Under the pieces are notes generated by a model. It was not told where the DNA came from. It searched no databases and saw only the letters and a list, made by a program, of their open reading frames with translations. A stretch of DNA of 64,000 nucleotides from a virus, in IMG/VR virus record IMGVR_UViG_3300046001_006396, positions 1 to 64,000 of that record, one strand, 5' to 3'. The position numbers and the translations under genes were made by a program. Shown here piece by piece: positions 1 to 64,000 of the stretch (positions are counted from its first letter, which is position 1; every line of letters begins with the position of its first letter).

Positions 1-1
1 A

Positions 2-886
2 GAAAATTAAATTTGTTTCTCCTGTGTAGTTAGTGTTATTCCCAAAAAATCTAACGTCCATTTCATTTGAAAATGGGTTGTCAGGTACACCATAAATTAA
101 AACACCTCCAGTAAAAACGTCCGCCTGGGTTTCAGGAGTTAAACAATAATATTCTATTAGGTATTTTATTTTTTGAGTCTCGTTTGATATAACTTTATAT
201 TCTGTTGGGTCACCAAAAGACGTTTTTTTATCAAAATTTGTTAATTGTAAAAATGCTCGTTTAGTGTTTGAAACTGGGATTTGACCCCTTTCAAAAGGTA
301 AGTGTTTTCCCGCCCTTAAAACTAATTCATTATTTTTTAATATCATATCGGCAGTATCCCTACCGTTGATTGATATATCCATTGGTTCAACAAACACACC
401 TTTATTTTGTAATGGGTTTTTATATTCACCATCACCATTTTTAATCGGAGGTAGACTTCTTGTGGAATTTTGTTTACCTGAAGCAAGTCTTGTCCTTGAG
501 GACTTTCTATCTTCAAATTCAATTGTAGTTGGTGATGAGTACGGGGCAATCATGTAAAATTTATTATTACCCGTTCTATTTCTACGATCAAAATAAAATA
601 TTAAACAATTTTCTTTTACTTTTGGTACTTGGTTTATAAAGTATGGTAGAAATGGTAAAAATATAAATGGGTCTTGATCAGACCAAGGTCCGTTTTTTTC
701 AAAAGAACCATTAGGATCAAAATTCTTTGCCGACCCGACCCTTTGGTCGTAGTTTTCATCAATTGCTATTGCTCTAATGCGACCCAACATTAATGGATCG
801 TCGGACCCTAAACATTCCCCAAAATAAAAATTTTGAGTCATTTCATACGGAAAATCTGATGGTGTTTGACTTATACTATTCGGCAT
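2..886 (-). CDS. Baseplate spike/hub protein, T4 gp5/VgrG-like N-terminal OB fold (partial, runs off the window start; absent from ORF track)
   Basis: Manual translation from ATG at 886: MPNSISQTPSDFPYEMTQNFYFGECLGSDDPLMLGRIRA...PFLPYFINQVPKVKENCLIF; resembles the gp5 OB-fold pattern G-x4-DDPLxLGRxR...P; frame stays open toward the window start. Confidence 0.6.
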   Translation of the reverse strand, partial: MPNSISQTPSDFPYEMTQNFYFGECLGSDDPLMLGRIRAIAIDENYDQRVGSAKNFDPNGSFEKNGPWSDQDPFIFLPFLPYFINQVPKVKENCLIFYFDRRNRTGNNKFYMIAPYSSPTTIEFEDRKSSRTRLASGKQNSTRSLPPIKNGDGEYKNPLQNKGVFVEPMDISINGRDTADMILKNNELVLRAGKHLPFERGQIPVSNTKRAFLQLTNFDKKTSFGDPTEYKVISNETQKIKYLIEYYCLTPETQADVFTGGVLIYGVPDNPFSNEMDVRFFGNNTNYTGETNLIF

Positions 887-1103
887 TTTTTATTCGTTTT
901 TTTAACTCCTCTAATAATTTATTATAAGTGTTTTCTGTAGAATCTAAATGATATGTTAATTTTACAATTAATTCTTTCGTCTTATTAAAGTCTTCATCTA
1001 AAAATTCTAAAGCAGACGTTAATTCTTTATTAGATGCGTTTTTATAATCTTTAAGTAACTCTAATATTTCTTCTGATTTCATATTATATAAATTTACCAA
1101 CAC
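876..1103 (-). CDS. Small hypothetical coiled-coil protein
   Basis: 75-aa ORF overlapping both neighbours in the same operon; helical, charged. Confidence 0.6.
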   Translation of the reverse strand: MLVNLYNMKSEEILELLKDYKNASNKELTSALEFLDEDFNKTKELIVKLTYHLDSTENTYNKLLEELKKRIKNAE

Positions 1104-3021
1104 CCTTAGCTGGAATAGTACCTCCAGGTGTCACACTTAATGGTGGTATATAAACTTGAACTTTACCGTTTTCCGCAATTTCTTGGTTTTGACCTTTAAT
1201 AACTGAAGACATTGCAAAATTCATTAGATTAGGAGAACCATCACCATTATCACCTGTGGGTAATCCTAATTTTTGTAGATTTAAAATGGTATTTGCAATT
1301 GCTCTAGTATCTGAAACCCCACCTAATAAGTCACTAGCAGCTAAGGCAAATAAAGGTAACCCAACATTTAAGTTTGACAACCCTAAGTTTAAGAGTTTTA
1401 ATATTTCATCAATCACACTTTTACAATTTCTAAAATCAATAAATGCGTTAACCAATTGGGTTAGGATGTATATTATTGTGGCATACATTCTAAGTCTTTT
1501 TGTTTTTGCTTCATTAATAATATCTAAAAGTAAACTTTCAACAAGGAGTTTTATATTCTTTTTTATTATATTAAAAATCTCCTCAATAAATATTGAAAAT
1601 ATTCTTCTCATAAAATTAACAACAAATTTTTTAAAGGTTTTCATAAACTCAGTTAAATTAGTATATGCTAAAGTAATGTTACTAGATATAGATTTTACCA
1701 TAACTAAAAATCCAAACATAACTTTTGGTGAAAGAATTGATTTAACTAAAATGGATGGTAGGTTTTTTATCAACTCTGTTAAAAGTGCCCCATCAATTTT
1801 AACCTCAGGGGAAATAAGAGATTTCCATTTTGGGTCATTTGAAAGGTTATTTATACCGTCCAATAAAGATTTTATTTTTTTCTCCTTTGAATTTTCATTT
1901 ATTATTTCATTTAATATGTTTGCAGTTGCGTTAGGGTTAACTGGTAAGTTCACATTATTACAATCCTCAAACGTTACTAACCCATTTACTGTTAAATCTA
2001 CTTTATTTTCAATAATTCTAAGTTCTTGGTTTGTAACATCAAAAAACGAATCATCAATAATCTCAACATCAGGAACCTTAGCGTTACCTCCAACATCAAT
2101 TCGTTTTGTTGGGTCAAAACATAATCCCATTATTCTTAATAGTATTCTAAAAAACTTTTCGTTTTGTGTTAACTCTTCTTTTGATGACCCCAAAGAAAAA
2201 CTAAGGGCTCCCGTCAAAAAATTTAACAAATTAGTTCCAATATCTTCAATATTAAAAAGTTCAATTGATGTAAAATAGTCATATAAAAATGTAGTAATAG
2301 AAATACCACCATTAGATTGTGTTGACATTGTCACTTTAAAAAAATCACCTACCTGATTTGCCCCTAAAGAATCAACATATGATTGTACATATTGAACGTC
2401 AAATAATTCTCTTCCTGACGACCCAATGTATTTTTGACCGTATTCTTGTAAAAATGATTGTGAGGATTGTAATCTTTTAAAAAGTTCTCTATTCATTGAG
2501 TACGGTATAGTCCCATTTTGTGTTTCTTTTTTTTCGTAAAAAAACTTAGAGAACCCCCCGTCAGGACCATCTTTTAAGATATTAAAAAGGTCGGTTTGAT
2601 TGACCTTGATGTAAATCGGTACATTTGTTGGATAGTTTTGTTCCTCAGAACATCCGATACTTGATACCATCTCTTCAATAAGGATGTCCAGTATTCTTAC
2701 TTTTGTGTTTTCACAAGCCTCAATAAAAATTTTAGACAAAGTACTTGACCCATTTGATGGTCCTAAATCGGGTAATACTTGTTTATAGATTTCTAATAAT
2801 TCCTCTAATTGATTTTTTGCGTTAGTTTTAAGATCATTTAATTTTTCCTTACCTTTTGACTTTAATTCATTAAGTTGTTTTTTTTGGTCTTCTTTTTTTT
2901 GATTAAAGTTATCTAAGGCGTCTTGTTTTTTTTTAAGTGCCTCTTGTTTTTTAAGGTCCTTAACTGTTTTATATGCAGCAACCTTATCCTTAGCTTCTTG
3001 ATAATCTTTTTTTCTTGACAT
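1084..3021 (-). CDS. Hypothetical phage protein (N-terminal coiled coil), possibly virion/baseplate associated
   Basis: 645-aa ORF; K/E/Q-rich N-terminus; just upstream of the gp5-like gene. Confidence 0.6.
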   Translation of the reverse strand: MSRKKDYQEAKDKVAAYKTVKDLKKQEALKKKQDALDNFNQKKEDQKKQLNELKSKGKEKLNDLKTNAKNQLEELLEIYKQVLPDLGPSNGSSTLSKIFIEACENTKVRILDILIEEMVSSIGCSEEQNYPTNVPIYIKVNQTDLFNILKDGPDGGFSKFFYEKKETQNGTIPYSMNRELFKRLQSSQSFLQEYGQKYIGSSGRELFDVQYVQSYVDSLGANQVGDFFKVTMSTQSNGGISITTFLYDYFTSIELFNIEDIGTNLLNFLTGALSFSLGSSKEELTQNEKFFRILLRIMGLCFDPTKRIDVGGNAKVPDVEIIDDSFFDVTNQELRIIENKVDLTVNGLVTFEDCNNVNLPVNPNATANILNEIINENSKEKKIKSLLDGINNLSNDPKWKSLISPEVKIDGALLTELIKNLPSILVKSILSPKVMFGFLVMVKSISSNITLAYTNLTEFMKTFKKFVVNFMRRIFSIFIEEIFNIIKKNIKLLVESLLLDIINEAKTKRLRMYATIIYILTQLVNAFIDFRNCKSVIDEILKLLNLGLSNLNVGLPLFALAASDLLGGVSDTRAIANTILNLQKLGLPTGDNGDGSPNLMNFAMSSVIKGQNQEIAENGKVQVYIPPLSVTPGGTIPAKGVGKFI

Positions 3022-3022
3022 A

Positions 3023-3394
3023 TTAATCTAAGCTATATTTTTGATTATTACTATTATCTACGTCCTTTTTAATTAAATTTTGTAAAACGTCATCGTCCAT
3101 ATCTGAAAGACTGAAAGACTCCTCCTTAGAGTTGTTTGATTTTTCCCAAATGGTTGATTGTAGTTTAGATAGAGTTAATTTTTTTTCTATGGTGTCATTA
3201 ATTATTTTTTGTTGTTCCTTAATTACAGGACCAATTAATGTCATATCCTCAGGGTCTTTTAACAGAGCTAACATTTTATTTTGGATTCTTATAGCGGTAG
3301 ACCTTTGCTCAACAAGTTCATTATAAATTTCTTGCATTAATGCAAGAACAGAATCTTTATTTAACGATATTTCTTTCTTTCTTTGTCTGTTCAT
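3023..3394 (-). CDS. Hypothetical helical protein
   Basis: 123-aa ORF preceded by TATTTATA motif. Confidence 0.65.
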   Translation of the reverse strand: MNRQRKKEISLNKDSVLALMQEIYNELVEQRSTAIRIQNKMLALLKDPEDMTLIGPVIKEQQKIINDTIEKKLTLSKLQSTIWEKSNNSKEESFSLSDMDDDVLQNLIKKDVDNSNNQKYSLD

Positions 3395-3397
3395 AAC

Positions 3398-3405
3398 TAT
3401 AAATA
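3398..3405 (-). promoter_or_regulatory. TATTTATA putative phage late promoter
   Basis: Motif a few nt upstream of ATG at 3394; recurs upstream of many genes. Confidence 0.5.
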
Positions 3406-3420
3406 TTTTTTTTTTGGTTT

Positions 3421-4167
3421 TTATTCGTTATGAATTCTTTTTAATGTTTCTAAATAAAGAATTTTAAATTTTTTTAAATATATTCTTATCTCTTTAGTGT
3501 TTAAGTTAGTCATCTCTCTTAAAGAGAGTAATACAATATTTTTATTAAATTTATTATTGTCATTACCAATAAAAATATTACCATAGTTATCAAAAAGTTC
3601 AATTAACGCATGACCAAGTTTAAGTTCATTTTCGTTTTCAACTTTATTTGAAACGTGATTCCTTAAATCTTTTAAAAAAATCTCTATTATTTTCTCGGCA
3701 TCAAGTTTTTCAAATTCTAAATAATAAACCATATCTGGTCTATTTTCCAAAGTTACTGATATGTCTTCGTACGATACTTTTCTATTCATATCTTTTTGGT
3801 CTTTTTGTATTTGACCCATAAGATAATTTTTACAAATAGTACCAAAATAAGAATAGGCCTTCTTGTTTTTAGCCGGCTTAAACTTATCTACTTTAGTCAT
3901 TAAAAAAGAATGGGTATCGGAATGATTATCCTCAAAGGCCATATCCTTTCTATATAATTTATACCTTCTGATAATGGACTCAATCATTTTGTTTAATGGT
4001 TCCCTTAGATATTCATTATATATTACGTCTTTTTCTTCTTTGGTTTCTGCGGTTATATATAATTTAACCGCTTCTTCCTCACGAGTATCAAAATAATTAG
4101 CTTTTTTTGGTTTACTCGTCTTATTTAATTCACTTTGTTCGTTTTCATTTTGGTCAATAACTACCAT
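3421..4167 (-). CDS. Phage RNA polymerase sigma factor, T4 gp55-like (sigma region 2)
   Basis: DKFKPAKNKKAYSYFGTICKNYL resembles sigma70 region 2 / gp55 KFDPxK...AYFTxI..N; N-terminal NYF motif. Confidence 0.6.
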   Translation of the reverse strand: MVVIDQNENEQSELNKTSKPKKANYFDTREEEAVKLYITAETKEEKDVIYNEYLREPLNKMIESIIRRYKLYRKDMAFEDNHSDTHSFLMTKVDKFKPAKNKKAYSYFGTICKNYLMGQIQKDQKDMNRKVSYEDISVTLENRPDMVYYLEFEKLDAEKIIEIFLKDLRNHVSNKVENENELKLGHALIELFDNYGNIFIGNDNNKFNKNIVLLSLREMTNLNTKEIRIYLKKFKILYLETLKRIHNE

Positions 4168-4985
4168 TAAACTTCTGATGGTTCATACTTTATGTTTCTA
4201 TCAGAGGTAAAAAAATGTTCTTTTTTTGCCGTCTCCAACCAAAACGAAACCTCATTATCACTTACCTTTTCATCACCAAATTTATAATCCCAAAAAATTG
4301 ACCCTTCTCTCATATTCATGTGTTTATACCCAATTCTTGGAATCGTCATAATTTTAGATGAATTATAAGTTAACCTTAATAAAAATTCGTACACAAAAGT
4401 TAATTTAAATGATGGTTTAAACCCACCACAATCTTCAAAAAGGGATTTCCTAACAACCATTCCACTTGATTGGAAATTTTGGTAATTACTTAACAATTCA
4501 TTTGTTAAAATTCCCATCTCAGAATTCATACTAACAGCAAACGTTGCCTCATTTGTGAATCCAGCAAATACCCCTTTCTCATCCGTATCAACAACCAAAG
4601 GTAAAAACCCATCGTAATCGGAATATGAGTCAACATATCTCTTTACATTTTTAAACCAAATTGCTGAGTACTCATCATCAAATTCTAAAAATGATACCCA
4701 CTTACTTTTTGCACTTTTAACTCCCAAATTAACTTGAGATGCAAAATCAATATCACCTTCGTTTTCAACTTTAATGACATTCAACCCTTCAAAATCAAAA
4801 GAGGATAATTTATTTTTAAGTGTTTCATCTTTTGAATGAACAATTATTAATTCATTAACATTCACTGATTGGTTTTTTAATGACTTAATTGATCTTTCAA
4901 ATAAGTCATCAAAGTCTTTACTAAATGAAGTATTAATCGGTAAAATTACCGACACGTCAAACATATCTTTCTCTTCCATATTCAT
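4167..4985 (-). CDS. Glycosyltransferase family 2 (GT-A)
   Basis: VSVILPI...ELIIV...NLGVKSAKSKWVSFLEFDDEY...GGFK: GT2 pattern with DxD-like motif. Confidence 0.8.
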   Translation of the reverse strand: MNMEEKDMFDVSVILPINTSFSKDFDDLFERSIKSLKNQSVNVNELIIVHSKDETLKNKLSSFDFEGLNVIKVENEGDIDFASQVNLGVKSAKSKWVSFLEFDDEYSAIWFKNVKRYVDSYSDYDGFLPLVVDTDEKGVFAGFTNEATFAVSMNSEMGILTNELLSNYQNFQSSGMVVRKSLFEDCGGFKPSFKLTFVYEFLLRLTYNSSKIMTIPRIGYKHMNMREGSIFWDYKFGDEKVSDNEVSFWLETAKKEHFFTSDRNIKYEPSEV

Positions 4986-4986
4986 A

Positions 4987-6051
4987 TTATTTTTCTTCTG
5001 TTACTTTTATTTTTTCTAATTGTTCTGAGAACAAATTTTTTCTTTTTGTAAAATAATCATCAAATAAATTAACTAAATTGTTTTTAAAGTTAATTTCATT
5101 TTTAAACTCAACTGTCATTTTTTCCATACTTGAGTAAAGGTCTTCTGAGATACCATCCTCTAACCAACTTTGTGTGTAGTTAGCAATGATGTCAACAATC
5201 TCATTAAAATGGTAAGTCCAAATACCATTCTCTTCTGATAACCATTCAGGTTTAAGTGAAGGTACCTTACCGATTACTGGGGTTCCTGAAACCATAGACT
5301 CAATAGGGAAAGTACCAAACCCTGACTCATTATCAACCCAAACAGAAACAAAAGATTCTCTTAAAAATTTTGCAAAATCTTTTTGTGTAATCCCTCTCAT
5401 ATCTCTAAATGTAATCCATCTATATTGTGGATATTTTAAATAGAAGGTCTTAATTATTTTTGCAGTGTCTCTAGGTTCTCTAGTGTGAATCGCAATAATT
5501 GGTTTAGATGGTTTATCTTTTTTAAAGAACTCCTCAGGAATGTTTGGTGTTAATACATCAGTACTAACATTTTTCATAATGTCGTTAATGTATTTTTTTT
5601 GTGTTTCAGTTGTGGTAATACATTTATAGAATCCATATTGTTGCCAATTAACTCCAGGAGGTAGTGTTTCTAACATGTGGTCATATGCTTGACATAAAAC
5701 AATTTTACCACAAACAAAGGTTTTAATCTGTTCCATGACGTGACCATATATTTCAGGAATCACAATAAAATCTTCAGGAGATATTGCAAGGTTTTGCCCT
5801 TCAATTACCTGATGAGGTAACTCCATATATTCTTCACCCAACCATTCCCCAACACCTTTATATTCGGCAGTTTCATGAATAATTATAGGATTATAACCTG
5901 AATTTTTTAAAGTTAACGCCATATCGTAGATATGTCTAATACTTGCCATTGGGTTACCTTTAGTGTCTTGGACTAAAAAGTAAATTCTAGCATTTTTTTC
6001 CTCTAATGTTTTAATTGAGGATTCAATTTTTTCAATTTTGTCTACTTCCAT
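4987..6051 (-). CDS. GT-B (GT4-like) glycosyltransferase
   Basis: ESGFGTFPIESMVSGTPVIG matches the GT4 E-x-FG-x3-E-A/S-M-x-x-G-x-PVI motif. Confidence 0.8.
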   Translation of the reverse strand: MEVDKIEKIESSIKTLEEKNARIYFLVQDTKGNPMASIRHIYDMALTLKNSGYNPIIIHETAEYKGVGEWLGEEYMELPHQVIEGQNLAISPEDFIVIPEIYGHVMEQIKTFVCGKIVLCQAYDHMLETLPPGVNWQQYGFYKCITTTETQKKYINDIMKNVSTDVLTPNIPEEFFKKDKPSKPIIAIHTREPRDTAKIIKTFYLKYPQYRWITFRDMRGITQKDFAKFLRESFVSVWVDNESGFGTFPIESMVSGTPVIGKVPSLKPEWLSEENGIWTYHFNEIVDIIANYTQSWLEDGISEDLYSSMEKMTVEFKNEINFKNNLVNLFDDYFTKRKNLFSEQLEKIKVTEEK

Positions 6052-6052
6052 T

Positions 6053-6334
6053 TTATAGATTTTTTAGTATATTGTTTATTAATAGTGTATTAAATGCAAA
6101 TTTAAATGGTATTGTTAAATTTTTTGATCCATGAATACCTAAATTTTCATCAACTTCTTCTCGTTCAGTTAAAAGAACCTCAATAAGGCTTTTAATTATT
6201 TCATATTTTGTGACACTAATTTGTGGTTCTGTTGATCCACTATCGGTAAAAGTTAAAAAAGACGAATCTAAAGTAGTTGTCTTTTCTATCTCATTAATGT
6301 CTATGTACCAGTTCTCTCCTAAAAATTTTAACAT
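6053..6334 (-). CDS. Hypothetical protein
   Basis: 93-aa ORF in a coupled operon. Confidence 0.6.
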   Translation of the reverse strand: MLKFLGENWYIDINEIEKTTTLDSSFLTFTDSGSTEPQISVTKYEIIKSLIEVLLTEREEVDENLGIHGSKNLTIPFKFAFNTLLINNILKNL

Positions 6335-6978
6335 TGTTTAAGCTTTTCAATTATTAAATCAAACTGCTTTAACGATTCAATTTCATATTCACAGTCAATT
6401 TGATTATTATACTGTGTTATATATTTAACAACAGTTTTATCTTTTGGTTTATTTGTAATTAAGTTTGGGTTTGAGGTTAATAGGATATCAACCTCGTTCC
6501 ACATCGTATTTAAGGTTGAATTTGAATAAAATTTTATTTTTTCTATCTGGCATCCAAATTTAGATAGAAAAAATAGTGATGATGGTTTTGATTTACCCAT
6601 TTCATCTGAGACTATAAGTAGTTCGTTAGTTTCTCTATATTTTAAATATATTTCATTTAAATCGTTAAATGAAAAAGTTTCTGTTGATCCGGCGTGACCA
6701 AAAATTTGCATAGCAAAATCTTCATACATAAAAGAATATAACTCATCCTCATCCTTAAACCTAAAATGATTCATTAAATCCAATGACGTTACATCACTTA
6801 ATATTTCATATTCAAATACTTCAGAAGAAATTATTTCTTTAGTATTACCTGAGATATCAACATCAAAAGTTTTTGAGTACTCGGAATTTTCATCTATCAT
6901 ATGTTTTTCATACAACTGAGTAAATTTACCAATAGTGTCTCTTAAAACCCCATTAATTTCAATCCCTATTCTCTTCAT
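6328..6978 (-). CDS. HAD-fold 5'(3')-nucleotidase-like protein, degenerate motif I
   Basis: RIGIEINGVLRD (cf. IxxDxDGVL) and C-terminal YN pattern. Confidence 0.55.
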   Translation of the reverse strand: MKRIGIEINGVLRDTIGKFTQLYEKHMIDENSEYSKTFDVDISGNTKEIISSEVFEYEILSDVTSLDLMNHFRFKDEDELYSFMYEDFAMQIFGHAGSTETFSFNDLNEIYLKYRETNELLIVSDEMGKSKPSSLFFLSKFGCQIEKIKFYSNSTLNTMWNEVDILLTSNPNLITNKPKDKTVVKYITQYNNQIDCEYEIESLKQFDLIIEKLKQC

Positions 6979-7696
6979 ATTTTTTTAATATTTTACTTAT
7001 CAAAGGATTTCTAACAACATCACCATCACCAAATTCAAAAACCCCAACATCATGAACGTCTTTAAACTTTTGAATGGCGTCATAAAGTCCCGAATGTTTT
7101 TTATCTTTGTATCGGTCAGTTTGTTCAATATCTCCCGATATAAAGAATTTACTATTAAACCCAATTCTTGTCAATAGTAATTTCATTTGATTTGGGCTTG
7201 AATTCTGAGCTTCTTCAAATATAAGAATGGTGTTGTCAATATTCATCCCTCTCATGTATGCTAAAGCAAATACTTCAATAATTTCCGCATCTTTTAATCT
7301 TTCACGAGCATCTTTACCGATAATTTTATTAAGTAAGTAATAAGATGGGAAGATATACGGGTCCAATTTTTCCTCAAGGTTTCCTGGTAGTGATCCGAGT
7401 TTTTCTTCGGCCTCAACTGCCGGTCTAACAATAACCAATTTTTCATAATGGTTATTTTGATCCATTAACAAATCTACAGCGGCCTTCATTGCAATATAAG
7501 ATTTACCAACACCTGCAGGTCCTGAACAAATAGTGATTTGATTGTTTCTAAGTAAATTATAATACTCTTCTTGATTTTCAGTTAAAAACTTGTTTTTTTG
7601 TTTTTTCTTAATAATTGAATTTATAAAATCTTTTTTTGAAAATGGTTTTGACTCTTGGTCATCATTTTGCGTTTGGATTGGTTTTTTTCTTGTCAT
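6959..7696 (-). CDS. phoH: PhoH-family ATPase
   Basis: GPAGVGKS Walker A, RPAVE, LGSLPG, YMRG, EEAQN, LTRIG, GDIEQTD, VVRNP. Confidence 0.95.
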   Translation of the reverse strand: MTRKKPIQTQNDDQESKPFSKKDFINSIIKKKQKNKFLTENQEEYYNLLRNNQITICSGPAGVGKSYIAMKAAVDLLMDQNNHYEKLVIVRPAVEAEEKLGSLPGNLEEKLDPYIFPSYYLLNKIIGKDARERLKDAEIIEVFALAYMRGMNIDNTILIFEEAQNSSPNQMKLLLTRIGFNSKFFISGDIEQTDRYKDKKHSGLYDAIQKFKDVHDVGVFEFGDGDVVRNPLISKILKKYEENRD

Positions 7697-7698
7697 AC

Positions 7699-8145
7699 TT
7701 AATTAGTAACAAATCTTTTTTTATATTCAATATTATAAATTTTATTTCTTAAATTACTCGTTGAGTAGTCATGGTCTCTTTTGTTGTATATTATTTTAAT
7801 GTCTCTTTTTTGACAAATGTCTTTTGCTGTGAAATTTTCACTTTTATAATCCTCCCCAATAATTCTAACGTCTAAATCTAATGAACTAAAAATCTCAATC
7901 AATTCTTTTTCTGTGTTATATGGTATGATTTTATCTACATATTTAACCGCATCCAACTGAATGTATCTTGCGACTATGGATTGTACGGGTTTGTTTTTTT
8001 CTGGTCTATCAATAGTGGGGTCATTTTGTATTGCACAAATTAAGTAATCACAATATTTTTTACATTCTTCTAACATAATAATGTGACCAGTATGTAGTAA
8101 ATCAAAAGTACTACATGTTATACCAACAATTTTTTTATTACTCAT
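7699..8145 (-). CDS. tagD: Glycerol-3-phosphate cytidylyltransferase-like (TagD/RfaE-type nucleotidyltransferase)
   Basis: TFDLLHTGH (HxGH), IGEDY, RDHDYSTS. Confidence 0.8.
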   Translation of the reverse strand: MSNKKIVGITCSTFDLLHTGHIIMLEECKKYCDYLICAIQNDPTIDRPEKNKPVQSIVARYIQLDAVKYVDKIIPYNTEKELIEIFSSLDLDVRIIGEDYKSENFTAKDICQKRDIKIIYNKRDHDYSTSNLRNKIYNIEYKKRFVTN

Positions 8146-8146
8146 A

Positions 8147-9061
8147 TTATTTTCTTATAACATTATAGTTTTTTTCAAAATATTCAATAGTTTCTTTTAA
8201 TCCGTCATATAGTGGTGTAAATTTAAAATCGGGTAGATAATGTTTAATCTTACTATTATCACTTGGTTTTCTAAACTGTCCGTCAGGTTTTGAATTATTC
8301 CACTTGACTTCACCTTTAAAATTCATTAATTCAACAATAACATCTGTAATATCTTTTATTGAAATTTCTTCTGATGTTGATAATATTATTGGTTCGTTTT
8401 CATTATAGTTATCTAAAACCCATTCCGTTAGTTTCGCCACGTCTCTACTAAAAATAAATTCTCTTAATGGTTTACCTGTCCCCCATATTTCAAAATCGGT
8501 TTTATTTTCTCTTGCTAAGTAACATTTATGAATTAAAGAAGGTATTACGTGACCATTAACAATATCATAATTATCATTAGGTCCATAAATATTTGTTGGT
8601 ATGACCGATTTATAATTTAATCCATATTCTTCTTTATATGCTCGAATTTGAACGTCAGCCATCCTTTTTGCATATGCGTAAGCGTCGTTTGAAAAATGAG
8701 GAGGACCAAGATGTATTTTTGATTCTGTAAGTGGGTATTCTACGTCATTTGGAAAAATACATGTCGATAAAAACGATACTAAATTTTTTATTCCGTGTAC
8801 TCTGGCGGATTCAATAACATTTGTATTCATCATTATGTTATCATAAAAAAATTGACCTTTGTTATTCATATTACCCCCAAGACCACCAACTTTACCCGCA
8901 CAATGAATTATACTACTAAACTCAATAGTTTCTAATACCTTATCCACATCTTCTCGTATTCTTAGGTCCGATTCATTTGAGGATAGGGGTATAAAGTTAG
9001 GTTTACTAAACTCTGAACCAACAAGACCGTAACCTCCCGTAACTAGTATTTTATTTTCCAT
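8147..9061 (-). CDS. fcl: GDP-L-fucose synthase / GDP-colitose synthase (Fcl/WcaG/ColC family)
   Basis: LVTGGYGLVG, AGKVGG, STCIFP, YAYAKR, PTNIYGPNDN, HVIPSLI, WGTGKPLREF, PDGQFRK. Confidence 0.9.
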   Translation of the reverse strand: MENKILVTGGYGLVGSEFSKPNFIPLSSNESDLRIREDVDKVLETIEFSSIIHCAGKVGGLGGNMNNKGQFFYDNIMMNTNVIESARVHGIKNLVSFLSTCIFPNDVEYPLTESKIHLGPPHFSNDAYAYAKRMADVQIRAYKEEYGLNYKSVIPTNIYGPNDNYDIVNGHVIPSLIHKCYLARENKTDFEIWGTGKPLREFIFSRDVAKLTEWVLDNYNENEPIILSTSEEISIKDITDVIVELMNFKGEVKWNNSKPDGQFRKPSDNSKIKHYLPDFKFTPLYDGLKETIEYFEKNYNVIRK

Positions 9062-10028
9062 AATATTCTAACCAGTATTGAATCATTTCATCTAACATCG
9101 TTTCAAATGTGTACTTTGGTTTCCAATTTAATTCATTTGTAAGTTTAGACGAATCTCCTTTTAAATTTTCCAATTCTTCGGGTCTAAAATGTTTTTCATC
9201 AACAATAACATAATTTCTAAAATCTAAACCCAATTTAGAAAAAGTATATTCACATAGGTCTTTTACTGAATGAGATATCCCTGTTGCACACACATAATCA
9301 TCTGGTTTTTCTGACTGTAACATTAACCACATTGCTTCCACATAATCTTTTGCGTGACCCCAATCCCTTGTTGCGTCAAGGTTACCTAAATGTAAATTAT
9401 CCTGTAACCCTAAACTAATTCTAACCGCAGCTTTTACGACTTTATTAGTTACAAAGTTAGTTCCTCGTCTTGGAGATTCATGATTAAATAATATACCATT
9501 CCATATTTTCATTCCATATGAGTTCCTATAGTTTCTACAAATGTTATATGAAAATACTTTTGCACATCCGTATGGAGATACTGGACTCATAGGGGTGGTT
9601 TCTCTTTGGTACCCATCACTATCTATGTTATTACCAAACATTTCTGACGATGATGCTTGATATATTTTTGAATGCGGGGATACCATTCTAACAGCCTCCA
9701 ATAAATTTAATGTCCCCATCCCTGTTGCGTTTACTGTATATATTGGTTGGTCAAAGCTAACCCTTACGTGAGATTGTGCCGCTAAATTATATACTTCATC
9801 TGGTTGTGATTTTTGTAATACACTAATTAAAGACGCCATATCTGTAAGATCGGAATATTCTAATTTAACTTTATTACCTAATCTTAATTTTTCTATTCTA
9901 GATGATTGAGTTTCCGATACTGAATTTCTTTTAACCGTACCCCAAACTTCATACCCTTTATCAACCAAAAATTCTGCAAGATAAGAACCGTCTTGACCAT
10001 TTATTCCTGTTATAAGTGCCTTTTTCAT
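9051..10028 (-). CDS. gmd: GDP-mannose 4,6-dehydratase
   Basis: ALITGINGQDGSYLAE, YNLAAQSHV, YQASSSEMFG, SPYGCAK, FNHESPRRG, GNLDATRDWGHAKDY. Confidence 0.97.
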   Translation of the reverse strand: MKKALITGINGQDGSYLAEFLVDKGYEVWGTVKRNSVSETQSSRIEKLRLGNKVKLEYSDLTDMASLISVLQKSQPDEVYNLAAQSHVRVSFDQPIYTVNATGMGTLNLLEAVRMVSPHSKIYQASSSEMFGNNIDSDGYQRETTPMSPVSPYGCAKVFSYNICRNYRNSYGMKIWNGILFNHESPRRGTNFVTNKVVKAAVRISLGLQDNLHLGNLDATRDWGHAKDYVEAMWLMLQSEKPDDYVCATGISHSVKDLCEYTFSKLGLDFRNYVIVDEKHFRPEELENLKGDSSKLTNELNWKPKYTFETMLDEMIQYWLEYYGK

Positions 10029-11185
10029 ATATTGTTATTTACTATTTTTATTATTAAATCCAATTCATTATCAGTCATTTGGTGATTATTTGGTATGTAT
10101 AAACCGTACTCATGTACTAATTTAGCATTTTTAAAATCTTTTTTTTCATACCTCTCATACCAAAAAGGGTGTTCGTTAATTGAACCACATATTAAAGGTC
10201 TACATTCTATTCCATTTTTAATTAATTCTGAAGTTAAAGACTCAATATTTTTTGTTATTATAGGAAATGAAAAGTTTGAAACGTAAGACCCTTTTGGTTC
10301 GGATACCGACCAAAAATTATTTTTTATTTCTTTTTTATACTTTAAAAAATTTTTATTTCTATTTTTAACTATATCATCAATTTTTTTTAATTGGTTTAAT
10401 CCTAAAAATGCCTGTAAATCTGTTGATCTTAGATTAAATCCTGGATAATAAAATGTATATAATGCCCTAAAATCATTAACTTTATGTTTTTTTCTTAATT
10501 TTTTTTGTTTTTCTATCGGTAAATCCCTATCCCACCCATGAGACCTAATTGATAGTAATATATGATATAATTCTTCATTATTTGTAGATATCATCCCACC
10601 CTCAATAGTTGATATATGGTGACCAAAATAAAACGAAAACGTTGACAGGTCTCCAATAGTGCCCAACATTTTATCTTTATATTTTGAACCAATAGATTCA
10701 CATGTATCCTCAATTAATTTAATGTCGTTATCTTTACATAATTTTATAATTTCGTCCATATGATTTGGTATACCTAATACGTGAACTAAAATTATTGCCG
10801 ATGGGGATTCGTCTATTATTATTTTTTTTAAATGGTCTATGTCTAAACCTAAATTATCTTTATCACATTCACATAAAATAGGATTCAAACCTAATTGTAT
10901 TGCTGGTGTTACGGTTGTAACCCAAGAAACCGATGGTACTACAATTTTATTATTTTTTAATTTACCCGATAATATTAAAGAATATATTGCCGCTAAATTT
11001 GCAGATGAACCAGAATTAACAAAAACGGAATATTTAACACCTAACCACTTAGACCATTCTTCCTCAAACTTAACAGTTAAGGGTCCTTTAGTTAATTTAG
11101 GGTTAGTTGACAACCAACTTATTAGGTCGTCAATATCTTCTTTATCGATAGTGTCTTTAACTAAATTAATTGTTTTGTATGTCAT
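10025..11185 (-). CDS. colD: GDP-4-keto-6-deoxy-D-mannose 3-dehydratase (ColD-like PLP enzyme)
   Basis: DegT fold (VNSGSSAN, EDTCES) with His in place of the Schiff-base Lys: SFYFGHHISTIEGG; RSHGWDR, PGFNLR. Confidence 0.8.
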   Translation of the reverse strand: MTYKTINLVKDTIDKEDIDDLISWLSTNPKLTKGPLTVKFEEEWSKWLGVKYSVFVNSGSSANLAAIYSLILSGKLKNNKIVVPSVSWVTTVTPAIQLGLNPILCECDKDNLGLDIDHLKKIIIDESPSAIILVHVLGIPNHMDEIIKLCKDNDIKLIEDTCESIGSKYKDKMLGTIGDLSTFSFYFGHHISTIEGGMISTNNEELYHILLSIRSHGWDRDLPIEKQKKLRKKHKVNDFRALYTFYYPGFNLRSTDLQAFLGLNQLKKIDDIVKNRNKNFLKYKKEIKNNFWSVSEPKGSYVSNFSFPIITKNIESLTSELIKNGIECRPLICGSINEHPFWYERYEKKDFKNAKLVHEYGLYIPNNHQMTDNELDLIIKIVNNNI

Positions 11186-11939
11186 AGTTTGTTAGATTTA
11201 ATAAATCATTATAATTGGAATATGAATTTTTTGAGTAATAGTTATTTCTTTTATTAAAATTTTTTTCTTTTTCTTCTATAATATAATCACAATATTCCAT
11301 ATTGGAAAGTCTCATTAAATCTGAAACAAAATTTTTAATATTTATTAATTGACCCGACCCAATCATTATGTCATCACTAATATCAATTGAGTTATTAACA
11401 ATAATAGAGGGGTGTATTATATCCCGCAATAAATCCAAGTTACCAACAGAAATTTTCTTTTTGTTTATGATACAATCAAATATTTTACTAAATAAAAAAC
11501 CATTTTTTCTAAAAGGACTATTAAAGTTAAAGGGGTATACTATATGAATATTACTGTAGTCTTTTTTATTTTCATTAATAATGGTGCATAAAATTTCTTT
11601 TGATTTTATATATGGAGTATAAAAATAATTAAAAGGTAAATCTAAACTAACTTGACCATCATAATTATTCCAAAGTTCTGAGGTTGAGTAAATTATTATT
11701 TTTTTACAAAATGATTTAAGTTCATTAATAACTTTTAAGGTATAGGTAACATTAATTTCATTAAAAAAATTTTCATCTTTGTTAATAAATGTCCTTTGTT
11801 CGGCAAAAAGAATAAAAATGGAATTATAATTTTTATTTTTTATTTCTTTAAAATTTATATTCCTAGATGAAATACGATCCCAGTCATGAGGAAAAAAATA
11901 GTTTAGCTGAGAAGTAGACCCAATAATCAAATTTTTCAT
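11166..11939 (-). CDS. NAD-dependent epimerase/dehydratase (divergent extended SDR)
   Basis: LIIGSTSQL, YSTSE, YIKSK (YxxxK), PFN, GNLDLLRD. Confidence 0.7.
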   Translation of the reverse strand: MKNLIIGSTSQLNYFFPHDWDRISSRNINFKEIKNKNYNSIFILFAEQRTFINKDENFFNEINVTYTLKVINELKSFCKKIIIYSTSELWNNYDGQVSLDLPFNYFYTPYIKSKEILCTIINENKKDYSNIHIVYPFNFNSPFRKNGFLFSKIFDCIINKKKISVGNLDLLRDIIHPSIIVNNSIDISDDIMIGSGQLINIKNFVSDLMRLSNMEYCDYIIEEKEKNFNKRNNYYSKNSYSNYNDLLNLTNYDIQNN

Positions 11940-12280
11940 TTAAATCCTTTATAATATTTTACAGATTCTTCAATTAAAGATTTATTAGTTATAATTGAAT
12001 TATCTATCATATAATTTAATGCTTGAACTAATTTAGGTCTTTTAACTTTAAAGCATATATCAATCTTTCGTTTTAATTCTGAAACCTCATCATTAGATTT
12101 GGCTTCGGCAATTGAGTCTTCTAAATACCACATTCTACAATGTAGAATTGATAATTTTTCAATGACTTCCCCAATGTTGTCCGTTTCAATTAATTCAATA
12201 TTTTTATCTGAATTTTTATTTTCATTTAAAGTTCTGTGTACCACATTTTTTATAATATCTTCTATTTTTTCCCCTATCAT
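11936..12280 (-). CDS. DUF4254-like helical protein
   Basis: DNIGEVIEKLSILHCRMWYLED; likely start 12280 (ATGA overlap with upstream stop) rather than 12349. Confidence 0.5.
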   Translation of the reverse strand: MIGEKIEDIIKNVVHRTLNENKNSDKNIELIETDNIGEVIEKLSILHCRMWYLEDSIAEAKSNDEVSELKRKIDICFKVKRPKLVQALNYMIDNSIITNKSLIEESVKYYKGFK

Positions 12281-13155
12281 AATAATGCATTTTTTATGTT
12301 TGAATAGATTATGTCGTCTGAGTAATTTGGTGACCATATTACGTTGCATTTACAATTTTGATAAAATTTAGCAATATGTACATTATTACAAAAACAAACA
12401 AAAGTTTTATTTGTGTCTAATAAATTTTCTTTTACCTGTGAAAAACAATAGGGTCCCGATGCCCTACCAACTATAACATCACAAAATGTGGATATTAAAC
12501 TTATTTCTAATAAATCTGGAATTACATTGGTAATTTCAAAAGAATTTAAAATATTATTTTTTTTGAGGTTTGTGTTTTCGGTTGTTATAAATAATACGTT
12601 TTTTAATTCGTCACTGATTTTATCAATATAGGGAAAAAAATTAAAATTTGATGATTGGGATGACCTAACGTCACCATTAGAAATTAAAACTATTTTATTA
12701 AATTTTTGTTTACATTCTAACATTAACTTTTTTATATTTTCATAGTTTTCTAAATTTTGATATTGAACCGTAGGTAAATACTCCTCAACACTAAAAGTAT
12801 CTAGTTCAAATAGTTTTGATATTTCTTTTGATAACTCAACATAGTTTTCAAACGCACAACCAGGAAACGGATAATTTTGAAATGGTTCACCCCTACCCTC
12901 TATTGTTTGAGCTAACCAACAATTTATTGGAGTTGAATATAAATCGTCTGAAATAAAAATTTTATTTTTTTCCCAGTCGTACTCATTAGGTATTCCGCAG
13001 TTTTCATTAATATTTTTTATGTCTCTAAATAACCCATGCTTTTCTTTATGGTAAAAATTTAAATTAAATTTATTAAAAAAAGGTTTTAAAATAATTCTTG
13101 AAAAGAATACATCTCCATTATTAAAATAATTGTAAAAATTTAATTCATTATTCAT
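12277..13155 (-). CDS. Putative glycosyltransferase (GT-B, GT9-like C-terminus)
   Basis: N-terminal NGDVF and C-terminal CDVIVGRASGP resemble GT9 motifs; start re-assigned to 13155. Confidence 0.45.
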   Translation of the reverse strand: MNNELNFYNYFNNGDVFFSRIILKPFFNKFNLNFYHKEKHGLFRDIKNINENCGIPNEYDWEKNKIFISDDLYSTPINCWLAQTIEGRGEPFQNYPFPGCAFENYVELSKEISKLFELDTFSVEEYLPTVQYQNLENYENIKKLMLECKQKFNKIVLISNGDVRSSQSSNFNFFPYIDKISDELKNVLFITTENTNLKKNNILNSFEITNVIPDLLEISLISTFCDVIVGRASGPYCFSQVKENLLDTNKTFVCFCNNVHIAKFYQNCKCNVIWSPNYSDDIIYSNIKNALL

Positions 13156-13450
13156 TTTTAAAAAAAATTTTATCATTTATGCCTTTATCATCAATAAAAA
13201 TGTCAGCATTTAATTTAATGCCGACCCTCAACTGATTATACATAACTCCCCAGTCCTCTAATTGTTTTTTTGTTAAGTCAAACCAATCAATTTTTGTAGT
13301 TGATCCTCTTGCAGTATCAATTAAAATTATATTACCATCTTTAAAAAGTTTATTAACAATATTAATTCTTTCGTAAAATGGTTTTGCCCTTTCATAATCA
13401 CCGTTAGTGTTACTACAAAGAGTTCCGTCTAAATCAAAACAATATATCAT
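13148..13450 (-). CDS. Minimal HAD phosphatase (capsule-biosynthesis type)
   Basis: FDLDGTL, TARG, FIDDK. Confidence 0.85.
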   Translation of the reverse strand: MIYCFDLDGTLCSNTNGDYERAKPFYERINIVNKLFKDGNIILIDTARGSTTKIDWFDLTKKQLEDWGVMYNQLRVGIKLNADIFIDDKGINDKIFFKNE

Positions 13451-14270
13451 TTATTTTTCTTAATTTTTTAGCTATTGGTTTTTCAGTTTCAAAAACAACT
13501 TTAATTCCGTCACCCATAATTTTTTCCATTTTTCTAATTCCGGAAACTAATTCACTAACGTGGTCAATTGACGCTGCTTGGTCCGACCCATACATTGTTC
13601 TATCTTTTGTAATATGAAATTCAACACACTCAGAACCTAAAGCAACTGACCCATAACATGGTATTAATCCACTGGCGTGGTTAGAAAAACCTATTTTATA
13701 ATTTGGGTATTTTAGTTTAAGAGTTTTAATGTAATTTAAATTAATTTCCTCATCTTTGGTGGGGTATGTGCTTGTACAGGATAATACATATTCTACGTTA
13801 TTTAAAATATTTAATGCCGCGTCTATCTCTTCTTCTGTTGACATCCCTGTAGATACGATAACGGGTTTGCCTGTAGAATTAATTTTTTCTAAAAAGGATC
13901 TGTCTGTTAATAAAGCCGAAGCGATTTTTTGATACTTAACATTTAAATTATTTTCTATTAAATCAACACTTTTTTTATCCCAACAAGAAACAATGAAATC
14001 TATTTCTAATTCATTAGAATAGAATTCTAATTCTTTATACTGTTCAATTGTGAATTCTAACCCCTCTTTTTGTTCCCTATTTGTTGTTCCCCACGGTGAC
14101 TCTCTATGTGCTGACAGTTCTTCTTCACTATATACTGAATCAATATCTCTTTTTTGGAACTTAACTGCATCACACCCACTTTCTTTAGCAATTAACATTA
14201 ATTCTTTAGCCAAATTTAAATCACCATTGTGGTTAATTCCGATTTCAGCAATAACATAAGTTTTTTTCAT
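13434..14270 (-). CDS. neuB: NeuB-family ulosonic-acid synthase, short form lacking the C-terminal SAF/AFP domain
   Basis: IAEIGINHNGD, DAVKFQKR, STGMS, CTSTYPT, GFSNH, EFHIT, GSDQAAS; 278 aa. Confidence 0.9.
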   Translation of the reverse strand: MKKTYVIAEIGINHNGDLNLAKELMLIAKESGCDAVKFQKRDIDSVYSEEELSAHRESPWGTTNREQKEGLEFTIEQYKELEFYSNELEIDFIVSCWDKKSVDLIENNLNVKYQKIASALLTDRSFLEKINSTGKPVIVSTGMSTEEEIDAALNILNNVEYVLSCTSTYPTKDEEINLNYIKTLKLKYPNYKIGFSNHASGLIPCYGSVALGSECVEFHITKDRTMYGSDQAASIDHVSELVSGIRKMEKIMGDGIKVVFETEKPIAKKLRKINDILF

Positions 14271-14276
14271 AATTTT

Positions 14277-14855
14277 TTAATTTTTAAACATTTTATTTTC
14301 TACTATTTCAATTATTGTGTGACCAATAAAAGTGTGACATTCTTGTATTCTTGCGGTATCATTTGATGGTATAATTATACTAATGTCAGACATATTTTTA
14401 ATATCTCCCCCGTCATTACCCAAAAAAGAAATTATACCAACCCCTTTATTTTTAGCCCCTTCAACTGCTTTTATTATATTTTTTGATTTTCCTGATGTTG
14501 AAAATGATATTAATAAGTCTCCTTTTTTTGCGGATGATTTTACTTCTCTTGAAAATATTTCTTCATATGAATAGTCATTTGCAACTGCCGTTAAATACGA
14601 TACGTTTGACGAAAGTAAAACAATTTCTAATGGGTCCCTATCAAAATAGAATCTACCATTTAATTCTGCGGATAAATGTTGGGCATCAGCATAACTACCA
14701 CCATTCCCACAAAAATAAACTTTATTACCGTTTTTATAACATTCAATAATTTTTTGAGATATTAATAACATATCATTTAAAATATTATTGTCATTTAAAA
14801 TAAAACTTTTTAAATTTATAGATTCTATTAAGTTTTTTTTAATTAATTCTACCAT
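14277..14855 (-). CDS. gmhA: Phosphoheptose isomerase / SIS-domain sugar-phosphate isomerase
   Basis: CGNGGSYADAQH, AVANDY, STSGKSKN, TARIQECH. Confidence 0.9.
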   Translation of the reverse strand: MVELIKKNLIESINLKSFILNDNNILNDMLLISQKIIECYKNGNKVYFCGNGGSYADAQHLSAELNGRFYFDRDPLEIVLLSSNVSYLTAVANDYSYEEIFSREVKSSAKKGDLLISFSTSGKSKNIIKAVEGAKNKGVGIISFLGNDGGDIKNMSDISIIIPSNDTARIQECHTFIGHTIIEIVENKMFKN

Positions 14856-15667
14856 ATCGTTTTTCCCCCATCAATTACTATGTTTGATCCTGTCATATAT
14901 GTGCTAGCATCAGAACACATAAAAACAATCGCCCCTTTATATTCGTCAATATGAGCCATTCTACCCATAGGTATAATATTAGATAATTTATTAACAAAAT
15001 CAACAGGATGGTCATTATAAACCCCTGTTGGGCTTAATGAATTAACCCTAATATTATTTTTGGCAAAATATACCGACAAATATTTAGTCATACCAATTAT
15101 TGCCCATTTGGCCGCAGAATAGGTTATAGGTTTAACATTTTGTTCATTTTCTTTTTTAGTGTCGTCTCTATAGATTCTTTGGTCTGGAGCGATGACTCCC
15201 AAGTCAGAAGATATATTTAATACCACTCCACCACCTGTATTTAACATTTTATTACAAATAACTTGAGACGTTAAAAACGTACCATTTATTATTGCATCAA
15301 TACCCTCTTTAAAATACTCTTCAGTCATAACTTCAAAACGGGATTCTGGTGTTAGGGTTTTATTGTCTTTAGTTACTTTAGGATCTTTAGCCGCATTATT
15401 AATTAAAATATCAATCCTATCGTACTTATTTGATACAAGTTCTATGGATTTTTTATCGGTAACGTTCATATACTCCATAAAAACGTTTTCACCCCCAAAA
15501 GTTTCTGATAGGGTTAAATATTTTTCTTTAAGAGAAACTAAATCTAAATCGGTCAAAATTACTTTTGCGCCGTATTCTAATAAAGCCTCTGCGTGTTTTG
15601 GTCCAAGTAATCCTCCGGCACCTGTTATAAGTGCCGTCTTACCAGACATATTAAATAAATCTTTCAT
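14849..15667 (-). CDS. Short-chain dehydrogenase/reductase (PtmA-like)
   Basis: LITGAGGLLG, LINNAA, NISS, YSAAK, IRVNSLSP, IDGG. Confidence 0.9.
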   Translation of the reverse strand: MKDLFNMSGKTALITGAGGLLGPKHAEALLEYGAKVILTDLDLVSLKEKYLTLSETFGGENVFMEYMNVTDKKSIELVSNKYDRIDILINNAAKDPKVTKDNKTLTPESRFEVMTEEYFKEGIDAIINGTFLTSQVICNKMLNTGGGVVLNISSDLGVIAPDQRIYRDDTKKENEQNVKPITYSAAKWAIIGMTKYLSVYFAKNNIRVNSLSPTGVYNDHPVDFVNKLSNIIPMGRMAHIDEYKGAIVFMCSDASTYMTGSNIVIDGGKTIW

Positions 15668-15668
15668 A

Positions 15669-16445
15669 TTAAAATGTATAATTAATTTTTATTTTTTTGT
15701 ATGTTTCCTCTATATATTTTTTTTCATCACCCTCACTATCTCTACATAGTTGTAAAATAAAGTTATCACTATAATTGATTTTTTTAAGAGTTTTAAAAAT
15801 AGTCATAAAATCGGTATCCCCAAAACTAAATTTTTTACTTATTGAGTTGTAGGTTCTATCTTTTATGTGCACATTTTTTATTTTATCACCAAAAGATAGT
15901 ATTAAGTCTTCGTGATTTATTTTTTGTTTATAATGGGAAGTGAAGTTACCTGTATCATATGTAATAAAGAAATTACTTTTTTTTGACACAACATCTAAAA
16001 CAATTTCTTTATTAGACTCAAATTCAAAACAAAACTCAATAAATGAATATTTTTCCCCTATAGGTATTATGTTTTTTAAAAACTCTTCCCTAATTAGGGG
16101 GTCATCAACTGAACTGTCTTCTAATAATGGTATAACCACTTTATTGACATTTAATACACTCATTCTATCTAAAACTGGTATTAAATTTTTATTAATAAAA
16201 TCTTGATTATAAAAAGATTTATTAACCATAGTATCAACACAAACAGACATTATATTTTTTGGTAAAATAGCTTCAGTAAAAAATGGGTTATTTAAATTAC
16301 ATTCATTAGTTATTAACCACTCAATACCGTATAAACCAATATCGGAAATTAAATTAAATTCATCAACCCAAGTAATTAAAGGAAACTCCTGCATTTTTCC
16401 ATTAACTGATTTACTTAGTCTACCTTGTAATACTCCAATTTTCAT
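15669..16445 (-). CDS. Sugar-phosphate isomerase/epimerase (xylose isomerase-like TIM barrel)
   Basis: IGVLQGRLS, YDTGN, VHIKDR, GDTDF. Confidence 0.8.
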   Translation of the reverse strand: MKIGVLQGRLSKSVNGKMQEFPLITWVDEFNLISDIGLYGIEWLITNECNLNNPFFTEAILPKNIMSVCVDTMVNKSFYNQDFINKNLIPVLDRMSVLNVNKVVIPLLEDSSVDDPLIREEFLKNIIPIGEKYSFIEFCFEFESNKEIVLDVVSKKSNFFITYDTGNFTSHYKQKINHEDLILSFGDKIKNVHIKDRTYNSISKKFSFGDTDFMTIFKTLKKINYSDNFILQLCRDSEGDEKKYIEETYKKIKINYTF

Positions 16446-16855
16446 AATAACTCAACAAATTCTATAATATTATTTTCTGGGTCAATACCAAAAAAAACCC
16501 GAACTTTACTTTCTTCTGAGGTTATTGGTTTATTAATTACTGGCATATTATTATTAATAAATTTTTTGTACAACTCATCAACATTTTTTACTGTTATAGC
16601 AAAGTGAGTATATCCGTTTTGAAAAAGGGTTTTATTTTTTTTTATTTTTTTGTTAAAAAGTAATAACTCAACAATGGTTTTATTATCAAACCCTAATTTA
16701 ATAATTCTTGGGGATAGGTTTTTTGAATTAAGTATGTGATTTAAAAAATATCCTTTTTCCACCTCGTCGTACATAATTTCTAAACATAAAATATCACGAT
16801 AAAACCAAATCATCTTATCAATATTATTTACTACAATTCCTACGTGCCTAAACAT
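16442..16855 (-). CDS. VOC/glyoxalase-family protein
   Basis: RHVGIVV..FYRDIL, HFAITV, DPENNIIEFVE. Confidence 0.9.
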   Translation of the reverse strand: MFRHVGIVVNNIDKMIWFYRDILCLEIMYDEVEKGYFLNHILNSKNLSPRIIKLGFDNKTIVELLLFNKKIKKNKTLFQNGYTHFAITVKNVDELYKKFINNNMPVINKPITSEESKVRVFFGIDPENNIIEFVELL

Positions 16856-18168
16856 TCTTTTAAACTTTCTTTTAATACTCCAATACCTTCAATTAATGCA
16901 TCATCATCTATAGTAAGTGGAGGACCAATTTTTAATGTTCCCGATTGTGTTCTTATAGATAATAAACCTTTTCTCATTGCGACTTCAATTATTTTATCAA
17001 CAAATTCAACGTTATTACCATAAGGAGATTCAATAAATACCCCAGCCAATAACCCCTCACAGTTTATTTTTTTTACATATTTAGACATCTCAGATTTCCA
17101 ATTTAATAGTTCGTTTTTCATTATTAAACCCTTTCTTTGTGATTCATATATTAAGTTATTATCTATAAGATATTCAACAGAAGCCTTGGATGCCGCAACC
17201 GCAACTGGATTCCCACCATGGGTACTATTGTAAGACATATCGGTGTTAATAATATTACTATTGGTAATAACGCAAGATAAAGGTAAAGAAGATGAAATCC
17301 CCTTTGCACAAACAATAATGTCAGGGACAATTTCAAAATGTTCGTAAGCGAACAGTTTACCGGTCCTACCAAAACCTGATTGTATTTCATCCATTATTAA
17401 TAATACTCCGTTATCCGTACACCATTCACGTAAAAGTTTAACATATTCTTTTGATGCAAATTCTGCGGACCATCCTTGATATGGTTCCATTATTACTGCG
17501 GAATATTCACTTGGGTTTATATCATTAAAATATTTATAAAATAAATCTTTATATGATATATTTTGTTCTTGGATTGTTATTGAATCGGGATAGGGTAAAT
17601 GATTTACATATGTTTTTACTGGTATCCATTCTTGGGCTTTAAATTTTCCGCTAGCCATAGCTGAACCCATTGTTTTTCCGTGATATCCATTATTAAATGA
17701 AATAATTTTATTTTTACCTGTATATTTAATTGACATTTTTATTGCCGCCTCAACAGACTCCGATCCGGTTGATAAAAATAAAACTTTGTCAAGATTTTTA
17801 GGTGTAATATCCACAAGAAGCTTAGAAAATTCAGATCTTTCTTTTGTTGGGTAATAGTACGCATTTAATAGGTTTTTATTTGTAGTTGCAATTATTGCGT
17901 CTTTTATATTTGTATTACCATGACCAACATTTGTTACAAAAATGGAAGATGTAAAATCTATCCATTTATTACCTGATACGTCATATATAGAATAATTTTT
18001 TGCCGAATCCCAAACTATCGGTAGTTGGTCGTTCATCGAATCAGGTTCATTTTTTATACAATCCATCAAAACACCTATAGTTTCAGGAGATGGTATATCT
18101 GTTAAAATTACCCTATTTTTTGTTTTTATTTTTGGACAATTTACGGGGTTTATGGAAAACTTAAACAT
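16840..18168 (-). CDS. Class III PLP aminotransferase
   Basis: STGSESVE, GYHGKT, MEPYQG, DEIQSGFGRTG, AKGISS, STHGGNP. Confidence 0.92.
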   Translation of the reverse strand: MFKFSINPVNCPKIKTKNRVILTDIPSPETIGVLMDCIKNEPDSMNDQLPIVWDSAKNYSIYDVSGNKWIDFTSSIFVTNVGHGNTNIKDAIIATTNKNLLNAYYYPTKERSEFSKLLVDITPKNLDKVLFLSTGSESVEAAIKMSIKYTGKNKIISFNNGYHGKTMGSAMASGKFKAQEWIPVKTYVNHLPYPDSITIQEQNISYKDLFYKYFNDINPSEYSAVIMEPYQGWSAEFASKEYVKLLREWCTDNGVLLIMDEIQSGFGRTGKLFAYEHFEIVPDIIVCAKGISSSLPLSCVITNSNIINTDMSYNSTHGGNPVAVAASKASVEYLIDNNLIYESQRKGLIMKNELLNWKSEMSKYVKKINCEGLLAGVFIESPYGNNVEFVDKIIEVAMRKGLLSIRTQSGTLKIGPPLTIDDDALIEGIGVLKESLKECLGT

Positions 18169-18832
18169 TTTTTTTATATTTTATTATGTATTCAATATAA
18201 TCAAAATCATCCATTGTGTCAATTTCTGGAGTGGATTTAGTTTCAAAGGCAAAAATTTTATCTCCATAAAAACTGTCTTGATTCATAAAAATATTTGGAT
18301 TAACAATGTCAACATATCCATTTGGTATATATGTTTTAGGGTATGATTGTCTTGGTTTATTAGTATCTACACCATTCACTAATGGTTTCCATATATTGTC
18401 ATCTTTTATAAAGAATTTATATGCGGACTCAGACATTTGATGTGCAGATCTAAGACTTGTCACTGTATTAATATTTATGTTAAATATTTTTATAGCATCG
18501 TCAATTATATTTGGGTCTATTAAAGGTGTCGTAGCTCTCAAATGAACTATAGGTGATGTGTAATTTAATAAATTACAAAAATGTCTAAAAGAATCTACGT
18601 CTAAAGAATTATCTTGTGAAATCTCTAAAGGCCTATCAATAACAATAACGTCTAACTTTTTTAATACTTCTTTTATTTCTTCACAATCCGTTGATACGTA
18701 AATATTTTTTATTTTTTTAGATTTTTTTGCGGATTCAATTACATAACTTATTAAAGGTTTGTTGTTAAGAAGTTTTATGTTTTTTTTAGGTACACCTTTA
18801 CTACCCCCTCTAGCCAAAATTAATGCGTCCAT
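18161..18832 (-). CDS. neuA: CMP-ulosonic acid synthetase (NeuA/acylneuraminate cytidylyltransferase)
   Basis: ILARGGSKGVPKKNI, VSTD, RP, TTPL, RQ, NG, EIDT..DF; start re-assigned to MDALILARGG at 18832. Confidence 0.9.
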   Translation of the reverse strand: MDALILARGGSKGVPKKNIKLLNNKPLISYVIESAKKSKKIKNIYVSTDCEEIKEVLKKLDVIVIDRPLEISQDNSLDVDSFRHFCNLLNYTSPIVHLRATTPLIDPNIIDDAIKIFNININTVTSLRSAHQMSESAYKFFIKDDNIWKPLVNGVDTNKPRQSYPKTYIPNGYVDIVNPNIFMNQDSFYGDKIFAFETKSTPEIDTMDDFDYIEYIIKYKKNV

Positions 18833-18833
18833 A

Positions 18834-19634
18834 TTATTTAGTTGCAACAACAATAAATTCAGATTTATCATTAATAAATTTATTACCAAACCAGTCATTA
18901 TAAAATTTAATTTTTTTGAATCCGACTTTTAATAATAAATCCTTTATTGTTTTTTTTGTGTATAATTTTAAAACTATTTCACTAAAATCCGTCTTACTTA
19001 GGTCTTTAGAAATGTAAGTTTTTTTCCATTTTAAAAAATTATTATTTTTTTTATAATCACATTCCCACAAAGAATACCTCCAAGGGTCGTCCCCCCCAAA
19101 CTCTTCCCATATTTTTGTTGTTGTTTTAATGTTTTGGATTATTTTATTACATCCGTCAAGTTCTAAAACTATTTTTCCTCCATTTTTTAATGACTGATAT
19201 ATTAATTCTAAAATTTTAATTTCTGATTTATAATTAATGGGTTCTGCAAACTGAAATGCCAAATCAACTAAAAAGCATACATCAATATTTTTTATATCGT
19301 AATTTTTTAAATTTAAAAAATCGTCATTTATATTAATTACATTTTCCACCATTAAATCCTTTTTCCATTTCTGTGCAAAATTAAAACGACTTTCACTAAT
19401 CTCAATTCCGTAACCAATATTTAATAGATTATTATTTAATAAATTAAAAATTAATTTTGAATTGCCCGAACCAAGTTCTAAAAAATTAATATTATTTTTA
19501 TTATAAATTTTTTTAATAAAATTAATATGTTGGTCACAACCTTTTAATTTTTCTATGCGATACTTTATTTCCGATTGATAATCATCAAAAATTTCAAAAT
19601 TATCATACGCGATTAAATTTTTATGACTCGTCAT
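18834..19634 (-). CDS. Class I SAM-dependent methyltransferase
   Basis: FLELGSGNS, GIEIS, LKNGGKIVL. Confidence 0.85.
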   Translation of the reverse strand: MTSHKNLIAYDNFEIFDDYQSEIKYRIEKLKGCDQHINFIKKIYNKNNINFLELGSGNSKLIFNLLNNNLLNIGYGIEISESRFNFAQKWKKDLMVENVININDDFLNLKNYDIKNIDVCFLVDLAFQFAEPINYKSEIKILELIYQSLKNGGKIVLELDGCNKIIQNIKTTTKIWEEFGGDDPWRYSLWECDYKKNNNFLKWKKTYISKDLSKTDFSEIVLKLYTKKTIKDLLLKVGFKKIKFYNDWFGNKFINDKSEFIVVATK

Positions 19635-19635
19635 T

Positions 19636-20181
19636 TTAAATATAACAAATTAAACACCCATTATGATCCTGAATAATCTCAAATTTATAATTTTTATTTA
19701 TACTCAATATTAAATTTTTTATTGTGTCTAAATTAATATTATAACCTTTTGACCAACCAAAATCAGAAACAATCATCATAATATCATCAATAATAATTGT
19801 GTGTTCTTTTACTTGGTGATTTGATATTATATTTAGTTCTTTGATGATTGGGCACTCATTTTCTTTATCATATAAATGAGTTTCTATACCTTCATATTCT
19901 AAATCGTGGGCATCTAAAAAAATGGTTGATTTTTCATTAATTGTATCTAACACTTTAGGTAAAATGTCTGTTGATAGACCTTGCATTATTGTTACTTTAC
20001 CGGTATTAACTTCATTTTCAAATCTTTTCAGGTTTTCTGTAACAAATTTTTCATTTATATCAATTGCATATATCTTATCAAAACCTGATTGGATGGCTTT
20101 TGATATGCTTTCCCCATATAATATTCCTGTTTCTATATAACAAGAGGAGATGTAATTTTTTAAATCAAAAAGTATTGGCAT
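19636..20181 (-). CDS. Putative SAM-dependent (sugar O-)methyltransferase
   Basis: YIETGILYG, AIDI, GLS, FLDAH, IIIDD. Confidence 0.7.
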   Translation of the reverse strand: MPILFDLKNYISSCYIETGILYGESISKAIQSGFDKIYAIDINEKFVTENLKRFENEVNTGKVTIMQGLSTDILPKVLDTINEKSTIFLDAHDLEYEGIETHLYDKENECPIIKELNIISNHQVKEHTIIIDDIMMIVSDFGWSKGYNINLDTIKNLILSINKNYKFEIIQDHNGCLICYI

Positions 20182-20183
20182 AA

Positions 20184-21104
20184 TTAATTTTTTAAATATT
20201 GATATTCATAAGTTTTTTTATTATTAAAAAATCCTATGTTAGTGTTTGGAAATCTTCTACATACTGATTCTATTATTTCGTCAGTTAATGTTGTTAAATA
20301 ATTATACCCCCAAAGTTTATAAAATTGCATTTCAACATAATGTTGATTTTGTAATTCACTTGTGACTCTCATATTTCCTCTTATGGGGTGGTCGTAAAAT
20401 ACTTGAGGAACCCATACTGTCCACATATTATTAATTAAAGTTTTGAGGGACCAATGCTCATCTATTAATAATGTATAATTACCCCAATTAGGACAAAGCC
20501 CTATTTTTTCTAAATTAGTTGTTTTAATTAAATTAAAATGTGAAAATATGCCGGAAACTATACATGATCTACTTGGCATATCTAACAAGGATTCATCGTA
20601 TTTATCTGTAACATTATGTAATTCGTAAGTTTTAGGCCAATTAAATCTGTCTTGACAAAACATTTCTCTTGCCGACTGACATACAGGATTACCACCAAGT
20701 CTGTAATATGCGTCGGAAGTATATCCTATCCACCCAATTTCATCTTCTTTACCTTCAATTTCTGACATTGTAATATTAAAAAAATCAAAAGTGCGAACTA
20801 TTAAATCATCGTGAGAGGACAAAATATAATCAGTATGGTTTTTATATTTATTAAAAAAATTGTTAAAAGTATTTGCCCAAGAATCTTTTTTAACGTCAAT
20901 TTCTAAAATGTAATTATTTAAATTATTTTTTTCTGCAATTTTTTCTATCATTAATTTTCTGTCGTCAGTATCCGTACAAATATAAAATGCAAAATTAGTA
21001 TTAATGTTATTTTTTATTGAGACCATGGTATCTTGGATATTCTCAGGTATAACATTTATTCCGGCAGAATTTATAAAGCATATTACATTATATTTTTTTA
21101 TCAT
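20184..21104 (-). CDS. Putative GT-A glycosyltransferase
   Basis: DYILSSHDD DxD-like motif, KIGL..., HP; glycan-cluster context. Confidence 0.55.
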   Translation of the reverse strand: MIKKYNVICFINSAGINVIPENIQDTMVSIKNNINTNFAFYICTDTDDRKLMIEKIAEKNNLNNYILEIDVKKDSWANTFNNFFNKYKNHTDYILSSHDDLIVRTFDFFNITMSEIEGKEDEIGWIGYTSDAYYRLGGNPVCQSAREMFCQDRFNWPKTYELHNVTDKYDESLLDMPSRSCIVSGIFSHFNLIKTTNLEKIGLCPNWGNYTLLIDEHWSLKTLINNMWTVWVPQVFYDHPIRGNMRVTSELQNQHYVEMQFYKLWGYNYLTTLTDEIIESVCRRFPNTNIGFFNNKKTYEYQYLKN

Positions 21105-21826
21105 AAAGTATTAAGTGTTTTAATAATATTTTTTAATGGTGAGGTTTCACTCATATTATATACATTAACCCCTATTTTTTTAGCACTATTTACGATAATA
21201 TCAAAATCGTCTAATATAAAACTTAAATAAGGATTAAAACTGTCGTAATTCTGAGTCTTATCATCAACATAACCTAAAGAATAGTCTAAGTCAACACCAA
21301 AAAGGTATATATCTTTACACCCCATGATAATACTTAGTGCTAAAACGTGTAGAGCGACCGTTTCTCCTGTTCCGTATCTTTTATTGTACCCTGTATAGTC
21401 TTGTAATACTTCTTGTATTGTTTTTCTATTTGGTATTAAATTACTACATCCATTAGGGCATTCATTACATTTTTTACCATTAAAATGCCTTTGGTCATAA
21501 CCAACAAATGGGTACTTTAAATTAGATAAAACCCAATCTCTATGTGTTGGGTCGACAGAATCGGCATAGACTAATGTGGTATCTGGTAAACTATTTATGA
21601 TGTCTTTCATTTTTATTGTGGTATTCATAGAATTCGCAAAAACCCAATAATTGGGTTTTAAGTTAGTCATTGTGTGAAAATCACTACAGGTTACCACAAC
21701 ATTATTATTTTTATTTTCCTCAACAGTATTTAAATATTTTTTAAATGACGGACCCATAGCGCAAGCGTACGCGGTTTTACCAATATGTACATCAATTAAA
21801 TTTGTTATATCAACGTATTCACTCAT
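21101..21826 (-). CDS. Maf/DUF115-like (ulosonic-acid transferase-like) protein
   Basis: AMGPSF, PNYWV, TVA, MGCKDIYLFGVDLDY, VYNMS. Confidence 0.7.
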   Translation of the reverse strand: MSEYVDITNLIDVHIGKTAYACAMGPSFKKYLNTVEENKNNNVVVTCSDFHTMTNLKPNYWVFANSMNTTIKMKDIINSLPDTTLVYADSVDPTHRDWVLSNLKYPFVGYDQRHFNGKKCNECPNGCSNLIPNRKTIQEVLQDYTGYNKRYGTGETVALHVLALSIIMGCKDIYLFGVDLDYSLGYVDDKTQNYDSFNPYLSFILDDFDIIVNSAKKIGVNVYNMSETSPLKNIIKTLNTL

Positions 21827-22628
21827 AACGACTTACAATTTTTTCTATTTTATCACAGACTCTAGTATGTAAAAATAAAAATTCTTTACATTTATTAAAA
21901 TTTTCTTCTATTGACTCAACATTATTTTTATAAAACGAATCATCTAAATTATTACATATTTCAATAATATCGTTAATAGTATTTGCCGTTAATATTGTCT
22001 TCGTATTAAACCAATTATCAATATTTGGGCACCCCCAATATATTGGTATTGTTTTGGTGTATAGTGAGTCTATTAATTTTTCTGAGAAATATCCCTTTTC
22101 TTTACAATTTTCAATACATATATGAAATTGCGAATTAAATAGTGGTTCTTTTTTATCTGATATTTTTTTAAATTCTAAATTAGTATTATATGGGAAATTA
22201 GTACTATTAAAAAAATTTTTAGGTATTGTAATATTATTTTGATTTTCCCATAAAGAATGTCTTAATTTGTGACCTTCGGTCATAGATTTACCCCCAACTA
22301 AAAAAGAAACCTCAAATTTTTTTTCTTTTACGGATTCTGTGTCGGTTATCCAGCAAGAACCAAATTCAAACATCTCCGCATTTTCGCATTTGTCAAGAAT
22401 TTCTTGATTATGTGTTAAAATAACATCATATTTATTTTTATTTTCAATAATATGATTTTTAATATTTGTAATGCTTTGAGGCTCACAAATAAATGCTATG
22501 TTTATACCATTATTTAATGGGTTCATAATATTATCAACATAAAGGTTTACAGGTAAATTAAATTTTCTATCAACCCGTATCCAAGAACCATTTTGGTTTA
22601 AATCATATTTATTTATATTTTTATCCAT
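21819..22628 (-). CDS. GT10-family (alpha-1,3/4-fucosyltransferase-like) glycosyltransferase
   Basis: FHICIEN...YFSEKLID....TIPIYWG GT10 motif. Confidence 0.8.
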   Translation of the reverse strand: MDKNINKYDLNQNGSWIRVDRKFNLPVNLYVDNIMNPLNNGINIAFICEPQSITNIKNHIIENKNKYDVILTHNQEILDKCENAEMFEFGSCWITDTESVKEKKFEVSFLVGGKSMTEGHKLRHSLWENQNNITIPKNFFNSTNFPYNTNLEFKKISDKKEPLFNSQFHICIENCKEKGYFSEKLIDSLYTKTIPIYWGCPNIDNWFNTKTILTANTINDIIEICNNLDDSFYKNNVESIEENFNKCKEFLFLHTRVCDKIEKIVSRYE

Positions 22629-23398
22629 AATTCGCAGAACAAATCCTTTGTGTTTAAATGTTTATTTGACGGACCAAACCATTCTTTAGGGTAAACTACT
22701 TTTTTATTTTTATTTTTGTTTAACCAAGCCCCCCACCAACTAAATGAAGAATTGGCAATAATATTATCATCACATAATGACATTAAATACATGTCCTCAT
22801 AATCTTTGTTATTAGATATAAAAGTTTTATTTTTTATAAAATTAAAATTTTCAATGCACCAATTAATGTCATCGGAAAATATAAGATAATTTTTATCTTC
22901 GCCTATATATTTTACTGCGTTTTCATAATAAGATAATTGTAATGACGTGTGATAATTTTGTAAAGATAAATAATCACCTCTTCTTACGTGTATTGAACAT
23001 GTGTTTCCGTTAAGTTCTTTTTTGAATTTAATTTTTAATTTATTTTTTAACTCATCATTTAAATCAAAAATATCTAATATTTCTTTTCTATAGTCTTTAA
23101 AGTACTTATCACTTTGAAAATACCCTATAAGTTTTAAATTACCTCCTTGGTATGGTATTTCCTTGTACTCAAATAAGGGTTCATTATAAACCCAATAATC
23201 ATTTTCTAATTCTTTAAATTTTATTTTTTTAAAAAAATTATTAATATATGTTTTATATGAATTATGTCCTGTATGTATATCAACAATATCAAAAAATAAA
23301 TCTTTATTATACTTAATTGATAAGGCGTATGCTGCCGATATTTGAAATAGATAGTTACCTAAACCACCCATTAACTTTGATGAGAAGTAATTATTCAT
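22613..23398 (-). CDS. GT11-family alpha-1,2-fucosyl/colitosyltransferase
   Basis: GGLGNYLFQ, GYFQS, IHVRRGDY, FSDD, IIANSSFSWWGAWL. Confidence 0.93.
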   Translation of the reverse strand: MNNYFSSKLMGGLGNYLFQISAAYALSIKYNKDLFFDIVDIHTGHNSYKTYINNFFKKIKFKELENDYWVYNEPLFEYKEIPYQGGNLKLIGYFQSDKYFKDYRKEILDIFDLNDELKNKLKIKFKKELNGNTCSIHVRRGDYLSLQNYHTSLQLSYYENAVKYIGEDKNYLIFSDDINWCIENFNFIKNKTFISNNKDYEDMYLMSLCDDNIIANSSFSWWGAWLNKNKNKKVVYPKEWFGPSNKHLNTKDLFCELWIKI

Positions 23399-24035
23399 TT
23401 TTTATAAGTATTTTAGATGGTACACCTATATAGGTTTCTTCATAATCGTTTTTTATTGATTTAACAACCGCACTCTGTGCACCAAAAGTTTTATTACTAC
23501 CAACTATTAATCTGTCTCTAACTATACATCCAGTTCCAAATTCATTCATATTACCAATCAAACATTGTCCTGAAATATGTACACCTGGATTTGTTGTACA
23601 AAAATCACCAATAATTGTATCGTGACCAACGGTTGTGTTAAGATTTAAGGTTACATAATCACCAATTTTAACGTTTGTTGTGACAACACAACCAGGAGAA
23701 ATTATGCCCCCATAACCTAAACTATCCCTTTCAATTAAAACTATTGCCGATGGGTCTACAATAGTTTTTGAAGGTTGCAATCCAGATTTTAGAGCTTTGC
23801 CGACCAAGTATTTCTTAATTTTAGGATTTCCAACCGCAACAATAAAATTATATTTCTCTTTAAAAGTCCAATTTTTTTCAACAGGATAAGATTTATTATC
23901 TATAACTAACTCTTTTTGTCCATCATTTAAATCATTTACAAAAATGAAATTTTTAATGTTTGGGCTTGATCTTTTTATATAGAAAAAAAATTCTTTGGCT
24001 AGTCCAGCAGATCCTAAAATTATAATACCTTCCAT
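23391..24035 (-). CDS. Sugar N/O-acetyltransferase, NeuD/PglD/PerB family
   Basis: N-terminal Rossmann-like domain, AVGNP, hexapeptide repeats with GHD, GVPSK. Confidence 0.9.
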   Translation of the reverse strand: MEGIIILGSAGLAKEFFFYIKRSSPNIKNFIFVNDLNDGQKELVIDNKSYPVEKNWTFKEKYNFIVAVGNPKIKKYLVGKALKSGLQPSKTIVDPSAIVLIERDSLGYGGIISPGCVVTTNVKIGDYVTLNLNTTVGHDTIIGDFCTTNPGVHISGQCLIGNMNEFGTGCIVRDRLIVGSNKTFGAQSAVVKSIKNDYEETYIGVPSKILIKNE

Positions 24036-24036
24036 C

Positions 24037-25191
24037 TTAATTAATCATTTTATTTATTTTTATAACATTTTCAATAATGTAATTTACATCATCATTTGTT
24101 AAATTCATATGTAGAGGTAACGATATTAATTTTTCTGATATAAGATAAGAATAAGGACAAGTCCCTCTATATTTTTCATACATTTTATAATTAGTATTAT
24201 CTCTATAATGTACACCAGGAAAAATACCACAAGAATTTAATAAATCCATAAATTTATTTCTTTGTTCTACAGAAATTTGAAATAGGTGCCTTGACGATTT
24301 AACACAATCCTCGTGAGTTTTTATTGTCATTATACCATTTTCTGAAAGTTTTTTTTCATACATTTCACATATTTCCCTTCTCCTATTATTATCAGATTCC
24401 AAATATTTTAAACCAACAATACCCATTGATGCCATAATAGAATTACCATGATATTTATACCCAACATCAACTAACTCGTATTCCCATTTATACGTACCTT
24501 TATCGTTTGTTCTTTGATAGGTGTCTTTATCTATCCCTAACCAAGATAGTTTTCTTGCGAGACCGTCATAATCATCATTTTCAAAACATATCATACCGGA
24601 ATCGGCGGTAGGTAAATTTTTAACTGACTGAAAACTAAAAACAGACACATCCACATTTTTACCCACGTGAAATATTTTTCCATTTATATCTTTCATAAAT
24701 GTTCCAGCCATATGGGCAGCATCTAATATTATCTTTAATTTATTTTTTTTACATATATCAATTATTTTATTTAATTGACCCGTATTACCGCCAATACCAA
24801 CAAATAAAACCGCCTTAGTTTTTTTAGTTATTAGTCTCTCAACAGATATCGGATCTAAACAAAGGTACTCATCAATATCGGCAAAAACAGGATTTAAATT
24901 TTCATATTTAATTGCGTGGTTTGTTGATACAAATGTCATTGGTGTTGTTATAATTTCATCCCCATCGTTCCATTTATTGGTGTCTTTTAATATTTTTAAG
25001 GCTAAATGTAATCCAGACGTGTTTGAATTAATAAAATGTGCGTTCGGTAATCCGGTATACTCCTTCCATTTTTTTTCAATTTCTAAAGTTTTATATCCTA
25101 ATCCTGTCCACCCAAGATCTAAACATTCTGAAATGTGTTCTAATATTTCTTCTTTTCTAAATTTAGGCACAAATAAATTTATATTTTTCAT
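24037..25191 (-). CDS. DegT/DnrJ/EryC1/StrS sugar aminotransferase
   Basis: TPMTFVST, LDAAHMAG, FSFQSVKNLPTADSG with catalytic Lys, GYKY. Confidence 0.92.
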   Translation of the reverse strand: MKNINLFVPKFRKEEILEHISECLDLGWTGLGYKTLEIEKKWKEYTGLPNAHFINSNTSGLHLALKILKDTNKWNDGDEIITTPMTFVSTNHAIKYENLNPVFADIDEYLCLDPISVERLITKKTKAVLFVGIGGNTGQLNKIIDICKKNKLKIILDAAHMAGTFMKDINGKIFHVGKNVDVSVFSFQSVKNLPTADSGMICFENDDYDGLARKLSWLGIDKDTYQRTNDKGTYKWEYELVDVGYKYHGNSIMASMGIVGLKYLESDNNRRREICEMYEKKLSENGIMTIKTHEDCVKSSRHLFQISVEQRNKFMDLLNSCGIFPGVHYRDNTNYKMYEKYRGTCPYSYLISEKLISLPLHMNLTNDDVNYIIENVIKINKMIN

Positions 25192-25892
25192 AATTTATAC
25201 TTTTTATAACAATAAATTTTATCTTTTTTAATCATTTCTTTACTTACATCAATTAACTGAGACGTTAAATTATGATTTCCAGTCACTATAACAATATTTG
25301 AGTCATCCACGATTTCAGGATAACCATATTTTTTAAATAAGTGATACCATAATTCACAGTCTATCATATATTCAACGTTGGTATCAAAAAAATTATCTTT
25401 AGGGAACATACCAACGCTTGGACATCCAATAGTGTTTATTCCATTTAATAAATGTTTACCATCGCCCTCTATTTTTGGAGTCATCCTATTGTAGTAATTT
25501 TTACTTTCCGTATCGTAATGAATAAACCCGGAAAGAACCCAATTATTATTATTAATCTTATTAACCATTTTAGTTAAAGTATCTCCATTATAAAAGTAAT
25601 CATCTTGATTCATTATTTTTATATAGTCCCCTAATGAAAGTCTTATTGCGTTATTGGTATTGTAAGCGGGTAAACCAATATTTTCATAATATCTATAATA
25701 TTTAATTTTATCTGTATTTAATTTTTTAATAAGATCCTTAACAAAATTTGTAGGTGAATGGTCAGAAACTATTATTTCATAGTTACCATAATCTTGAAAT
25801 AAACAGGATAAAATGCATTTTTCAATTAAGTTAATATTATTACCCATATTATCGTAAGTCGGTATACATATAGATATTTTATAATTTTTCAT
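25188..25892 (-). CDS. Glycosyltransferase family 2
   Basis: ISICIPTY, EIIVSD, NQDD, IGCPS, DCELW. Confidence 0.88.
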   Translation of the reverse strand: MKNYKISICIPTYDNMGNNINLIEKCILSCLFQDYGNYEIIVSDHSPTNFVKDLIKKLNTDKIKYYRYYENIGLPAYNTNNAIRLSLGDYIKIMNQDDYFYNGDTLTKMVNKINNNNWVLSGFIHYDTESKNYYNRMTPKIEGDGKHLLNGINTIGCPSVGMFPKDNFFDTNVEYMIDCELWYHLFKKYGYPEIVDDSNIVIVTGNHNLTSQLIDVSKEMIKKDKIYCYKKYKL

Positions 25893-26598
25893 ATGGCTTA
25901 TACTGTCTTAACAAGTTATTTACTTCATCAACTCTCCTTAAATTTACTTTATGGTCATTAATTGGATTACTTTCATTATATATGTAATTTATTGTATCCA
26001 TAAATTTATAATGATTTTTTCCGGACATTTCAACCATAGGATACATAAACGCCAAATCTCCAGCAACATCCCAATATCTCCCATTTGAATCTTTTAAATC
26101 CTCAATTTTTATTTTTCTCCATAAAAATGCTCTCCAAGTCCTAATGTGTGATAAAGTAAATGTTTGATTTCTTATGTTTTCAAAACTTGAAGGAGGGTTA
26201 GCAAATCCCATTCTCCCGTCGTGATATTTAAAAGATCCATTGGCCAACCAAACATCATCATTTAAATATATGTCGTTTATTCTTTCAAAAACTTTTGAAT
26301 CGGACAACCAGTCATCACCGTCAACCTCAACACATACGTCATCATCTTTTATATCGTATTCTCCTCTAATTACTTGGTCATAATTTCCTGGCTGATACAG
26401 TTTATGTTTATTTTCAATTAAAATAAATCTATCATCACCAGATATAAAATTTTTTATTTTATTCACTGTTTGGTCTGTTGATACGTCATCAGTTATAAAA
26501 CACCTAAAATTTTTATAGGTTTGGGTCATTATGGTGGATAAACACTTTTCAATATAATTTTGACAATTATATGTTGTTGTTAAAATAACTAAGCTCAT
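25879..26598 (-). CDS. Glycosyltransferase family 2
   Basis: TTYN, DDVSTD, VDGDDW. Confidence 0.88.
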   Translation of the reverse strand: MSLVILTTTYNCQNYIEKCLSTIMTQTYKNFRCFITDDVSTDQTVNKIKNFISGDDRFILIENKHKLYQPGNYDQVIRGEYDIKDDDVCVEVDGDDWLSDSKVFERINDIYLNDDVWLANGSFKYHDGRMGFANPPSSFENIRNQTFTLSHIRTWRAFLWRKIKIEDLKDSNGRYWDVAGDLAFMYPMVEMSGKNHYKFMDTINYIYNESNPINDHKVNLRRVDEVNNLLRQYKPYEKL

Positions 26599-28236
26599 TT
26601 AATTTAAAATTTTTATATATTCTTCTTTTATTTTTTTTGCCACCTCATTAGAATTAAATTTACTAATGTCATCCGGAATGTCAAACCTTCTTTTATTTAA
26701 AATATTCCCTGAATCATCAATATTGTAAATCCAACCAGGTTTACCGCACAACCAACCTTCTATTGTTGTTCTTCCTAAAAGTATTCCTGAGGTTTCTGAA
26801 CAGTTTTTAACGTAAGATTCTACTTTATTTGTTGCTGGATAATATTTAACATGAGTATTAATTAATAACTCATCTAAATAGTTTGATTTATTTTCTCCCA
26901 CTAACCATAACTCTTTTACTATTGATTTTGAGTACTCAACAAGGTCTTTAATTGTATTTTCTCTTAAGTAATCAATAGTACCAACAAAAAGAACATAACC
27001 ATCATCTTTTATGTTTTTTGTGTTAAATCTATTCGTATCTATTGGGTTATAAATGACTTCAGTATTATTTAACTCAATATTGAAGTTATTAATGATGTGA
27101 GATTGAATTTCAGGACGAATACAAATATATTTTTTAATTGATTCGTTTATCACTGGATTTTCTAATTCAATAACTTCAGAATGTATTGTTGATATTTTAT
27201 CAATGTTTGGGTACATTTGACACATTTGGTTAGTTACTGGAGTGTGCTGTGTATGGATAATGTCGTAATCAACTTCACCCATTTTATACATAACATTTGG
27301 TTGTGATGGTTGTACTCCTTGTGGGGTGTTAAATCCCCATTTACCATCACCCATTTTATATCCAGGAGAATTTGCAAATGATATAGTTTTAATACCTTGT
27401 TGTTGTGCTAATTTAGATAATGGTCCATTAATATCTGAAAGCACTGTTACGTCACAATTTAATTTTTTAAGTCCTCTTGCCAACTCATAAACATACATTT
27501 CTGAACCTGTAAAGGTCTTAAAAAATAAACAGGAAAGTAGCACTTTAATTGGGGACTCTATTGTTAAATTACGTTTAACTTTAACCGGTAATACCTCTTT
27601 ATACTTTTCTGCAAATACTTCTCTATTTTTTTCCCATTGTTCGTTTGTTTCACCAATGGATTTGTGTGTAACTCTAACGTCATATATCACACCAATTTTA
27701 ACATCTTTAATAAAGTTTCTAAATGAGAAATCAACATCGTAAAAATGAAATCCACCAATTTCCTCGTTAAAGTTTTCTTTAATATTATTTTTTTTAATTA
27801 CAATAAAAAGACCATCAACTAAAACAACGTCGTCTATCTCATTACCTTTACTTGTTGAATATTTTGATTCCCATTTTTTTCCTTCATGTTCGTGATTAAC
27901 AATCCCTTTCATTTTTGAAAAATCTTCCCACCACTTTGCGGATTTTGGCATACTGGTTGTTCCGGCTAATCCTAAAATACCATATTCAGATTTTCTTTTA
28001 AAATGATTTAATATTTTTTGACCCCAATTTTTTGAGTCAAAATAGATATCATCGTGACATAAAACTACAACATCGTTTGACGATTGGTTTAAAATTTTAT
28101 TGTATACCTCAGTTAACGAGTATTCCCCATTATTCTCAAAAGGAATAACCTCAGGATTAGGTATCCCTGAGGTTTTCTTTAACATTTCAACAAAACTGTT
28201 ATCAATCTTTCTTGTAGAAAATCCAATTGTTATCAT
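26599..28236 (-). CDS. Two-domain glycosyltransferase (GT-A + GT-B fusion)
   Basis: N-half LCHDD, VDGLF, FHFYDVD; C-half TGSEMYVYELARGL, IYNPID, LFVG, GRTTIEGWLCGKP. Confidence 0.8.
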   Translation of the reverse strand: MITIGFSTRKIDNSFVEMLKKTSGIPNPEVIPFENNGEYSLTEVYNKILNQSSNDVVVLCHDDIYFDSKNWGQKILNHFKRKSEYGILGLAGTTSMPKSAKWWEDFSKMKGIVNHEHEGKKWESKYSTSKGNEIDDVVLVDGLFIVIKKNNIKENFNEEIGGFHFYDVDFSFRNFIKDVKIGVIYDVRVTHKSIGETNEQWEKNREVFAEKYKEVLPVKVKRNLTIESPIKVLLSCLFFKTFTGSEMYVYELARGLKKLNCDVTVLSDINGPLSKLAQQQGIKTISFANSPGYKMGDGKWGFNTPQGVQPSQPNVMYKMGEVDYDIIHTQHTPVTNQMCQMYPNIDKISTIHSEVIELENPVINESIKKYICIRPEIQSHIINNFNIELNNTEVIYNPIDTNRFNTKNIKDDGYVLFVGTIDYLRENTIKDLVEYSKSIVKELWLVGENKSNYLDELLINTHVKYYPATNKVESYVKNCSETSGILLGRTTIEGWLCGKPGWIYNIDDSGNILNKRRFDIPDDISKFNSNEVAKKIKEEYIKILN

Positions 28237-28835
28237 AGACCAGTGCTTCCAAAACCTTTATCGTTACGGTCCTTTTCTGCAATTTCATTTACCTTAACTA
28301 AATTTACCCACTTACCATTAACAACAGGACAAAGTACTGCTTGTGCAATCTTTTGACCTTTTTCTATTTTAATCCTTTCGTTTGTAGTATTAAAAATAAT
28401 AACTTTCACTTCCCCTTGATATCCGCTATCCACAGTTCCAGGCGAGTTTAAAACCATTAATCCTTGATTTAGTGCTAATCCACTTTTAGACCTAACTTGT
28501 ATCTCATATCCATCAGGGATATCAAATCGTAACCCTGTAGGGATTAATTTTCTACTATTTGCTTGAACCCACAACTCCTCACTTGATCTTAAATCAAATC
28601 CAGAATCAGATTCATATGCATATTCAGGATTTATACTTTCTGACTCGTTAGTAAAATTTAAGGTTACCTTTTTTGCTTTCATAGCGTCCCCAAACATTTG
28701 TTCAAGTTGTTCTTCATTTACACCCATTGATTCCATCATTGATTTTGGGTCCGACATATCAAAGTCATTCATTTTAGACTGAAGGTCTTTAATCATCTCC
28801 AATCCCTTTTTCATCTCTTTTATTTCTTTAAACAT
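28233..28835 (-). CDS. dut: Trimeric dUTPase with N-terminal extension
   Basis: SGFDL, RSKSGLA, PGTVDSGYQGE, IAQ, RNDKGFGSTG. Confidence 0.95.
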   Translation of the reverse strand: MFKEIKEMKKGLEMIKDLQSKMNDFDMSDPKSMMESMGVNEEQLEQMFGDAMKAKKVTLNFTNESESINPEYAYESDSGFDLRSSEELWVQANSRKLIPTGLRFDIPDGYEIQVRSKSGLALNQGLMVLNSPGTVDSGYQGEVKVIIFNTTNERIKIEKGQKIAQAVLCPVVNGKWVNLVKVNEIAEKDRNDKGFGSTGL

Positions 28836-29566
28836 TATTTCAATTCTTTTAATTTTTTTATAAATTCAACCAATACGTCAACATCTTTTTCACAATACTC
28901 AGCAATTTGAGGTAATTTTTGTTCTACCCAATATGTATGATGTACCTTATCGCCTGTCACTTCACCATCTTTTGGTGTTGGTATTCCCATTGTTGAACAA
29001 ACAAGGTCCAACGAACCAATAGATGTGTAAGCACCATATTGCCAAACTTCTTTTGTGTCAATCGCCTTTACCTCCCAAGGTTTTGTATCGTAAGATGGTA
29101 ATAACTTAGACGGTAAAATTCCGTTTATTATCATTCTTTTTGACATCATAGGAATATCAAAGTTTTTAAGATTATGACCACAAAGATAAAAATCCAACTT
29201 ATGACATCTATCAAGAAGGTTTCTTACTTGTAATAACAACTCTTTTTCATCATCACCTGAGAACGTTTGTTTTTTAACTTCACCAGTTTCCATAACAAAC
29301 GCCATAGAGACACAAATAATTTTTGCAAACTCAGGAACAAGTGCGGTTCTTTTTTTAAAGACCTCACCCATTCTTATTTCATAATCTTTTTTAGTTTTAG
29401 GTGACTCAATTTGGTCTTCAGGAAATCTTTTTTTAAACCAATCGTAATATTTCTTAAATTGTTCTGCAATTTCAGGACTAAATCTTTCACAAGATTCTAA
29501 GTCAGGACATCCACCAACAGTTTCAATGTCCAAGAATAAAATTTTTGTAATAGGTATGTTTATCAT
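28835..29566 (-). CDS. Stand-alone DEDDy 3'-5' exonuclease (PolB-proofreading-like)
   Basis: LDIET, GHNLKNFDIP, YCEKDV. Confidence 0.88.
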   Translation of the reverse strand: MINIPITKILFLDIETVGGCPDLESCERFSPEIAEQFKKYYDWFKKRFPEDQIESPKTKKDYEIRMGEVFKKRTALVPEFAKIICVSMAFVMETGEVKKQTFSGDDEKELLLQVRNLLDRCHKLDFYLCGHNLKNFDIPMMSKRMIINGILPSKLLPSYDTKPWEVKAIDTKEVWQYGAYTSIGSLDLVCSTMGIPTPKDGEVTGDKVHHTYWVEQKLPQIAEYCEKDVDVLVEFIKKLKELK

Positions 29567-30777
29567 TTTACTAAGTTTTTATAAATTTCTGCTCTATCTT
29601 TTGTCACTTTATTTAAGTCGTATGTGTCTTTAACCGTCTCATAAAGTCTCTGACCTAAGTCATATGCAAAATTAGGGTTGTCAATTAATTTTTTCATATA
29701 TTTAGACCAATCACTATGATTTCTTGCTTCGTCAACTAAAAGAGCATTTCCATCAACAAAGTTACCATCTTTTAATGAGTGTTTCAAGTCAATTGTGTAG
29801 GGACCAATGTTTGATGCGATAATTGCCTTTTTATAAAATCCAGCCTCAATTACTTTTAATTGTGATTTAACTCTATTAAATATGTGATTTTTAATTGGGG
29901 CTAATGATACATCAAACCATCTATAGTTAGACGCATAAGTTGTGACAGGTTTAGTCCAAACACGATTATAAAAAGGTAGTATATCTGAAACGTATTCCTC
30001 CTCTTTAAATTTCAATAAAAACTCTTTGTGTTTTGGGTCAACCATTGAATATTTGTCTGTAAATATTTCTTCATACCTTGCCCATACGGTTTCTTCAGGT
30101 CTAATGTCCCTTTGTTTTTGTTCTCCCGTTTGTTGGTTGATTTCAGTAACGGTACCTCTTGTATCAAATCCACAAAGATACATACTAAATTTATCTTTTA
30201 GTGGTTTTAATTTATTAATTGTACCATCCAACAATTTTAAATCATGCAAGTGGGATGACCCACCTAACCACCCAAACCTTAATTTGTCTGAAGGTAATGT
30301 TTCTGATTTAAATTGTGGCTCATTTGGGTTAATTGCGTTTGGTAGAATAAAAACGTTCTTATTAAACTTTGATATTTCTGACGCAAAAACACTTGTTGTT
30401 GTTGTAACATATCCCGCAACTTTTAAATTTTCAATAATTTTTTTATGTAAATTATTTTGAATAACTAATTGATGTACAGGGTGTTCTTTTGTTGGTAGCC
30501 AATAATCATCTAAATCCATAATTGTAATTAACCCTAAACCGTTTAGTCTTTGAATTAAATTCACAGAATTATCATATTCGTGACCAATAGTTCTATGAAA
30601 GTGTACGATGTCATATTGTTTCCAATAATTTAAATCATTTACTCTTGGTTCGTAATCAATATCTACGTGGAACTCATCAGGATGATTATTTTGTAATGCC
30701 ACGTGAGGGTCAATACTTCTAAATTTACCAACACCTGTCTTATCTGAAGGTAATACTAATACTCTTATTTTACTCAT
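29563..30777 (-). CDS. GT-B glycosyltransferase
   Basis: MDLDD, LPNAI, GWLGGSSH, DVSLAP...FNRVKSQLKVIEAG, IASNIGPY. Confidence 0.82.
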   Translation of the reverse strand: MSKIRVLVLPSDKTGVGKFRSIDPHVALQNNHPDEFHVDIDYEPRVNDLNYWKQYDIVHFHRTIGHEYDNSVNLIQRLNGLGLITIMDLDDYWLPTKEHPVHQLVIQNNLHKKIIENLKVAGYVTTTTSVFASEISKFNKNVFILPNAINPNEPQFKSETLPSDKLRFGWLGGSSHLHDLKLLDGTINKLKPLKDKFSMYLCGFDTRGTVTEINQQTGEQKQRDIRPEETVWARYEEIFTDKYSMVDPKHKEFLLKFKEEEYVSDILPFYNRVWTKPVTTYASNYRWFDVSLAPIKNHIFNRVKSQLKVIEAGFYKKAIIASNIGPYTIDLKHSLKDGNFVDGNALLVDEARNHSDWSKYMKKLIDNPNFAYDLGQRLYETVKDTYDLNKVTKDRAEIYKNLVK

Positions 30778-30811
30778 ATAAAAAATTATTTAAGTAAAAG
30801 ATAAGTTAAAT

Positions 30812-30842
30812 AAAATAAAAAATCCACCCTTTTGAGGTGGAT
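30812..30842 (-). terminator. Intrinsic terminator
   Basis: Minus strand ATCCACC-tcaaaag-GGTGGAT followed by a T-run, downstream of ORF 30864-31487. Confidence 0.75.
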
Positions 30843-30863
30843 ACTTTATGTAATATAGATATA

Positions 30864-31487
30864 TTATTTTTCTAATTTTTTAACTTTATTTACTTTACCA
30901 ATAAATAAATGTTGCCCCACTTTAAATTGTATTGTTTCGTTTGAGTTAGTCGTTGACTCAACTAACATCCCCGCTTGTTTTAATTCTTCTCTTACTACGT
31001 CTCTAACAGTATCTCTTACTACGTCTCTAATCATTGACTTCATTTCTGACATATTAATGTTATTACTTGCTCTTTGTTCTGATTCAGAAACCATTTGTTT
31101 TTTAGGTTGCTCGTTTGTTTTTGGTGTGCCTATATTCATTAATCTTTGAGCTCCTTGAATAACTTCTTCAGAAATTGTTGTGGACCCCATCATTGAACTT
31201 GGTTGGACGATTGGTTGCTCAATCATTAGTCTTTTAATTTCATCTGGTAATTTTGAATTGGCAATGCGACTTTCATCTAATGGTTTTGATGGGTCGTGTT
31301 GTGGTGGTGTGTATGTTTGTTCTTGAATAAATTCTTGTGGTAAATTATAAGTCGCCTGTGGAACATTAAAGTCTTCTACCATTGGCATATTTATATTTCT
31401 AACAGAACCAGGTTTAATTGATTCTGTTTTTTCCATTATTTTTTTTGAGACTGCTAATCTCTGCATTAAATCTTCTGCTGCTCCCAT
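30864..31487 (-). CDS. Hypothetical phage protein
   Basis: 207-aa ORF; SKLPDEIKRLMIEQP segment; RDVV repeats. Confidence 0.65.
   Translation of the reverse strand: MGAAEDLMQRLAVSKKIMEKTESIKPGSVRNINMPMVEDFNVPQATYNLPQEFIQEQTYTPPQHDPSKPLDESRIANSKLPDEIKRLMIEQPIVQPSSMMGSTTISEEVIQGAQRLMNIGTPKTNEQPKKQMVSESEQRASNNINMSEMKSMIRDVVRDTVRDVVREELKQAGMLVESTTNSNETIQFKVGQHLFIGKVNKVKKLEK
30988..31030. repeat. 19-nt perfect direct repeat, 24-nt period, inside CDS
   Basis: tctcttactacgtctctaa at 30988-31006 and 31012-31030, encoding RDVVRDTVRDVVRE. Confidence 0.85.
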
Positions 31488-31488
31488 A

Positions 31489-31890
31489 TTATGCTATATT
31501 ATCTTGGTTATCAAATTTGGCGTTTACAATAACTCTAGTCATAGATTTATCCCCATTTTTATTGTAATTTGGCCTTTCTACATAAAAATTATCTCTAGTT
31601 GGTTTATAAGTAAAGATTTTATCTAATCTAAAAAATCTCCACCCTGGTAAATAATTACCCTCATTTCTATCTGAAAACGACGAACCTTCAGTTTCCCAAG
31701 CTCTTAAAACTAAATTACCCTTTTTACTAACACCTAAACAAACAGGTTCAATGGTTCTATACCCTTTACCCCCATTATCTTTTCCGTCATAATAAATTAT
31801 AACCAATTTTTTTTGCTTGATGCTATTTTGAACACTATCAATTGATGCTGCTTCGGTAATTAAATTAGAAAGACTATTAATTAGTTTCAT
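31489..31890 (-). CDS. Stand-alone WYL-domain protein
   Basis: VIIYY...RTIEPVCLG...LVLRAW...WRFFRLDKI; no HTH domain. Confidence 0.8.
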   Translation of the reverse strand: MKLINSLSNLITEAASIDSVQNSIKQKKLVIIYYDGKDNGGKGYRTIEPVCLGVSKKGNLVLRAWETEGSSFSDRNEGNYLPGWRFFRLDKIFTYKPTRDNFYVERPNYNKNGDKSMTRVIVNAKFDNQDNIA

Positions 31891-32180
31891 TTAACTGAGT
31901 AGTAAGGGTTATTTGTTGAGTATTTATTAATTTTTAAATCTTCTTTTCTATCCATTCTGTCAGAACTTGTTCCTGCATTTTGATTATATATATCTAAATC
32001 TCCACCAGTTCCTCTACCAATTTTATCCCCATCGGCAAGTGCGTCAGGATGGACTGAAGAATATTGGTCAGAAGGGTTAAAATCATTTCTAGGAAATAAT
32101 CTTTTTCTTTGTTCTTCGGCGATTCTTGATAATTCATTATTAGGTTGTGAAAAATCAAGTTTATCTGATTGTATTGCCAT
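31887..32180 (-). CDS. Hypothetical protein
   Basis: 97-aa ORF in coupled operon. Confidence 0.6.
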   Translation of the reverse strand: MAIQSDKLDFSQPNNELSRIAEEQRKRLFPRNDFNPSDQYSSVHPDALADGDKIGRGTGGDLDIYNQNAGTSSDRMDRKEDLKINKYSTNNPYYSVK

Positions 32181-32632
32181 TATCCTATATTTTTAATTAG
32201 TTTATTTATTCTTACTATACTTTCTTTTATTTTTAAATCGTCAGTAGTTGTTGTGTGTTTATCATTTAAATTAAAACTATTTTTTTGATGACCGTCTAAA
32301 TATTGGTTTTGCATTCCAGAATCCGATTTTATTTTTTTACTTGACCCGTCATCATCTCTCCAAACCCTTAATACTTCATCACACCATGTTTTCATTCTTT
32401 CAGAACCATTTAATACGAAAGGGGCGTCTTCCTTATTTCCACTATACCCATCAAACCAATTTTTTATTCTTTTGATTTGTTGGTATGTTGCAACACCACT
32501 ATTAACCAATTCTTGATTTCTATTATATCCTTCCGTGTTTGAATTTCCGTTAACAGAATTAAAACAATCCTTTAAATGTTTAATTAAAGAATCGGGTAGT
32601 TTAGCCTTTCTATCGTATAAGTTACTGTTCAT
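32180..32632 (-). CDS. Hypothetical protein
   Basis: 150-aa ORF in coupled operon. Confidence 0.6.
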   Translation of the reverse strand: MNSNLYDRKAKLPDSLIKHLKDCFNSVNGNSNTEGYNRNQELVNSGVATYQQIKRIKNWFDGYSGNKEDAPFVLNGSERMKTWCDEVLRVWRDDDGSSKKIKSDSGMQNQYLDGHQKNSFNLNDKHTTTTDDLKIKESIVRINKLIKNIG

Positions 32633-33344
32633 CTTTAATTAATCTTATTAATTTTTCAATATTAATACCATTTTTTAATGCCATATTTTTTAAAGAACGA
32701 ATATTCTTTTTAAGTAGGTTATTAGTTTTTATTTCTTTTTCTTTGTCAATAATAATATCCTCCTCAACCTCATCAGATTCTTTTTCTTTTATTATTTCTC
32801 TATCTATAAATCCTTTCTTTTTTCTAATATGTAAAGGTGCCCTTTTAGTTCTTTTTCCTGACGGGTCTTTACCAAATTGCATTGTTCTTTCTTTTGCCTC
32901 ATCTTCATCGTCTAACTTTTTTTCAAAATATTTTAAAGTTTCTTCAGCATCTAAATTTTTTGTTTTTTCATAACCAAATGCCTTAGACATATCAATCTCT
33001 TTAACATGACTTTCACCGAAGTACCGACCTCTTAAAAATATATCTCTTGCGTTTCTTGTTGCTGGAACAATTTTATCTGTTGTTGTTGATCCTTGTATTG
33101 TTGATGCCGGATCAAGTATTGGCATGCTTGAACTTAACCAAGTACCATCAGCATCAACCAATTCGGTTACCTCTTCTTCTGACCCCGATTTTTTAGATTC
33201 CAACTTTGACTTAAAAATTTTATGAGATTTACAAGGCATATATATTTTTTTATCACCATCTTCGTGAGTATGATATCCAGTACACCCTATAGTCCTTGAA
33301 ACTCTTTGGGCCCTTTCTTTTGTTGAATATTTATATGATTTCAT
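32622..33344 (-). CDS. Hypothetical protein with small N-terminal Cys/His motif
   Basis: IGCTGYHTH...YMPCKSH (possible metal-binding module); highly charged remainder. Confidence 0.6.
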   Translation of the reverse strand: MKSYKYSTKERAQRVSRTIGCTGYHTHEDGDKKIYMPCKSHKIFKSKLESKKSGSEEEVTELVDADGTWLSSSMPILDPASTIQGSTTTDKIVPATRNARDIFLRGRYFGESHVKEIDMSKAFGYEKTKNLDAEETLKYFEKKLDDEDEAKERTMQFGKDPSGKRTKRAPLHIRKKKGFIDREIIKEKESDEVEEDIIIDKEKEIKTNNLLKKNIRSLKNMALKNGINIEKLIRLIKDEQ

Positions 33345-33357
33345 ATATGCTTTTACC

Positions 33358-33384
33358 TATAAATACTACGATTAAAGTATTTAT
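33358..33384. promoter_or_regulatory. Back-to-back TATTTAT(A) motifs for divergent genes
   Basis: Minus-strand TATTTATA at 33358-33365 (13 nt before ATG 33344) and plus-strand TATTTAT at 33378-33384 (12 nt before ATG 33397). Confidence 0.6.
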
Positions 33385-33396
33385 CTTAAAAAAAGG

Positions 33397-35271
33397 ATGC
33401 CGACCCAAAACATTAATAATTACTTTAAGACTAAATATCATTCAAAATTAGATAATAATCATTATTTTGATTTGACTTTAGCTTCGGACGAAAGAGACTA
33501 CGATGAAGAAGTGGTCTTCTCTACCGACATTATTGCATATAATGACGGAGACAGGCTACCAATATTAATTGATTTAAGTGATAGTAATACATCAATACAA
33601 CCACTAATATCGTATGGTCAATATATTTCTGGAAACACTTTAGTTTCAAAAAATTATTATAACCCAAACAATTTAGATTTAACTTGTTTGTCGGCATTTA
33701 CAGAAACTTGTGATATTGGTTTGGTTGGTACCGATAATGGTTTGTTCAGGACTATGTCAGGACAAACGTTATACTACACAATGGGTATTAGAAATGACTA
33801 TAAATTTAATCCACATTATAGAGATAGAAGATTTAAAATGCATCCTGTAACAGGATACACCCAATCACCAAATGTTGTTTTTTCAGGTAGACCAAAAAAC
33901 GTTTTATATAATATTGTTTCAGGAACTTCTGCGAACGTGACTTACTATCAGGAATTATACGGAGGGTTTTATCAAGGGTTTTATAAATTAAATGGGTATG
34001 ATTACGAAGTTTTCCCTGAAAGGGTTAACAAAGGATGGTCTGTTGAAATGATGCTTAGGCCAAGACGTGTTGATTTATATAGTTATAACCCACTAAGTCA
34101 ACAATATTTAAATGATATCTACCCTGAAAATGAGGGAACATTTTTTTATTTTGGTACAAGATCGGAAAACAAATATTTTCATTATCCCGACGGAACAAAT
34201 GACGGAGATAGTGGATACACAAGAGTAACTTCAGGATTTACTTGTTTTGAAAGTTGTAAATGTTCAAATAGTGCGGTAACAAATGCTGACTGTGTTAGTG
34301 TTTATCCTGTTTCAGGAACAACTACAGAACATAATATTGGGTGTAATTGTGGTTGTGCGTCAACATACCAAGTTTCATTACCTGAAACTGATCCTAAATT
34401 TGACGTACTATCAAACGCTCTATCATTTAGATTTGATGGGTGTTCGGTTAATCCTAGTATCGCCGTTAAATATATAAAAATAACAGGAGATTGTGTAACA
34501 ACAGGAACGTGTAGTACGACAGGAGTCACATTCCAAACAGGATATACAATAAATGAAATTATCTCGCCACCAATATATAATATTTGTTCATATAACTGTA
34601 ACGACGTTGTTGATGATAGATGGGTTATGATAAGTGCGGTTTTTGAAAGATATGAATACTTAGAAGATTGTGATTTATTAAATAAAGGTGGAGTTAACGA
34701 TTTATTGACTGTTACATACCAATCTTCAATTGATAAACAAAGTTATAAATTAATTTCACCTCCTGAAACACATTCAGGATCAACAATGGAACCAAAAATT
34801 TATAAAATAGATTTTAATAGAAAATGGTTTGATGAAATCAAATATAGGTTAGGAAAATTAAAAATTTATGTTAATGGATATCTATTAATGATTATTGAGG
34901 ATTTTGAGGAAATAATACCTAGACAATTAAATACGGAAAAAGAAAAACAAGTTGGTGTTCCTTTTAATATATCATTTGGGGGCGGGACTCAAGGTCTGCA
35001 TGACCATCTAATATTTTCAGGTTGTTCATTACCTAACGGACCATATGTACAGGACCCTGAATTATTTCCTACTGATATTTTATCTGCTACAACTTTAAGT
35101 GGTTTGAGTAGTGATATATTAATAGAACAAAACTTTGGGGGGTCTTTTATGGGGGCAATTTCACAATTTAGAATGTATGTTGAACCTTTAAGTTCCCCAC
35201 AAGTACAACATAATTTTAGAATATTAAAAGACAAATATAATCTATTAGATTATTGGTGTCCTGATTGTTAA
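33397..35271 (+). CDS. Cys-rich putative virion protein with LamG/concanavalin-like beta-sandwich elements
   Basis: WSVEMMLRP, WVMISAVF, KLKIYVNG, FMGAISQFRMY..PLS; 18 Cys; many [ST]GxT motifs. Confidence 0.55.
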   Translation: MPTQNINNYFKTKYHSKLDNNHYFDLTLASDERDYDEEVVFSTDIIAYNDGDRLPILIDLSDSNTSIQPLISYGQYISGNTLVSKNYYNPNNLDLTCLSAFTETCDIGLVGTDNGLFRTMSGQTLYYTMGIRNDYKFNPHYRDRRFKMHPVTGYTQSPNVVFSGRPKNVLYNIVSGTSANVTYYQELYGGFYQGFYKLNGYDYEVFPERVNKGWSVEMMLRPRRVDLYSYNPLSQQYLNDIYPENEGTFFYFGTRSENKYFHYPDGTNDGDSGYTRVTSGFTCFESCKCSNSAVTNADCVSVYPVSGTTTEHNIGCNCGCASTYQVSLPETDPKFDVLSNALSFRFDGCSVNPSIAVKYIKITGDCVTTGTCSTTGVTFQTGYTINEIISPPIYNICSYNCNDVVDDRWVMISAVFERYEYLEDCDLLNKGGVNDLLTVTYQSSIDKQSYKLISPPETHSGSTMEPKIYKIDFNRKWFDEIKYRLGKLKIYVNGYLLMIIEDFEEIIPRQLNTEKEKQVGVPFNISFGGGTQGLHDHLIFSGCSLPNGPYVQDPELFPTDILSATTLSGLSSDILIEQNFGGSFMGAISQFRMYVEPLSSPQVQHNFRILKDKYNLLDYWCPDC

Positions 35272-35281
35272 TACATTTAAT

Positions 35282-35635
35282 ATGGAATTTTTTATACAAC
35301 AAAACTCAAGTTTACCAATCCTTAAAATGGATGTGGTTAAAGACGGAAGAACAGATTCTACAATTAACCTATATGAAATATTGGATAATAGTAACATTAG
35401 ATTTTCTATGAAAAATATTGATAATGGTACTCAAAAAATATTTATGCAACCAGCTTATCTAACGGAAAAAACTGGAATAAGTGATTACTCACCAAAAGAA
35501 TATTACATTTATTATAAATGGGCACCAAAAGACACGAATAAAAAAGGGAGGTATGTAGGTGAATTTTTACTTGTATTGGAAAATGGAGAACTAATAACCC
35601 CAATACGAGAAAATTTATACATCAATATTATTTGA
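35282..35635 (+). CDS. BppU-like (baseplate upper protein N-terminal-like) domain protein
   Basis: FFIQQNSSLPIL, IRFSM, YYKW...DT...GRYVGEF. Confidence 0.5.
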   Translation: MEFFIQQNSSLPILKMDVVKDGRTDSTINLYEILDNSNIRFSMKNIDNGTQKIFMQPAYLTEKTGISDYSPKEYYIYYKWAPKDTNKKGRYVGEFLLVLENGELITPIRENLYINII

Positions 35636-35661
35636 CATTTTAGGGTTTAAATCGTATTTAT
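35632..35661 (+). promoter_or_regulatory. Promoter upstream of DNA polymerase: TTGACA-N17-TATTTAT
   Basis: TTGACA at 35632-35637, 17-nt spacer, TATTTAT at 35655-35661. Confidence 0.55.
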
Positions 35662-35722
35662 TAGGTAAGGGAAATCACATCTTAGTTGTGAGTATAATAA
35701 CCCAAACTTAAAAAATATAATT

Positions 35723-38623
35723 ATGGTTCCACAAGAAGAAATTGAACGTTTTCTATTAGGAGAAGACGATGAAAAATATATCGTATCGTTAGAATACGAT
35801 TACAAATCCTCAAAAATTTATAAAGTTATTCAAGACCCCGTTAAAGGTAAACTTTTACGTATGGACACATTTATTCCATTTGCTTGGGTTGGTGACCTTA
35901 AAAGTAAAAACTTTTATAAGGGTAATAAAGACCTTCAAAAAAAGGCAATGTCTGAAAACGGCATCATCATAGAAAAATTAGAGGACAAGGGAGATGAAAG
36001 ATTAAAGAGTGGTTTGACTTTTATGGTTAAATCTACCAAGTCGTATTCAAACCTTGTAAACTTTTTTAAAATGGGTGGACTTGACCCTTGGGGTAGGGAT
36101 AATTCAGATGTGATTACAATTTTATCTCCTGTTGAACAATACCTAATCCAAAAAAGTAAAAGGTTATTTAAAGGGTTTGACGAATACGATGAGATTCACA
36201 GATTTGTATTTGATATTGAGACCACGGGTTTAGACCCAAAAACAAGTAAAATGTTTTTGATTGGGATGAAAGACAACCGTGGTTTTATAAAATTATTATC
36301 TGCACAAAACGAAGATGAGGAAAGACAAATGATTGTTGAGTTTTTTAGAACAATTGATGAATTAAAGCCGTCACTCATTGGTGGGTACAACTCGGCATTC
36401 TTTGACTTCCCATACATTTTAAAAAGAGCGGAAATATTAAAACTAAACATTAAAAAGATATCAAAAACTTTACATCCTGATTATTCTTTAAAACAAAAGG
36501 ATGGAATTTTAAAGTTGGCAAATGAGATGGAACCTTATGTTCAAACTCAAATGTGGGGATATAATATTGTTGATATTGCACACGCAGTTCGTAGAGCTCA
36601 AGCAATCAACTCAGATATTAAAAGTTGGTCCTTGAAGTATATAACCAAATTTATTGAAGCAGAAAAAGAAAATCGTGTCTATGTTGACGGTGATAAGATT
36701 GGTAAAATCTATTTTGATAATGAGGATTATTGGATGAATAAAGAAAATGGTAATTATAAAAAGGTTGGTATTAATGAAAAAATAGATAGTATTTGTTCAA
36801 GAAGAGATGATGTCTATTTTAAAACTAACGGTTCAAAAATTATTGAGGATTATCTTGACGATGACTTATATGAAACAATGGTTGTTGACGAACAGTTCAA
36901 TCAAGCAAACTTTTTACTTTCTAAACTTGTACCAACAACATATGAAAGGCTATCAACAATGGGTACCGCCACATTATGGAAAATGATTATGTGTGCGTGG
37001 TCATATAAACATAATTTAGCAATTCCAAAGAAAAAAGAAAAACGAAAATTTACAGGAGGTCTTTCTCGTTTGGTTCAGGTTGGTTACTCAAGAAACGTAT
37101 TGAAACTTGACTACTCGTCACTATATCCATCTATTCAGTTGGTTCACGATGTGTTTCCTTCTTGTGACGTTACGGGAGCGATGAAGAGTATGTTAAAGTA
37201 TTTCCGTGATACTCGTATTAAATACAAGAACTTGGCTGGTGAATATAAATCAATAGACTTAAAGGCGTCAATTTCATATGATAGAAAACAGTTACCAATT
37301 AAAATCTTTATTAACGCATTCTTTGGTTCGTTATCCGCCCCTCACGTATTTCCTTGGGGTGATATTGATATGGGTGAACAGATTACTTGTACGGGTAGAC
37401 AGTATCTTCGTCAGATGATTATGTACTTTATGAAACGAGGTTACGTTCCTTTGGTAATGGATACGGATGGTGTTAACTTTGAAACTCCTAAAGATAGGGA
37501 GACCTACACATATGTCGGTAAAGGATTAAACGGTTTGGTTAAACAGGGTAAAGAATATGTAGGTGCAGAAGCAGATGTTGCAGAATACAATGACTTATTT
37601 ATGAGAAATGAAATGGGTCTTGATATTGATGGTGTATGGCCAGCAACTATTAACGTTGCCCGTAAAAACTACGCATTACTTACAGATAAAGGTAAAGTTA
37701 AACTTACAGGTAACTCAATTAAATCTAAAAAACTTCAAACATATGTTGCAGAGTTTTTGGATAAAGGATTAAGAATGTTACTTGATGGTAAAGGTGGAGA
37801 GTTTTTAGATTTCTATTATGAATATGTAAGTAAAATTTATAATAGAGAAATACCACTTGCAAAGATTGCAAATAAGGCCCGTGTTAAACAATCAATTGAT
37901 GACTATAAAGTTCATGTCACAAAAACAACCAAATCAGGAAGTTTAATGTCACGTCAAGCGCATATGGAACTTTTAATTAATAACGGTAAAAACCCAGGAT
38001 TGGGTGATACTATCTTCTATGTTAATAATGGTGAAAAGAAATCTCACGGGGACGTTCAAAAGAAAACAACCAAGATGACTAAAAAACAAATTGAGGATTA
38101 CACAAATATTCACGGAGCGGTTCCACCTGAAATGTTATCAAAAAGTGAGGTTATTTTGAATTGTTATATGATTGATGAAAAAGAGATTGAAAACAATCCT
38201 GACTTGTTGGGTGAATATAATGTACCAAGATATTTGGCATCATTTAACAAAAGAATTGAACCCCTACTTGTTGTGTATAGTCCTGACATTAGACAAGACA
38301 TTTTAATTGAGGACCCCAAAGACCAACCAATATTTACTAAATCCCAAACAGAATTAGGAAGAGGGTTTCCGATGAAAGAAAAGGACCAAGATAACTTAGA
38401 TGAGGTTTTGACTTTATCTGATATGGAAATTAACTTTTGGCAATCTGTTGGTATTGACCCGTATTATATGTACATAGACGATACCATTAATTTAGTGGAT
38501 ATAGATAGAGTTAATCACAATAATAAATTAATGATTGAAACTAAAAGAGTTGAGAAGGTTGACGAGGACGATATCTTTGAATATGATGTAGATGGGGATT
38601 TAATGACCCACATTTTTGATTAA
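35723..38623 (+). CDS. polB: Family B DNA polymerase with 3'-5' exonuclease domain
   Basis: FDIETTGL, GYNSAFFD, LDYSSLYPSI, KIFINAFFG, MDTDG, KNYA. Confidence 0.95.
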   Translation: MVPQEEIERFLLGEDDEKYIVSLEYDYKSSKIYKVIQDPVKGKLLRMDTFIPFAWVGDLKSKNFYKGNKDLQKKAMSENGIIIEKLEDKGDERLKSGLTFMVKSTKSYSNLVNFFKMGGLDPWGRDNSDVITILSPVEQYLIQKSKRLFKGFDEYDEIHRFVFDIETTGLDPKTSKMFLIGMKDNRGFIKLLSAQNEDEERQMIVEFFRTIDELKPSLIGGYNSAFFDFPYILKRAEILKLNIKKISKTLHPDYSLKQKDGILKLANEMEPYVQTQMWGYNIVDIAHAVRRAQAINSDIKSWSLKYITKFIEAEKENRVYVDGDKIGKIYFDNEDYWMNKENGNYKKVGINEKIDSICSRRDDVYFKTNGSKIIEDYLDDDLYETMVVDEQFNQANFLLSKLVPTTYERLSTMGTATLWKMIMCAWSYKHNLAIPKKKEKRKFTGGLSRLVQVGYSRNVLKLDYSSLYPSIQLVHDVFPSCDVTGAMKSMLKYFRDTRIKYKNLAGEYKSIDLKASISYDRKQLPIKIFINAFFGSLSAPHVFPWGDIDMGEQITCTGRQYLRQMIMYFMKRGYVPLVMDTDGVNFETPKDRETYTYVGKGLNGLVKQGKEYVGAEADVAEYNDLFMRNEMGLDIDGVWPATINVARKNYALLTDKGKVKLTGNSIKSKKLQTYVAEFLDKGLRMLLDGKGGEFLDFYYEYVSKIYNREIPLAKIANKARVKQSIDDYKVHVTKTTKSGSLMSRQAHMELLINNGKNPGLGDTIFYVNNGEKKSHGDVQKKTTKMTKKQIEDYTNIHGAVPPEMLSKSEVILNCYMIDEKEIENNPDLLGEYNVPRYLASFNKRIEPLLVVYSPDIRQDILIEDPKDQPIFTKSQTELGRGFPMKEKDQDNLDEVLTLSDMEINFWQSVGIDPYYMYIDDTINLVDIDRVNHNNKLMIETKRVEKVDEDDIFEYDVDGDLMTHIFD

Positions 38624-38952
38624 GAATTTTTTAGACCGTCGGAGGATAGAATATACCAATATTCTCCGACTTTTTTAAACTCCACACAAGAACCTTTATC
38701 TAACTCAACCTCATTAAATTCCTCGTCTATTTTTTTATCACTACTAACAATAACATGAGTTAATGATTTAACGACAACGTGGTCTGTTGTATTTGAATCT
38801 AAAAATAAATTACAAGAATCAACACCTTTTACTATTATTGTATATTCACCATTTGTTGAGTAATCTCCGTTTGATAAAATAATAGAATCTGATGTTTTAA
38901 TCTCATAACCATTAATGATTCTTAAAGATGGTTGAGATCTAAAAATAGCCAT
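38620..38952 (-). CDS. Small beta-rich hypothetical protein, possibly virion
   Basis: 110-aa ORF downstream of the neck gene. Confidence 0.55.
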   Translation of the reverse strand: MAIFRSQPSLRIINGYEIKTSDSIILSNGDYSTNGEYTIIVKGVDSCNLFLDSNTTDHVVVKSLTHVIVSSDKKIDEEFNEVELDKGSCVEFKKVGEYWYILSSDGLKNS

Positions 38953-38958
38953 AATAAA

Positions 38959-40077
38959 TTATATGATATTATACGGGCTAGTAAATGCTCTATATTTTAA
39001 TGCCTTATTCATATTTTCGGCCTGTAAACCCTTTATTTCCCATTGTTTTTCAGGTCTTAATCTCTCAAGTCTTAGTTTTAATTCTTCCCACAATAAGTTT
39101 TTTTCATCTTTTGCTTCGGTCTGTAAAGACGTGTATTCTAAAGTTAATTCAGAATCCGGTGTTTTTAAATTACCACTATACTTACCTCTAACTCTTGCCA
39201 AAGTTTCTTTACAATATGCGGTAAACCATCGTCTAACCCAAGTTTGTGCGGGCGAATTTAAATCAGTCCAAGACATTTCATCAATAGGAACATCTGAAGG
39301 TAATCTTACAACGTCAGGATTTTTTGCTAAACAATCTTCACGATCAAAAGTATCATAATACCAATACCAAACTCTGTAGTCGTGTCTTTTCATATTACCA
39401 AAATCAAATTTTCCACCAGGTACATTCATTAGATGAATTGCCTTTTTACCTTCAGGAAGTGCAGTCACTCTGTAAGTTAATTCTCCTGTGATAATTCTTC
39501 TTTTCATACTAATGTCAGACATCCTTAAAAGAATATCAAATGCCGGCGTAACAAAATAGTTACCTGTTGTACCCATTTGTGAAAACCCTGCACCACCACC
39601 AAGTCCGATACCACCAAATCCACCAAATCCACCCATAAATGGATCAAAATATGCCGCGTCTAATTCTGACCTTGAGAACCATAATAGTTCATTTAATTCT
39701 CTACCTGCGGGTATTTCATATATTTGTTGGTGGGGTATCAAATCTATATAATCTTTTTTCAAAACGTAGTCCCCTCCGGCTTGTAGTCCCACAATTTTAG
39801 AATACGAGTAAGTGTATTGAGTTTCCCAATCTAAACTTCTTGTTGTAAATGCCCTTGTAACTGACTGCTCATCCAAGTTTAATCCGTATAATGATGACCA
39901 TTGGCTTTCAATTAACCAATCATTTACGTGTTGTGCATAATCTTGTATTGATAACTCAAGTAATGAGTCCATCATCTCATCTTCTAACTCAACGGAACGT
40001 AAGGGTGCTCCCAAAAGATTTTTAATTCTTTTATACAACTTACTTCTTTCAGGTTCTGCTATGATATTTGTTGACAT
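38959..40077 (-). CDS. Neck / head-tail adaptor protein (T4 gp13-like)
   Basis: LGAPLRSVELEDEM N-terminus; WVRRWFTAYCKETLARVRGKY; structural context. Confidence 0.7.
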   Translation of the reverse strand: MSTNIIAEPERSKLYKRIKNLLGAPLRSVELEDEMMDSLLELSIQDYAQHVNDWLIESQWSSLYGLNLDEQSVTRAFTTRSLDWETQYTYSYSKIVGLQAGGDYVLKKDYIDLIPHQQIYEIPAGRELNELLWFSRSELDAAYFDPFMGGFGGFGGIGLGGGAGFSQMGTTGNYFVTPAFDILLRMSDISMKRRIITGELTYRVTALPEGKKAIHLMNVPGGKFDFGNMKRHDYRVWYWYYDTFDREDCLAKNPDVVRLPSDVPIDEMSWTDLNSPAQTWVRRWFTAYCKETLARVRGKYSGNLKTPDSELTLEYTSLQTEAKDEKNLLWEELKLRLERLRPEKQWEIKGLQAENMNKALKYRAFTSPYNII

Positions 40078-40086
40078 AAGACTTTT

Positions 40087-41205
40087 TTATATAAATATCT
40101 TTTTGGTTAAAATACTTTCATTCAATTTCTTTTTTGTTTGTGATAAGTATTGGTCTGAAACAAAATTCCAATTAACTACTTTCCAAAAATTATGAATATA
40201 TTTGTCCCTTTCGTTTTTATATTTTAGATAATATGCATGTTCCCACAAATCTAAACCAAGTAAAGGGTACCCCCCATTTTTTTCAGTATCCATTAACGGA
40301 TTGTCTTGGTTAGGTGTTGTGACAATTTTTAAGTTATTAGTTTTATTAATAATTAACCATACCCACCCAGAACCAAATCTTGTCTTTGCAATTTCCTCAA
40401 ACTTTTCTTTAAACTCTTCTAAAGACCCAAAAGTTTTTTCAATTTTAAATAATAGTGGGTTTTTTAATTCCGTTCTTTTAGGTGTTAACATTTTCCAAAA
40501 TAATGCATGATTAAATGCGCCACCACCATTATTTTTAACTTTTTTATTAAACTTTGATATTTTTTTTACGATATCAATTAAATCAAGGTCCTTTCCCGAC
40601 ATTTTTTCTAATTCTAAATTTAATTTCTCAACATACCCTTTATAATGTTTATTATAGTGAGTTTTCATAGTTTCATCATCAATAAACGACGATAAAGAAT
40701 CAAACTCATAAGGTAGTTTTTCAATGGTAATTTTTTTTATTTCCGTAATGATGTTGGTTTTAGAAACCGAATCTTCGTTGATTAGTTTCTCTAATTCTTT
40801 AATTCTTTCATTAAACAATGAATAAATGTTTTTTTCATCCTTTTTGTGTCTACGTTCAAATCTTTTTACCAATTCACCCGACCTTTCATTAGCCTTATTT
40901 TCGTTTTTACCCCCGATATCCGGACCCTTATCCATGTTTTCAATGGTTCTTTGGTACTCGTGAGCCCATTCGTGTGCTATAGTTCTAAGAATGTCTCTAT
41001 TCATTCTATCTTTAACTAATATTTTTATAATGTGTTTATTAGTTCTTGAACCCGTAGACATTTTACCATAACGAGATTTTAAAAATTCAATTGTAATATC
41101 TTTTTTTAATGGTAATTTTCTTTTTAAGAAACTGATAAAATTGTCTAATAATTGTTCGTCATCTGAATCAACGTTAAACCCAACAAATTTTTTATTTACT
41201 CTCAT
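40087..41205 (-). CDS. sodA: Mn-type superoxide dismutase fused to an N-terminal HExxH domain
   Basis: LPYEFDSL, HYNKHY, NNGGGAFNHALFW, FGSGWVW, PNQDNP, DLWEHAYY; N-terminal IAHEWAHEYQ...ENKAN. Confidence 0.9.
   Translation of the reverse strand: MRVNKKFVGFNVDSDDEQLLDNFISFLKRKLPLKKDITIEFLKSRYGKMSTGSRTNKHIIKILVKDRMNRDILRTIAHEWAHEYQRTIENMDKGPDIGGKNENKANERSGELVKRFERRHKKDEKNIYSLFNERIKELEKLINEDSVSKTNIITEIKKITIEKLPYEFDSLSSFIDDETMKTHYNKHYKGYVEKLNLELEKMSGKDLDLIDIVKKISKFNKKVKNNGGGAFNHALFWKMLTPKRTELKNPLLFKIEKTFGSLEEFKEKFEEIAKTRFGSGWVWLIINKTNNLKIVTTPNQDNPLMDTEKNGGYPLLGLDLWEHAYYLKYKNERDKYIHNFWKVVNWNFVSDQYLSQTKKKLNESILTKKIFI
40090..40097 (-). promoter_or_regulatory. TATTTATA putative late promoter
   Basis: 12 nt upstream of neck gene ATG (40077), overlapping the SOD 3' end. 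Confidence 0.5.
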
Positions 41206-41206
41206 A

Positions 41207-41217
41207 ATAAATAAATA
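41207..41217 (-). promoter_or_regulatory. Overlapping TATTTAT motifs
   Basis: TATTTATTTAT immediately upstream of SOD ATG (41205). Confidence 0.45.
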
Positions 41218-42981
41218 TCACCTACCACTATAAATCATATTTAACATTTCTTCTATTGATGACGCGTCATCCATCATATCATCCCCCATAACAGTAGATA
41301 TTATTTTTTTCTTTCTATTTAAGATGTCATAAATCACACCCTCAATTGAGTTTTCAAATAGGGGGTAATAAACTGATGTTGATTTTTTTTGTCCAATTCT
41401 ATGTGAACGGTCTTCTGCTTGTGCGTGTTCTGCAGGAACAAACGATAGATCATTCATAATAACCGCTTCAGCTGAAGTTAAAGTGATACCAACACCCGCA
41501 GCTTTTAAATTTCCAACAAAAACTCTTATTTTATCGTTTTCTTGAAAATCGTCTACCGCCTTTTGGCGATGCGGTTTTGAACAAGACCCGTCTAAATAAA
41601 CTGCCTGTTTTCCAAAATGTTCATAAATAGTTCGTAACGTATCGGTAAAGTTTGTAAATATAATAACTTTTTTTCCTTGATCAATAATATTTTCTGCTAA
41701 CTCAATAGTGTTTTTAACTTTTTCTTCTGCAATCACTTTTCTAACTTTCATTAATTTTCCAAATTGAATTGTGAGTGACGAAGACTCTTCTGAATTGTTG
41801 TCGTACCAATTAAAATATTCACCCATTAATTCTTCGTAATCTTTAGATTTTAATCTTAAATAAACAGGTGTAATAATTTTATCAGGTAAATCTAAAACAT
41901 CTTCTTTTAATCTTCTAAGAATATGTGACTGAGTTCGTTCCCTTAATTCGTCTAAGTTTGATGCCCCCGTAACATTCCATACTTTTCTTTTCCCAACACT
42001 AAATTGAAATCCGTTACAATATCTTCTTGCATAAGCCATCCAATTGGCGGCAACAGGACTTTCAACTAAACTTAAAAGATTAAAGTAGTTCATTGGTCTT
42101 GATGTCATTGGAGTTCCTGTTAATAACCAAACCCTATCAAGTTTATCACAAATGTCGTTTACAATTTTTGTTCTTTGTGCTTGTGGGTTTGATATCATAT
42201 GTGCCTCATCCATAATCAACAAATCAAATTTTGTTTTTAAAATTATTGATTCTTCCTTCTTTTTTGGGTCATGGAAGTTTTTTAAAATATCATAATTAAC
42301 AATTACAAAATCGTGTTGGTCTGAAAACTTTTTGCCTTCTGAAATATAAACTGACCTATCAGAATAATTTTCAATCTCTCTTTGCCAATTTATCTTTAAA
42401 GATGCGGGACAAACAATTAATATTTTTTTTGCTCCCGATTCAAGTGCCGATATAATTGTTGAGGTTGTTTTTCCAAGACCCATGTCGTCCGCCAAAATAA
42501 ACTTTTTGTTACCTACTAATTTATGAATGGCTTCTTTTTGGTGTTCCATCGGAAGTCGGTGGTTGTACTTCTTATAATCAATAACAAAATCTTTTACTTC
42601 GTTATCTTTTATAAGTGCTGATTTTGGCATCCAAAAATCGTGTAATGTTTCACCACTAAATACTTTCCCCCAAATATGATACGACTTATCTTTTTCAACC
42701 AAAAGTTTTTCAACATAAATTTCTGTTGGTTCTTTTGTGTACATTTTATCCTCCATCATTTTTTTACCAAAATATGAATCAAGTTTGACCCATTTTTTTG
42801 CGACCTTTGGGGTTCTTCCGTGAAAGTTAATTACATATTCCGATTGAGATCTTGTAGGGGTAAAGGACTTACTATTTTGTTTTTTATGTTTTAAATTTAG
42901 GATATAGTTATTTGATCCATCATAATCATCAATTAGTTGAAGGGCTCTTGTTTCAGGAGTTTTTGAAATAAATTCTTCCAT
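41218..42981 (-). CDS. SNF2-family helicase/ATPase (SMARCAL1/HARP-like)
   Basis: LADDMGLGKT, VCPASL, DEAH, LTGTP, LRRLK, GVGITLT, QAEDRSHRIGQ. Confidence 0.95.
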   Translation of the reverse strand: MEEFISKTPETRALQLIDDYDGSNNYILNLKHKKQNSKSFTPTRSQSEYVINFHGRTPKVAKKWVKLDSYFGKKMMEDKMYTKEPTEIYVEKLLVEKDKSYHIWGKVFSGETLHDFWMPKSALIKDNEVKDFVIDYKKYNHRLPMEHQKEAIHKLVGNKKFILADDMGLGKTTSTIISALESGAKKILIVCPASLKINWQREIENYSDRSVYISEGKKFSDQHDFVIVNYDILKNFHDPKKKEESIILKTKFDLLIMDEAHMISNPQAQRTKIVNDICDKLDRVWLLTGTPMTSRPMNYFNLLSLVESPVAANWMAYARRYCNGFQFSVGKRKVWNVTGASNLDELRERTQSHILRRLKEDVLDLPDKIITPVYLRLKSKDYEELMGEYFNWYDNNSEESSSLTIQFGKLMKVRKVIAEEKVKNTIELAENIIDQGKKVIIFTNFTDTLRTIYEHFGKQAVYLDGSCSKPHRQKAVDDFQENDKIRVFVGNLKAAGVGITLTSAEAVIMNDLSFVPAEHAQAEDRSHRIGQKKSTSVYYPLFENSIEGVIYDILNRKKKIISTVMGDDMMDDASSIEEMLNMIYSGR

Positions 42982-43027
42982 TGTATTTAAATAAAAATAG
43001 TAAATAATAATAAATAATCAATCAAAG

Positions 43028-43038
43028 TATTTATTTAT
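43028..43038 (+). promoter_or_regulatory. TATTTAT putative late promoter
   Basis: TATTTATTTAT directly upstream of ATG 43039. Confidence 0.5.
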
Positions 43039-43554
43039 ATGACACAAAATAGAGTTCCAATTACAAGACTTAATAAATTCTTCTCGGAAGAGGATTTCAA
43101 TTTGGATATTGAAATGGGTGGTGAATGGTTACACGGCGATATGAATTTTACTTTAATACTTTATAGGGTTGATAGGCAAAGAACTGACAATGACGATGTA
43201 TATGGTGAGACAACAGAAAACGGAATTCAGTATTTACCTCCAGTAGAATTTAAAGGTTTGGTTAAAATTGAGGCCTCATCAAACTCCGATTTAGGGGCAT
43301 CAAAACTATATCAGTCAGAACCTGGCAATTTAACTGTAAGTGTGTACCAACATTATTTAGAGGATTTAGGAATAGAAATAAATTTAGGAGATTATGTTGG
43401 GTATTATGAAACTGAAGATTTTGTTAGATATTATTCTGTAGTAAACGACGGTAGGGTTTTCGGTGATAATAAACACACATACGCTGGATATAAAAGATTT
43501 TATAGAACAATAACTGCAGTTCCTGCAACCAACAATGAATTTAACGGAATTTAA
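43039..43554 (+). CDS. Head-closure/neck protein (T4 gp14-like)
   Basis: DDVYGE, LEDLGIEINLGDYV, YYSVV; lies before the tail-completion gene. Confidence 0.55.
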   Translation: MTQNRVPITRLNKFFSEEDFNLDIEMGGEWLHGDMNFTLILYRVDRQRTDNDDVYGETTENGIQYLPPVEFKGLVKIEASSNSDLGASKLYQSEPGNLTVSVYQHYLEDLGIEINLGDYVGYYETEDFVRYYSVVNDGRVFGDNKHTYAGYKRFYRTITAVPATNNEFNGI

Positions 43555-43556
43555 AT

Positions 43557-44786
43557 ATGGCGTTACCAAAACAAATAAAAAATAAATTATCCTTAATTCC
43601 ACAAAAGTTTGGTGTTGAGAGAAGGCAAGAACTTTTAGAAGACGTTACAGATAAAGGTACTTATTTACCTAAAGGGGTTTTACATGCCGACCTTGACAAG
43701 GGAATGTTAGATTTTGTTAAAGACACTTTAGAGTTAGTTGTTGACAGTAAAAAAGTACCAACTATTGATAGAATCATAACAAACCAAAGTTGGGGCCAGT
43801 TTACTCAAACTTGGGATTTTCAAGATTTAGATAAAAATATTACATTACCTTTTATTGCAACATTAAGGGCGCCAGAAGTAAAATACGGAACAAATAATGC
43901 AGGAAGAGCTAATATTCCTGAAAGAAAACAATTTTTTTATTATACGGTACCAACTTGGGACGGACAAAGAAAAGGTGCCGATGTTTATAAAATACCACAA
44001 CCAATACCTGTAGATTTAACATTTACTATAAAATTGTTCTGTAATAGAATGAGAGAAGTAAATGAGTTTAATAAAATTATGATGCAAAAATTTACATCAA
44101 AACAGGCGTATACACAAATAAAAGGACATTATATACCTATGACTCTTGAATCGGTTGATGACGAGTCGGTTAAAGATCTTGAAAAAAGAAAGTATTATAT
44201 TTCAAGTTATAAAATTAATATGATGGGATTACTGATTGATGAGGACGAGTTTGAGGTGAGTCCTGCAATAACAAGACAAGTATCTTTGTTTGAATTTGAA
44301 ACATCTAAAAAAAGTAAAAAAGTTAAAATAGAACCCTCTAACCCTACAGACTTTTTACTTGATTTTAAATTTGTTTCAGGAAACACCCAATTAATTGAAG
44401 TGTTTAGATACACTGCAAATATAGTTGTTAACGGAATTGAAAATATAATTAATTGTTTCTCGTCAGAATATTCATCAACAACAGTAAACACATTAAATTA
44501 TATTAATTGTAGTGGAACTTCAACAACAATTTCTACATCAATAGGAAGTAGTGGTACCGTATGTGTTAAATCAGGAACCGTACCGTATTTTACAAATTCA
44601 ACAGGAGGAACTATTAACTCAACAACTTCCTGCGCTGATGGGTATTCTGTTTTTATTAATAACAATTATGTTGGTGATAATGTTGATGTGATTCAAATAA
44701 ATTCCGGAGACACTTTAAAAATAATTGTTTATAAAGATAATGTTAATTTAGAATCAATTATTAAGACAAAAGTAATATTGGTTTAA
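43557..44786 (+). CDS. Tail completion/terminator protein (T4 gp15-like) with C-terminal extra domain
   Basis: LPFIA, PQPIPVDLTFTIKLF..RMREVNE; before the sheath gene; C-terminal S/T/G/C-rich module. Confidence 0.6.
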   Translation: MALPKQIKNKLSLIPQKFGVERRQELLEDVTDKGTYLPKGVLHADLDKGMLDFVKDTLELVVDSKKVPTIDRIITNQSWGQFTQTWDFQDLDKNITLPFIATLRAPEVKYGTNNAGRANIPERKQFFYYTVPTWDGQRKGADVYKIPQPIPVDLTFTIKLFCNRMREVNEFNKIMMQKFTSKQAYTQIKGHYIPMTLESVDDESVKDLEKRKYYISSYKINMMGLLIDEDEFEVSPAITRQVSLFEFETSKKSKKVKIEPSNPTDFLLDFKFVSGNTQLIEVFRYTANIVVNGIENIINCFSSEYSSTTVNTLNYINCSGTSTTISTSIGSSGTVCVKSGTVPYFTNSTGGTINSTTSCADGYSVFINNNYVGDNVDVIQINSGDTLKIIVYKDNVNLESIIKTKVILV

Positions 44787-44936
44787 CTACTCCCCATATA
44801 CGTCTTTTTCTTTTACGCAGGTTTTTTTAATTAAAGTTTCTAAGAATTTATAAATCTTTAATCCCTTTGACTCACAGTACTTTTTTAGTATATCGTGACT
44901 TTCTTCTGAAATCTTTATATTTTTTATTTTTTTCAT
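44787..44936 (-). CDS. 49-aa ribbon-helix-helix-like DNA-binding protein (absent from ORF track)
   Basis: MKKIKNIKISEESHDILKKYCESKGLKIYKFLETLIKKTCVKEKDVYGE: strand-helix-G-helix pattern; own TATTTAT motif at 44941-44947. Confidence 0.6.
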   Translation of the reverse strand: MKKIKNIKISEESHDILKKYCESKGLKIYKFLETLIKKTCVKEKDVYGE

Positions 44937-44953
44937 ATTAATAAATATTTTAT

Positions 44954-44973
44954 AAGGTAGAAAAAAGGTAGAA
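44954..44973. repeat. Direct repeat AAGGTAGAA x2, 11-nt period (candidate operator)
   Basis: 44954-44962 and 44965-44973, in the divergent RHH/sheath intergenic region. Confidence 0.6.
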
Positions 44974-45033
44974 TTTTTTCATACTGTTAATTTATTAATA
45001 TAATTAGACTAAGTTTTTTGCCCATTTTGGACA

Positions 45034-45041
45034 TATTTATA
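45034..45041 (+). promoter_or_regulatory. TATTTATA putative late promoter
   Basis: Upstream of tail sheath ATG (45075). Confidence 0.55.
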
Positions 45042-45074
45042 TAAGAAAATAAATCATAATATAAAAACAAAAAA

Positions 45075-48000
45075 ATGGCATCTACTAACAAAGTATTCGT
45101 TTCACCTGGAGTCTACACTTCAGAAAGAGATTTGACTTTTGTTGCTCAAAGTGTAGGGGTAACAACATTAGGTTTGGTTGGGGAGACACTACAAGGTCCT
45201 GCGTTTGAACCAATCTTTATAACAAGTTTTGATGAGTATCAAGTATACTTCGGGGGGACAAGTCCTGAAAAATTTGTAAATACACAAATACCAAAATATG
45301 AAACATCGTATATTGCTAAAGCATATCTACAACAATCAAATCAGTTGTTTGTTACTAGAATATTAGGGTTATCGGGATACGATGCGGGACCATCTTGGTC
45401 AATTACAACTATAGGTAATGTTAATCCTAGTACTGTTTCGGCAACAGGAAATACAGGACCTGTTTATGTGTTCTTTACAGGTACAACAGGAGCAAGTTCA
45501 AACGTAACAATAACAAACATACCATCTCAATTAACGACATTTAATAATACATATTTACAATTTAATGGTAATACTTCAAGTATTTCTACAAATTTTAAAA
45601 CGTTTATTGCGAATGAAATAAATAAATATACAACATCAGGACTTCAATCAGGTACAGGAACAACTGCTCAGTTTTGGGGAACTTTAAGTGCGGGTACACT
45701 TTCTTTAGTGACGGGGACATCTATTAACCCTGGAGGTATTACGGCAACTTCTGAAACATTTGGTGTAAGTAACGTTAATCTTTCTTTAGCGAATTTATCG
45801 GCATCAACTAACGACCCTTGGTACTACGCATTATTTAATTATAGTAAACCTGCAAGTGTTGGTTCATATTACGGTTATGGATTTGGTACTCGTTTAAATA
45901 CTTTAACGAGTATTGGTGGTGGAGTATATTCTGGATCATGTGCGGTTTATTTAACAAACTATTCGGGTTCACCATACAGTGATTTTGATGATTTGGTAAT
46001 AGCAACTCTTAGATCAAGAGGAGTCACTAACTATTCCTCAACACAACACGGACCATCTTATCAAGTTACAGGAACATCCGACGTTACTTTAATTACAACA
46101 GGAACTTACTCAGGAATTTCTTCTGACCCGTATAATACTTTTGCTGTTAGTGGCATCACTAAAGATGGTGACACATTTACATTTGAAACTTCAATGACAA
46201 GTTCAGACACTCAATATCTTTCTAAAGTTTTAGGTAGATCTAATTTCTCTAAAGATAGAACTGAAGTTCCTATTTTTGTCGAGGAGATTTATCCAAGTCT
46301 TTTACTAAGCGGATATAGAGCAGGAAAAGTTAGAGGATTATATTCTAATTTAGTTGCCCTTGATAGTGCGGAATCTTTAGACACTAATTCATTAGGTTTT
46401 TATTTGGAGCAATATCAAACACCTGAAACTCCTTACGTCGTTTCAGAATTAAGAGGTAACAAAGTCTATAAATTATTTAAATTTAAACTTATTTCTGACG
46501 GTAATGCGGCAAATAGATTAGTTAAAATTTCAATTGGTAATATCTCATTTAATACTAGAACGTTTGATGTATTCATTAGAGATTTCTATGATAATGACCA
46601 AAATGTTAGAGTTATTGAAAGTTTTACTAACTGTTCATTAGACCCTAATTTGAATAATTACGTTGCAAATAAAATAGGTACAGCAAACGGAGAATACAAT
46701 CTTAACTCAAAATATGTTATGGTTGAAATGAACGATGAAGCACCTGAAGATGCACTTCCTTGTGGTTTTGATGGGTACGTTATACGTTCTTATGATACGG
46801 CAACCCCACCTTACTTGGTTTATAAAACTAAATATTTAACACCTGGAGAAACAATTTACAATCCTCCTTTTGGGTCAACAAGTGGGGCGGATAATCCTGT
46901 AATTTCTAACGGTGAAAATCCTCGTAAGGCTTACTTAGGTATTTCAAATATCACTGGAGTTGACTACGATTTCTTTGACTATAAAGGTAAAGTGTTACCA
47001 GCTAACCTTGAAACGGATACAACAGGTCTTGATTGGAATTATATTACTAAAGGGTTCCACATGGATAGTGGGGCAACTGTTGTAACAATTATGGGTTCAG
47101 GTGCGACCGCAGGTCAACCGGCATTTGAAGTTGGTGTTGGGTCATTTAATTCTGAACCAACAAGTACTGATAGTCCTTATTACAAATTAAACACTCGTAA
47201 ATTTACTTTATATGCTTATGGAGGTTTTGATGGTTGGGATATCTATAGAGAATATAGAACTAATGGTGACACCTACGCACTTGGTCAAACAGGGTTTAAA
47301 TTTGGAGCGGCACCATCATCTACATACCCAACAGCAACAGGATGGGGAGCATTTAAACAAATCTCAGGACCTAACCAAGAGGTTTGGGCAAATACTGACT
47401 ATTACGCATACAAGTGGGGTCAAGGAACTTTTGCAAATCCTGAAGCAACAAACATTAATATTTTTGTAACACCAGGAATTGATTACGTAAATAACTCAAA
47501 TCTTGTTGAAGATGCGATTGATATGGTTGAATCTGATAGAGCCGACTCAATCTATATTTGTACAACACCTGACTTTAATCTATTCTTACCAACATTTAGT
47601 GATGTCACAGAAGGGTTAATCTACCCACAAGAGGCAGTTGACAACCTAGAAGAAACGGGTATTGATTCAAATTATACCGCATCTTATTACCCTTGGGTAT
47701 TAACAAGAGATAGTGTAAACAATACACAGATTTATCTTCCACCAACTGCTGAGGTTACTAAAAACTTAGCGTTAACCGATAACATCGCATTCCCTTGGTT
47801 TGCATCTGCAGGATACACAAGAGGTTTGGTTAATTCAGTTAAAGCTCGTAAGAAGTTAACACAAGAAGATAGAGACACACTTTACAAAGGTAGAATTAAC
47901 CCAATTGCAACGTTCTCTGATGTAGGTACTGTAATTTGGGGTAACAAAACAATGCAAATTAGAGAATCTGCACTTGACAGAATTAACGTAAGAAGACTGT

Positions 48001-48287
48001 TGTTACAGGCTCGTAAATTAATTTCAGCGGTAGCGATTAGATTATTGTTTGAACAAAACGACGACAAAGTAAGACAAGATTTCTTAGATTCCGTTAATCC
48101 AATTTTGGATTCAATTAGAAGAGATAGAGGTTTGATTGACTTCCGAGTTACAGTTTCAAACACACCTGAAGATTTAGACTCAAACACATTGACAGGTAAA
48201 ATCTTCTTGAAACCGACAAGAGCGTTGGAGTACATTGACATAGAGTTTGTTATTACACCAACAGGAGCATCTTTTGATGACGTATAA
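45075..48287 (+). CDS. Contractile tail sheath protein
   Basis: FVSPGVYTSERD N-terminus; YYPW, PWFASAGYTRG, LYKGRINPI, IWGNKT, SALDRINVRRLL, LFEQND, KPTRALEYI. Confidence 0.95.
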   Translation: MASTNKVFVSPGVYTSERDLTFVAQSVGVTTLGLVGETLQGPAFEPIFITSFDEYQVYFGGTSPEKFVNTQIPKYETSYIAKAYLQQSNQLFVTRILGLSGYDAGPSWSITTIGNVNPSTVSATGNTGPVYVFFTGTTGASSNVTITNIPSQLTTFNNTYLQFNGNTSSISTNFKTFIANEINKYTTSGLQSGTGTTAQFWGTLSAGTLSLVTGTSINPGGITATSETFGVSNVNLSLANLSASTNDPWYYALFNYSKPASVGSYYGYGFGTRLNTLTSIGGGVYSGSCAVYLTNYSGSPYSDFDDLVIATLRSRGVTNYSSTQHGPSYQVTGTSDVTLITTGTYSGISSDPYNTFAVSGITKDGDTFTFETSMTSSDTQYLSKVLGRSNFSKDRTEVPIFVEEIYPSLLLSGYRAGKVRGLYSNLVALDSAESLDTNSLGFYLEQYQTPETPYVVSELRGNKVYKLFKFKLISDGNAANRLVKISIGNISFNTRTFDVFIRDFYDNDQNVRVIESFTNCSLDPNLNNYVANKIGTANGEYNLNSKYVMVEMNDEAPEDALPCGFDGYVIRSYDTATPPYLVYKTKYLTPGETIYNPPFGSTSGADNPVISNGENPRKAYLGISNITGVDYDFFDYKGKVLPANLETDTTGLDWNYITKGFHMDSGATVVTIMGSGATAGQPAFEVGVGSFNSEPTSTDSPYYKLNTRKFTLYAYGGFDGWDIYREYRTNGDTYALGQTGFKFGAAPSSTYPTATGWGAFKQISGPNQEVWANTDYYAYKWGQGTFANPEATNINIFVTPGIDYVNNSNLVEDAIDMVESDRADSIYICTTPDFNLFLPTFSDVTEGLIYPQEAVDNLEETGIDSNYTASYYPWVLTRDSVNNTQIYLPPTAEVTKNLALTDNIAFPWFASAGYTRGLVNSVKARKKLTQEDRDTLYKGRINPIATFSDVGTVIWGNKTMQIRESALDRINVRRLLLQARKLISAVAIRLLFEQNDDKVRQDFLDSVNPILDSIRRDRGLIDFRVTVSNTPEDLDSNTLTGKIFLKPTRALEYIDIEFVITPTGASFDDV

Positions 48288-48298
48288 TAAAAAATAAA

Positions 48299-48322
48299 GT
48301 GGGGGGTAGAAATACTCCCCAT
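48299..48322 (+). terminator. Stem-loop after sheath gene (terminator or RNA-stabilising hairpin)
   Basis: GGGGGGTA-GAAA-TACTCCCC with GNRA loop; A-run before, weak U-tract after. Confidence 0.6.
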
Positions 48323-48326
48323 TATA

Positions 48327-48334
48327 TATTTATA
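48327..48334 (+). promoter_or_regulatory. TATTTATA putative late promoter
   Basis: About 12 nt upstream of ATG 48346. Confidence 0.5.
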
Positions 48335-48345
48335 GTAAAAAGATT

Positions 48346-48483
48346 ATGAAAATAGAAAAAAAATTAATCAAAGAGGCTTTAGGTGACACACAAAAAGAAC
48401 CTAAAACATTCTCTCAAAAAAAACAAAATATAATCATAACTGAAAGTCAGTTGGAAAAACTTTTAAAATCACTTAAAAAATAA
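48346..48483 (+). CDS. 45-aa basic peptide with IIITESQLEKLL motif (absent from ORF track)
   Basis: MKIEKKLIKEALGDTQKEPKTFSQKKQNIIITESQLEKLLKSLKK; TAATG coupling to next gene. Confidence 0.6.
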   Translation: MKIEKKLIKEALGDTQKEPKTFSQKKQNIIITESQLEKLLKSLKK

Positions 48484-49364
48484 TGAACGTAAAAAAACAC
48501 GTATATAATTTTTTAAAACGTAAAAATATTAATGAGGGGTTTACCGATGATGGGGAACACGATATAAAATATTATGCGTTTGATTGGGACGATAATATTA
48601 TGTTCATGCCAACAAAAATTATTGTACTATCTGAAAATGATGATGAGGTTGAAATGTCCACTGAAGATTTTGCGGAACATAGACATCAAATAGGTGTAGA
48701 ACCATTTTCATTTAAAGGGACTACCGTTGTTGGTTATGCGCCTGACCCATTTAGATATTTTGGTGTTGAGGGGGATAAAAGATTTATAATTGATTGTATG
48801 GTTGCCCCATTAGGACCATCATGGAATGACTTTGTTGAGTGTTTAAATGGTGGGTCAATTTTTGCAATTATAACCGCTAGAGGACACACACCAAGTGTTT
48901 TAAGAGAAGGGGTTATGAACTTAATTATGGGAAACAAAAACGGAATTAATAGTAAGACCGTAATAGAAAACTTAAAAAGATACGAGGATATATTAAAAGA
49001 AGTCAAGGGGGAGCCCATAGATTTAGAAAGTGAATATGACGGTAAAGACCTTATTAATCGTTATTTAGATAGATGTATGTTTGCCCCAGTTTCTTATGGG
49101 GAAGGTAGTGCGTCAAGTCCTGAAGAGGGAAAAATAAACGCAATGAGAGAATTTATATCACATTGCAAGGTTGTTGCAAACGAAATTAGAAGAAATGGTA
49201 AATTTAAAAATGATGTTGCAAACGAAGAGATAATTCCATTTATTGGTTTTTCAGATGATGACCCAAGAAATATTGATAAAATGAATCAATTCCTAGAAAA
49301 AGAATATGAAGAAAAACCAGTAAGAACATATTTAACAAAAGGAGGATATAAAACTGAAGTATAA
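48483..49364 (+). CDS. HAD-superfamily phosphatase-like protein
   Basis: AFDWDDNI, IITARGH, K, FSDDDPRN. Confidence 0.75.
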   Translation: MNVKKHVYNFLKRKNINEGFTDDGEHDIKYYAFDWDDNIMFMPTKIIVLSENDDEVEMSTEDFAEHRHQIGVEPFSFKGTTVVGYAPDPFRYFGVEGDKRFIIDCMVAPLGPSWNDFVECLNGGSIFAIITARGHTPSVLREGVMNLIMGNKNGINSKTVIENLKRYEDILKEVKGEPIDLESEYDGKDLINRYLDRCMFAPVSYGEGSASSPEEGKINAMREFISHCKVVANEIRRNGKFKNDVANEEIIPFIGFSDDDPRNIDKMNQFLEKEYEEKPVRTYLTKGGYKTEV

Positions 49365-49438
49365 TAATTAAGTAATGTTCTAGTAGAAGAATATTTGAAT
49401 TAAAAACAAAAGTAAATAGAAAAAAATAAACTAAACAA

Positions 49439-49446
49439 TATTTATA
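49439..49446 (+). promoter_or_regulatory. TATTTATA putative late promoter
   Basis: Upstream of tail tube ATG (49477). Confidence 0.55.
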
Positions 49447-49476
49447 TAAAAAATAAAACAACTAAAAAATTAAACA

Positions 49477-49965
49477 ATGGCTGATTTGTTAATGAAAATG
49501 CCCTTTCAGTATGAACCTAAAAGAGCAAACCGATTTATATTAACGTTCCCAACTTCTTTGGGTATTAACTCTTGGTACGTTGAAAGTACTTCAAGACCTA
49601 GTATAAAAATTGAATCAAAAGATATTGCATTCTTAAATACTAAAACGTATGTTGCTAGTAGTTTTGAATGGGAAGAAATTAGTGTAAAATTTAGAGACCC
49701 TATTGGTCCGTCTGCGTCACAAGCATTGATGGAATGGGTTCGTCTACACGCAGAATCAGTGACAGGTCGTATGGGTTATGCTGCTGGTTATAAAAAAGAC
49801 ATTGACCTTGAACTTTTGGACCCGACAGGTGTGGCTGTTGAAAAATGGATTTTACAAGGATGTTTTATTACTTCGGCTAAATTTGGCGATGTAGGATATG
49901 ACAAGACGGATATTATGACTGTTGACGTAAGTTTACGTCCTGATAGATGTATTCTTGTTTACTAA
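49477..49965 (+). CDS. Tail tube protein (T4 gp19-like)
   Basis: YEPKRANRF, RPS, WEEISVKFRDPI, LMEW, YKKDI, LDPTG..VEKWILQGCF. Confidence 0.88.
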   Translation: MADLLMKMPFQYEPKRANRFILTFPTSLGINSWYVESTSRPSIKIESKDIAFLNTKTYVASSFEWEEISVKFRDPIGPSASQALMEWVRLHAESVTGRMGYAAGYKKDIDLELLDPTGVAVEKWILQGCFITSAKFGDVGYDKTDIMTVDVSLRPDRCILVY

Positions 49966-49992
49966 TATAATAATTTTTTTCATATTTTTTTT

Positions 49993-50020
49993 AAACCCAT
50001 CTATGTTAGGTGGGTTTTTT
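49993..50020 (+). terminator. Intrinsic terminator
   Basis: AAACCCATCTA-TGT-TAGGTGGGTTT followed by T-run. Confidence 0.8.
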
Positions 50021-50063
50021 ATTTACTAAAAAATAGTTATAAACTATATTTAAAATAAAAACT

Positions 50064-50813
50064 ATGGACCAAGCTTCACAATACGGACAACAAAACTTTA
50101 ATTTACCACACGATGTAGTAAAACTACCGTCTAAGGGAATCTTTTATAAACCAAAAAAAGAATCGGTTAAAGTGGGGTATTTAACTGCTCAGGACGAGAA
50201 TATTTTAATGTCAAGTAATAATAATGAGAGTATTATCACGACATTACTTAGAAATAAAATTTATGAACCGGGATTTGACATTAACCAACTAATTAATGTT
50301 GATGTTCAAGCAATATTAATATTTTTAAGAAACACTTCTTTTGGTTCAGATTATAATATCTCAATTAAGGACCCAGCAACAGGTAAGTTTTTTGATACCA
50401 CTTTATTAATTGAAGAGATAAATGTTGACAAACCAAAACATTCTCCTGACGAAGAAGGATTATTTACATTTTTATTACCAAAAAGTAATAAAACAGTTAA
50501 AGTTAAAATATTAAATTTATCTGAAGAAAGAGAACTTGAAAAAATTTCTGAATCCTACCCACAAGGTATGGTTGCTCCTACTGTCACAAAAAAACTTGAA
50601 AAACATATCATTGAATTAGACGGAGAAAGGGATAAAGGAAAAATTGCATCATTTATACCGCAAATGCCAATCATGGACTCAAAAGAATTAAAAAAGTTCA
50701 TATTAGAATGTGAACCAAAGTTAGACTTATCAAGAACAATTATAGCCCCGTCAGGTGAAAAGGTAACAGTTAGTCTGTCCTTTGGGGCTGAATTTTTTCG
50801 CCCTTTCTTCTAA
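50064..50813 (+). CDS. Tail/baseplate-hub assembly chaperone (T4 gp26-like)
   Basis: VKLPSKGIFY, LTAQDENIL, D..AILIFLRNTSFG, C-terminal FF.P; between tube and tape measure. Confidence 0.75.
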   Translation: MDQASQYGQQNFNLPHDVVKLPSKGIFYKPKKESVKVGYLTAQDENILMSSNNNESIITTLLRNKIYEPGFDINQLINVDVQAILIFLRNTSFGSDYNISIKDPATGKFFDTTLLIEEINVDKPKHSPDEEGLFTFLLPKSNKTVKVKILNLSEERELEKISESYPQGMVAPTVTKKLEKHIIELDGERDKGKIASFIPQMPIMDSKELKKFILECEPKLDLSRTIIAPSGEKVTVSLSFGAEFFRPFF

Positions 50814-50952
50814 CGGAAAACAAAACCTTTTAGATGAGATATATTATTTATCAAAATATGTAAATTTTTCATACTCTGATATTTTAATTATGCCTACATA
50901 TGAAAGAAAATACTTCATTGATAAGTTAGTCTTAGACTTCCAAAAAAACTAA
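50800..50952 (+). CDS. gp51-like / 'T' segment of the tail chaperone in the +1 frame (absent from ORF track)
   Basis: ALSSNGKQNLLDEIYYLSKYVNFSYSDILIMPTYERKYFIDKLVLDFQKN; no early ATG; overlaps TTT_TTT_CGC of upstream gene. Confidence 0.6.
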   Translation, partial: ALSSNGKQNLLDEIYYLSKYVNFSYSDILIMPTYERKYFIDKLVLDFQKN

Positions 50953-50961
50953 AATACCCCC

Positions 50962-50969
50962 TATTTATA
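50962..50969 (+). promoter_or_regulatory. TATTTATA putative late promoter
   Basis: Upstream of tape-measure ATG (50984). Confidence 0.5.
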
Positions 50970-50983
50970 TATAAAAATAATAT

Positions 50984-52942
50984 ATGTTTTTATTTACTGC
51001 TGATCCTGATGTTAATGAGTTTGACCAAAAAGGTCAAAATTTAATTGATGTTATGACTAAATTGGCGGCGTCAGTTGATGCTGCCGTGGACCCAAGGAAT
51101 GTTATAAAAAATATAACAGCCATGGACAATGAAGCCAAAAAACTTCAAAGAACCATATCAGGAGGATTAACTATAGGTGCCGAAGCATTTAGAGAAAAAA
51201 TGTTTAGGGTATATAATGAGTCTGTAAAATTTGGTGCAAGTTTTCAATCGGTGTTAGATTATACAGGAGACCTTAGTGTTATAATGGAAAAAATGGTTTA
51301 TCCTATTGAAAGTGCCGCGATTGATGCTTTGGCTTTAGGGCGTAATGTCGGAATGGCAGAAAAAGAAACAGGTAAAATGGTCGGTACATTTACCACATTT
51401 AGTATGTCACAAAGAACGTCCGTTCAACAAATGTCAAAAATCGCAAAAGTTGCAAGAGAAACAGGACTACAGGCAAGCGTATTATTAAAAACTATGGAAG
51501 GTAGTTTAAGTAAGTTAGTGCAGTTTAATTTTAAAGATGGTATTGATGGATTAACTAAAATGACCGCACAAGCACAACGTCTTGGAACAACAAGTGAAAA
51601 ATTAAAAATTTTTACTGCTGCCGAAACTTTATTTGACCCTGAAAAGGCAATTGAAATGTCGGCAAATCTTAGTATGTTAGGTGGGTCGGTAGAAGGGCTT
51701 ACTAATCCATTTATGGCTATGAATGATGCTGCAAATAATGTTGACCGTTTACAGGAAAACATAATAAATATGGGTAAGTCGGCATTTAGTTTTGATGAGG
51801 TTACAGGTAAAATAAAAACAAATTTTGTTGCTCAACAACAATTAAGGGCACAGGCCGAGGCCACTGGCGTTGCTTACGATGAATTGGCAAACGCAGCTCA
51901 AAGAGCGGTTAAAGAAGAGGCCGTTCAAAATAAGTTATTAAAAGAAGGTATTGATATTTCGCAATTTAGTGAAGAACAACAAAATATGATAAAGTCTTTG
52001 GCTGAAATTGGACCTGGAGGTAAAATTGATTTTAACATCCCTGGACTTGAATCCGAAGATTTGGTAAAAACAATATCAGATAATCCTAATGCGTTAAAGA
52101 CGGCATTAGAAGAATACCAAAGGGCTGCAGATATGTCAGATAGACAAATTGCGGAAAAGGGATTGAATACCCAAGAACAACTACAACGAGATGTTAGAAT
52201 AATTAGGGATACGTACATTAGAAGTATTAGTGCTGGAGAAAGGACTGATATTGTTAGTAAAGTTGATTCTGGGATTGATATTTTAACTGAAGCGAATAAA
52301 AAAGTCGCAAACGCAGGTATTGCAGTCGTACAGGCGGGGGTAAACGCTCTTGATAACCAAATTCAAACTGCTAAAAATAGTGCAAACAGAGCCTCTAATG
52401 ATCCTAACGCCACTGCAGTAAAACAGGCTGAGGTATTGAGAGACAGTAAAAGAAAATTTGTATATGACCCAAATACTAAAACCTATAAAACCGAAACTGT
52501 ACCAGATGCGGTAATACCTGAAAATAGTAGTGGATTAGTGAAATTTGGTAAAAATGAAATTTTTAATTTTATAAAAGAGGACCAAGCAATAATAGCTCCC
52601 GATGCGATAGAAAAAGTAAATTTTTTAAAGGACGTTTATGTGAAGTTTATGGATATGCAAAACTCAATACCAAACGAGGTAAAATTAGCATCACCAAAAG
52701 AGATACCAAACAAAACACAAAACCTATCAAATCCGTTTGACTTAATGAATAGAGGGGAAAAAACAGAAACAAATAGTACCCAAACTATTAATGTTAATAT
52801 TACAGTTGATGGTAAAAATGTCTCTACTATGACTAATCTTGACCCAAATATACATAGAGATATTGAAAAGAAGATTAAAGACACTATACAAAATGTAAGT
52901 TTTTGGGACAAATCAAAATCAAGAGTCTCAACAAAACGATAA
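50984..52942 (+). CDS. Tape-measure-like protein
   Basis: Long Ala/Met/Gln-rich helical protein directly after the chaperone. Confidence 0.65.
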   Translation: MFLFTADPDVNEFDQKGQNLIDVMTKLAASVDAAVDPRNVIKNITAMDNEAKKLQRTISGGLTIGAEAFREKMFRVYNESVKFGASFQSVLDYTGDLSVIMEKMVYPIESAAIDALALGRNVGMAEKETGKMVGTFTTFSMSQRTSVQQMSKIAKVARETGLQASVLLKTMEGSLSKLVQFNFKDGIDGLTKMTAQAQRLGTTSEKLKIFTAAETLFDPEKAIEMSANLSMLGGSVEGLTNPFMAMNDAANNVDRLQENIINMGKSAFSFDEVTGKIKTNFVAQQQLRAQAEATGVAYDELANAAQRAVKEEAVQNKLLKEGIDISQFSEEQQNMIKSLAEIGPGGKIDFNIPGLESEDLVKTISDNPNALKTALEEYQRAADMSDRQIAEKGLNTQEQLQRDVRIIRDTYIRSISAGERTDIVSKVDSGIDILTEANKKVANAGIAVVQAGVNALDNQIQTAKNSANRASNDPNATAVKQAEVLRDSKRKFVYDPNTKTYKTETVPDAVIPENSSGLVKFGKNEIFNFIKEDQAIIAPDAIEKVNFLKDVYVKFMDMQNSIPNEVKLASPKEIPNKTQNLSNPFDLMNRGEKTETNSTQTINVNITVDGKNVSTMTNLDPNIHRDIEKKIKDTIQNVSFWDKSKSRVSTKR

Positions 52943-52948
52943 TAAATC

Positions 52949-52955
52949 TATTTAT
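52949..52955 (+). promoter_or_regulatory. TATTTAT putative late promoter
   Basis: 16 nt upstream of ATG 52972. Confidence 0.5.
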
Positions 52956-52971
52956 TATAAAAGATTTATAA

Positions 52972-55900
52972 ATGGAAAGCCCATTATCATTTGACTCAAC
53001 AGAGAACTTCAGAAAGAAACTCTTATTAAGAAATTTAAAACCATATACGGTTGATGGAATTTTTAGTGCACCTAAGTTAGAAAACAAAACAGAAATCACT
53101 CTTGTTGATTATTCTGTATCTGATTCACCTAATATTGAAAAAGAACAAAAATTACAAGAAAAAAAATTAATAGGACAAAATAAATATACTCCTAATGATG
53201 GTTTTGGGAATACCATATCTATTAATTTAAATAAAAATAGTGAAACAAATTTTGGAAATTACACAATTAATAACACCAACAACTCAAAATTAGAACTTAT
53301 TGGTAATAATAATGAAAAATTATTATACGTACAAAACATATATGGTCCTGTTGATTTTTCGTCTTCGTATGGTAAAACCATAGACGTAAATAAAAATTTA
53401 AACACAAAAACAAATTTTGGGTTATATGGATTCAGTAAAACTTTTGGTAGTTACTTAGAAACATTTGGAATCCAAAAAGAAATTGAACTAGTAGTCCAAA
53501 ATCAATATGGTGCTGACCAAAACTCACCATTAAAAAGCGTTGACCCAAACATTAATAAACAAACAAAACCAAATAGTGGAACATATGGTTATGCTGACAC
53601 ATTACAAAGTAGTCTACAAAATAATGGATTCACATTAAAAAATACCCTACTCGGCAAAAACCAATACGGACCTCAGTACTTTCAAAGTACTCAGACAGTT
53701 AATCCTAATGTTAATTTACAATCAAAGGCGAATGAGGGTAACTATGGATACGATGATAGTATTGGTAGTGAATTAGAATTAAACGGTAATAATAAAGAAA
53801 AAGATTTAATTGTTTTAAACAAGTATTCACCCACCAACTCTCAAAATGGGTTTGGTAGTTCTATTTCATTTCCTTTATTAAGTAATGGTTCGGGGTTTGG
53901 TCTATATGAAGACCAATCAGACGCTAACGGAAGTGGTTTAGAGTTATTTGCAAGAAATAGAGAAGATGTAAATTATACAAGAAATAAATACGGACCACAA
54001 GGTTTGGGTACATCATACGGTTTAGAAGTTTTTATTAACAAATATTTACAATTAAGCGCTAACGTTGGAGAATATGACCCTGACTCAACATCAGGGGATG
54101 GTAGCGAACTTGAAATTCTTGGGGAAAAAAAGATTAAATTAAATTTAATTAAAAACGAGTATCAACCGTTAAATACACCAACAATAGTTAACCCAAACGC
54201 CGACGCACAACAAGACGCTAATAAGGGTGAATATAATTATACGGCATCAAGACCACCATTAACTACCGAACAGTCACAGTCATTTGTTTATCAAAAAAAT
54301 AAATATAATAGTGGCGATGGAGCTTATGATGTATTAGATATTGTTGAGTTATTCCCTGGAACTAAAAACTCACCATATTGGAATAGTAGTCAGAGTTTTA
54401 TATTCCAACCGTCATTTTATACCCCTATTAATATTTTATTAAACGATAACCCTTCAGGGTCTGATGGTAGTTTAAGTCAAGATTCTGACTTGGCAAAAAT
54501 TGGGGCAAAACAATTACAAAAAGAATATAAGGCGAGAATTGCTTTAGAATTAATACAACAAACATTAGGTAGATCAACCCTTTCAAATAATAGTGCGACA
54601 AACATATCAGGTGAAATAAGTCAAAAACCTTCATTTGATCCATTTGATGCTTTAGGTGTTGTAACTAATAAACTACCAATACTACAAAAAGATTATAAAA
54701 TAACATCACCTGGTAATTTAGTCAGTGATGCTCTTAGTTTTACTGCAAGACTAAGTGGTTTATATTCTCCATATTCTATAATACCAGGGGAAGTTTTTGA
54801 TTATCCACAAAAAAACTTTTTAAGTCAACTAAGAACTAATCCTGTTGGTGCGGTTGGAAATATTGTCGGAGGACTCATTAATCAGATAACTTCAATGGCC
54901 ATTGATTCATCATCTGAATTATTATTAAATAATACAGGAGCACCAACAAAGGCAATATTATACGACCAATTATTTTATAACCAATATAGACCAAAATATA
55001 GATTAGATTCTTTACAAAGTCCTAATTTAAGTGCACCAAAAGAAAATTTTTATGTTGGTAAAAATAAAAATTTCATACGTGATGCGGTTAGCCCAAGAAA
55101 TGAAGTGGCTGACGGTAAATTTGGTAATATAAATTTTGGGCCTGTTTTTGACTATGGGGTTATTGGCCAAGAATATGAAGGTAATGAAGTACAAAAAAGA
55201 TTATTTGGTCTTAAATCTTACCCTTATTATGATGCCAATGGAGGTGTACAGGGTGGGTTTACTTGGGCACCAAAAGCAAAATCGGTAAACAAACCAGGAC
55301 AACCTGTTGGGCCAAATAATAAAGTTTACGACTCAACGGCGACTGTTGTTGACCCTACATTACAAAAACAAATTAATGATACTGATTCATCAGTATTAAA
55401 ATTTACAGACGGGTCACTATTAGACATTACCCAAAAATTAGTTGAAGCCGCGTCTAAATCATCAAAACCGTTAAGCCATGTAGGTAACGCCATTAATCAA
55501 ATTAGTAAAGTATTTAATGACGGGTATATTGAAATGACAAAGGGATCTAGAGTCAGAAGATATCTAACACCAAACGCAGTTCAAGGAAGTACAAAAGTAT
55601 CTGATATTGTTGGATATGAATATGGTAGATTATTTTCTAAAGATATTCCATTTACCACTTACAAACAATTACAAAAAACAAGAGGTAATATAAGAAAATC
55701 AACATACTCAATACTTGATAATACTTACAATCTTAATATTGCACCAATGAAAGGGGGTAGTGGTGTTGATTCAACAAACATCACTAGAGACGGTAAAGTA
55801 AAAAAATATATGTTCTCATTAGAAAATTTGGCTTGGAGAACATCTAATAGACCTGGATTTACTGTTGATGATTTACCTGCTTGTGAAAAGGGACCAAATG

Positions 55901-58900
55901 GGGGTAGAATTATGTGGTTTCCACCATACGACTTATCAATAGACGATAATACAAGGACCGCTTGGAACAGCAACACTTTTTTAGGTAGAACAGAACCAAT
56001 ATACACATTTCAAAATAGTGAAAGAAGTGCAAGTTTAAAGTTTAAAATTATTGTTGACCACCCATCAATATTAAATGTAATTGTCAATAAAGAACTAGAA
56101 AAAGCAGATGCGTCTGTTGCGTCACAAGTTGTTGACTCGTTTATGGCTGGATGTTTAAATTATGACATTTATGATTTATTAGCGAAATATAAACAATTTA
56201 GTTTAAGTGATGTATATGATGTTTTATCAACACTTAATCCAGAACAATTAAGTGAATTAACAAAAGAAGTCCCAAATGCAACTATAGTTGGTGAAACAAC
56301 ACTTAATAATAATACTAATTTAGCCCAAACGGAAAGTGGTGCGGGACAAGAATCCACTTTTACAGAAAACTTTGATAAGGACAAATTCCAACAATTACAA
56401 TTATTGTTTGATGAGACAAGTAGTGGTAATTATAGTGATGACTATACTACATTTATAGAGAACGGACAAAGTAATGTTTTAACAAACGCCACCGATAAAG
56501 TTTATAAATATAGTGATGGTGTTGAGTATCTTAATCCACCTGCAAGTTTAAGTTTAGGTGAATATTTAGATGCTAGAAAATCATCAATACAACAAGTTTT
56601 TAGTTTTGCCACTACAGAATATAACACATTTAAAGAGTTACTTCCATTAACTTTAAAAAACTTAGATGGAGGAGCAACAATGACAATATCAATTGAGGGG
56701 TCAACCTACTCTGGATTAAATGGTGGAGAACAATCACGAGCCGATTCGGTATCAAAAATGATTTCAGAATATTCTGAAGGGGAATTAAAAATGCAAAATT
56801 TTATTGATAGTAAAAAACTTACAATAAAAACAAGTTCTATAGGTACACCAAAAGTTAATGATGGTAGTTTTAGAGACATTGATTGCTCAAAAACATTTAC
56901 AAATACAATATATCGTTATTCGGTACAAGGAATGATGTGTAGAGCAGCTAAACTTAGCGTGACGGAATATACTCCAGCATCAAACACAACACCCACACAA
57001 CAAACACAAACACCTTCAGGACCTGAATCTGAATTACCTAACGCAACGGCAGCCGATTTAAATAATCCAAACAACACACAACCACAATCAGAATCAAGTC
57101 AGGCGGTTAAAAACAATAGAAAAAAAGATAAAGGAAATAATATTGGTGATGGTTTAACTAAAAAATTGCTAAGAAAACTATTAAGTGAATGTGATTATTT
57201 TGAAATGATAGCAGAACAAAACCCGTTGGTTTATGACGGTATTAAAAGTAGATTTAAAAATTTTAATCCCGCTTTTCACTCAATAACACCTGAAGGGTTA
57301 AATTCAAGACTTACATTTTTAAATCAATGTATGAGACCTGGAGACACAATACCAACTGCAGTTGAAACAGGGCAAGGAATTACTTTACAATATAACGACG
57401 TAATAAATAGTGCATTTGGATCACCACCAATTTGTGTTTTAAGAGTCGGTGACTTTTTCCATAGTAAAATACTTATTGACAGTTTAGATATAACATTTGA
57501 TGATGGGCAATTTGATTTAAATCCTGAAGGGATTGGAGTTCAACCCATGATAGCAGATGTTACTTTAAGTATTAAATTTATAGGGGGTAGTGGACTTAAA
57601 GAACCTGTTAGTTCATTACAAAACGCACTTTCATTTAACTATTATGCAAATACTGAAATGTATGATGAAAGAGCGGAAGAGACTGATGATTTTACAAGTA
57701 AGAATGATGAATTATTAGTTGAAGATATTAAAAATGAGGTTGGAATTATTGATAATCAACAAAGACCTTTAGTGAATGATGGAGGAACCACAATAGGTAC
57801 CATTCAGACAAACACCGTTGATTTACAAACAAGTGCAATTACAGGAACTATTACCTATAAAGATGTGATGGATAATATGTTATCTAAAACCCAATCATAT
57901 ATAAATTGTGTTAACAAAATATTAATACAATTAAAGGACGACCTATTATGGGGTGGATTAATAACATACACTAAAGATAGAATATATAGTACTGGATACT
58001 TTGATTATTTAGGAGGAAATACATCTAATGAAGTGAATATATTTGGAAAACCACAAGGATATCAAGAAAGAATTGATAATATTTTTAATAGTGCTAAAGA
58101 CGATGTTGATAATGACACCTCACCAATTTTAGGGGGGATAAATGAACAAGGGTTTTCTAATTCTGAAGTAAGAAAAATTAAAAGAAAGTTAACTAAAATG
58201 ATTGATGAAAGAAAGACTCCTTTCATTGAATCGGTAGAAAAGGGAACAACAGATTTAATTAAAAATGAACTTAGCTTTATTGGAGTATCTGACCAAGTAA
58301 ATTTTATTTTAAGTAATGTTGACGGTTATAAAAATAAACAAGGGGGTGCTGTGATATATGACATATCAGGGACTACCGGTGTTGACCCACAAACAACTAA
58401 CGCCGCTGACACGTACGTTGAATTACAAAACGACGTATTACAAATAAGAACAGGACTTAATCAGTTAGATACTAATCTTAAAAGTTATCAAATAATAACT
58501 AATGGTGAAAAAGAATATAACAATAATTTAACTTTTAAAATATTAGACAACACATCATCACAAGAAAATGCGTTTTTTATAATATTTGGAAAAGAAATAC
58601 TATTAGAAAACGGATATAAAACTTTTGTTGATTCATTATTATCTGAGGTTTCCGACAGTCAATTATTAAATAATTGGGCATCTTTTTTATACACAAATAT
58701 TGGATTTAATGTTGGGGGAGATAACCAACCAGCAACACGAATTAATGACGGTAGATATATAAAATACGAAAACTCAAAAAAGACATTAGATGATAATTTT
58801 AGTAGTTTTAAAAATAATTATTTTGATATTGCATTACCAAACGAACAATATTTACCATTTAAAAAAGGAAAAGAGAGGTTGTTTGACTACACAAAACAAA

Positions 58901-58998
58901 ATACGGTAACACCACCAAACGATACTAATTTATTTAATCTATGGTCAACAGTTGATTCTATAGATGATAAGTTTAACCTTAAAAAGAAAATGAATTAA
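52972..58998 (+). CDS. Large baseplate/tube-initiator-like virion protein with N-terminal repeats
   Basis: 2008 aa; W....FLGRTEPIYTF...ERS..LKF and PPICVLRVGDFF.....IDSL segments resemble tube-initiator folds; follows tape measure. Confidence 0.55.
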   Translation: MESPLSFDSTENFRKKLLLRNLKPYTVDGIFSAPKLENKTEITLVDYSVSDSPNIEKEQKLQEKKLIGQNKYTPNDGFGNTISINLNKNSETNFGNYTINNTNNSKLELIGNNNEKLLYVQNIYGPVDFSSSYGKTIDVNKNLNTKTNFGLYGFSKTFGSYLETFGIQKEIELVVQNQYGADQNSPLKSVDPNINKQTKPNSGTYGYADTLQSSLQNNGFTLKNTLLGKNQYGPQYFQSTQTVNPNVNLQSKANEGNYGYDDSIGSELELNGNNKEKDLIVLNKYSPTNSQNGFGSSISFPLLSNGSGFGLYEDQSDANGSGLELFARNREDVNYTRNKYGPQGLGTSYGLEVFINKYLQLSANVGEYDPDSTSGDGSELEILGEKKIKLNLIKNEYQPLNTPTIVNPNADAQQDANKGEYNYTASRPPLTTEQSQSFVYQKNKYNSGDGAYDVLDIVELFPGTKNSPYWNSSQSFIFQPSFYTPINILLNDNPSGSDGSLSQDSDLAKIGAKQLQKEYKARIALELIQQTLGRSTLSNNSATNISGEISQKPSFDPFDALGVVTNKLPILQKDYKITSPGNLVSDALSFTARLSGLYSPYSIIPGEVFDYPQKNFLSQLRTNPVGAVGNIVGGLINQITSMAIDSSSELLLNNTGAPTKAILYDQLFYNQYRPKYRLDSLQSPNLSAPKENFYVGKNKNFIRDAVSPRNEVADGKFGNINFGPVFDYGVIGQEYEGNEVQKRLFGLKSYPYYDANGGVQGGFTWAPKAKSVNKPGQPVGPNNKVYDSTATVVDPTLQKQINDTDSSVLKFTDGSLLDITQKLVEAASKSSKPLSHVGNAINQISKVFNDGYIEMTKGSRVRRYLTPNAVQGSTKVSDIVGYEYGRLFSKDIPFTTYKQLQKTRGNIRKSTYSILDNTYNLNIAPMKGGSGVDSTNITRDGKVKKYMFSLENLAWRTSNRPGFTVDDLPACEKGPNGGRIMWFPPYDLSIDDNTRTAWNSNTFLGRTEPIYTFQNSERSASLKFKIIVDHPSILNVIVNKELEKADASVASQVVDSFMAGCLNYDIYDLLAKYKQFSLSDVYDVLSTLNPEQLSELTKEVPNATIVGETTLNNNTNLAQTESGAGQESTFTENFDKDKFQQLQLLFDETSSGNYSDDYTTFIENGQSNVLTNATDKVYKYSDGVEYLNPPASLSLGEYLDARKSSIQQVFSFATTEYNTFKELLPLTLKNLDGGATMTISIEGSTYSGLNGGEQSRADSVSKMISEYSEGELKMQNFIDSKKLTIKTSSIGTPKVNDGSFRDIDCSKTFTNTIYRYSVQGMMCRAAKLSVTEYTPASNTTPTQQTQTPSGPESELPNATAADLNNPNNTQPQSESSQAVKNNRKKDKGNNIGDGLTKKLLRKLLSECDYFEMIAEQNPLVYDGIKSRFKNFNPAFHSITPEGLNSRLTFLNQCMRPGDTIPTAVETGQGITLQYNDVINSAFGSPPICVLRVGDFFHSKILIDSLDITFDDGQFDLNPEGIGVQPMIADVTLSIKFIGGSGLKEPVSSLQNALSFNYYANTEMYDERAEETDDFTSKNDELLVEDIKNEVGIIDNQQRPLVNDGGTTIGTIQTNTVDLQTSAITGTITYKDVMDNMLSKTQSYINCVNKILIQLKDDLLWGGLITYTKDRIYSTGYFDYLGGNTSNEVNIFGKPQGYQERIDNIFNSAKDDVDNDTSPILGGINEQGFSNSEVRKIKRKLTKMIDERKTPFIESVEKGTTDLIKNELSFIGVSDQVNFILSNVDGYKNKQGGAVIYDISGTTGVDPQTTNAADTYVELQNDVLQIRTGLNQLDTNLKSYQIITNGEKEYNNNLTFKILDNTSSQENAFFIIFGKEILLENGYKTFVDSLLSEVSDSQLLNNWASFLYTNIGFNVGGDNQPATRINDGRYIKYENSKKTLDDNFSSFKNNYFDIALPNEQYLPFKKGKERLFDYTKQNTVTPPNDTNLFNLWSTVDSIDDKFNLKKKMN

Positions 58999-58999
58999 C

Positions 59000-59317
59000 A
59001 TGGAATATTTTAATAGATACCAAAACTTTCTAATAAATGGAAATCAAACCGTAGTCCCGTTTGTGACCCTGCCTAATAGAACAACGGACCAAAAATATTT
59101 ATATAGAGCCAACCAAAGTAGATTAGACAAAATAAGTTACGATAAATACGGTACACCATATTTTGGGTGGTTAATACTAATTGCAAACCCAAATTTTGGA
59201 GGTCTTGAAACAAATATACCGGATGGATCAATATTAAATATACCGTTTCCATTAAAGGGGGCATTATTAGACTACAAAAATGCGATAGATACACATATTT
59301 TTTATTATGGCAGATGA
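59000..59317 (+). CDS. LysM-like baseplate wedge protein (gp53/tail-X-like)
   Basis: RLDKISYDKYGTPYFGWLILIANP...IPDGSILNIP. Confidence 0.75.
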   Translation: MEYFNRYQNFLINGNQTVVPFVTLPNRTTDQKYLYRANQSRLDKISYDKYGTPYFGWLILIANPNFGGLETNIPDGSILNIPFPLKGALLDYKNAIDTHIFYYGR

Positions 59318-62300
59318 TTTAACAAAAAAACCAATCTATATTGAAACCGATTATGACAATGTTGTTTTAATTGACCCAAATAAGATTGTTGTAAATAACG
59401 AAATTAAAGATAGATTAGTTGATCACGAAGATTTAGTTTTTTATGCTAATTTAGAAACAAGAGTAATACCAAGAAGTAAACTTGCCTTTGGGGAGAGTTT
59501 TGACAGCCCGGTATTTAATACGACAGTTGCAAGTGTAAAGGGTAAAGTGTCTGACCCATCAACGGTGATTAATTTTTTACAACCATTAGATAGGAGTAGA
59601 TTTGACACTTCATGGTCTGACCAAATAACAGGAAAGGGGTCAACCTCAGCAAACGGAGCAAATCAAATATCAGAAAAAGTTAGTAATGTTAATGGTAATT
59701 TTAGATTTGAAAGAAATGTTAATAATTATTCTGACACACAACTATTAGGGATTAAATCAATTGACGTATCAGTACAAGGGGGTAAGGGATCAACAATTTT
59801 TGTACCTACAGTTGAGATTACATTGGTAGACGTTCAAGGAAGAACGTTATTTGAGCAGGGCGAAAAATCAATATATTCCGTATTTTTTAATATGCCGTAC
59901 CCATTATTTTATTTAACATTAAAAGGTTATTATGGTAAAGCGATAAGATATGAATTAAATCTAACAAAATTTAATGCAAAATTTGACCAACAAAGTGGTA
60001 ATTATGATATACAACTTTCGTTGATGGGTAAATTAACGGGATTATTGTCCGACACGTTATTGGATTATGCGAAGACTGCACCAAAAATGTTTCCAACAAC
60101 AATACAAACCATAGAGTCTGCGCCCGCAGGAACAAACCAAGCGGTAACATCAACAAATTCATCAGTTGGTATACAAAAATTAAATGAGGTATATAAGATA
60201 TATGAATCAAAAGGACTAATACAAAAAAACTTCCCAAGACTTACAATTGAAGAGTTTGTTATGAGATGCGATAATTTTAACACCGCAATGCAAGAAAATA
60301 TTAAAAAAGGAGATTTTGCGGTTTTAAATGATGTACAATCATATAGAGATATTGTTGAAGAATTAAAAAAAACAGTTTATACCGATATACTACCAAAATA
60401 TTTAGACACCAGTAATTATATCATTTATAATGGTGAAATTTATTATTCATTTAAAAATAATTTAGATTTTGACACGAGAGAGAGGGTAAAAACTGATATT
60501 GATGTTGAGATAAAAGGGGCTGTTGAAAATTTAAAAAAAAATGCATCGTTTGGTGAGAATGGAGAATACTACATAGGGTCTGAAAAATTTGAAAACCAAT
60601 ATATTGATGTTAAGTTATCTAGTTCTATGATACTAACTGAATTTTTATACACAAACCTGTCAAATGATGATTACTCAAAAACGTTAGCCGCTAAAATAAA
60701 CAGACCACCAACAGAAGACGAATTAATTTTATATAAAACACAAATCACTAAAGACTTTGAATTAACATCACAAAGATTAAACGTAAATACTAACGCTTTA
60801 GAAGATACTACACCAATATTGTTTAAATACGGAGAAACACAAATAGGGTCAACAACATACATCACCGATAGTTTTTTGTGGTCAATTGAGAATATATTAT
60901 CAACATTAAAATCAAAAGAAGAAGAGATTAATCAAACTTTTTCTGAACAATTAGCAATACAATTAATAGAGGATAACGCCGGTTTAGGGTTTGTTCCGAC
61001 CATTAGAAATGTAATGGCAATTATATTTGCCGGAGTTGATACGTTTTATAGGTTAATGGAAAAAACACACACGGAGGCTTGGAATAAAAAAAACGACCCA
61101 AAAAGAATAACATCAATAGTCCCGCCAGATAAAAATTTTGGAATTGATTCTAAAAATGTTGTAAACTATAGTGGACAATTAAATAATAACAATTTAGTCT
61201 ATCCTTGGCCAACTTACTTTACTTTAGAAAAACAAACCGACGGAAGACAACTTTATACTGTACAATATTTAGCAGACCCTAAATTTGCAAAAGCCACAAA
61301 CGCATTTAACTATAGTATTTGGCCTGAAATATTTTTTACTGAAGAATACTTGGATGCTGCTGTTAGAAAAACACCACTAACAAATAGAAACGGATACACC
61401 AACCCAACAGAGTTAAATAACTATGCGTCTTGTAATACCATGGAATTCCCATTCACAACAATACCATATGAAAACCCATCTGAAATATCTTTTTTTTATG
61501 AGTGGTATGAAAGATTATATTTAACAAGTCATTATACTAATTTATTTATTGGTGATTATAAAACAAAACAAGTTGATAAATTTATTGCAGATTTAGAAGC
61601 GAGGAATATTTCTAGAGGGTTAATAGATAATCCTACACTAAAAGAAAAATTTAAAATTAATAAATTTAATTTTACAACATTAACTGATTATTTAAGAACT
61701 ATATCAAGTAATGGTGCTGGAGAAAGTTGGGTTAAATTAGAAAGAGATTTATATGTGACGGATTACATTGATGGGTTAGTTGAAAAAGATTATGGATTAT
61801 ATAGTTTAGATACGATTGATGGTAAATCTATTAGTTTAGATACTGCAGTTCCTTTAATTGAAAATTTTAAATCTTATTTAGAAAGTACTGAAACAACTAA
61901 AAAGACTTATTTAGATTTATTACCATTTGTGGCTGAAATCACATTTAACATTAATAATGATACAACAAGGGCGATGATATTTTTAGATGATAAAAAAAGC
62001 ATTGCAAGATTAAATGAAACATCTGACGGAACAAAATTAACATTTTATGGATTTTATGAAAAATACACATATAAAAACGCAAATAATAATATTTTTGTAA
62101 CTCCAGAGACAAACGTACCGATAGTGGATAGAAGTACCCTTAAAAAATATTTTGAAGAAACAACTAATAGTGATAAGGGAAAAAGACTAACACAAAATAG
62201 CATATATTACTCAAATTATTCTGGAAACGTTACGGACTCTCAATATACAACATTATTAAATACACCACTTTTTATTAATTCTTTATTAAATGGTATACAA

Positions 62301-63998
62301 AAAGAAAAAGATGGGAATATAAACCCATATGTATCTTTAGGATATGTTTATTTAAGTTCATTTATACAAAATAGTTTATCGGGTGATATTACCGATTATA
62401 ATGAAAATAGTATTATAGGTGTTTATGGGTCGTTATCTAAATTTTCCGCAATAAATCAAATACCTTATAATTGGATGTTATATATTGGTAGTATTTGGCA
62501 TAGATATAAAAATTGGATAGATAATGGGGTTGATATTTTAGATGATGCTTGGACGGATTTTAACTATAAAAAATACTATGATCCAATCACCGAGAACCTA
62601 TCAAAGAATTACGACATTAAAAACTATACTGGTGGGTCAACACAATTTAGTGCATACATAACAAACACAATACCTAACACTACCACAACACTTGATATAT
62701 TTAATATTGGGTTTTATCCTAAAGTTATTAATGATATACATTGGTATTTAACAAAAAATGATTTGTTTACAAATTATGATGAAACCGAGTTTTCAAATGC
62801 CTATAATACAGGAAAACTTAAAATAGGACAAGGAACTGGATCATCAGGTAATTTAAAAAAAGGTTTAGATAAGGTTATTGTTAATTCATACTTTCAATAC
62901 CTAACATTTGATAAAGACCCATTAGTCGATAAAGGTAATAAAGTTTATGTCCCAATACCATCTTTAGGTGCATTACCTGTAAACCAATCTGTACTTGAAT
63001 GTGCAAACGCAACTAATAATTTAACACAACAAATAAAAGATAACCCATCTGTTTATAATGGTTCCGCAAGGTCATTATGGGGTCTTAGTAATTTTGGTTA
63101 TTTTGATTTACAAAAATTTAAAAAACCAAGACCTGAACAATATATTGGTGGTTATTTATTTAGCAGTGATGCTTACGACCAAATAGATAAAATTTTTGCA
63201 ATATTTAAACCTGATATACTTAATGAGTTTGAAAACGCATTTTTAGGTTTTTGTGACCCTAACGCAACATCCTCAGAACTTTTAATTTTACAAGGAGAAA
63301 GGACTAGTCCAAATTATGTTGATACCAATAAAATTAAAAATATAGATAAAAGACGATTAAAAGACCAAATATTAAATATTTTTAAAGTTAGAGCAGACGG
63401 AGTAACAATTAACGATAAAGAAGACCAAGATTCAAAAAGTATCGCGCAATCCCAAATATCAAACTTTTCTAAAAAGGGACAAGAGTTTTTAAAATTTGAT
63501 TGTTTAATTAAAATAGGCAACCCAAAAAACTTTAATAGGAAAATATTTAATAGTTTTTCAAACGACCCATTATACCAACCAGTTGATAAATTAAATTTTG
63601 ACCCATACGTTCCCAATTCATTACCATCTTCAGCACTAACTACACCATTAATTATTAGTAAAGTTAATTACCCTGAAGAGTGGAAAACATTAGAAAAATA
63701 TGTTGGATACTCAAGACTTAAAAAAGTTTCATATACCGATTCTGGATCAACTATTACTGATTTTTTTATTGATATGGATGTTGCATTCACCGTTGATAAC
63801 ATTAAAACGTTATACCAAATAATTAAAATTTACTCTAAAGAAAAGTATTTGGCGTTAACTAATGGGACAGCATGGTCAAAAGAGGTTTTTTACACAGGAT
63901 TTAATTCATTTTTAGCATCACAGAACGCAATATTTTCGGATATGATATTAGAAGTTTCATCATATTTAAATAAAAACTTACCAAGCGTTTCAGTGACA
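59307..63998 (+). CDS. Very large putative baseplate hub protein (partial, >1500 aa; absent from ORF track because it runs off the window)
   Basis: ATG at 59307 overlapping the previous stop: MADDLTKKPIYIETDYDNVVLIDPNK...LGIKSI...PTVEITLVDVQGRTLF...PYPLFYLTLKGYYGK; canonical position after LysM gene; open frame spot-checked, not read codon by codon. Confidence 0.65.
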   Translation, partial: MADDLTKKPIYIETDYDNVVLIDPNKIVVNNEIKDRLVDHEDLVFYANLETRVIPRSKLAFGESFDSPVFNTTVASVKGKVSDPSTVINFLQPLDRSRFDTSWSDQITGKGSTSANGANQISEKVSNVNGNFRFERNVNNYSDTQLLGIKSIDVSVQGGKGSTIFVPTVEITLVDVQGRTLFEQGEKSIYSVFFNMPYPLFYLTLKGYYGKAIRYELNLTKFNAKFDQQSGNYDIQLSLMGKLTGLLSDTLLDYAKTAPKMFPTTIQTIESAPAGTNQAVTSTNSSVGIQKLNEVYKIYESKGLIQKNFPRLTIEEFVMRCDNFNTAMQENIKKGDFAVLNDVQSYRDIVEELKKTVYTDILPKYLDTSNYIIYNGEIYYSFKNNLDFDTRERVKTDIDVEIKGAVENLKKNASFGENGEYYIGSEKFENQYIDVKLSSSMILTEFLYTNLSNDDYSKTLAAKINRPPTEDELILYKTQITKDFELTSQRLNVNTNALEDTTPILFKYGETQIGSTTYITDSFLWSIENILSTLKSKEEEINQTFSEQLAIQLIEDNAGLGFVPTIRNVMAIIFAGVDTFYRLMEKTHTEAWNKKNDPKRITSIVPPDKNFGIDSKNVVNYSGQLNNNNLVYPWPTYFTLEKQTDGRQLYTVQYLADPKFAKATNAFNYSIWPEIFFTEEYLDAAVRKTPLTNRNGYTNPTELNNYASCNTMEFPFTTIPYENPSEISFFYEWYERLYLTSHYTNLFIGDYKTKQVDKFIADLEARNISRGLIDNPTLKEKFKINKFNFTTLTDYLRTISSNGAGESWVKLERDLYVTDYIDGLVEKDYGLYSLDTIDGKSISLDTAVPLIENFKSYLESTETTKKTYLDLLPFVAEITFNINNDTTRAMIFLDDKKSIARLNETSDGTKLTFYGFYEKYTYKNANNNIFVTPETNVPIVDRSTLKKYFEETTNSDKGKRLTQNSIYYSNYSGNVTDSQYTTLLNTPLFINSLLNGIQKEKDGNINPYVSLGYVYLSSFIQNSLSGDITDYNENSIIGVYGSLSKFSAINQIPYNWMLYIGSIWHRYKNWIDNGVDILDDAWTDFNYKKYYDPITENLSKNYDIKNYTGGSTQFSAYITNTIPNTTTTLDIFNIGFYPKVINDIHWYLTKNDLFTNYDETEFSNAYNTGKLKIGQGTGSSGNLKKGLDKVIVNSYFQYLTFDKDPLVDKGNKVYVPIPSLGALPVNQSVLECANATNNLTQQIKDNPSVYNGSARSLWGLSNFGYFDLQKFKKPRPEQYIGGYLFSSDAYDQIDKIFAIFKPDILNEFENAFLGFCDPNATSSELLILQGERTSPNYVDTNKIKNIDKRRLKDQILNIFKVRADGVTINDKEDQDSKSIAQSQISNFSKKGQEFLKFDCLIKIGNPKNFNRKIFNSFSNDPLYQPVDKLNFDPYVPNSLPSSALTTPLIISKVNYPEEWKTLEKYVGYSRLKKVSYTDSGSTITDFFIDMDVAFTVDNIKTLYQIIKIYSKEKYLALTNGTAWSKEVFYTGFNSFLASQNAIFSDMILEVSSYLNKNLPSVSVT

Positions 63999-64000
63999 GT

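Follow-up and report, generated by a model that had tools for sequence, protein, structure and literature searches.

A freshwater phage appears to carry a self-contained route from phosphorylated sugars to a CMP-activated, non-canonical 3-deoxy-2-ulosonic acid, a reading to which we give a probability of about 0.62. The window, the whole 64,000-nucleotide stretch analysed here, is a fragment of a large uncultured myovirus known from lake-water metagenomes, a phage nature that the preliminary description missed; the complete viral record is 81.9 kb long and is itself a fragment. Nine tightly packed genes on the minus strand between positions 13148 and 19634, whose adjacent open reading frames touch or share a few bases, most likely use a sugar phosphate to make and activate an unusual sialic-acid-like sugar with an amino modification. 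The nine-gene block described earlier is real, since all of its open reading frames are present and their domains are recovered in Pfam, NCBIfam or PDB searches. The features, with three genes outside the block, are:

7699-8145: RfaE-domain-II-like nucleotidyltransferase (CTP_transf_like; rfaE_dom_II, 72 bits), outside the block
12277..13176, minus: GT-B glycosyltransferase-like protein with a GT9 (heptosyltransferase) fold in its AF2 model, directly downstream of the mini-HAD, outside the block
13148..13450, minus: mini HAD-type phosphatase, 100 aa (motifs; weak NCBIfam matches; phrog_1238)
13434..14270, minus: short, SAF-less NeuB-family synthase, 278 aa (PF03102, E 8e-62, NeuB domain only)
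14277..14855, minus: GmhA-like SIS isomerase, 192 aa (TIGR00441, 185.7 bits; PDB 2xbl)
14849..15667, minus: PtmA-related short-chain dehydrogenase (SDR), 272 aa (adh_short_C2, E 1.9e-34)
15669..16445, minus: xylose-isomerase-like TIM barrel with a ketose 3-epimerase fold, 258 aa (PF01261, AP_endonuc_2)
16442..16855, minus: small VOC/glyoxalase-fold protein, 137 aa (PF00903, E 1.2e-9)
16840..18168, minus: class III (omega-type) aminotransferase (AT3), 442 aa (PF00202, Aminotran_3, E 1.6e-84)
18161..18898, minus: NeuA-type CMP-ulosonic acid synthetase, 245 aa (PF02348, CTP_transf_3, 82.6 bits, cut-off 22.6)
18834..19634, minus: class I SAM methyltransferase, 266 aa (PF13847, Methyltransf_31)
21101..21826, minus: MptE-like (Maf-type) domain protein, 241 aa (PF01973, 46 bits, cut-off 34.6), outside the block

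The association of these genes is far beyond chance, because the same genes are syntenic in other viral contigs at 30-70% identity. Across 81 viral and 80 bacterial loci, the short-NeuB cassette is modular. Six core genes (NeuB, CMP-transferase, AT3, VOC, TIM barrel, and SDR) occur together in 14 of the 81 viral loci, and half of these (7 of 14) are distant relatives whose NeuB is 47-67% identical and which keep the order Maf-NeuB-CMP-transferase-AT3-(methyltransferase)-VOC-TIM-SDR. The SDR is 59-72% identical in loci whose NeuB is only 47-67% identical. In a Mariprofundaceae metagenome-assembled genome (locus L104) the set is complete, and a KdsC-type HAD gene separates SIS from NeuB.

The short NeuB, which from its sequence we propose to be an enzyme condensing PEP with an aldose phosphate, belongs to a family with, to our knowledge, no characterised member to date. 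Pfam detects no SAF domain in the 278-aa protein, and the match to TIGR03569, the N-acetylneuraminate/legionaminate synthase equivalog, stops at profile position 277 of 329 with 230.9 bits against a cut-off of 399.65; the PseI model TIGR03586 gives 160.1 bits (cut-off 340.25). In a tree from a quick search with only seven SAF-bearing references and a midpoint root, a branch with an SH-aLRT of 98 separates 62 of 62 short NeuBs from the PseI, LegI, and NeuB references, among them two PGAP-labelled PseI proteins. The sister of this clade (97) consists of SAF-bearing NeuBs adjoining HADs that score above the KDN-9-P phosphatase equivalog cut-off; two such synthases (L212 and L213, 344-345 aa, NeuB plus SAF) are sister to the short clade and not inside it. 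By this proxy the short NeuB falls outside the Bacteroides-type KDN-9-P synthases, the label 'Kdn-type' for the sister group resting on the neighbouring phosphatase in a tree that includes no experimentally characterised KDN-9-P synthase. The preliminary description had proposed a NeuB phylogeny in which grouping with an ordinary synthase would speak against an unusual product; the tree does not give that outcome, because the short family lies outside the PseI, LegI, and NeuB references and is sister to Kdn-type synthases.

The partners of the short NeuB point to sugar-phosphate chemistry. The mini-HAD gene shares 17 nt with the 3' end of NeuB, and 39 of the 81 viral loci contain a homologue of it, in every case co-directional with NeuB and downstream of it. 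The protein has no Pfam match at E<=0.001, does not, unlike the bacterial HAD partners, match the KdsC and KDN-9-P phosphatase models TIGR01670 and NF058599 at E<=0.01, and matches small-HAD NCBIfam models only weakly (TIGR01689, E 2.8e-4, and the BT0820-family HAD). Its translation nevertheless contains DLDGT (6-10), T46, K79, and DD (87-88), which we take to be HAD motifs I-IV (DxDxT, S/T, K, DD) and which place it in the superfamily; we propose that it is an ulosonate-phosphate phosphatase. Of the 80 bacterial short-NeuB loci, 60 have a KdsC/KDN-9-P-type HAD, either as a separate protein or as a fusion with the CMP-transferase, and 2 have a NeuC-like epimerase gene, which supports the Kdo/Kdn-style logic suggested earlier; five bacterial loci of the same NeuB subclade as the phage (L087, L105, L116, L138, and L159) have no HAD within 10 kb. 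That the block has no NeuC or PseB entry genes, as previously noted, also holds: a NeuC-type epimerase (PF02350) is absent from the whole 81.9-kb record, and a Pfam scan finds no Polysacc_synt_2-type PseB among the 43 window ORFs of positions 1-35271.

Two known pathways share this logic. The Kdo pathway (KdsD-KdsA-KdsC-KdsB) proceeds through an isomerase, a PEP-condensing synthase, an HAD phosphatase, and a CMP-transferase, and in its Shewanella Kdo8N branch the dehydrogenase KdnB and the aminotransferase KdnA aminate the finished sugar acid. The phage block has the same predicted succession of functions and a dehydrogenase/aminotransferase pair, but its synthase is of NeuB rather than KdsA type, its isomerase of GmhA rather than KdsD type, and its aminotransferase of class III; PDB searches returned no Kdo/Kdo8N pathway enzymes. 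In the tree, the short NeuBs have their closest relatives in the Kdn system. According to the part of the source used here, the Kdn pathway of Bacteroides thetaiotaomicron, also described for Prymnesium parvum, comprises KDN-9-P synthase, KDN-9-P phosphatase, and CMP-Kdn synthetase (PMC6200933), and so resembles the proposed phage route in joining a NeuB-family synthase that uses a sugar phosphate and PEP to a KdsC-type HAD and NeuA-type activation. The phage differs from it in a SAF-less synthase with a clade of its own, in a 100-aa mini-HAD instead of the ~165-aa KdsC type, and in the additional GmhA, SDR, TIM, VOC, aminotransferase, and methyltransferase genes.

The additional genes could modify the sugar around a keto intermediate. 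The SDR, proposed from its sequence family to oxidise a sugar hydroxyl, scores best on PRK09186 (157.7 bits). The TIM-barrel AF2 model (pLDDT 89.9) retrieves the L-ketose 3-epimerase TM0416 and UlaE at the top of a Foldseek search (TMq 0.73-0.79) and YcjR in 33rd place, in agreement with the earlier assignment as a TIM epimerase. UlaE and the ketose 3-epimerases canonically have an E-D-H-E metal site with two catalytic Glu residues, and YcjS, YcjR, and YcjQ together oxidise, epimerise, and reduce. The SDR-TIM-SDR and GFO-TIM-SDR sets that also occur among short-NeuB loci resemble this logic, and the phage enzyme, like YcjS/YcjR/YcjQ, UlaE, DPEase, and TM0416, would be a dehydrogenase-paired, metal-dependent TIM fold deprotonating beside a carbonyl. 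It differs from YcjR and the ketose 3-epimerases in sequence (13-17% identity to its fold matches) and at the fourth metal-site position: E141, D164, and H193 are conserved, and the fourth is Gln (Q232) instead of Glu in at least 90% of 11 sequences. The aminotransferase beside SDR and TIM is of class III, class IV, or DegT type depending on lineage, which fits a keto intermediate. VOC is always found with a class III aminotransferase, the two being adjacent in L087, L104, L105, L116, and viral loci. The methyltransferase has homologues in 6 of the 81 viral loci and in L104, and in L019 the gene between AT3 and VOC encodes a different methyltransferase.

Activation is indicated by the CMP-transferase, a member of the NeuA/PseF/LegF family by its PF02348 score and by its nearest relatives in the PDB, the CMP-Neu5Ac synthetases 6ifd, 1qwj, and 1eyr (E 1e-20 to 1e-22); the PseF equivalog gives 90.5 bits, below its cut-off of 205.7. 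The Maf-like protein, earlier suggested as a plausible transferase, is linked to the pathway by synteny with NeuB in distant viral loci: 15 of 81 viral loci encode a homologue, which in L019, L029, L059, and L062 is the gene immediately upstream of NeuB, making the protein a candidate transferase for the CMP-sugar.

Domain identities, synteny, clades, and the partnership with phosphatases are observed; from homology and synteny we infer all steps of the following route, including every substrate, the tailoring order, and the acceptor. An aldose phosphate, in this phage supplied by its own GmhA-type isomerase, would be condensed with PEP by the SAF-less NeuB, and the mini-HAD would then remove the terminal phosphate. 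The SDR would oxidise a hydroxyl, the TIM-barrel enzyme, perhaps with VOC, would epimerise or isomerise adjacent to the new carbonyl, and the class III aminotransferase would convert the carbonyl to an amine. After methylation by the methyltransferase, the NeuA-type enzyme would form the CMP-sugar, which the Maf-like protein or neighbouring glycosyltransferases may transfer to a host or virion acceptor.

The order of the reactions cannot be read from that of the genes, and tailoring could precede condensation, on the sugar phosphate. In one such scheme, which we regard as very unlikely, SDR, TIM, VOC, and AT3 form an amino-sugar phosphate from the phosphate of a ketose or aldose, and the product is an ulosonic acid aminated at C5, as in neuraminic acid, or at another internal position, with no nucleotide sugar as an intermediate. 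The top TIM fold matches, UlaE included, act on ketoses and ketose phosphates, and split transketolase-AT3-SDR-HAD-NeuB cassettes, which occur in 6 of 16 Bacteroidota loci and on a plasmid of Methylomagnum, suggest that a precursor is built. In legionaminic acid synthesis by Campylobacter jejuni, PtmA takes Fru-6-P to GlcN-6-P. PtmA-type SDRs are among the front-end enzymes of that pathway, and the legionaminic acid cluster of Campylobacter, Plesiomonas, and Vibrio includes PtmA, PtmF, LegF, and LegI, as given in the portion of the source consulted (PMC4481668). The phage set is similar in bringing together a PtmA-related SDR, a NeuB, and a CMP-transferase, and PtmF-like GFO/IDH/MocA genes occur in bacterial loci L088, L135, and L141. 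However, the block is without the LegB/LegC/LegG/LegH set, the NeuB of a LegI context (L227) falls outside the short clade, and the PtmA model gives the SDR only 97.1 bits against a cut-off of 350. Against early tailoring, the CMP-transferase lies between NeuB and AT3-VOC in most viral and bacterial loci, TIM accompanies the SDR rather than the isomerase in both, and the solved proteins nearest to AT3 in sequence (GABA, acetylornithine, and putrescine aminotransferases) use terminal aldehydes and amines.

Ordinary Kdn synthesis is also unlikely. The short NeuB would then be a KDN-9-P synthase using Man-6-P and PEP, the mini-HAD a KDN-9-P phosphatase, NeuA a CMP-Kdn synthetase, and the GmhA-like protein a phosphomannose-type isomerase, the other enzymes tailoring Kdn or serving other sugars. 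The KDN-9-P phosphatase equivalogs beside the nearest SAF-bearing relatives fit this, as do a match of the CMP-transferase to the P. parvum CMP-Kdn synthetase (E 4e-9) and the 7 of 16 Bacteroidota loci that are bare HAD-NeuB pairs, as in B. thetaiotaomicron in the part of that report used here (PMC6200933). The bacterial HAD partners score highest on the KDN-9-P phosphatase model (97-127 bits), yet remain under its 180-bit equivalog cut-off; the short NeuBs branch separately; and in genomes G015 and G020 a short NeuB and its own HAD occur in addition to a SAF-bearing NeuB and its equivalog-level phosphatase, a coexistence that speaks for different products. Cluster isomerases, moreover, are interspersed in a tree with six non-cluster GmhA copies and form no new subfamily. 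Quite unlikely, in our judgement, is a pair of unrelated modules, in which GmhA, a GmhB-like mini-HAD, and the RfaE-II-like and GT9-fold proteins supply and transfer NDP-heptose while NeuB and NeuA, together with flanking DegT and NeuD-like enzymes, convert a nucleotide-sugar precursor to a Leg/Pse-like nonulosonic acid. The GT9-fold model (pLDDT 93.5) has VIA Z scores of 15.9 for 3tov, 14.3-14.6 for WaaC and WaaF, and 12.4-12.8 for TibC, the next tier being at or below 11.5; the RfaE-domain match and the label 'phosphoheptose isomerase' of the PHROG matched by the mini-HAD (4e-21) agree with heptose supply, and the flanks hold two DegT genes, Gmd, Fcl, and a NeuD/PglD-like acetyltransferase. 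But a DegT gene adjoins Gmd, and Fcl and GT10/GT11 genes are also in the island, so that GDP-fucose and GDP-perosamine-type chemistry presumably accounts for these genes. The 81.9-kb record, a fragment, contains neither a PfkB or GHMP heptose kinase nor a hydrolysing epimerase, none of 80 viral loci has a NeuC-like gene, 28 viral loci combine the mini-HAD with NeuB but have no SIS, and the GT9-fold and CTP_transf_like genes stay with the cassette in 0 and 3 of 81 viral loci.

Within the preferred phospho-sugar route, the length of the product depends on the substrate of the short NeuB, which may be heptose 7-phosphate or, with equal plausibility, a hexose 6-phosphate, both tentative assignments; something other than these two is somewhat more doubtful. 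The isomerase falls below the TIGR00441 cut-off of 209.45, one that just 1 of 14 control genomes passes, and its top PDB match is Burkholderia GmhA (2xbl, E 1.2e-44). H60, E64, Q171, H179, and STSGKS, identical to the aligned 2xbl residues, are presumably the GmhA metal and catalytic residues. A 10-carbon product, formed if GmhA heptose-7-P feeds NeuB, was offered speculatively before and is a tentative idea with circumstantial support; it is weakened because some short-NeuB genomes have no GmhA and because the GT9-fold neighbour offers an alternative use for heptose. CMP-activated C10 ulosonic acids with two N-acetyl groups and one O-acetyl group, to which the available part of the source assigns no genes, have been reported from Magnetospirillum gryphiswaldense (10.64898/2026.04.20.719630), and provide a precedent for natural CMP-linked alpha-keto acid sugars with a backbone of more than nine carbons.

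The cassette is conserved and modular. Its nine minus-strand genes are all present as the preliminary description had named and placed them, and a scan of IMG/VR found 233 viral contig stretches that encode relatives of its short NeuB. Of these stretches 80 loci were kept and, with one marine single-cell virus record, make up a set of 81, which was searched with the window proteins (tblastn, E<=1e-8, at least half the query length).

Genes of the cassette and the Maf-like gene, with the number of viral loci holding a relative; the per-gene counts are lower bounds, since many loci are truncated.
13148-13450, minus: mini-HAD, a HAD phosphatase of 100 aa (39/81)
13434-14270, minus: short NeuB, a SAF-less NeuB-family synthase (81/81)
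14277-14855, minus: SIS, a GmhA-like isomerase (15/81)
14849-15667, minus: SDR (48/81; 29 at >=45% identity)
15669-16445, minus: TIM, a barrel of ketose-3-epimerase fold (22/81)
16442-16855, minus: VOC (29/81)
16840-18168, minus: AT3, a class III aminotransferase (26/81)
18161-18898, minus: CMPT, a NeuA-type CMP-transferase (43/81)
18834-19634, minus: MT, a methyltransferase (6/81)
21101-21826, minus: Maf-like gene (15/81)

NeuB, CMPT, AT3, VOC, TIM, and SDR occur jointly in 14 of the 81 viral loci, seven of which are distant (NeuB 47-67% identical). The five distant loci that were mapped (L019, L021, L029, L059, and L062) share the gene order NeuB-CMPT-AT3-(methyltransferase)-VOC-TIM-SDR, and in four of the five, the exception being L021, the Maf-like gene is directly upstream of NeuB. 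In all 39 loci with a mini-HAD, its gene is encoded on the NeuB strand and downstream of NeuB (39/39), directly adjacent in six. The same parts recur among 80 bacterial loci from many phyla, where the neighbours counted within 10 kb include SIS in 24, SDR in 30, TIM in 17, CMPT in 32, AT3 in 9, and VOC in 4. Recurrent bacterial sub-modules are SIS-NeuB-HAD and SDR with TIM, the latter often joined by another SDR or by an oxidoreductase of the GFO/IDH/MocA type. In MAGs of Leptospirales, Elusimicrobiota, and Desulfobacteraceae, NeuB-CMPT-AT3-VOC is followed by methyltransferases and radical-SAM genes, and one Mariprofundaceae MAG has the complete set, ordered SIS-HAD-NeuB-TIM-CMPT-AT3-VOC-MT-MT-SDR-SDR. 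The aminotransferase slot can also be filled by class IV (L108, L154) or DegT enzymes (L094, L135).

None of the cassette parts is a member of a curated equivalog family. The short NeuB has 278 aa, and its match ends where the SAF domain would be expected to start. SIS can be aligned over its full length with GmhA of Burkholderia pseudomallei (E 1.2e-44); the phosphate loop, STSGKS, and the zinc and catalytic residues are identical. The mini-HAD, unrecognised by Pfam at E<=0.001, matches small HAD phosphatase models weakly and phrog_1238 strongly (4e-21), and its translation contains DLDGT at 6-10, T46, K79, and DD at 87-88, which are the four HAD motifs. The label of phrog_1238 is 'phosphoheptose isomerase', although the mini-HAD bears HAD phosphatase motifs; this label looks wrong, or taken from heptose-pathway phosphatases. 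The closest solved proteins to CMPT are CMP-Neu5Ac synthetases, not KdsB, and VOC has marginal FosB matches only (E 0.002-0.009). TIM matched nothing in the PDB by sequence at E<=0.01, so its fold was obtained by prediction (11-sequence alignment and AlphaFold model, pLDDT 89.9). Foldseek matched the model to L-ketose 3-epimerase TM0416, L-xylulose-5-phosphate 3-epimerase UlaE (TMq up to 0.79), and D-psicose/tagatose 3-epimerases, with the 3-keto-glucoside 4-epimerase YcjR ranked lower; all of these enzymes deprotonate adjacent to a carbonyl. E141, D164, and H193 of TIM are conserved across the 11 sequences, and the fourth site is Gln. Alignment A1 leaves out locus L023, which has a stop codon within its match.

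The preliminary description had considered the pathway non-canonical and pointed to NeuB phylogeny as a check, and the tree does set the short NeuBs apart from the PseI and LegI-context references, in a clade of their own. In this quick IQ-TREE analysis (69 sequences, midpoint root, seven references, none a characterised synthase sequence), all 62 short NeuBs fall on one side of a branch with SH-aLRT 98. Their sister (97) is a pair of Kdn-type sequences, that is, SAF-bearing NeuBs beside a KDN-9-P phosphatase equivalog; outside the short clade are two PGAP-labelled PseI, one NeuB from a LegI context, and two further long NeuBs. The window NeuB belongs to a virus-only subclade of 12, and L037 and L118 had been removed by a length and identity filter. 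Of the 80 bacterial loci, 60 have a KdsC-like HAD, either as a free protein or in a fusion with a CMP-transferase, and a NeuC-like epimerase occurs in 2/80 bacterial and 0/80 viral loci. For the six free HADs among seven proteins tested, the KDN-9-P phosphatase equivalog is the best model or within one bit of it (97-127 bits, cut-off 180), and KdsC models score only slightly lower; in the single CMP-transferase fusion tested, the HAD half scores best with KdsC. On these sequence comparisons, the short NeuB is predicted to be a phospho-sugar-type enzyme of its own clade, and its family is distinct from every reference class that could be labelled.

In 151 sampled Bacteroidota genomes NeuB matches are bimodal, with the short type (43-50% identical) in 51 and the others 28-40% identical and mostly in 330-370-aa frames. 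The HAD is directly beside NeuB in 13 of 16 short-type loci, seven of the 16 being bare HAD-NeuB pairs and six having split-transketolase-AT3-SDR-HAD-NeuB. Only three of the 151 genomes have a HAD above the KDN-9-P phosphatase cut-off; in two of these the adjoining synthase has 344-345 aa with NeuB and SAF domains, a pair labelled Kdn-type with the NCBIfam equivalog as a proxy for the B. thetaiotaomicron Kdn enzymes. At another site, both genomes also encode a short NeuB whose own HAD scores lower. At least 8000 database proteins match the short NeuB at E<=1e-20, and PGAP names the bacterial homologues no more precisely than 'N-acetylneuraminate synthase family protein'; the cassette points to a large synthase family annotated everywhere just as 'N-acetylneuraminate synthase'.

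The domain assignments, the synteny, the clade structure, and the link to phosphatases are observations, and from them we infer a pathway, including all of its substrates, the order of tailoring, and the acceptor. The short NeuB would condense an aldose phosphate with PEP to a ulosonate phosphate, and the mini-HAD would release the free ulosonate. The SDR would convert this to a keto intermediate, which TIM, perhaps with VOC, would epimerise or isomerise. The class III aminotransferase would then turn the carbonyl into an amine, the methyltransferase would methylate the aminated sugar, the NeuA-type enzyme would form the CMP-sugar, and the Maf-like protein or neighbouring glycosyltransferases would transfer it. 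The Kdo and Kdn pathways have the same overall logic. In an attractive variant with a parallel in Kdo8N, the SDR might oxidise the penultimate hydroxyl, TIM, with its ketol-isomerase fold, might shift the carbonyl to the terminal carbon, and the omega-type transaminase might leave a terminal amine.

The identity of the sugar phosphate is more doubtful. The preliminary description had speculated that the product of GmhA feeds NeuB, and we give this a probability of roughly 0.3: the phage GmhA may make D-glycero-D-manno-heptose 7-phosphate, which the SAF-less NeuB would condense with PEP to a 10-carbon 3-deoxy-dec-2-ulosonic acid, later dephosphorylated, aminated, methylated, and CMP-activated. 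The predicted product would be a Kdn homologue, one carbon longer. Consistent with this, SIS-HAD-NeuB triads exist in bacteria, two genomes retain a Kdn-type pair and a short pair together, and in 7 of 10 genomes with SIS in the NeuB cluster there is no GmhA-like gene (E<=1e-20) other than the cluster copy. Three of five such genomes searched (two Chloroflexota, one CPR) showed no HldE-type kinase or adenylyltransferase, neither HldE domain scoring above 58 bits in a search confined to these two domains. One of the five has a domain-II-like gene only, and in another an HldE-like pair scores 265 and 178 bits, both below cut-offs, so that its cluster GmhA, the only copy, should be a true heptose isomerase. 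The cluster isomerases are also not a subfamily separate from housekeeping GmhAs: in a SIS tree of 38 rows, six non-cluster GmhA-like genes are scattered among cluster copies (six changes for six rows), though two of the six sit on long branches and the tree leaves its deep nodes open. In Bacteroidota, a GmhA-like gene is found in 51/51 short-NeuB genomes versus 58/100 others (Fisher p 6.6e-10, uncorrected for phylogeny). No heptose-nucleotide genes lie near it in 12 short-NeuB genomes, in that no kinase or nucleotidyltransferase family was seen among the 60 of 148 ORFs scanned (12 of 20 loci taken).

Other observations weigh against a ten-carbon product or against heptose as the substrate throughout the family. 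SIS is nearby in only 15/81 viral and 24/80 bacterial loci, and Caulobacter sp. Root1455 has a short NeuB without a GmhA (best 22.9 bits); its short-NeuB locus also has no HAD, and no GmhA was seen in an incomplete SAR11 single-cell genome. Heptose may also have another use in the phage. Directly downstream of the mini-HAD, the 299-aa protein of 12277-13176 (minus strand) is predicted to have a GT9 heptosyltransferase-like fold (pLDDT 93.5), with structure Z-scores of 15.9 (3tov), 14.3-14.6 (WaaC/WaaF), and 12.4-12.8 (TibC), and <=11.5 for the next tier. It has no Pfam or PHROG match, and its 63 database relatives are unnamed or 'hypothetical protein', none with a Pfam domain. Because this gene and, 5 kb away, a small RfaE-domain-II-like nucleotidyltransferase are present, nucleotide-heptose use of the phage GmhA is a possible alternative. 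The two genes do not travel with the cassette (0/81 and 3/81 viral loci, respectively), and no PfkB or GHMP kinase is found in the 81,927-base record, a fragment of ~13% of the genome by CheckV. If the ten-carbon reading is true, the short NeuB clade, which spans marine and freshwater phages and about one third of sampled Bacteroidota, would be 'decaulosonate' synthases, and this would establish a new class of sugar and open higher-carbon ulosonic acids to study through their genes.

Sialic-acid-like sugars cap cell surfaces and determine phage adsorption, immune recognition, and surface charge. Since the synthase family is accompanied in phages by dedicated enzymes for activation and tailoring and by a Maf-like transferase, these phages probably place an exotic, acidic, possibly zwitterionic sugar either on the cells they infect or on their virions. 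Short-NeuB relatives occur in three of 50,697 GenBank phage records, none a cultured isolate, so the trait has not yet been met by bench phage biology. The main interest lies in the size and spread of an uncharacterised synthase clade, its occurrence in phages with a transferase, and the testable possibility of a ten-carbon sugar. Literature searches found no description of the cassette, no paper on phage-encoded nonulosonic or NeuB pathways (by title or abstract), none on a sialic acid synthase in cyanophages or, under several spellings, on a ten-carbon ulosonic acid or sugar, and nothing related on N-acetylneuraminate synthase as an auxiliary metabolic gene of phage. Among the matches listed, nothing relevant combined GmhA, NeuB, and ulosonic acids, and none joined nonulosonic or pseudaminic acid with viral contigs, jumbo phage, or megaphage; the main text of a paper on large aquatic phages (PMC12619734) mentions neither sialic, neuraminate, nor heptose. 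A 2026 preprint (10.64898/2026.04.20.719630) describes CMP-activated C10 ulosonic acids in Magnetospirillum, with a C10 marker fragment, and, in the part available, assigns no genes to them.

The window is the first 64 kb of the 81,927-base IMG/VR virus record, and the CheckV completeness of ~13% hints at a very large genome. It is not a bacterial chromosome, and it encodes phage genes:
6959-7696, minus: PhoH
28233-28835, minus: dUTPase
35723-38623: family-B DNA polymerase (PHROGs)
41218-42981: helicase (PHROGs)
45075-48287: tail sheath (PHROGs)
49477-49965: tail tube (PHROGs)
50064-50813: baseplate hub (PHROGs)
52972-58998, plus: ORF of 2008 aa
59307-63998, plus: ORF of >1564 aa, running past the window end

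The last two, both very large, lie 3' of the tail genes and matched no PHROG. A PolB-type exonuclease is also encoded, GC content is 25-36%, and no tRNA gene was found in the window. Even the best matches of the DNA polymerase among the 50,697 GenBank phage records (Salinibacter and Nostoc phages) share only 24-26% identity with it, so the lineage is uncultured. Of public runs, 24, every one labelled lake water metagenome, contain 54-100% of the region's sampled words; four may be the window's own source, and none of the 24 listed is an RNA run. A marine origin, suggested by a cyanophage-like relative, is not borne out by these labels. All genes of 1-33344 are on the minus strand, including a glycan island of ~26 kb (roughly 4167-30777) around the cassette:
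8147-9061, minus: Fcl
9051-10028, minus: Gmd
10025-11185, minus: DegT, overlapping Gmd
19636-20181, minus: 181-aa ORF, no match in Pfam, NCBIfam, or PHROGs
20184-21104, minus: 306-aa ORF, predicted GT2-like fold (ESM Atlas, TM 0.66-0.78 by query)
21819-22628, minus: GT10-like gene
22613-23398, minus: GT11
23391-25191, minus: NeuD/PglD-like acetyltransferase and second DegT
26599-28236, minus: GT2_5+GT4 fusion
29563-30777, minus: phrog_7162 glycosyltransferase

Three GT2 genes are also present, and the DegT-Gmd overlap is a perosamine-synthase-like arrangement.

Several bacterial loci have further features. Three MAG loci (L087, L105, and L116) share a conserved operon of NeuB, CMP-transferase, class III aminotransferase, VOC, methyltransferase(s), radical SAM/SPASM, and B12-binding radical SAM, and none of the three has a HAD within 10 kb; the B12 radical-SAM methyltransferases could C-methylate the sugar, another way of lengthening its carbon chain. 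Split transketolase, class III aminotransferase, SDR, KdsC-type HAD, and short NeuB occur together in Bacteroidota L185-L187, L194, L195, and L198 and on a Methylomagnum ishizawai plasmid (L163), and we know of no characterised counterpart. In Bacteroidota L229-L246, 9 of the 12 genomes examined have the GmhA-like gene directly next to ribH (lumazine synthase) and distant from any heptose-nucleotide genes. A reading of PtmF as a SIS protein was rejected, since the Plesiomonas table gives it as a 326-aa oxidoreductase. In E. coli NZ_CP141089.1 (L228), a 515-aa ORF at 4284-5831 has a NeuB domain at residues 258-500, no SAF domain, and an unassigned N-terminal half, with similar matches on Enterobacter and E. 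coli plasmids. On an Azospirillum thermophilum plasmid (L164), a complete Leg-type set (LegB, LegC, NeuC, acetyltransferase, nucleotidyltransferase, CMP-transferase, and SDR) divergently adjoins a short NeuB and a CMP-transferase-HAD fusion, and an SDR-SDR-TIM-SDR set lies 5 kb off.
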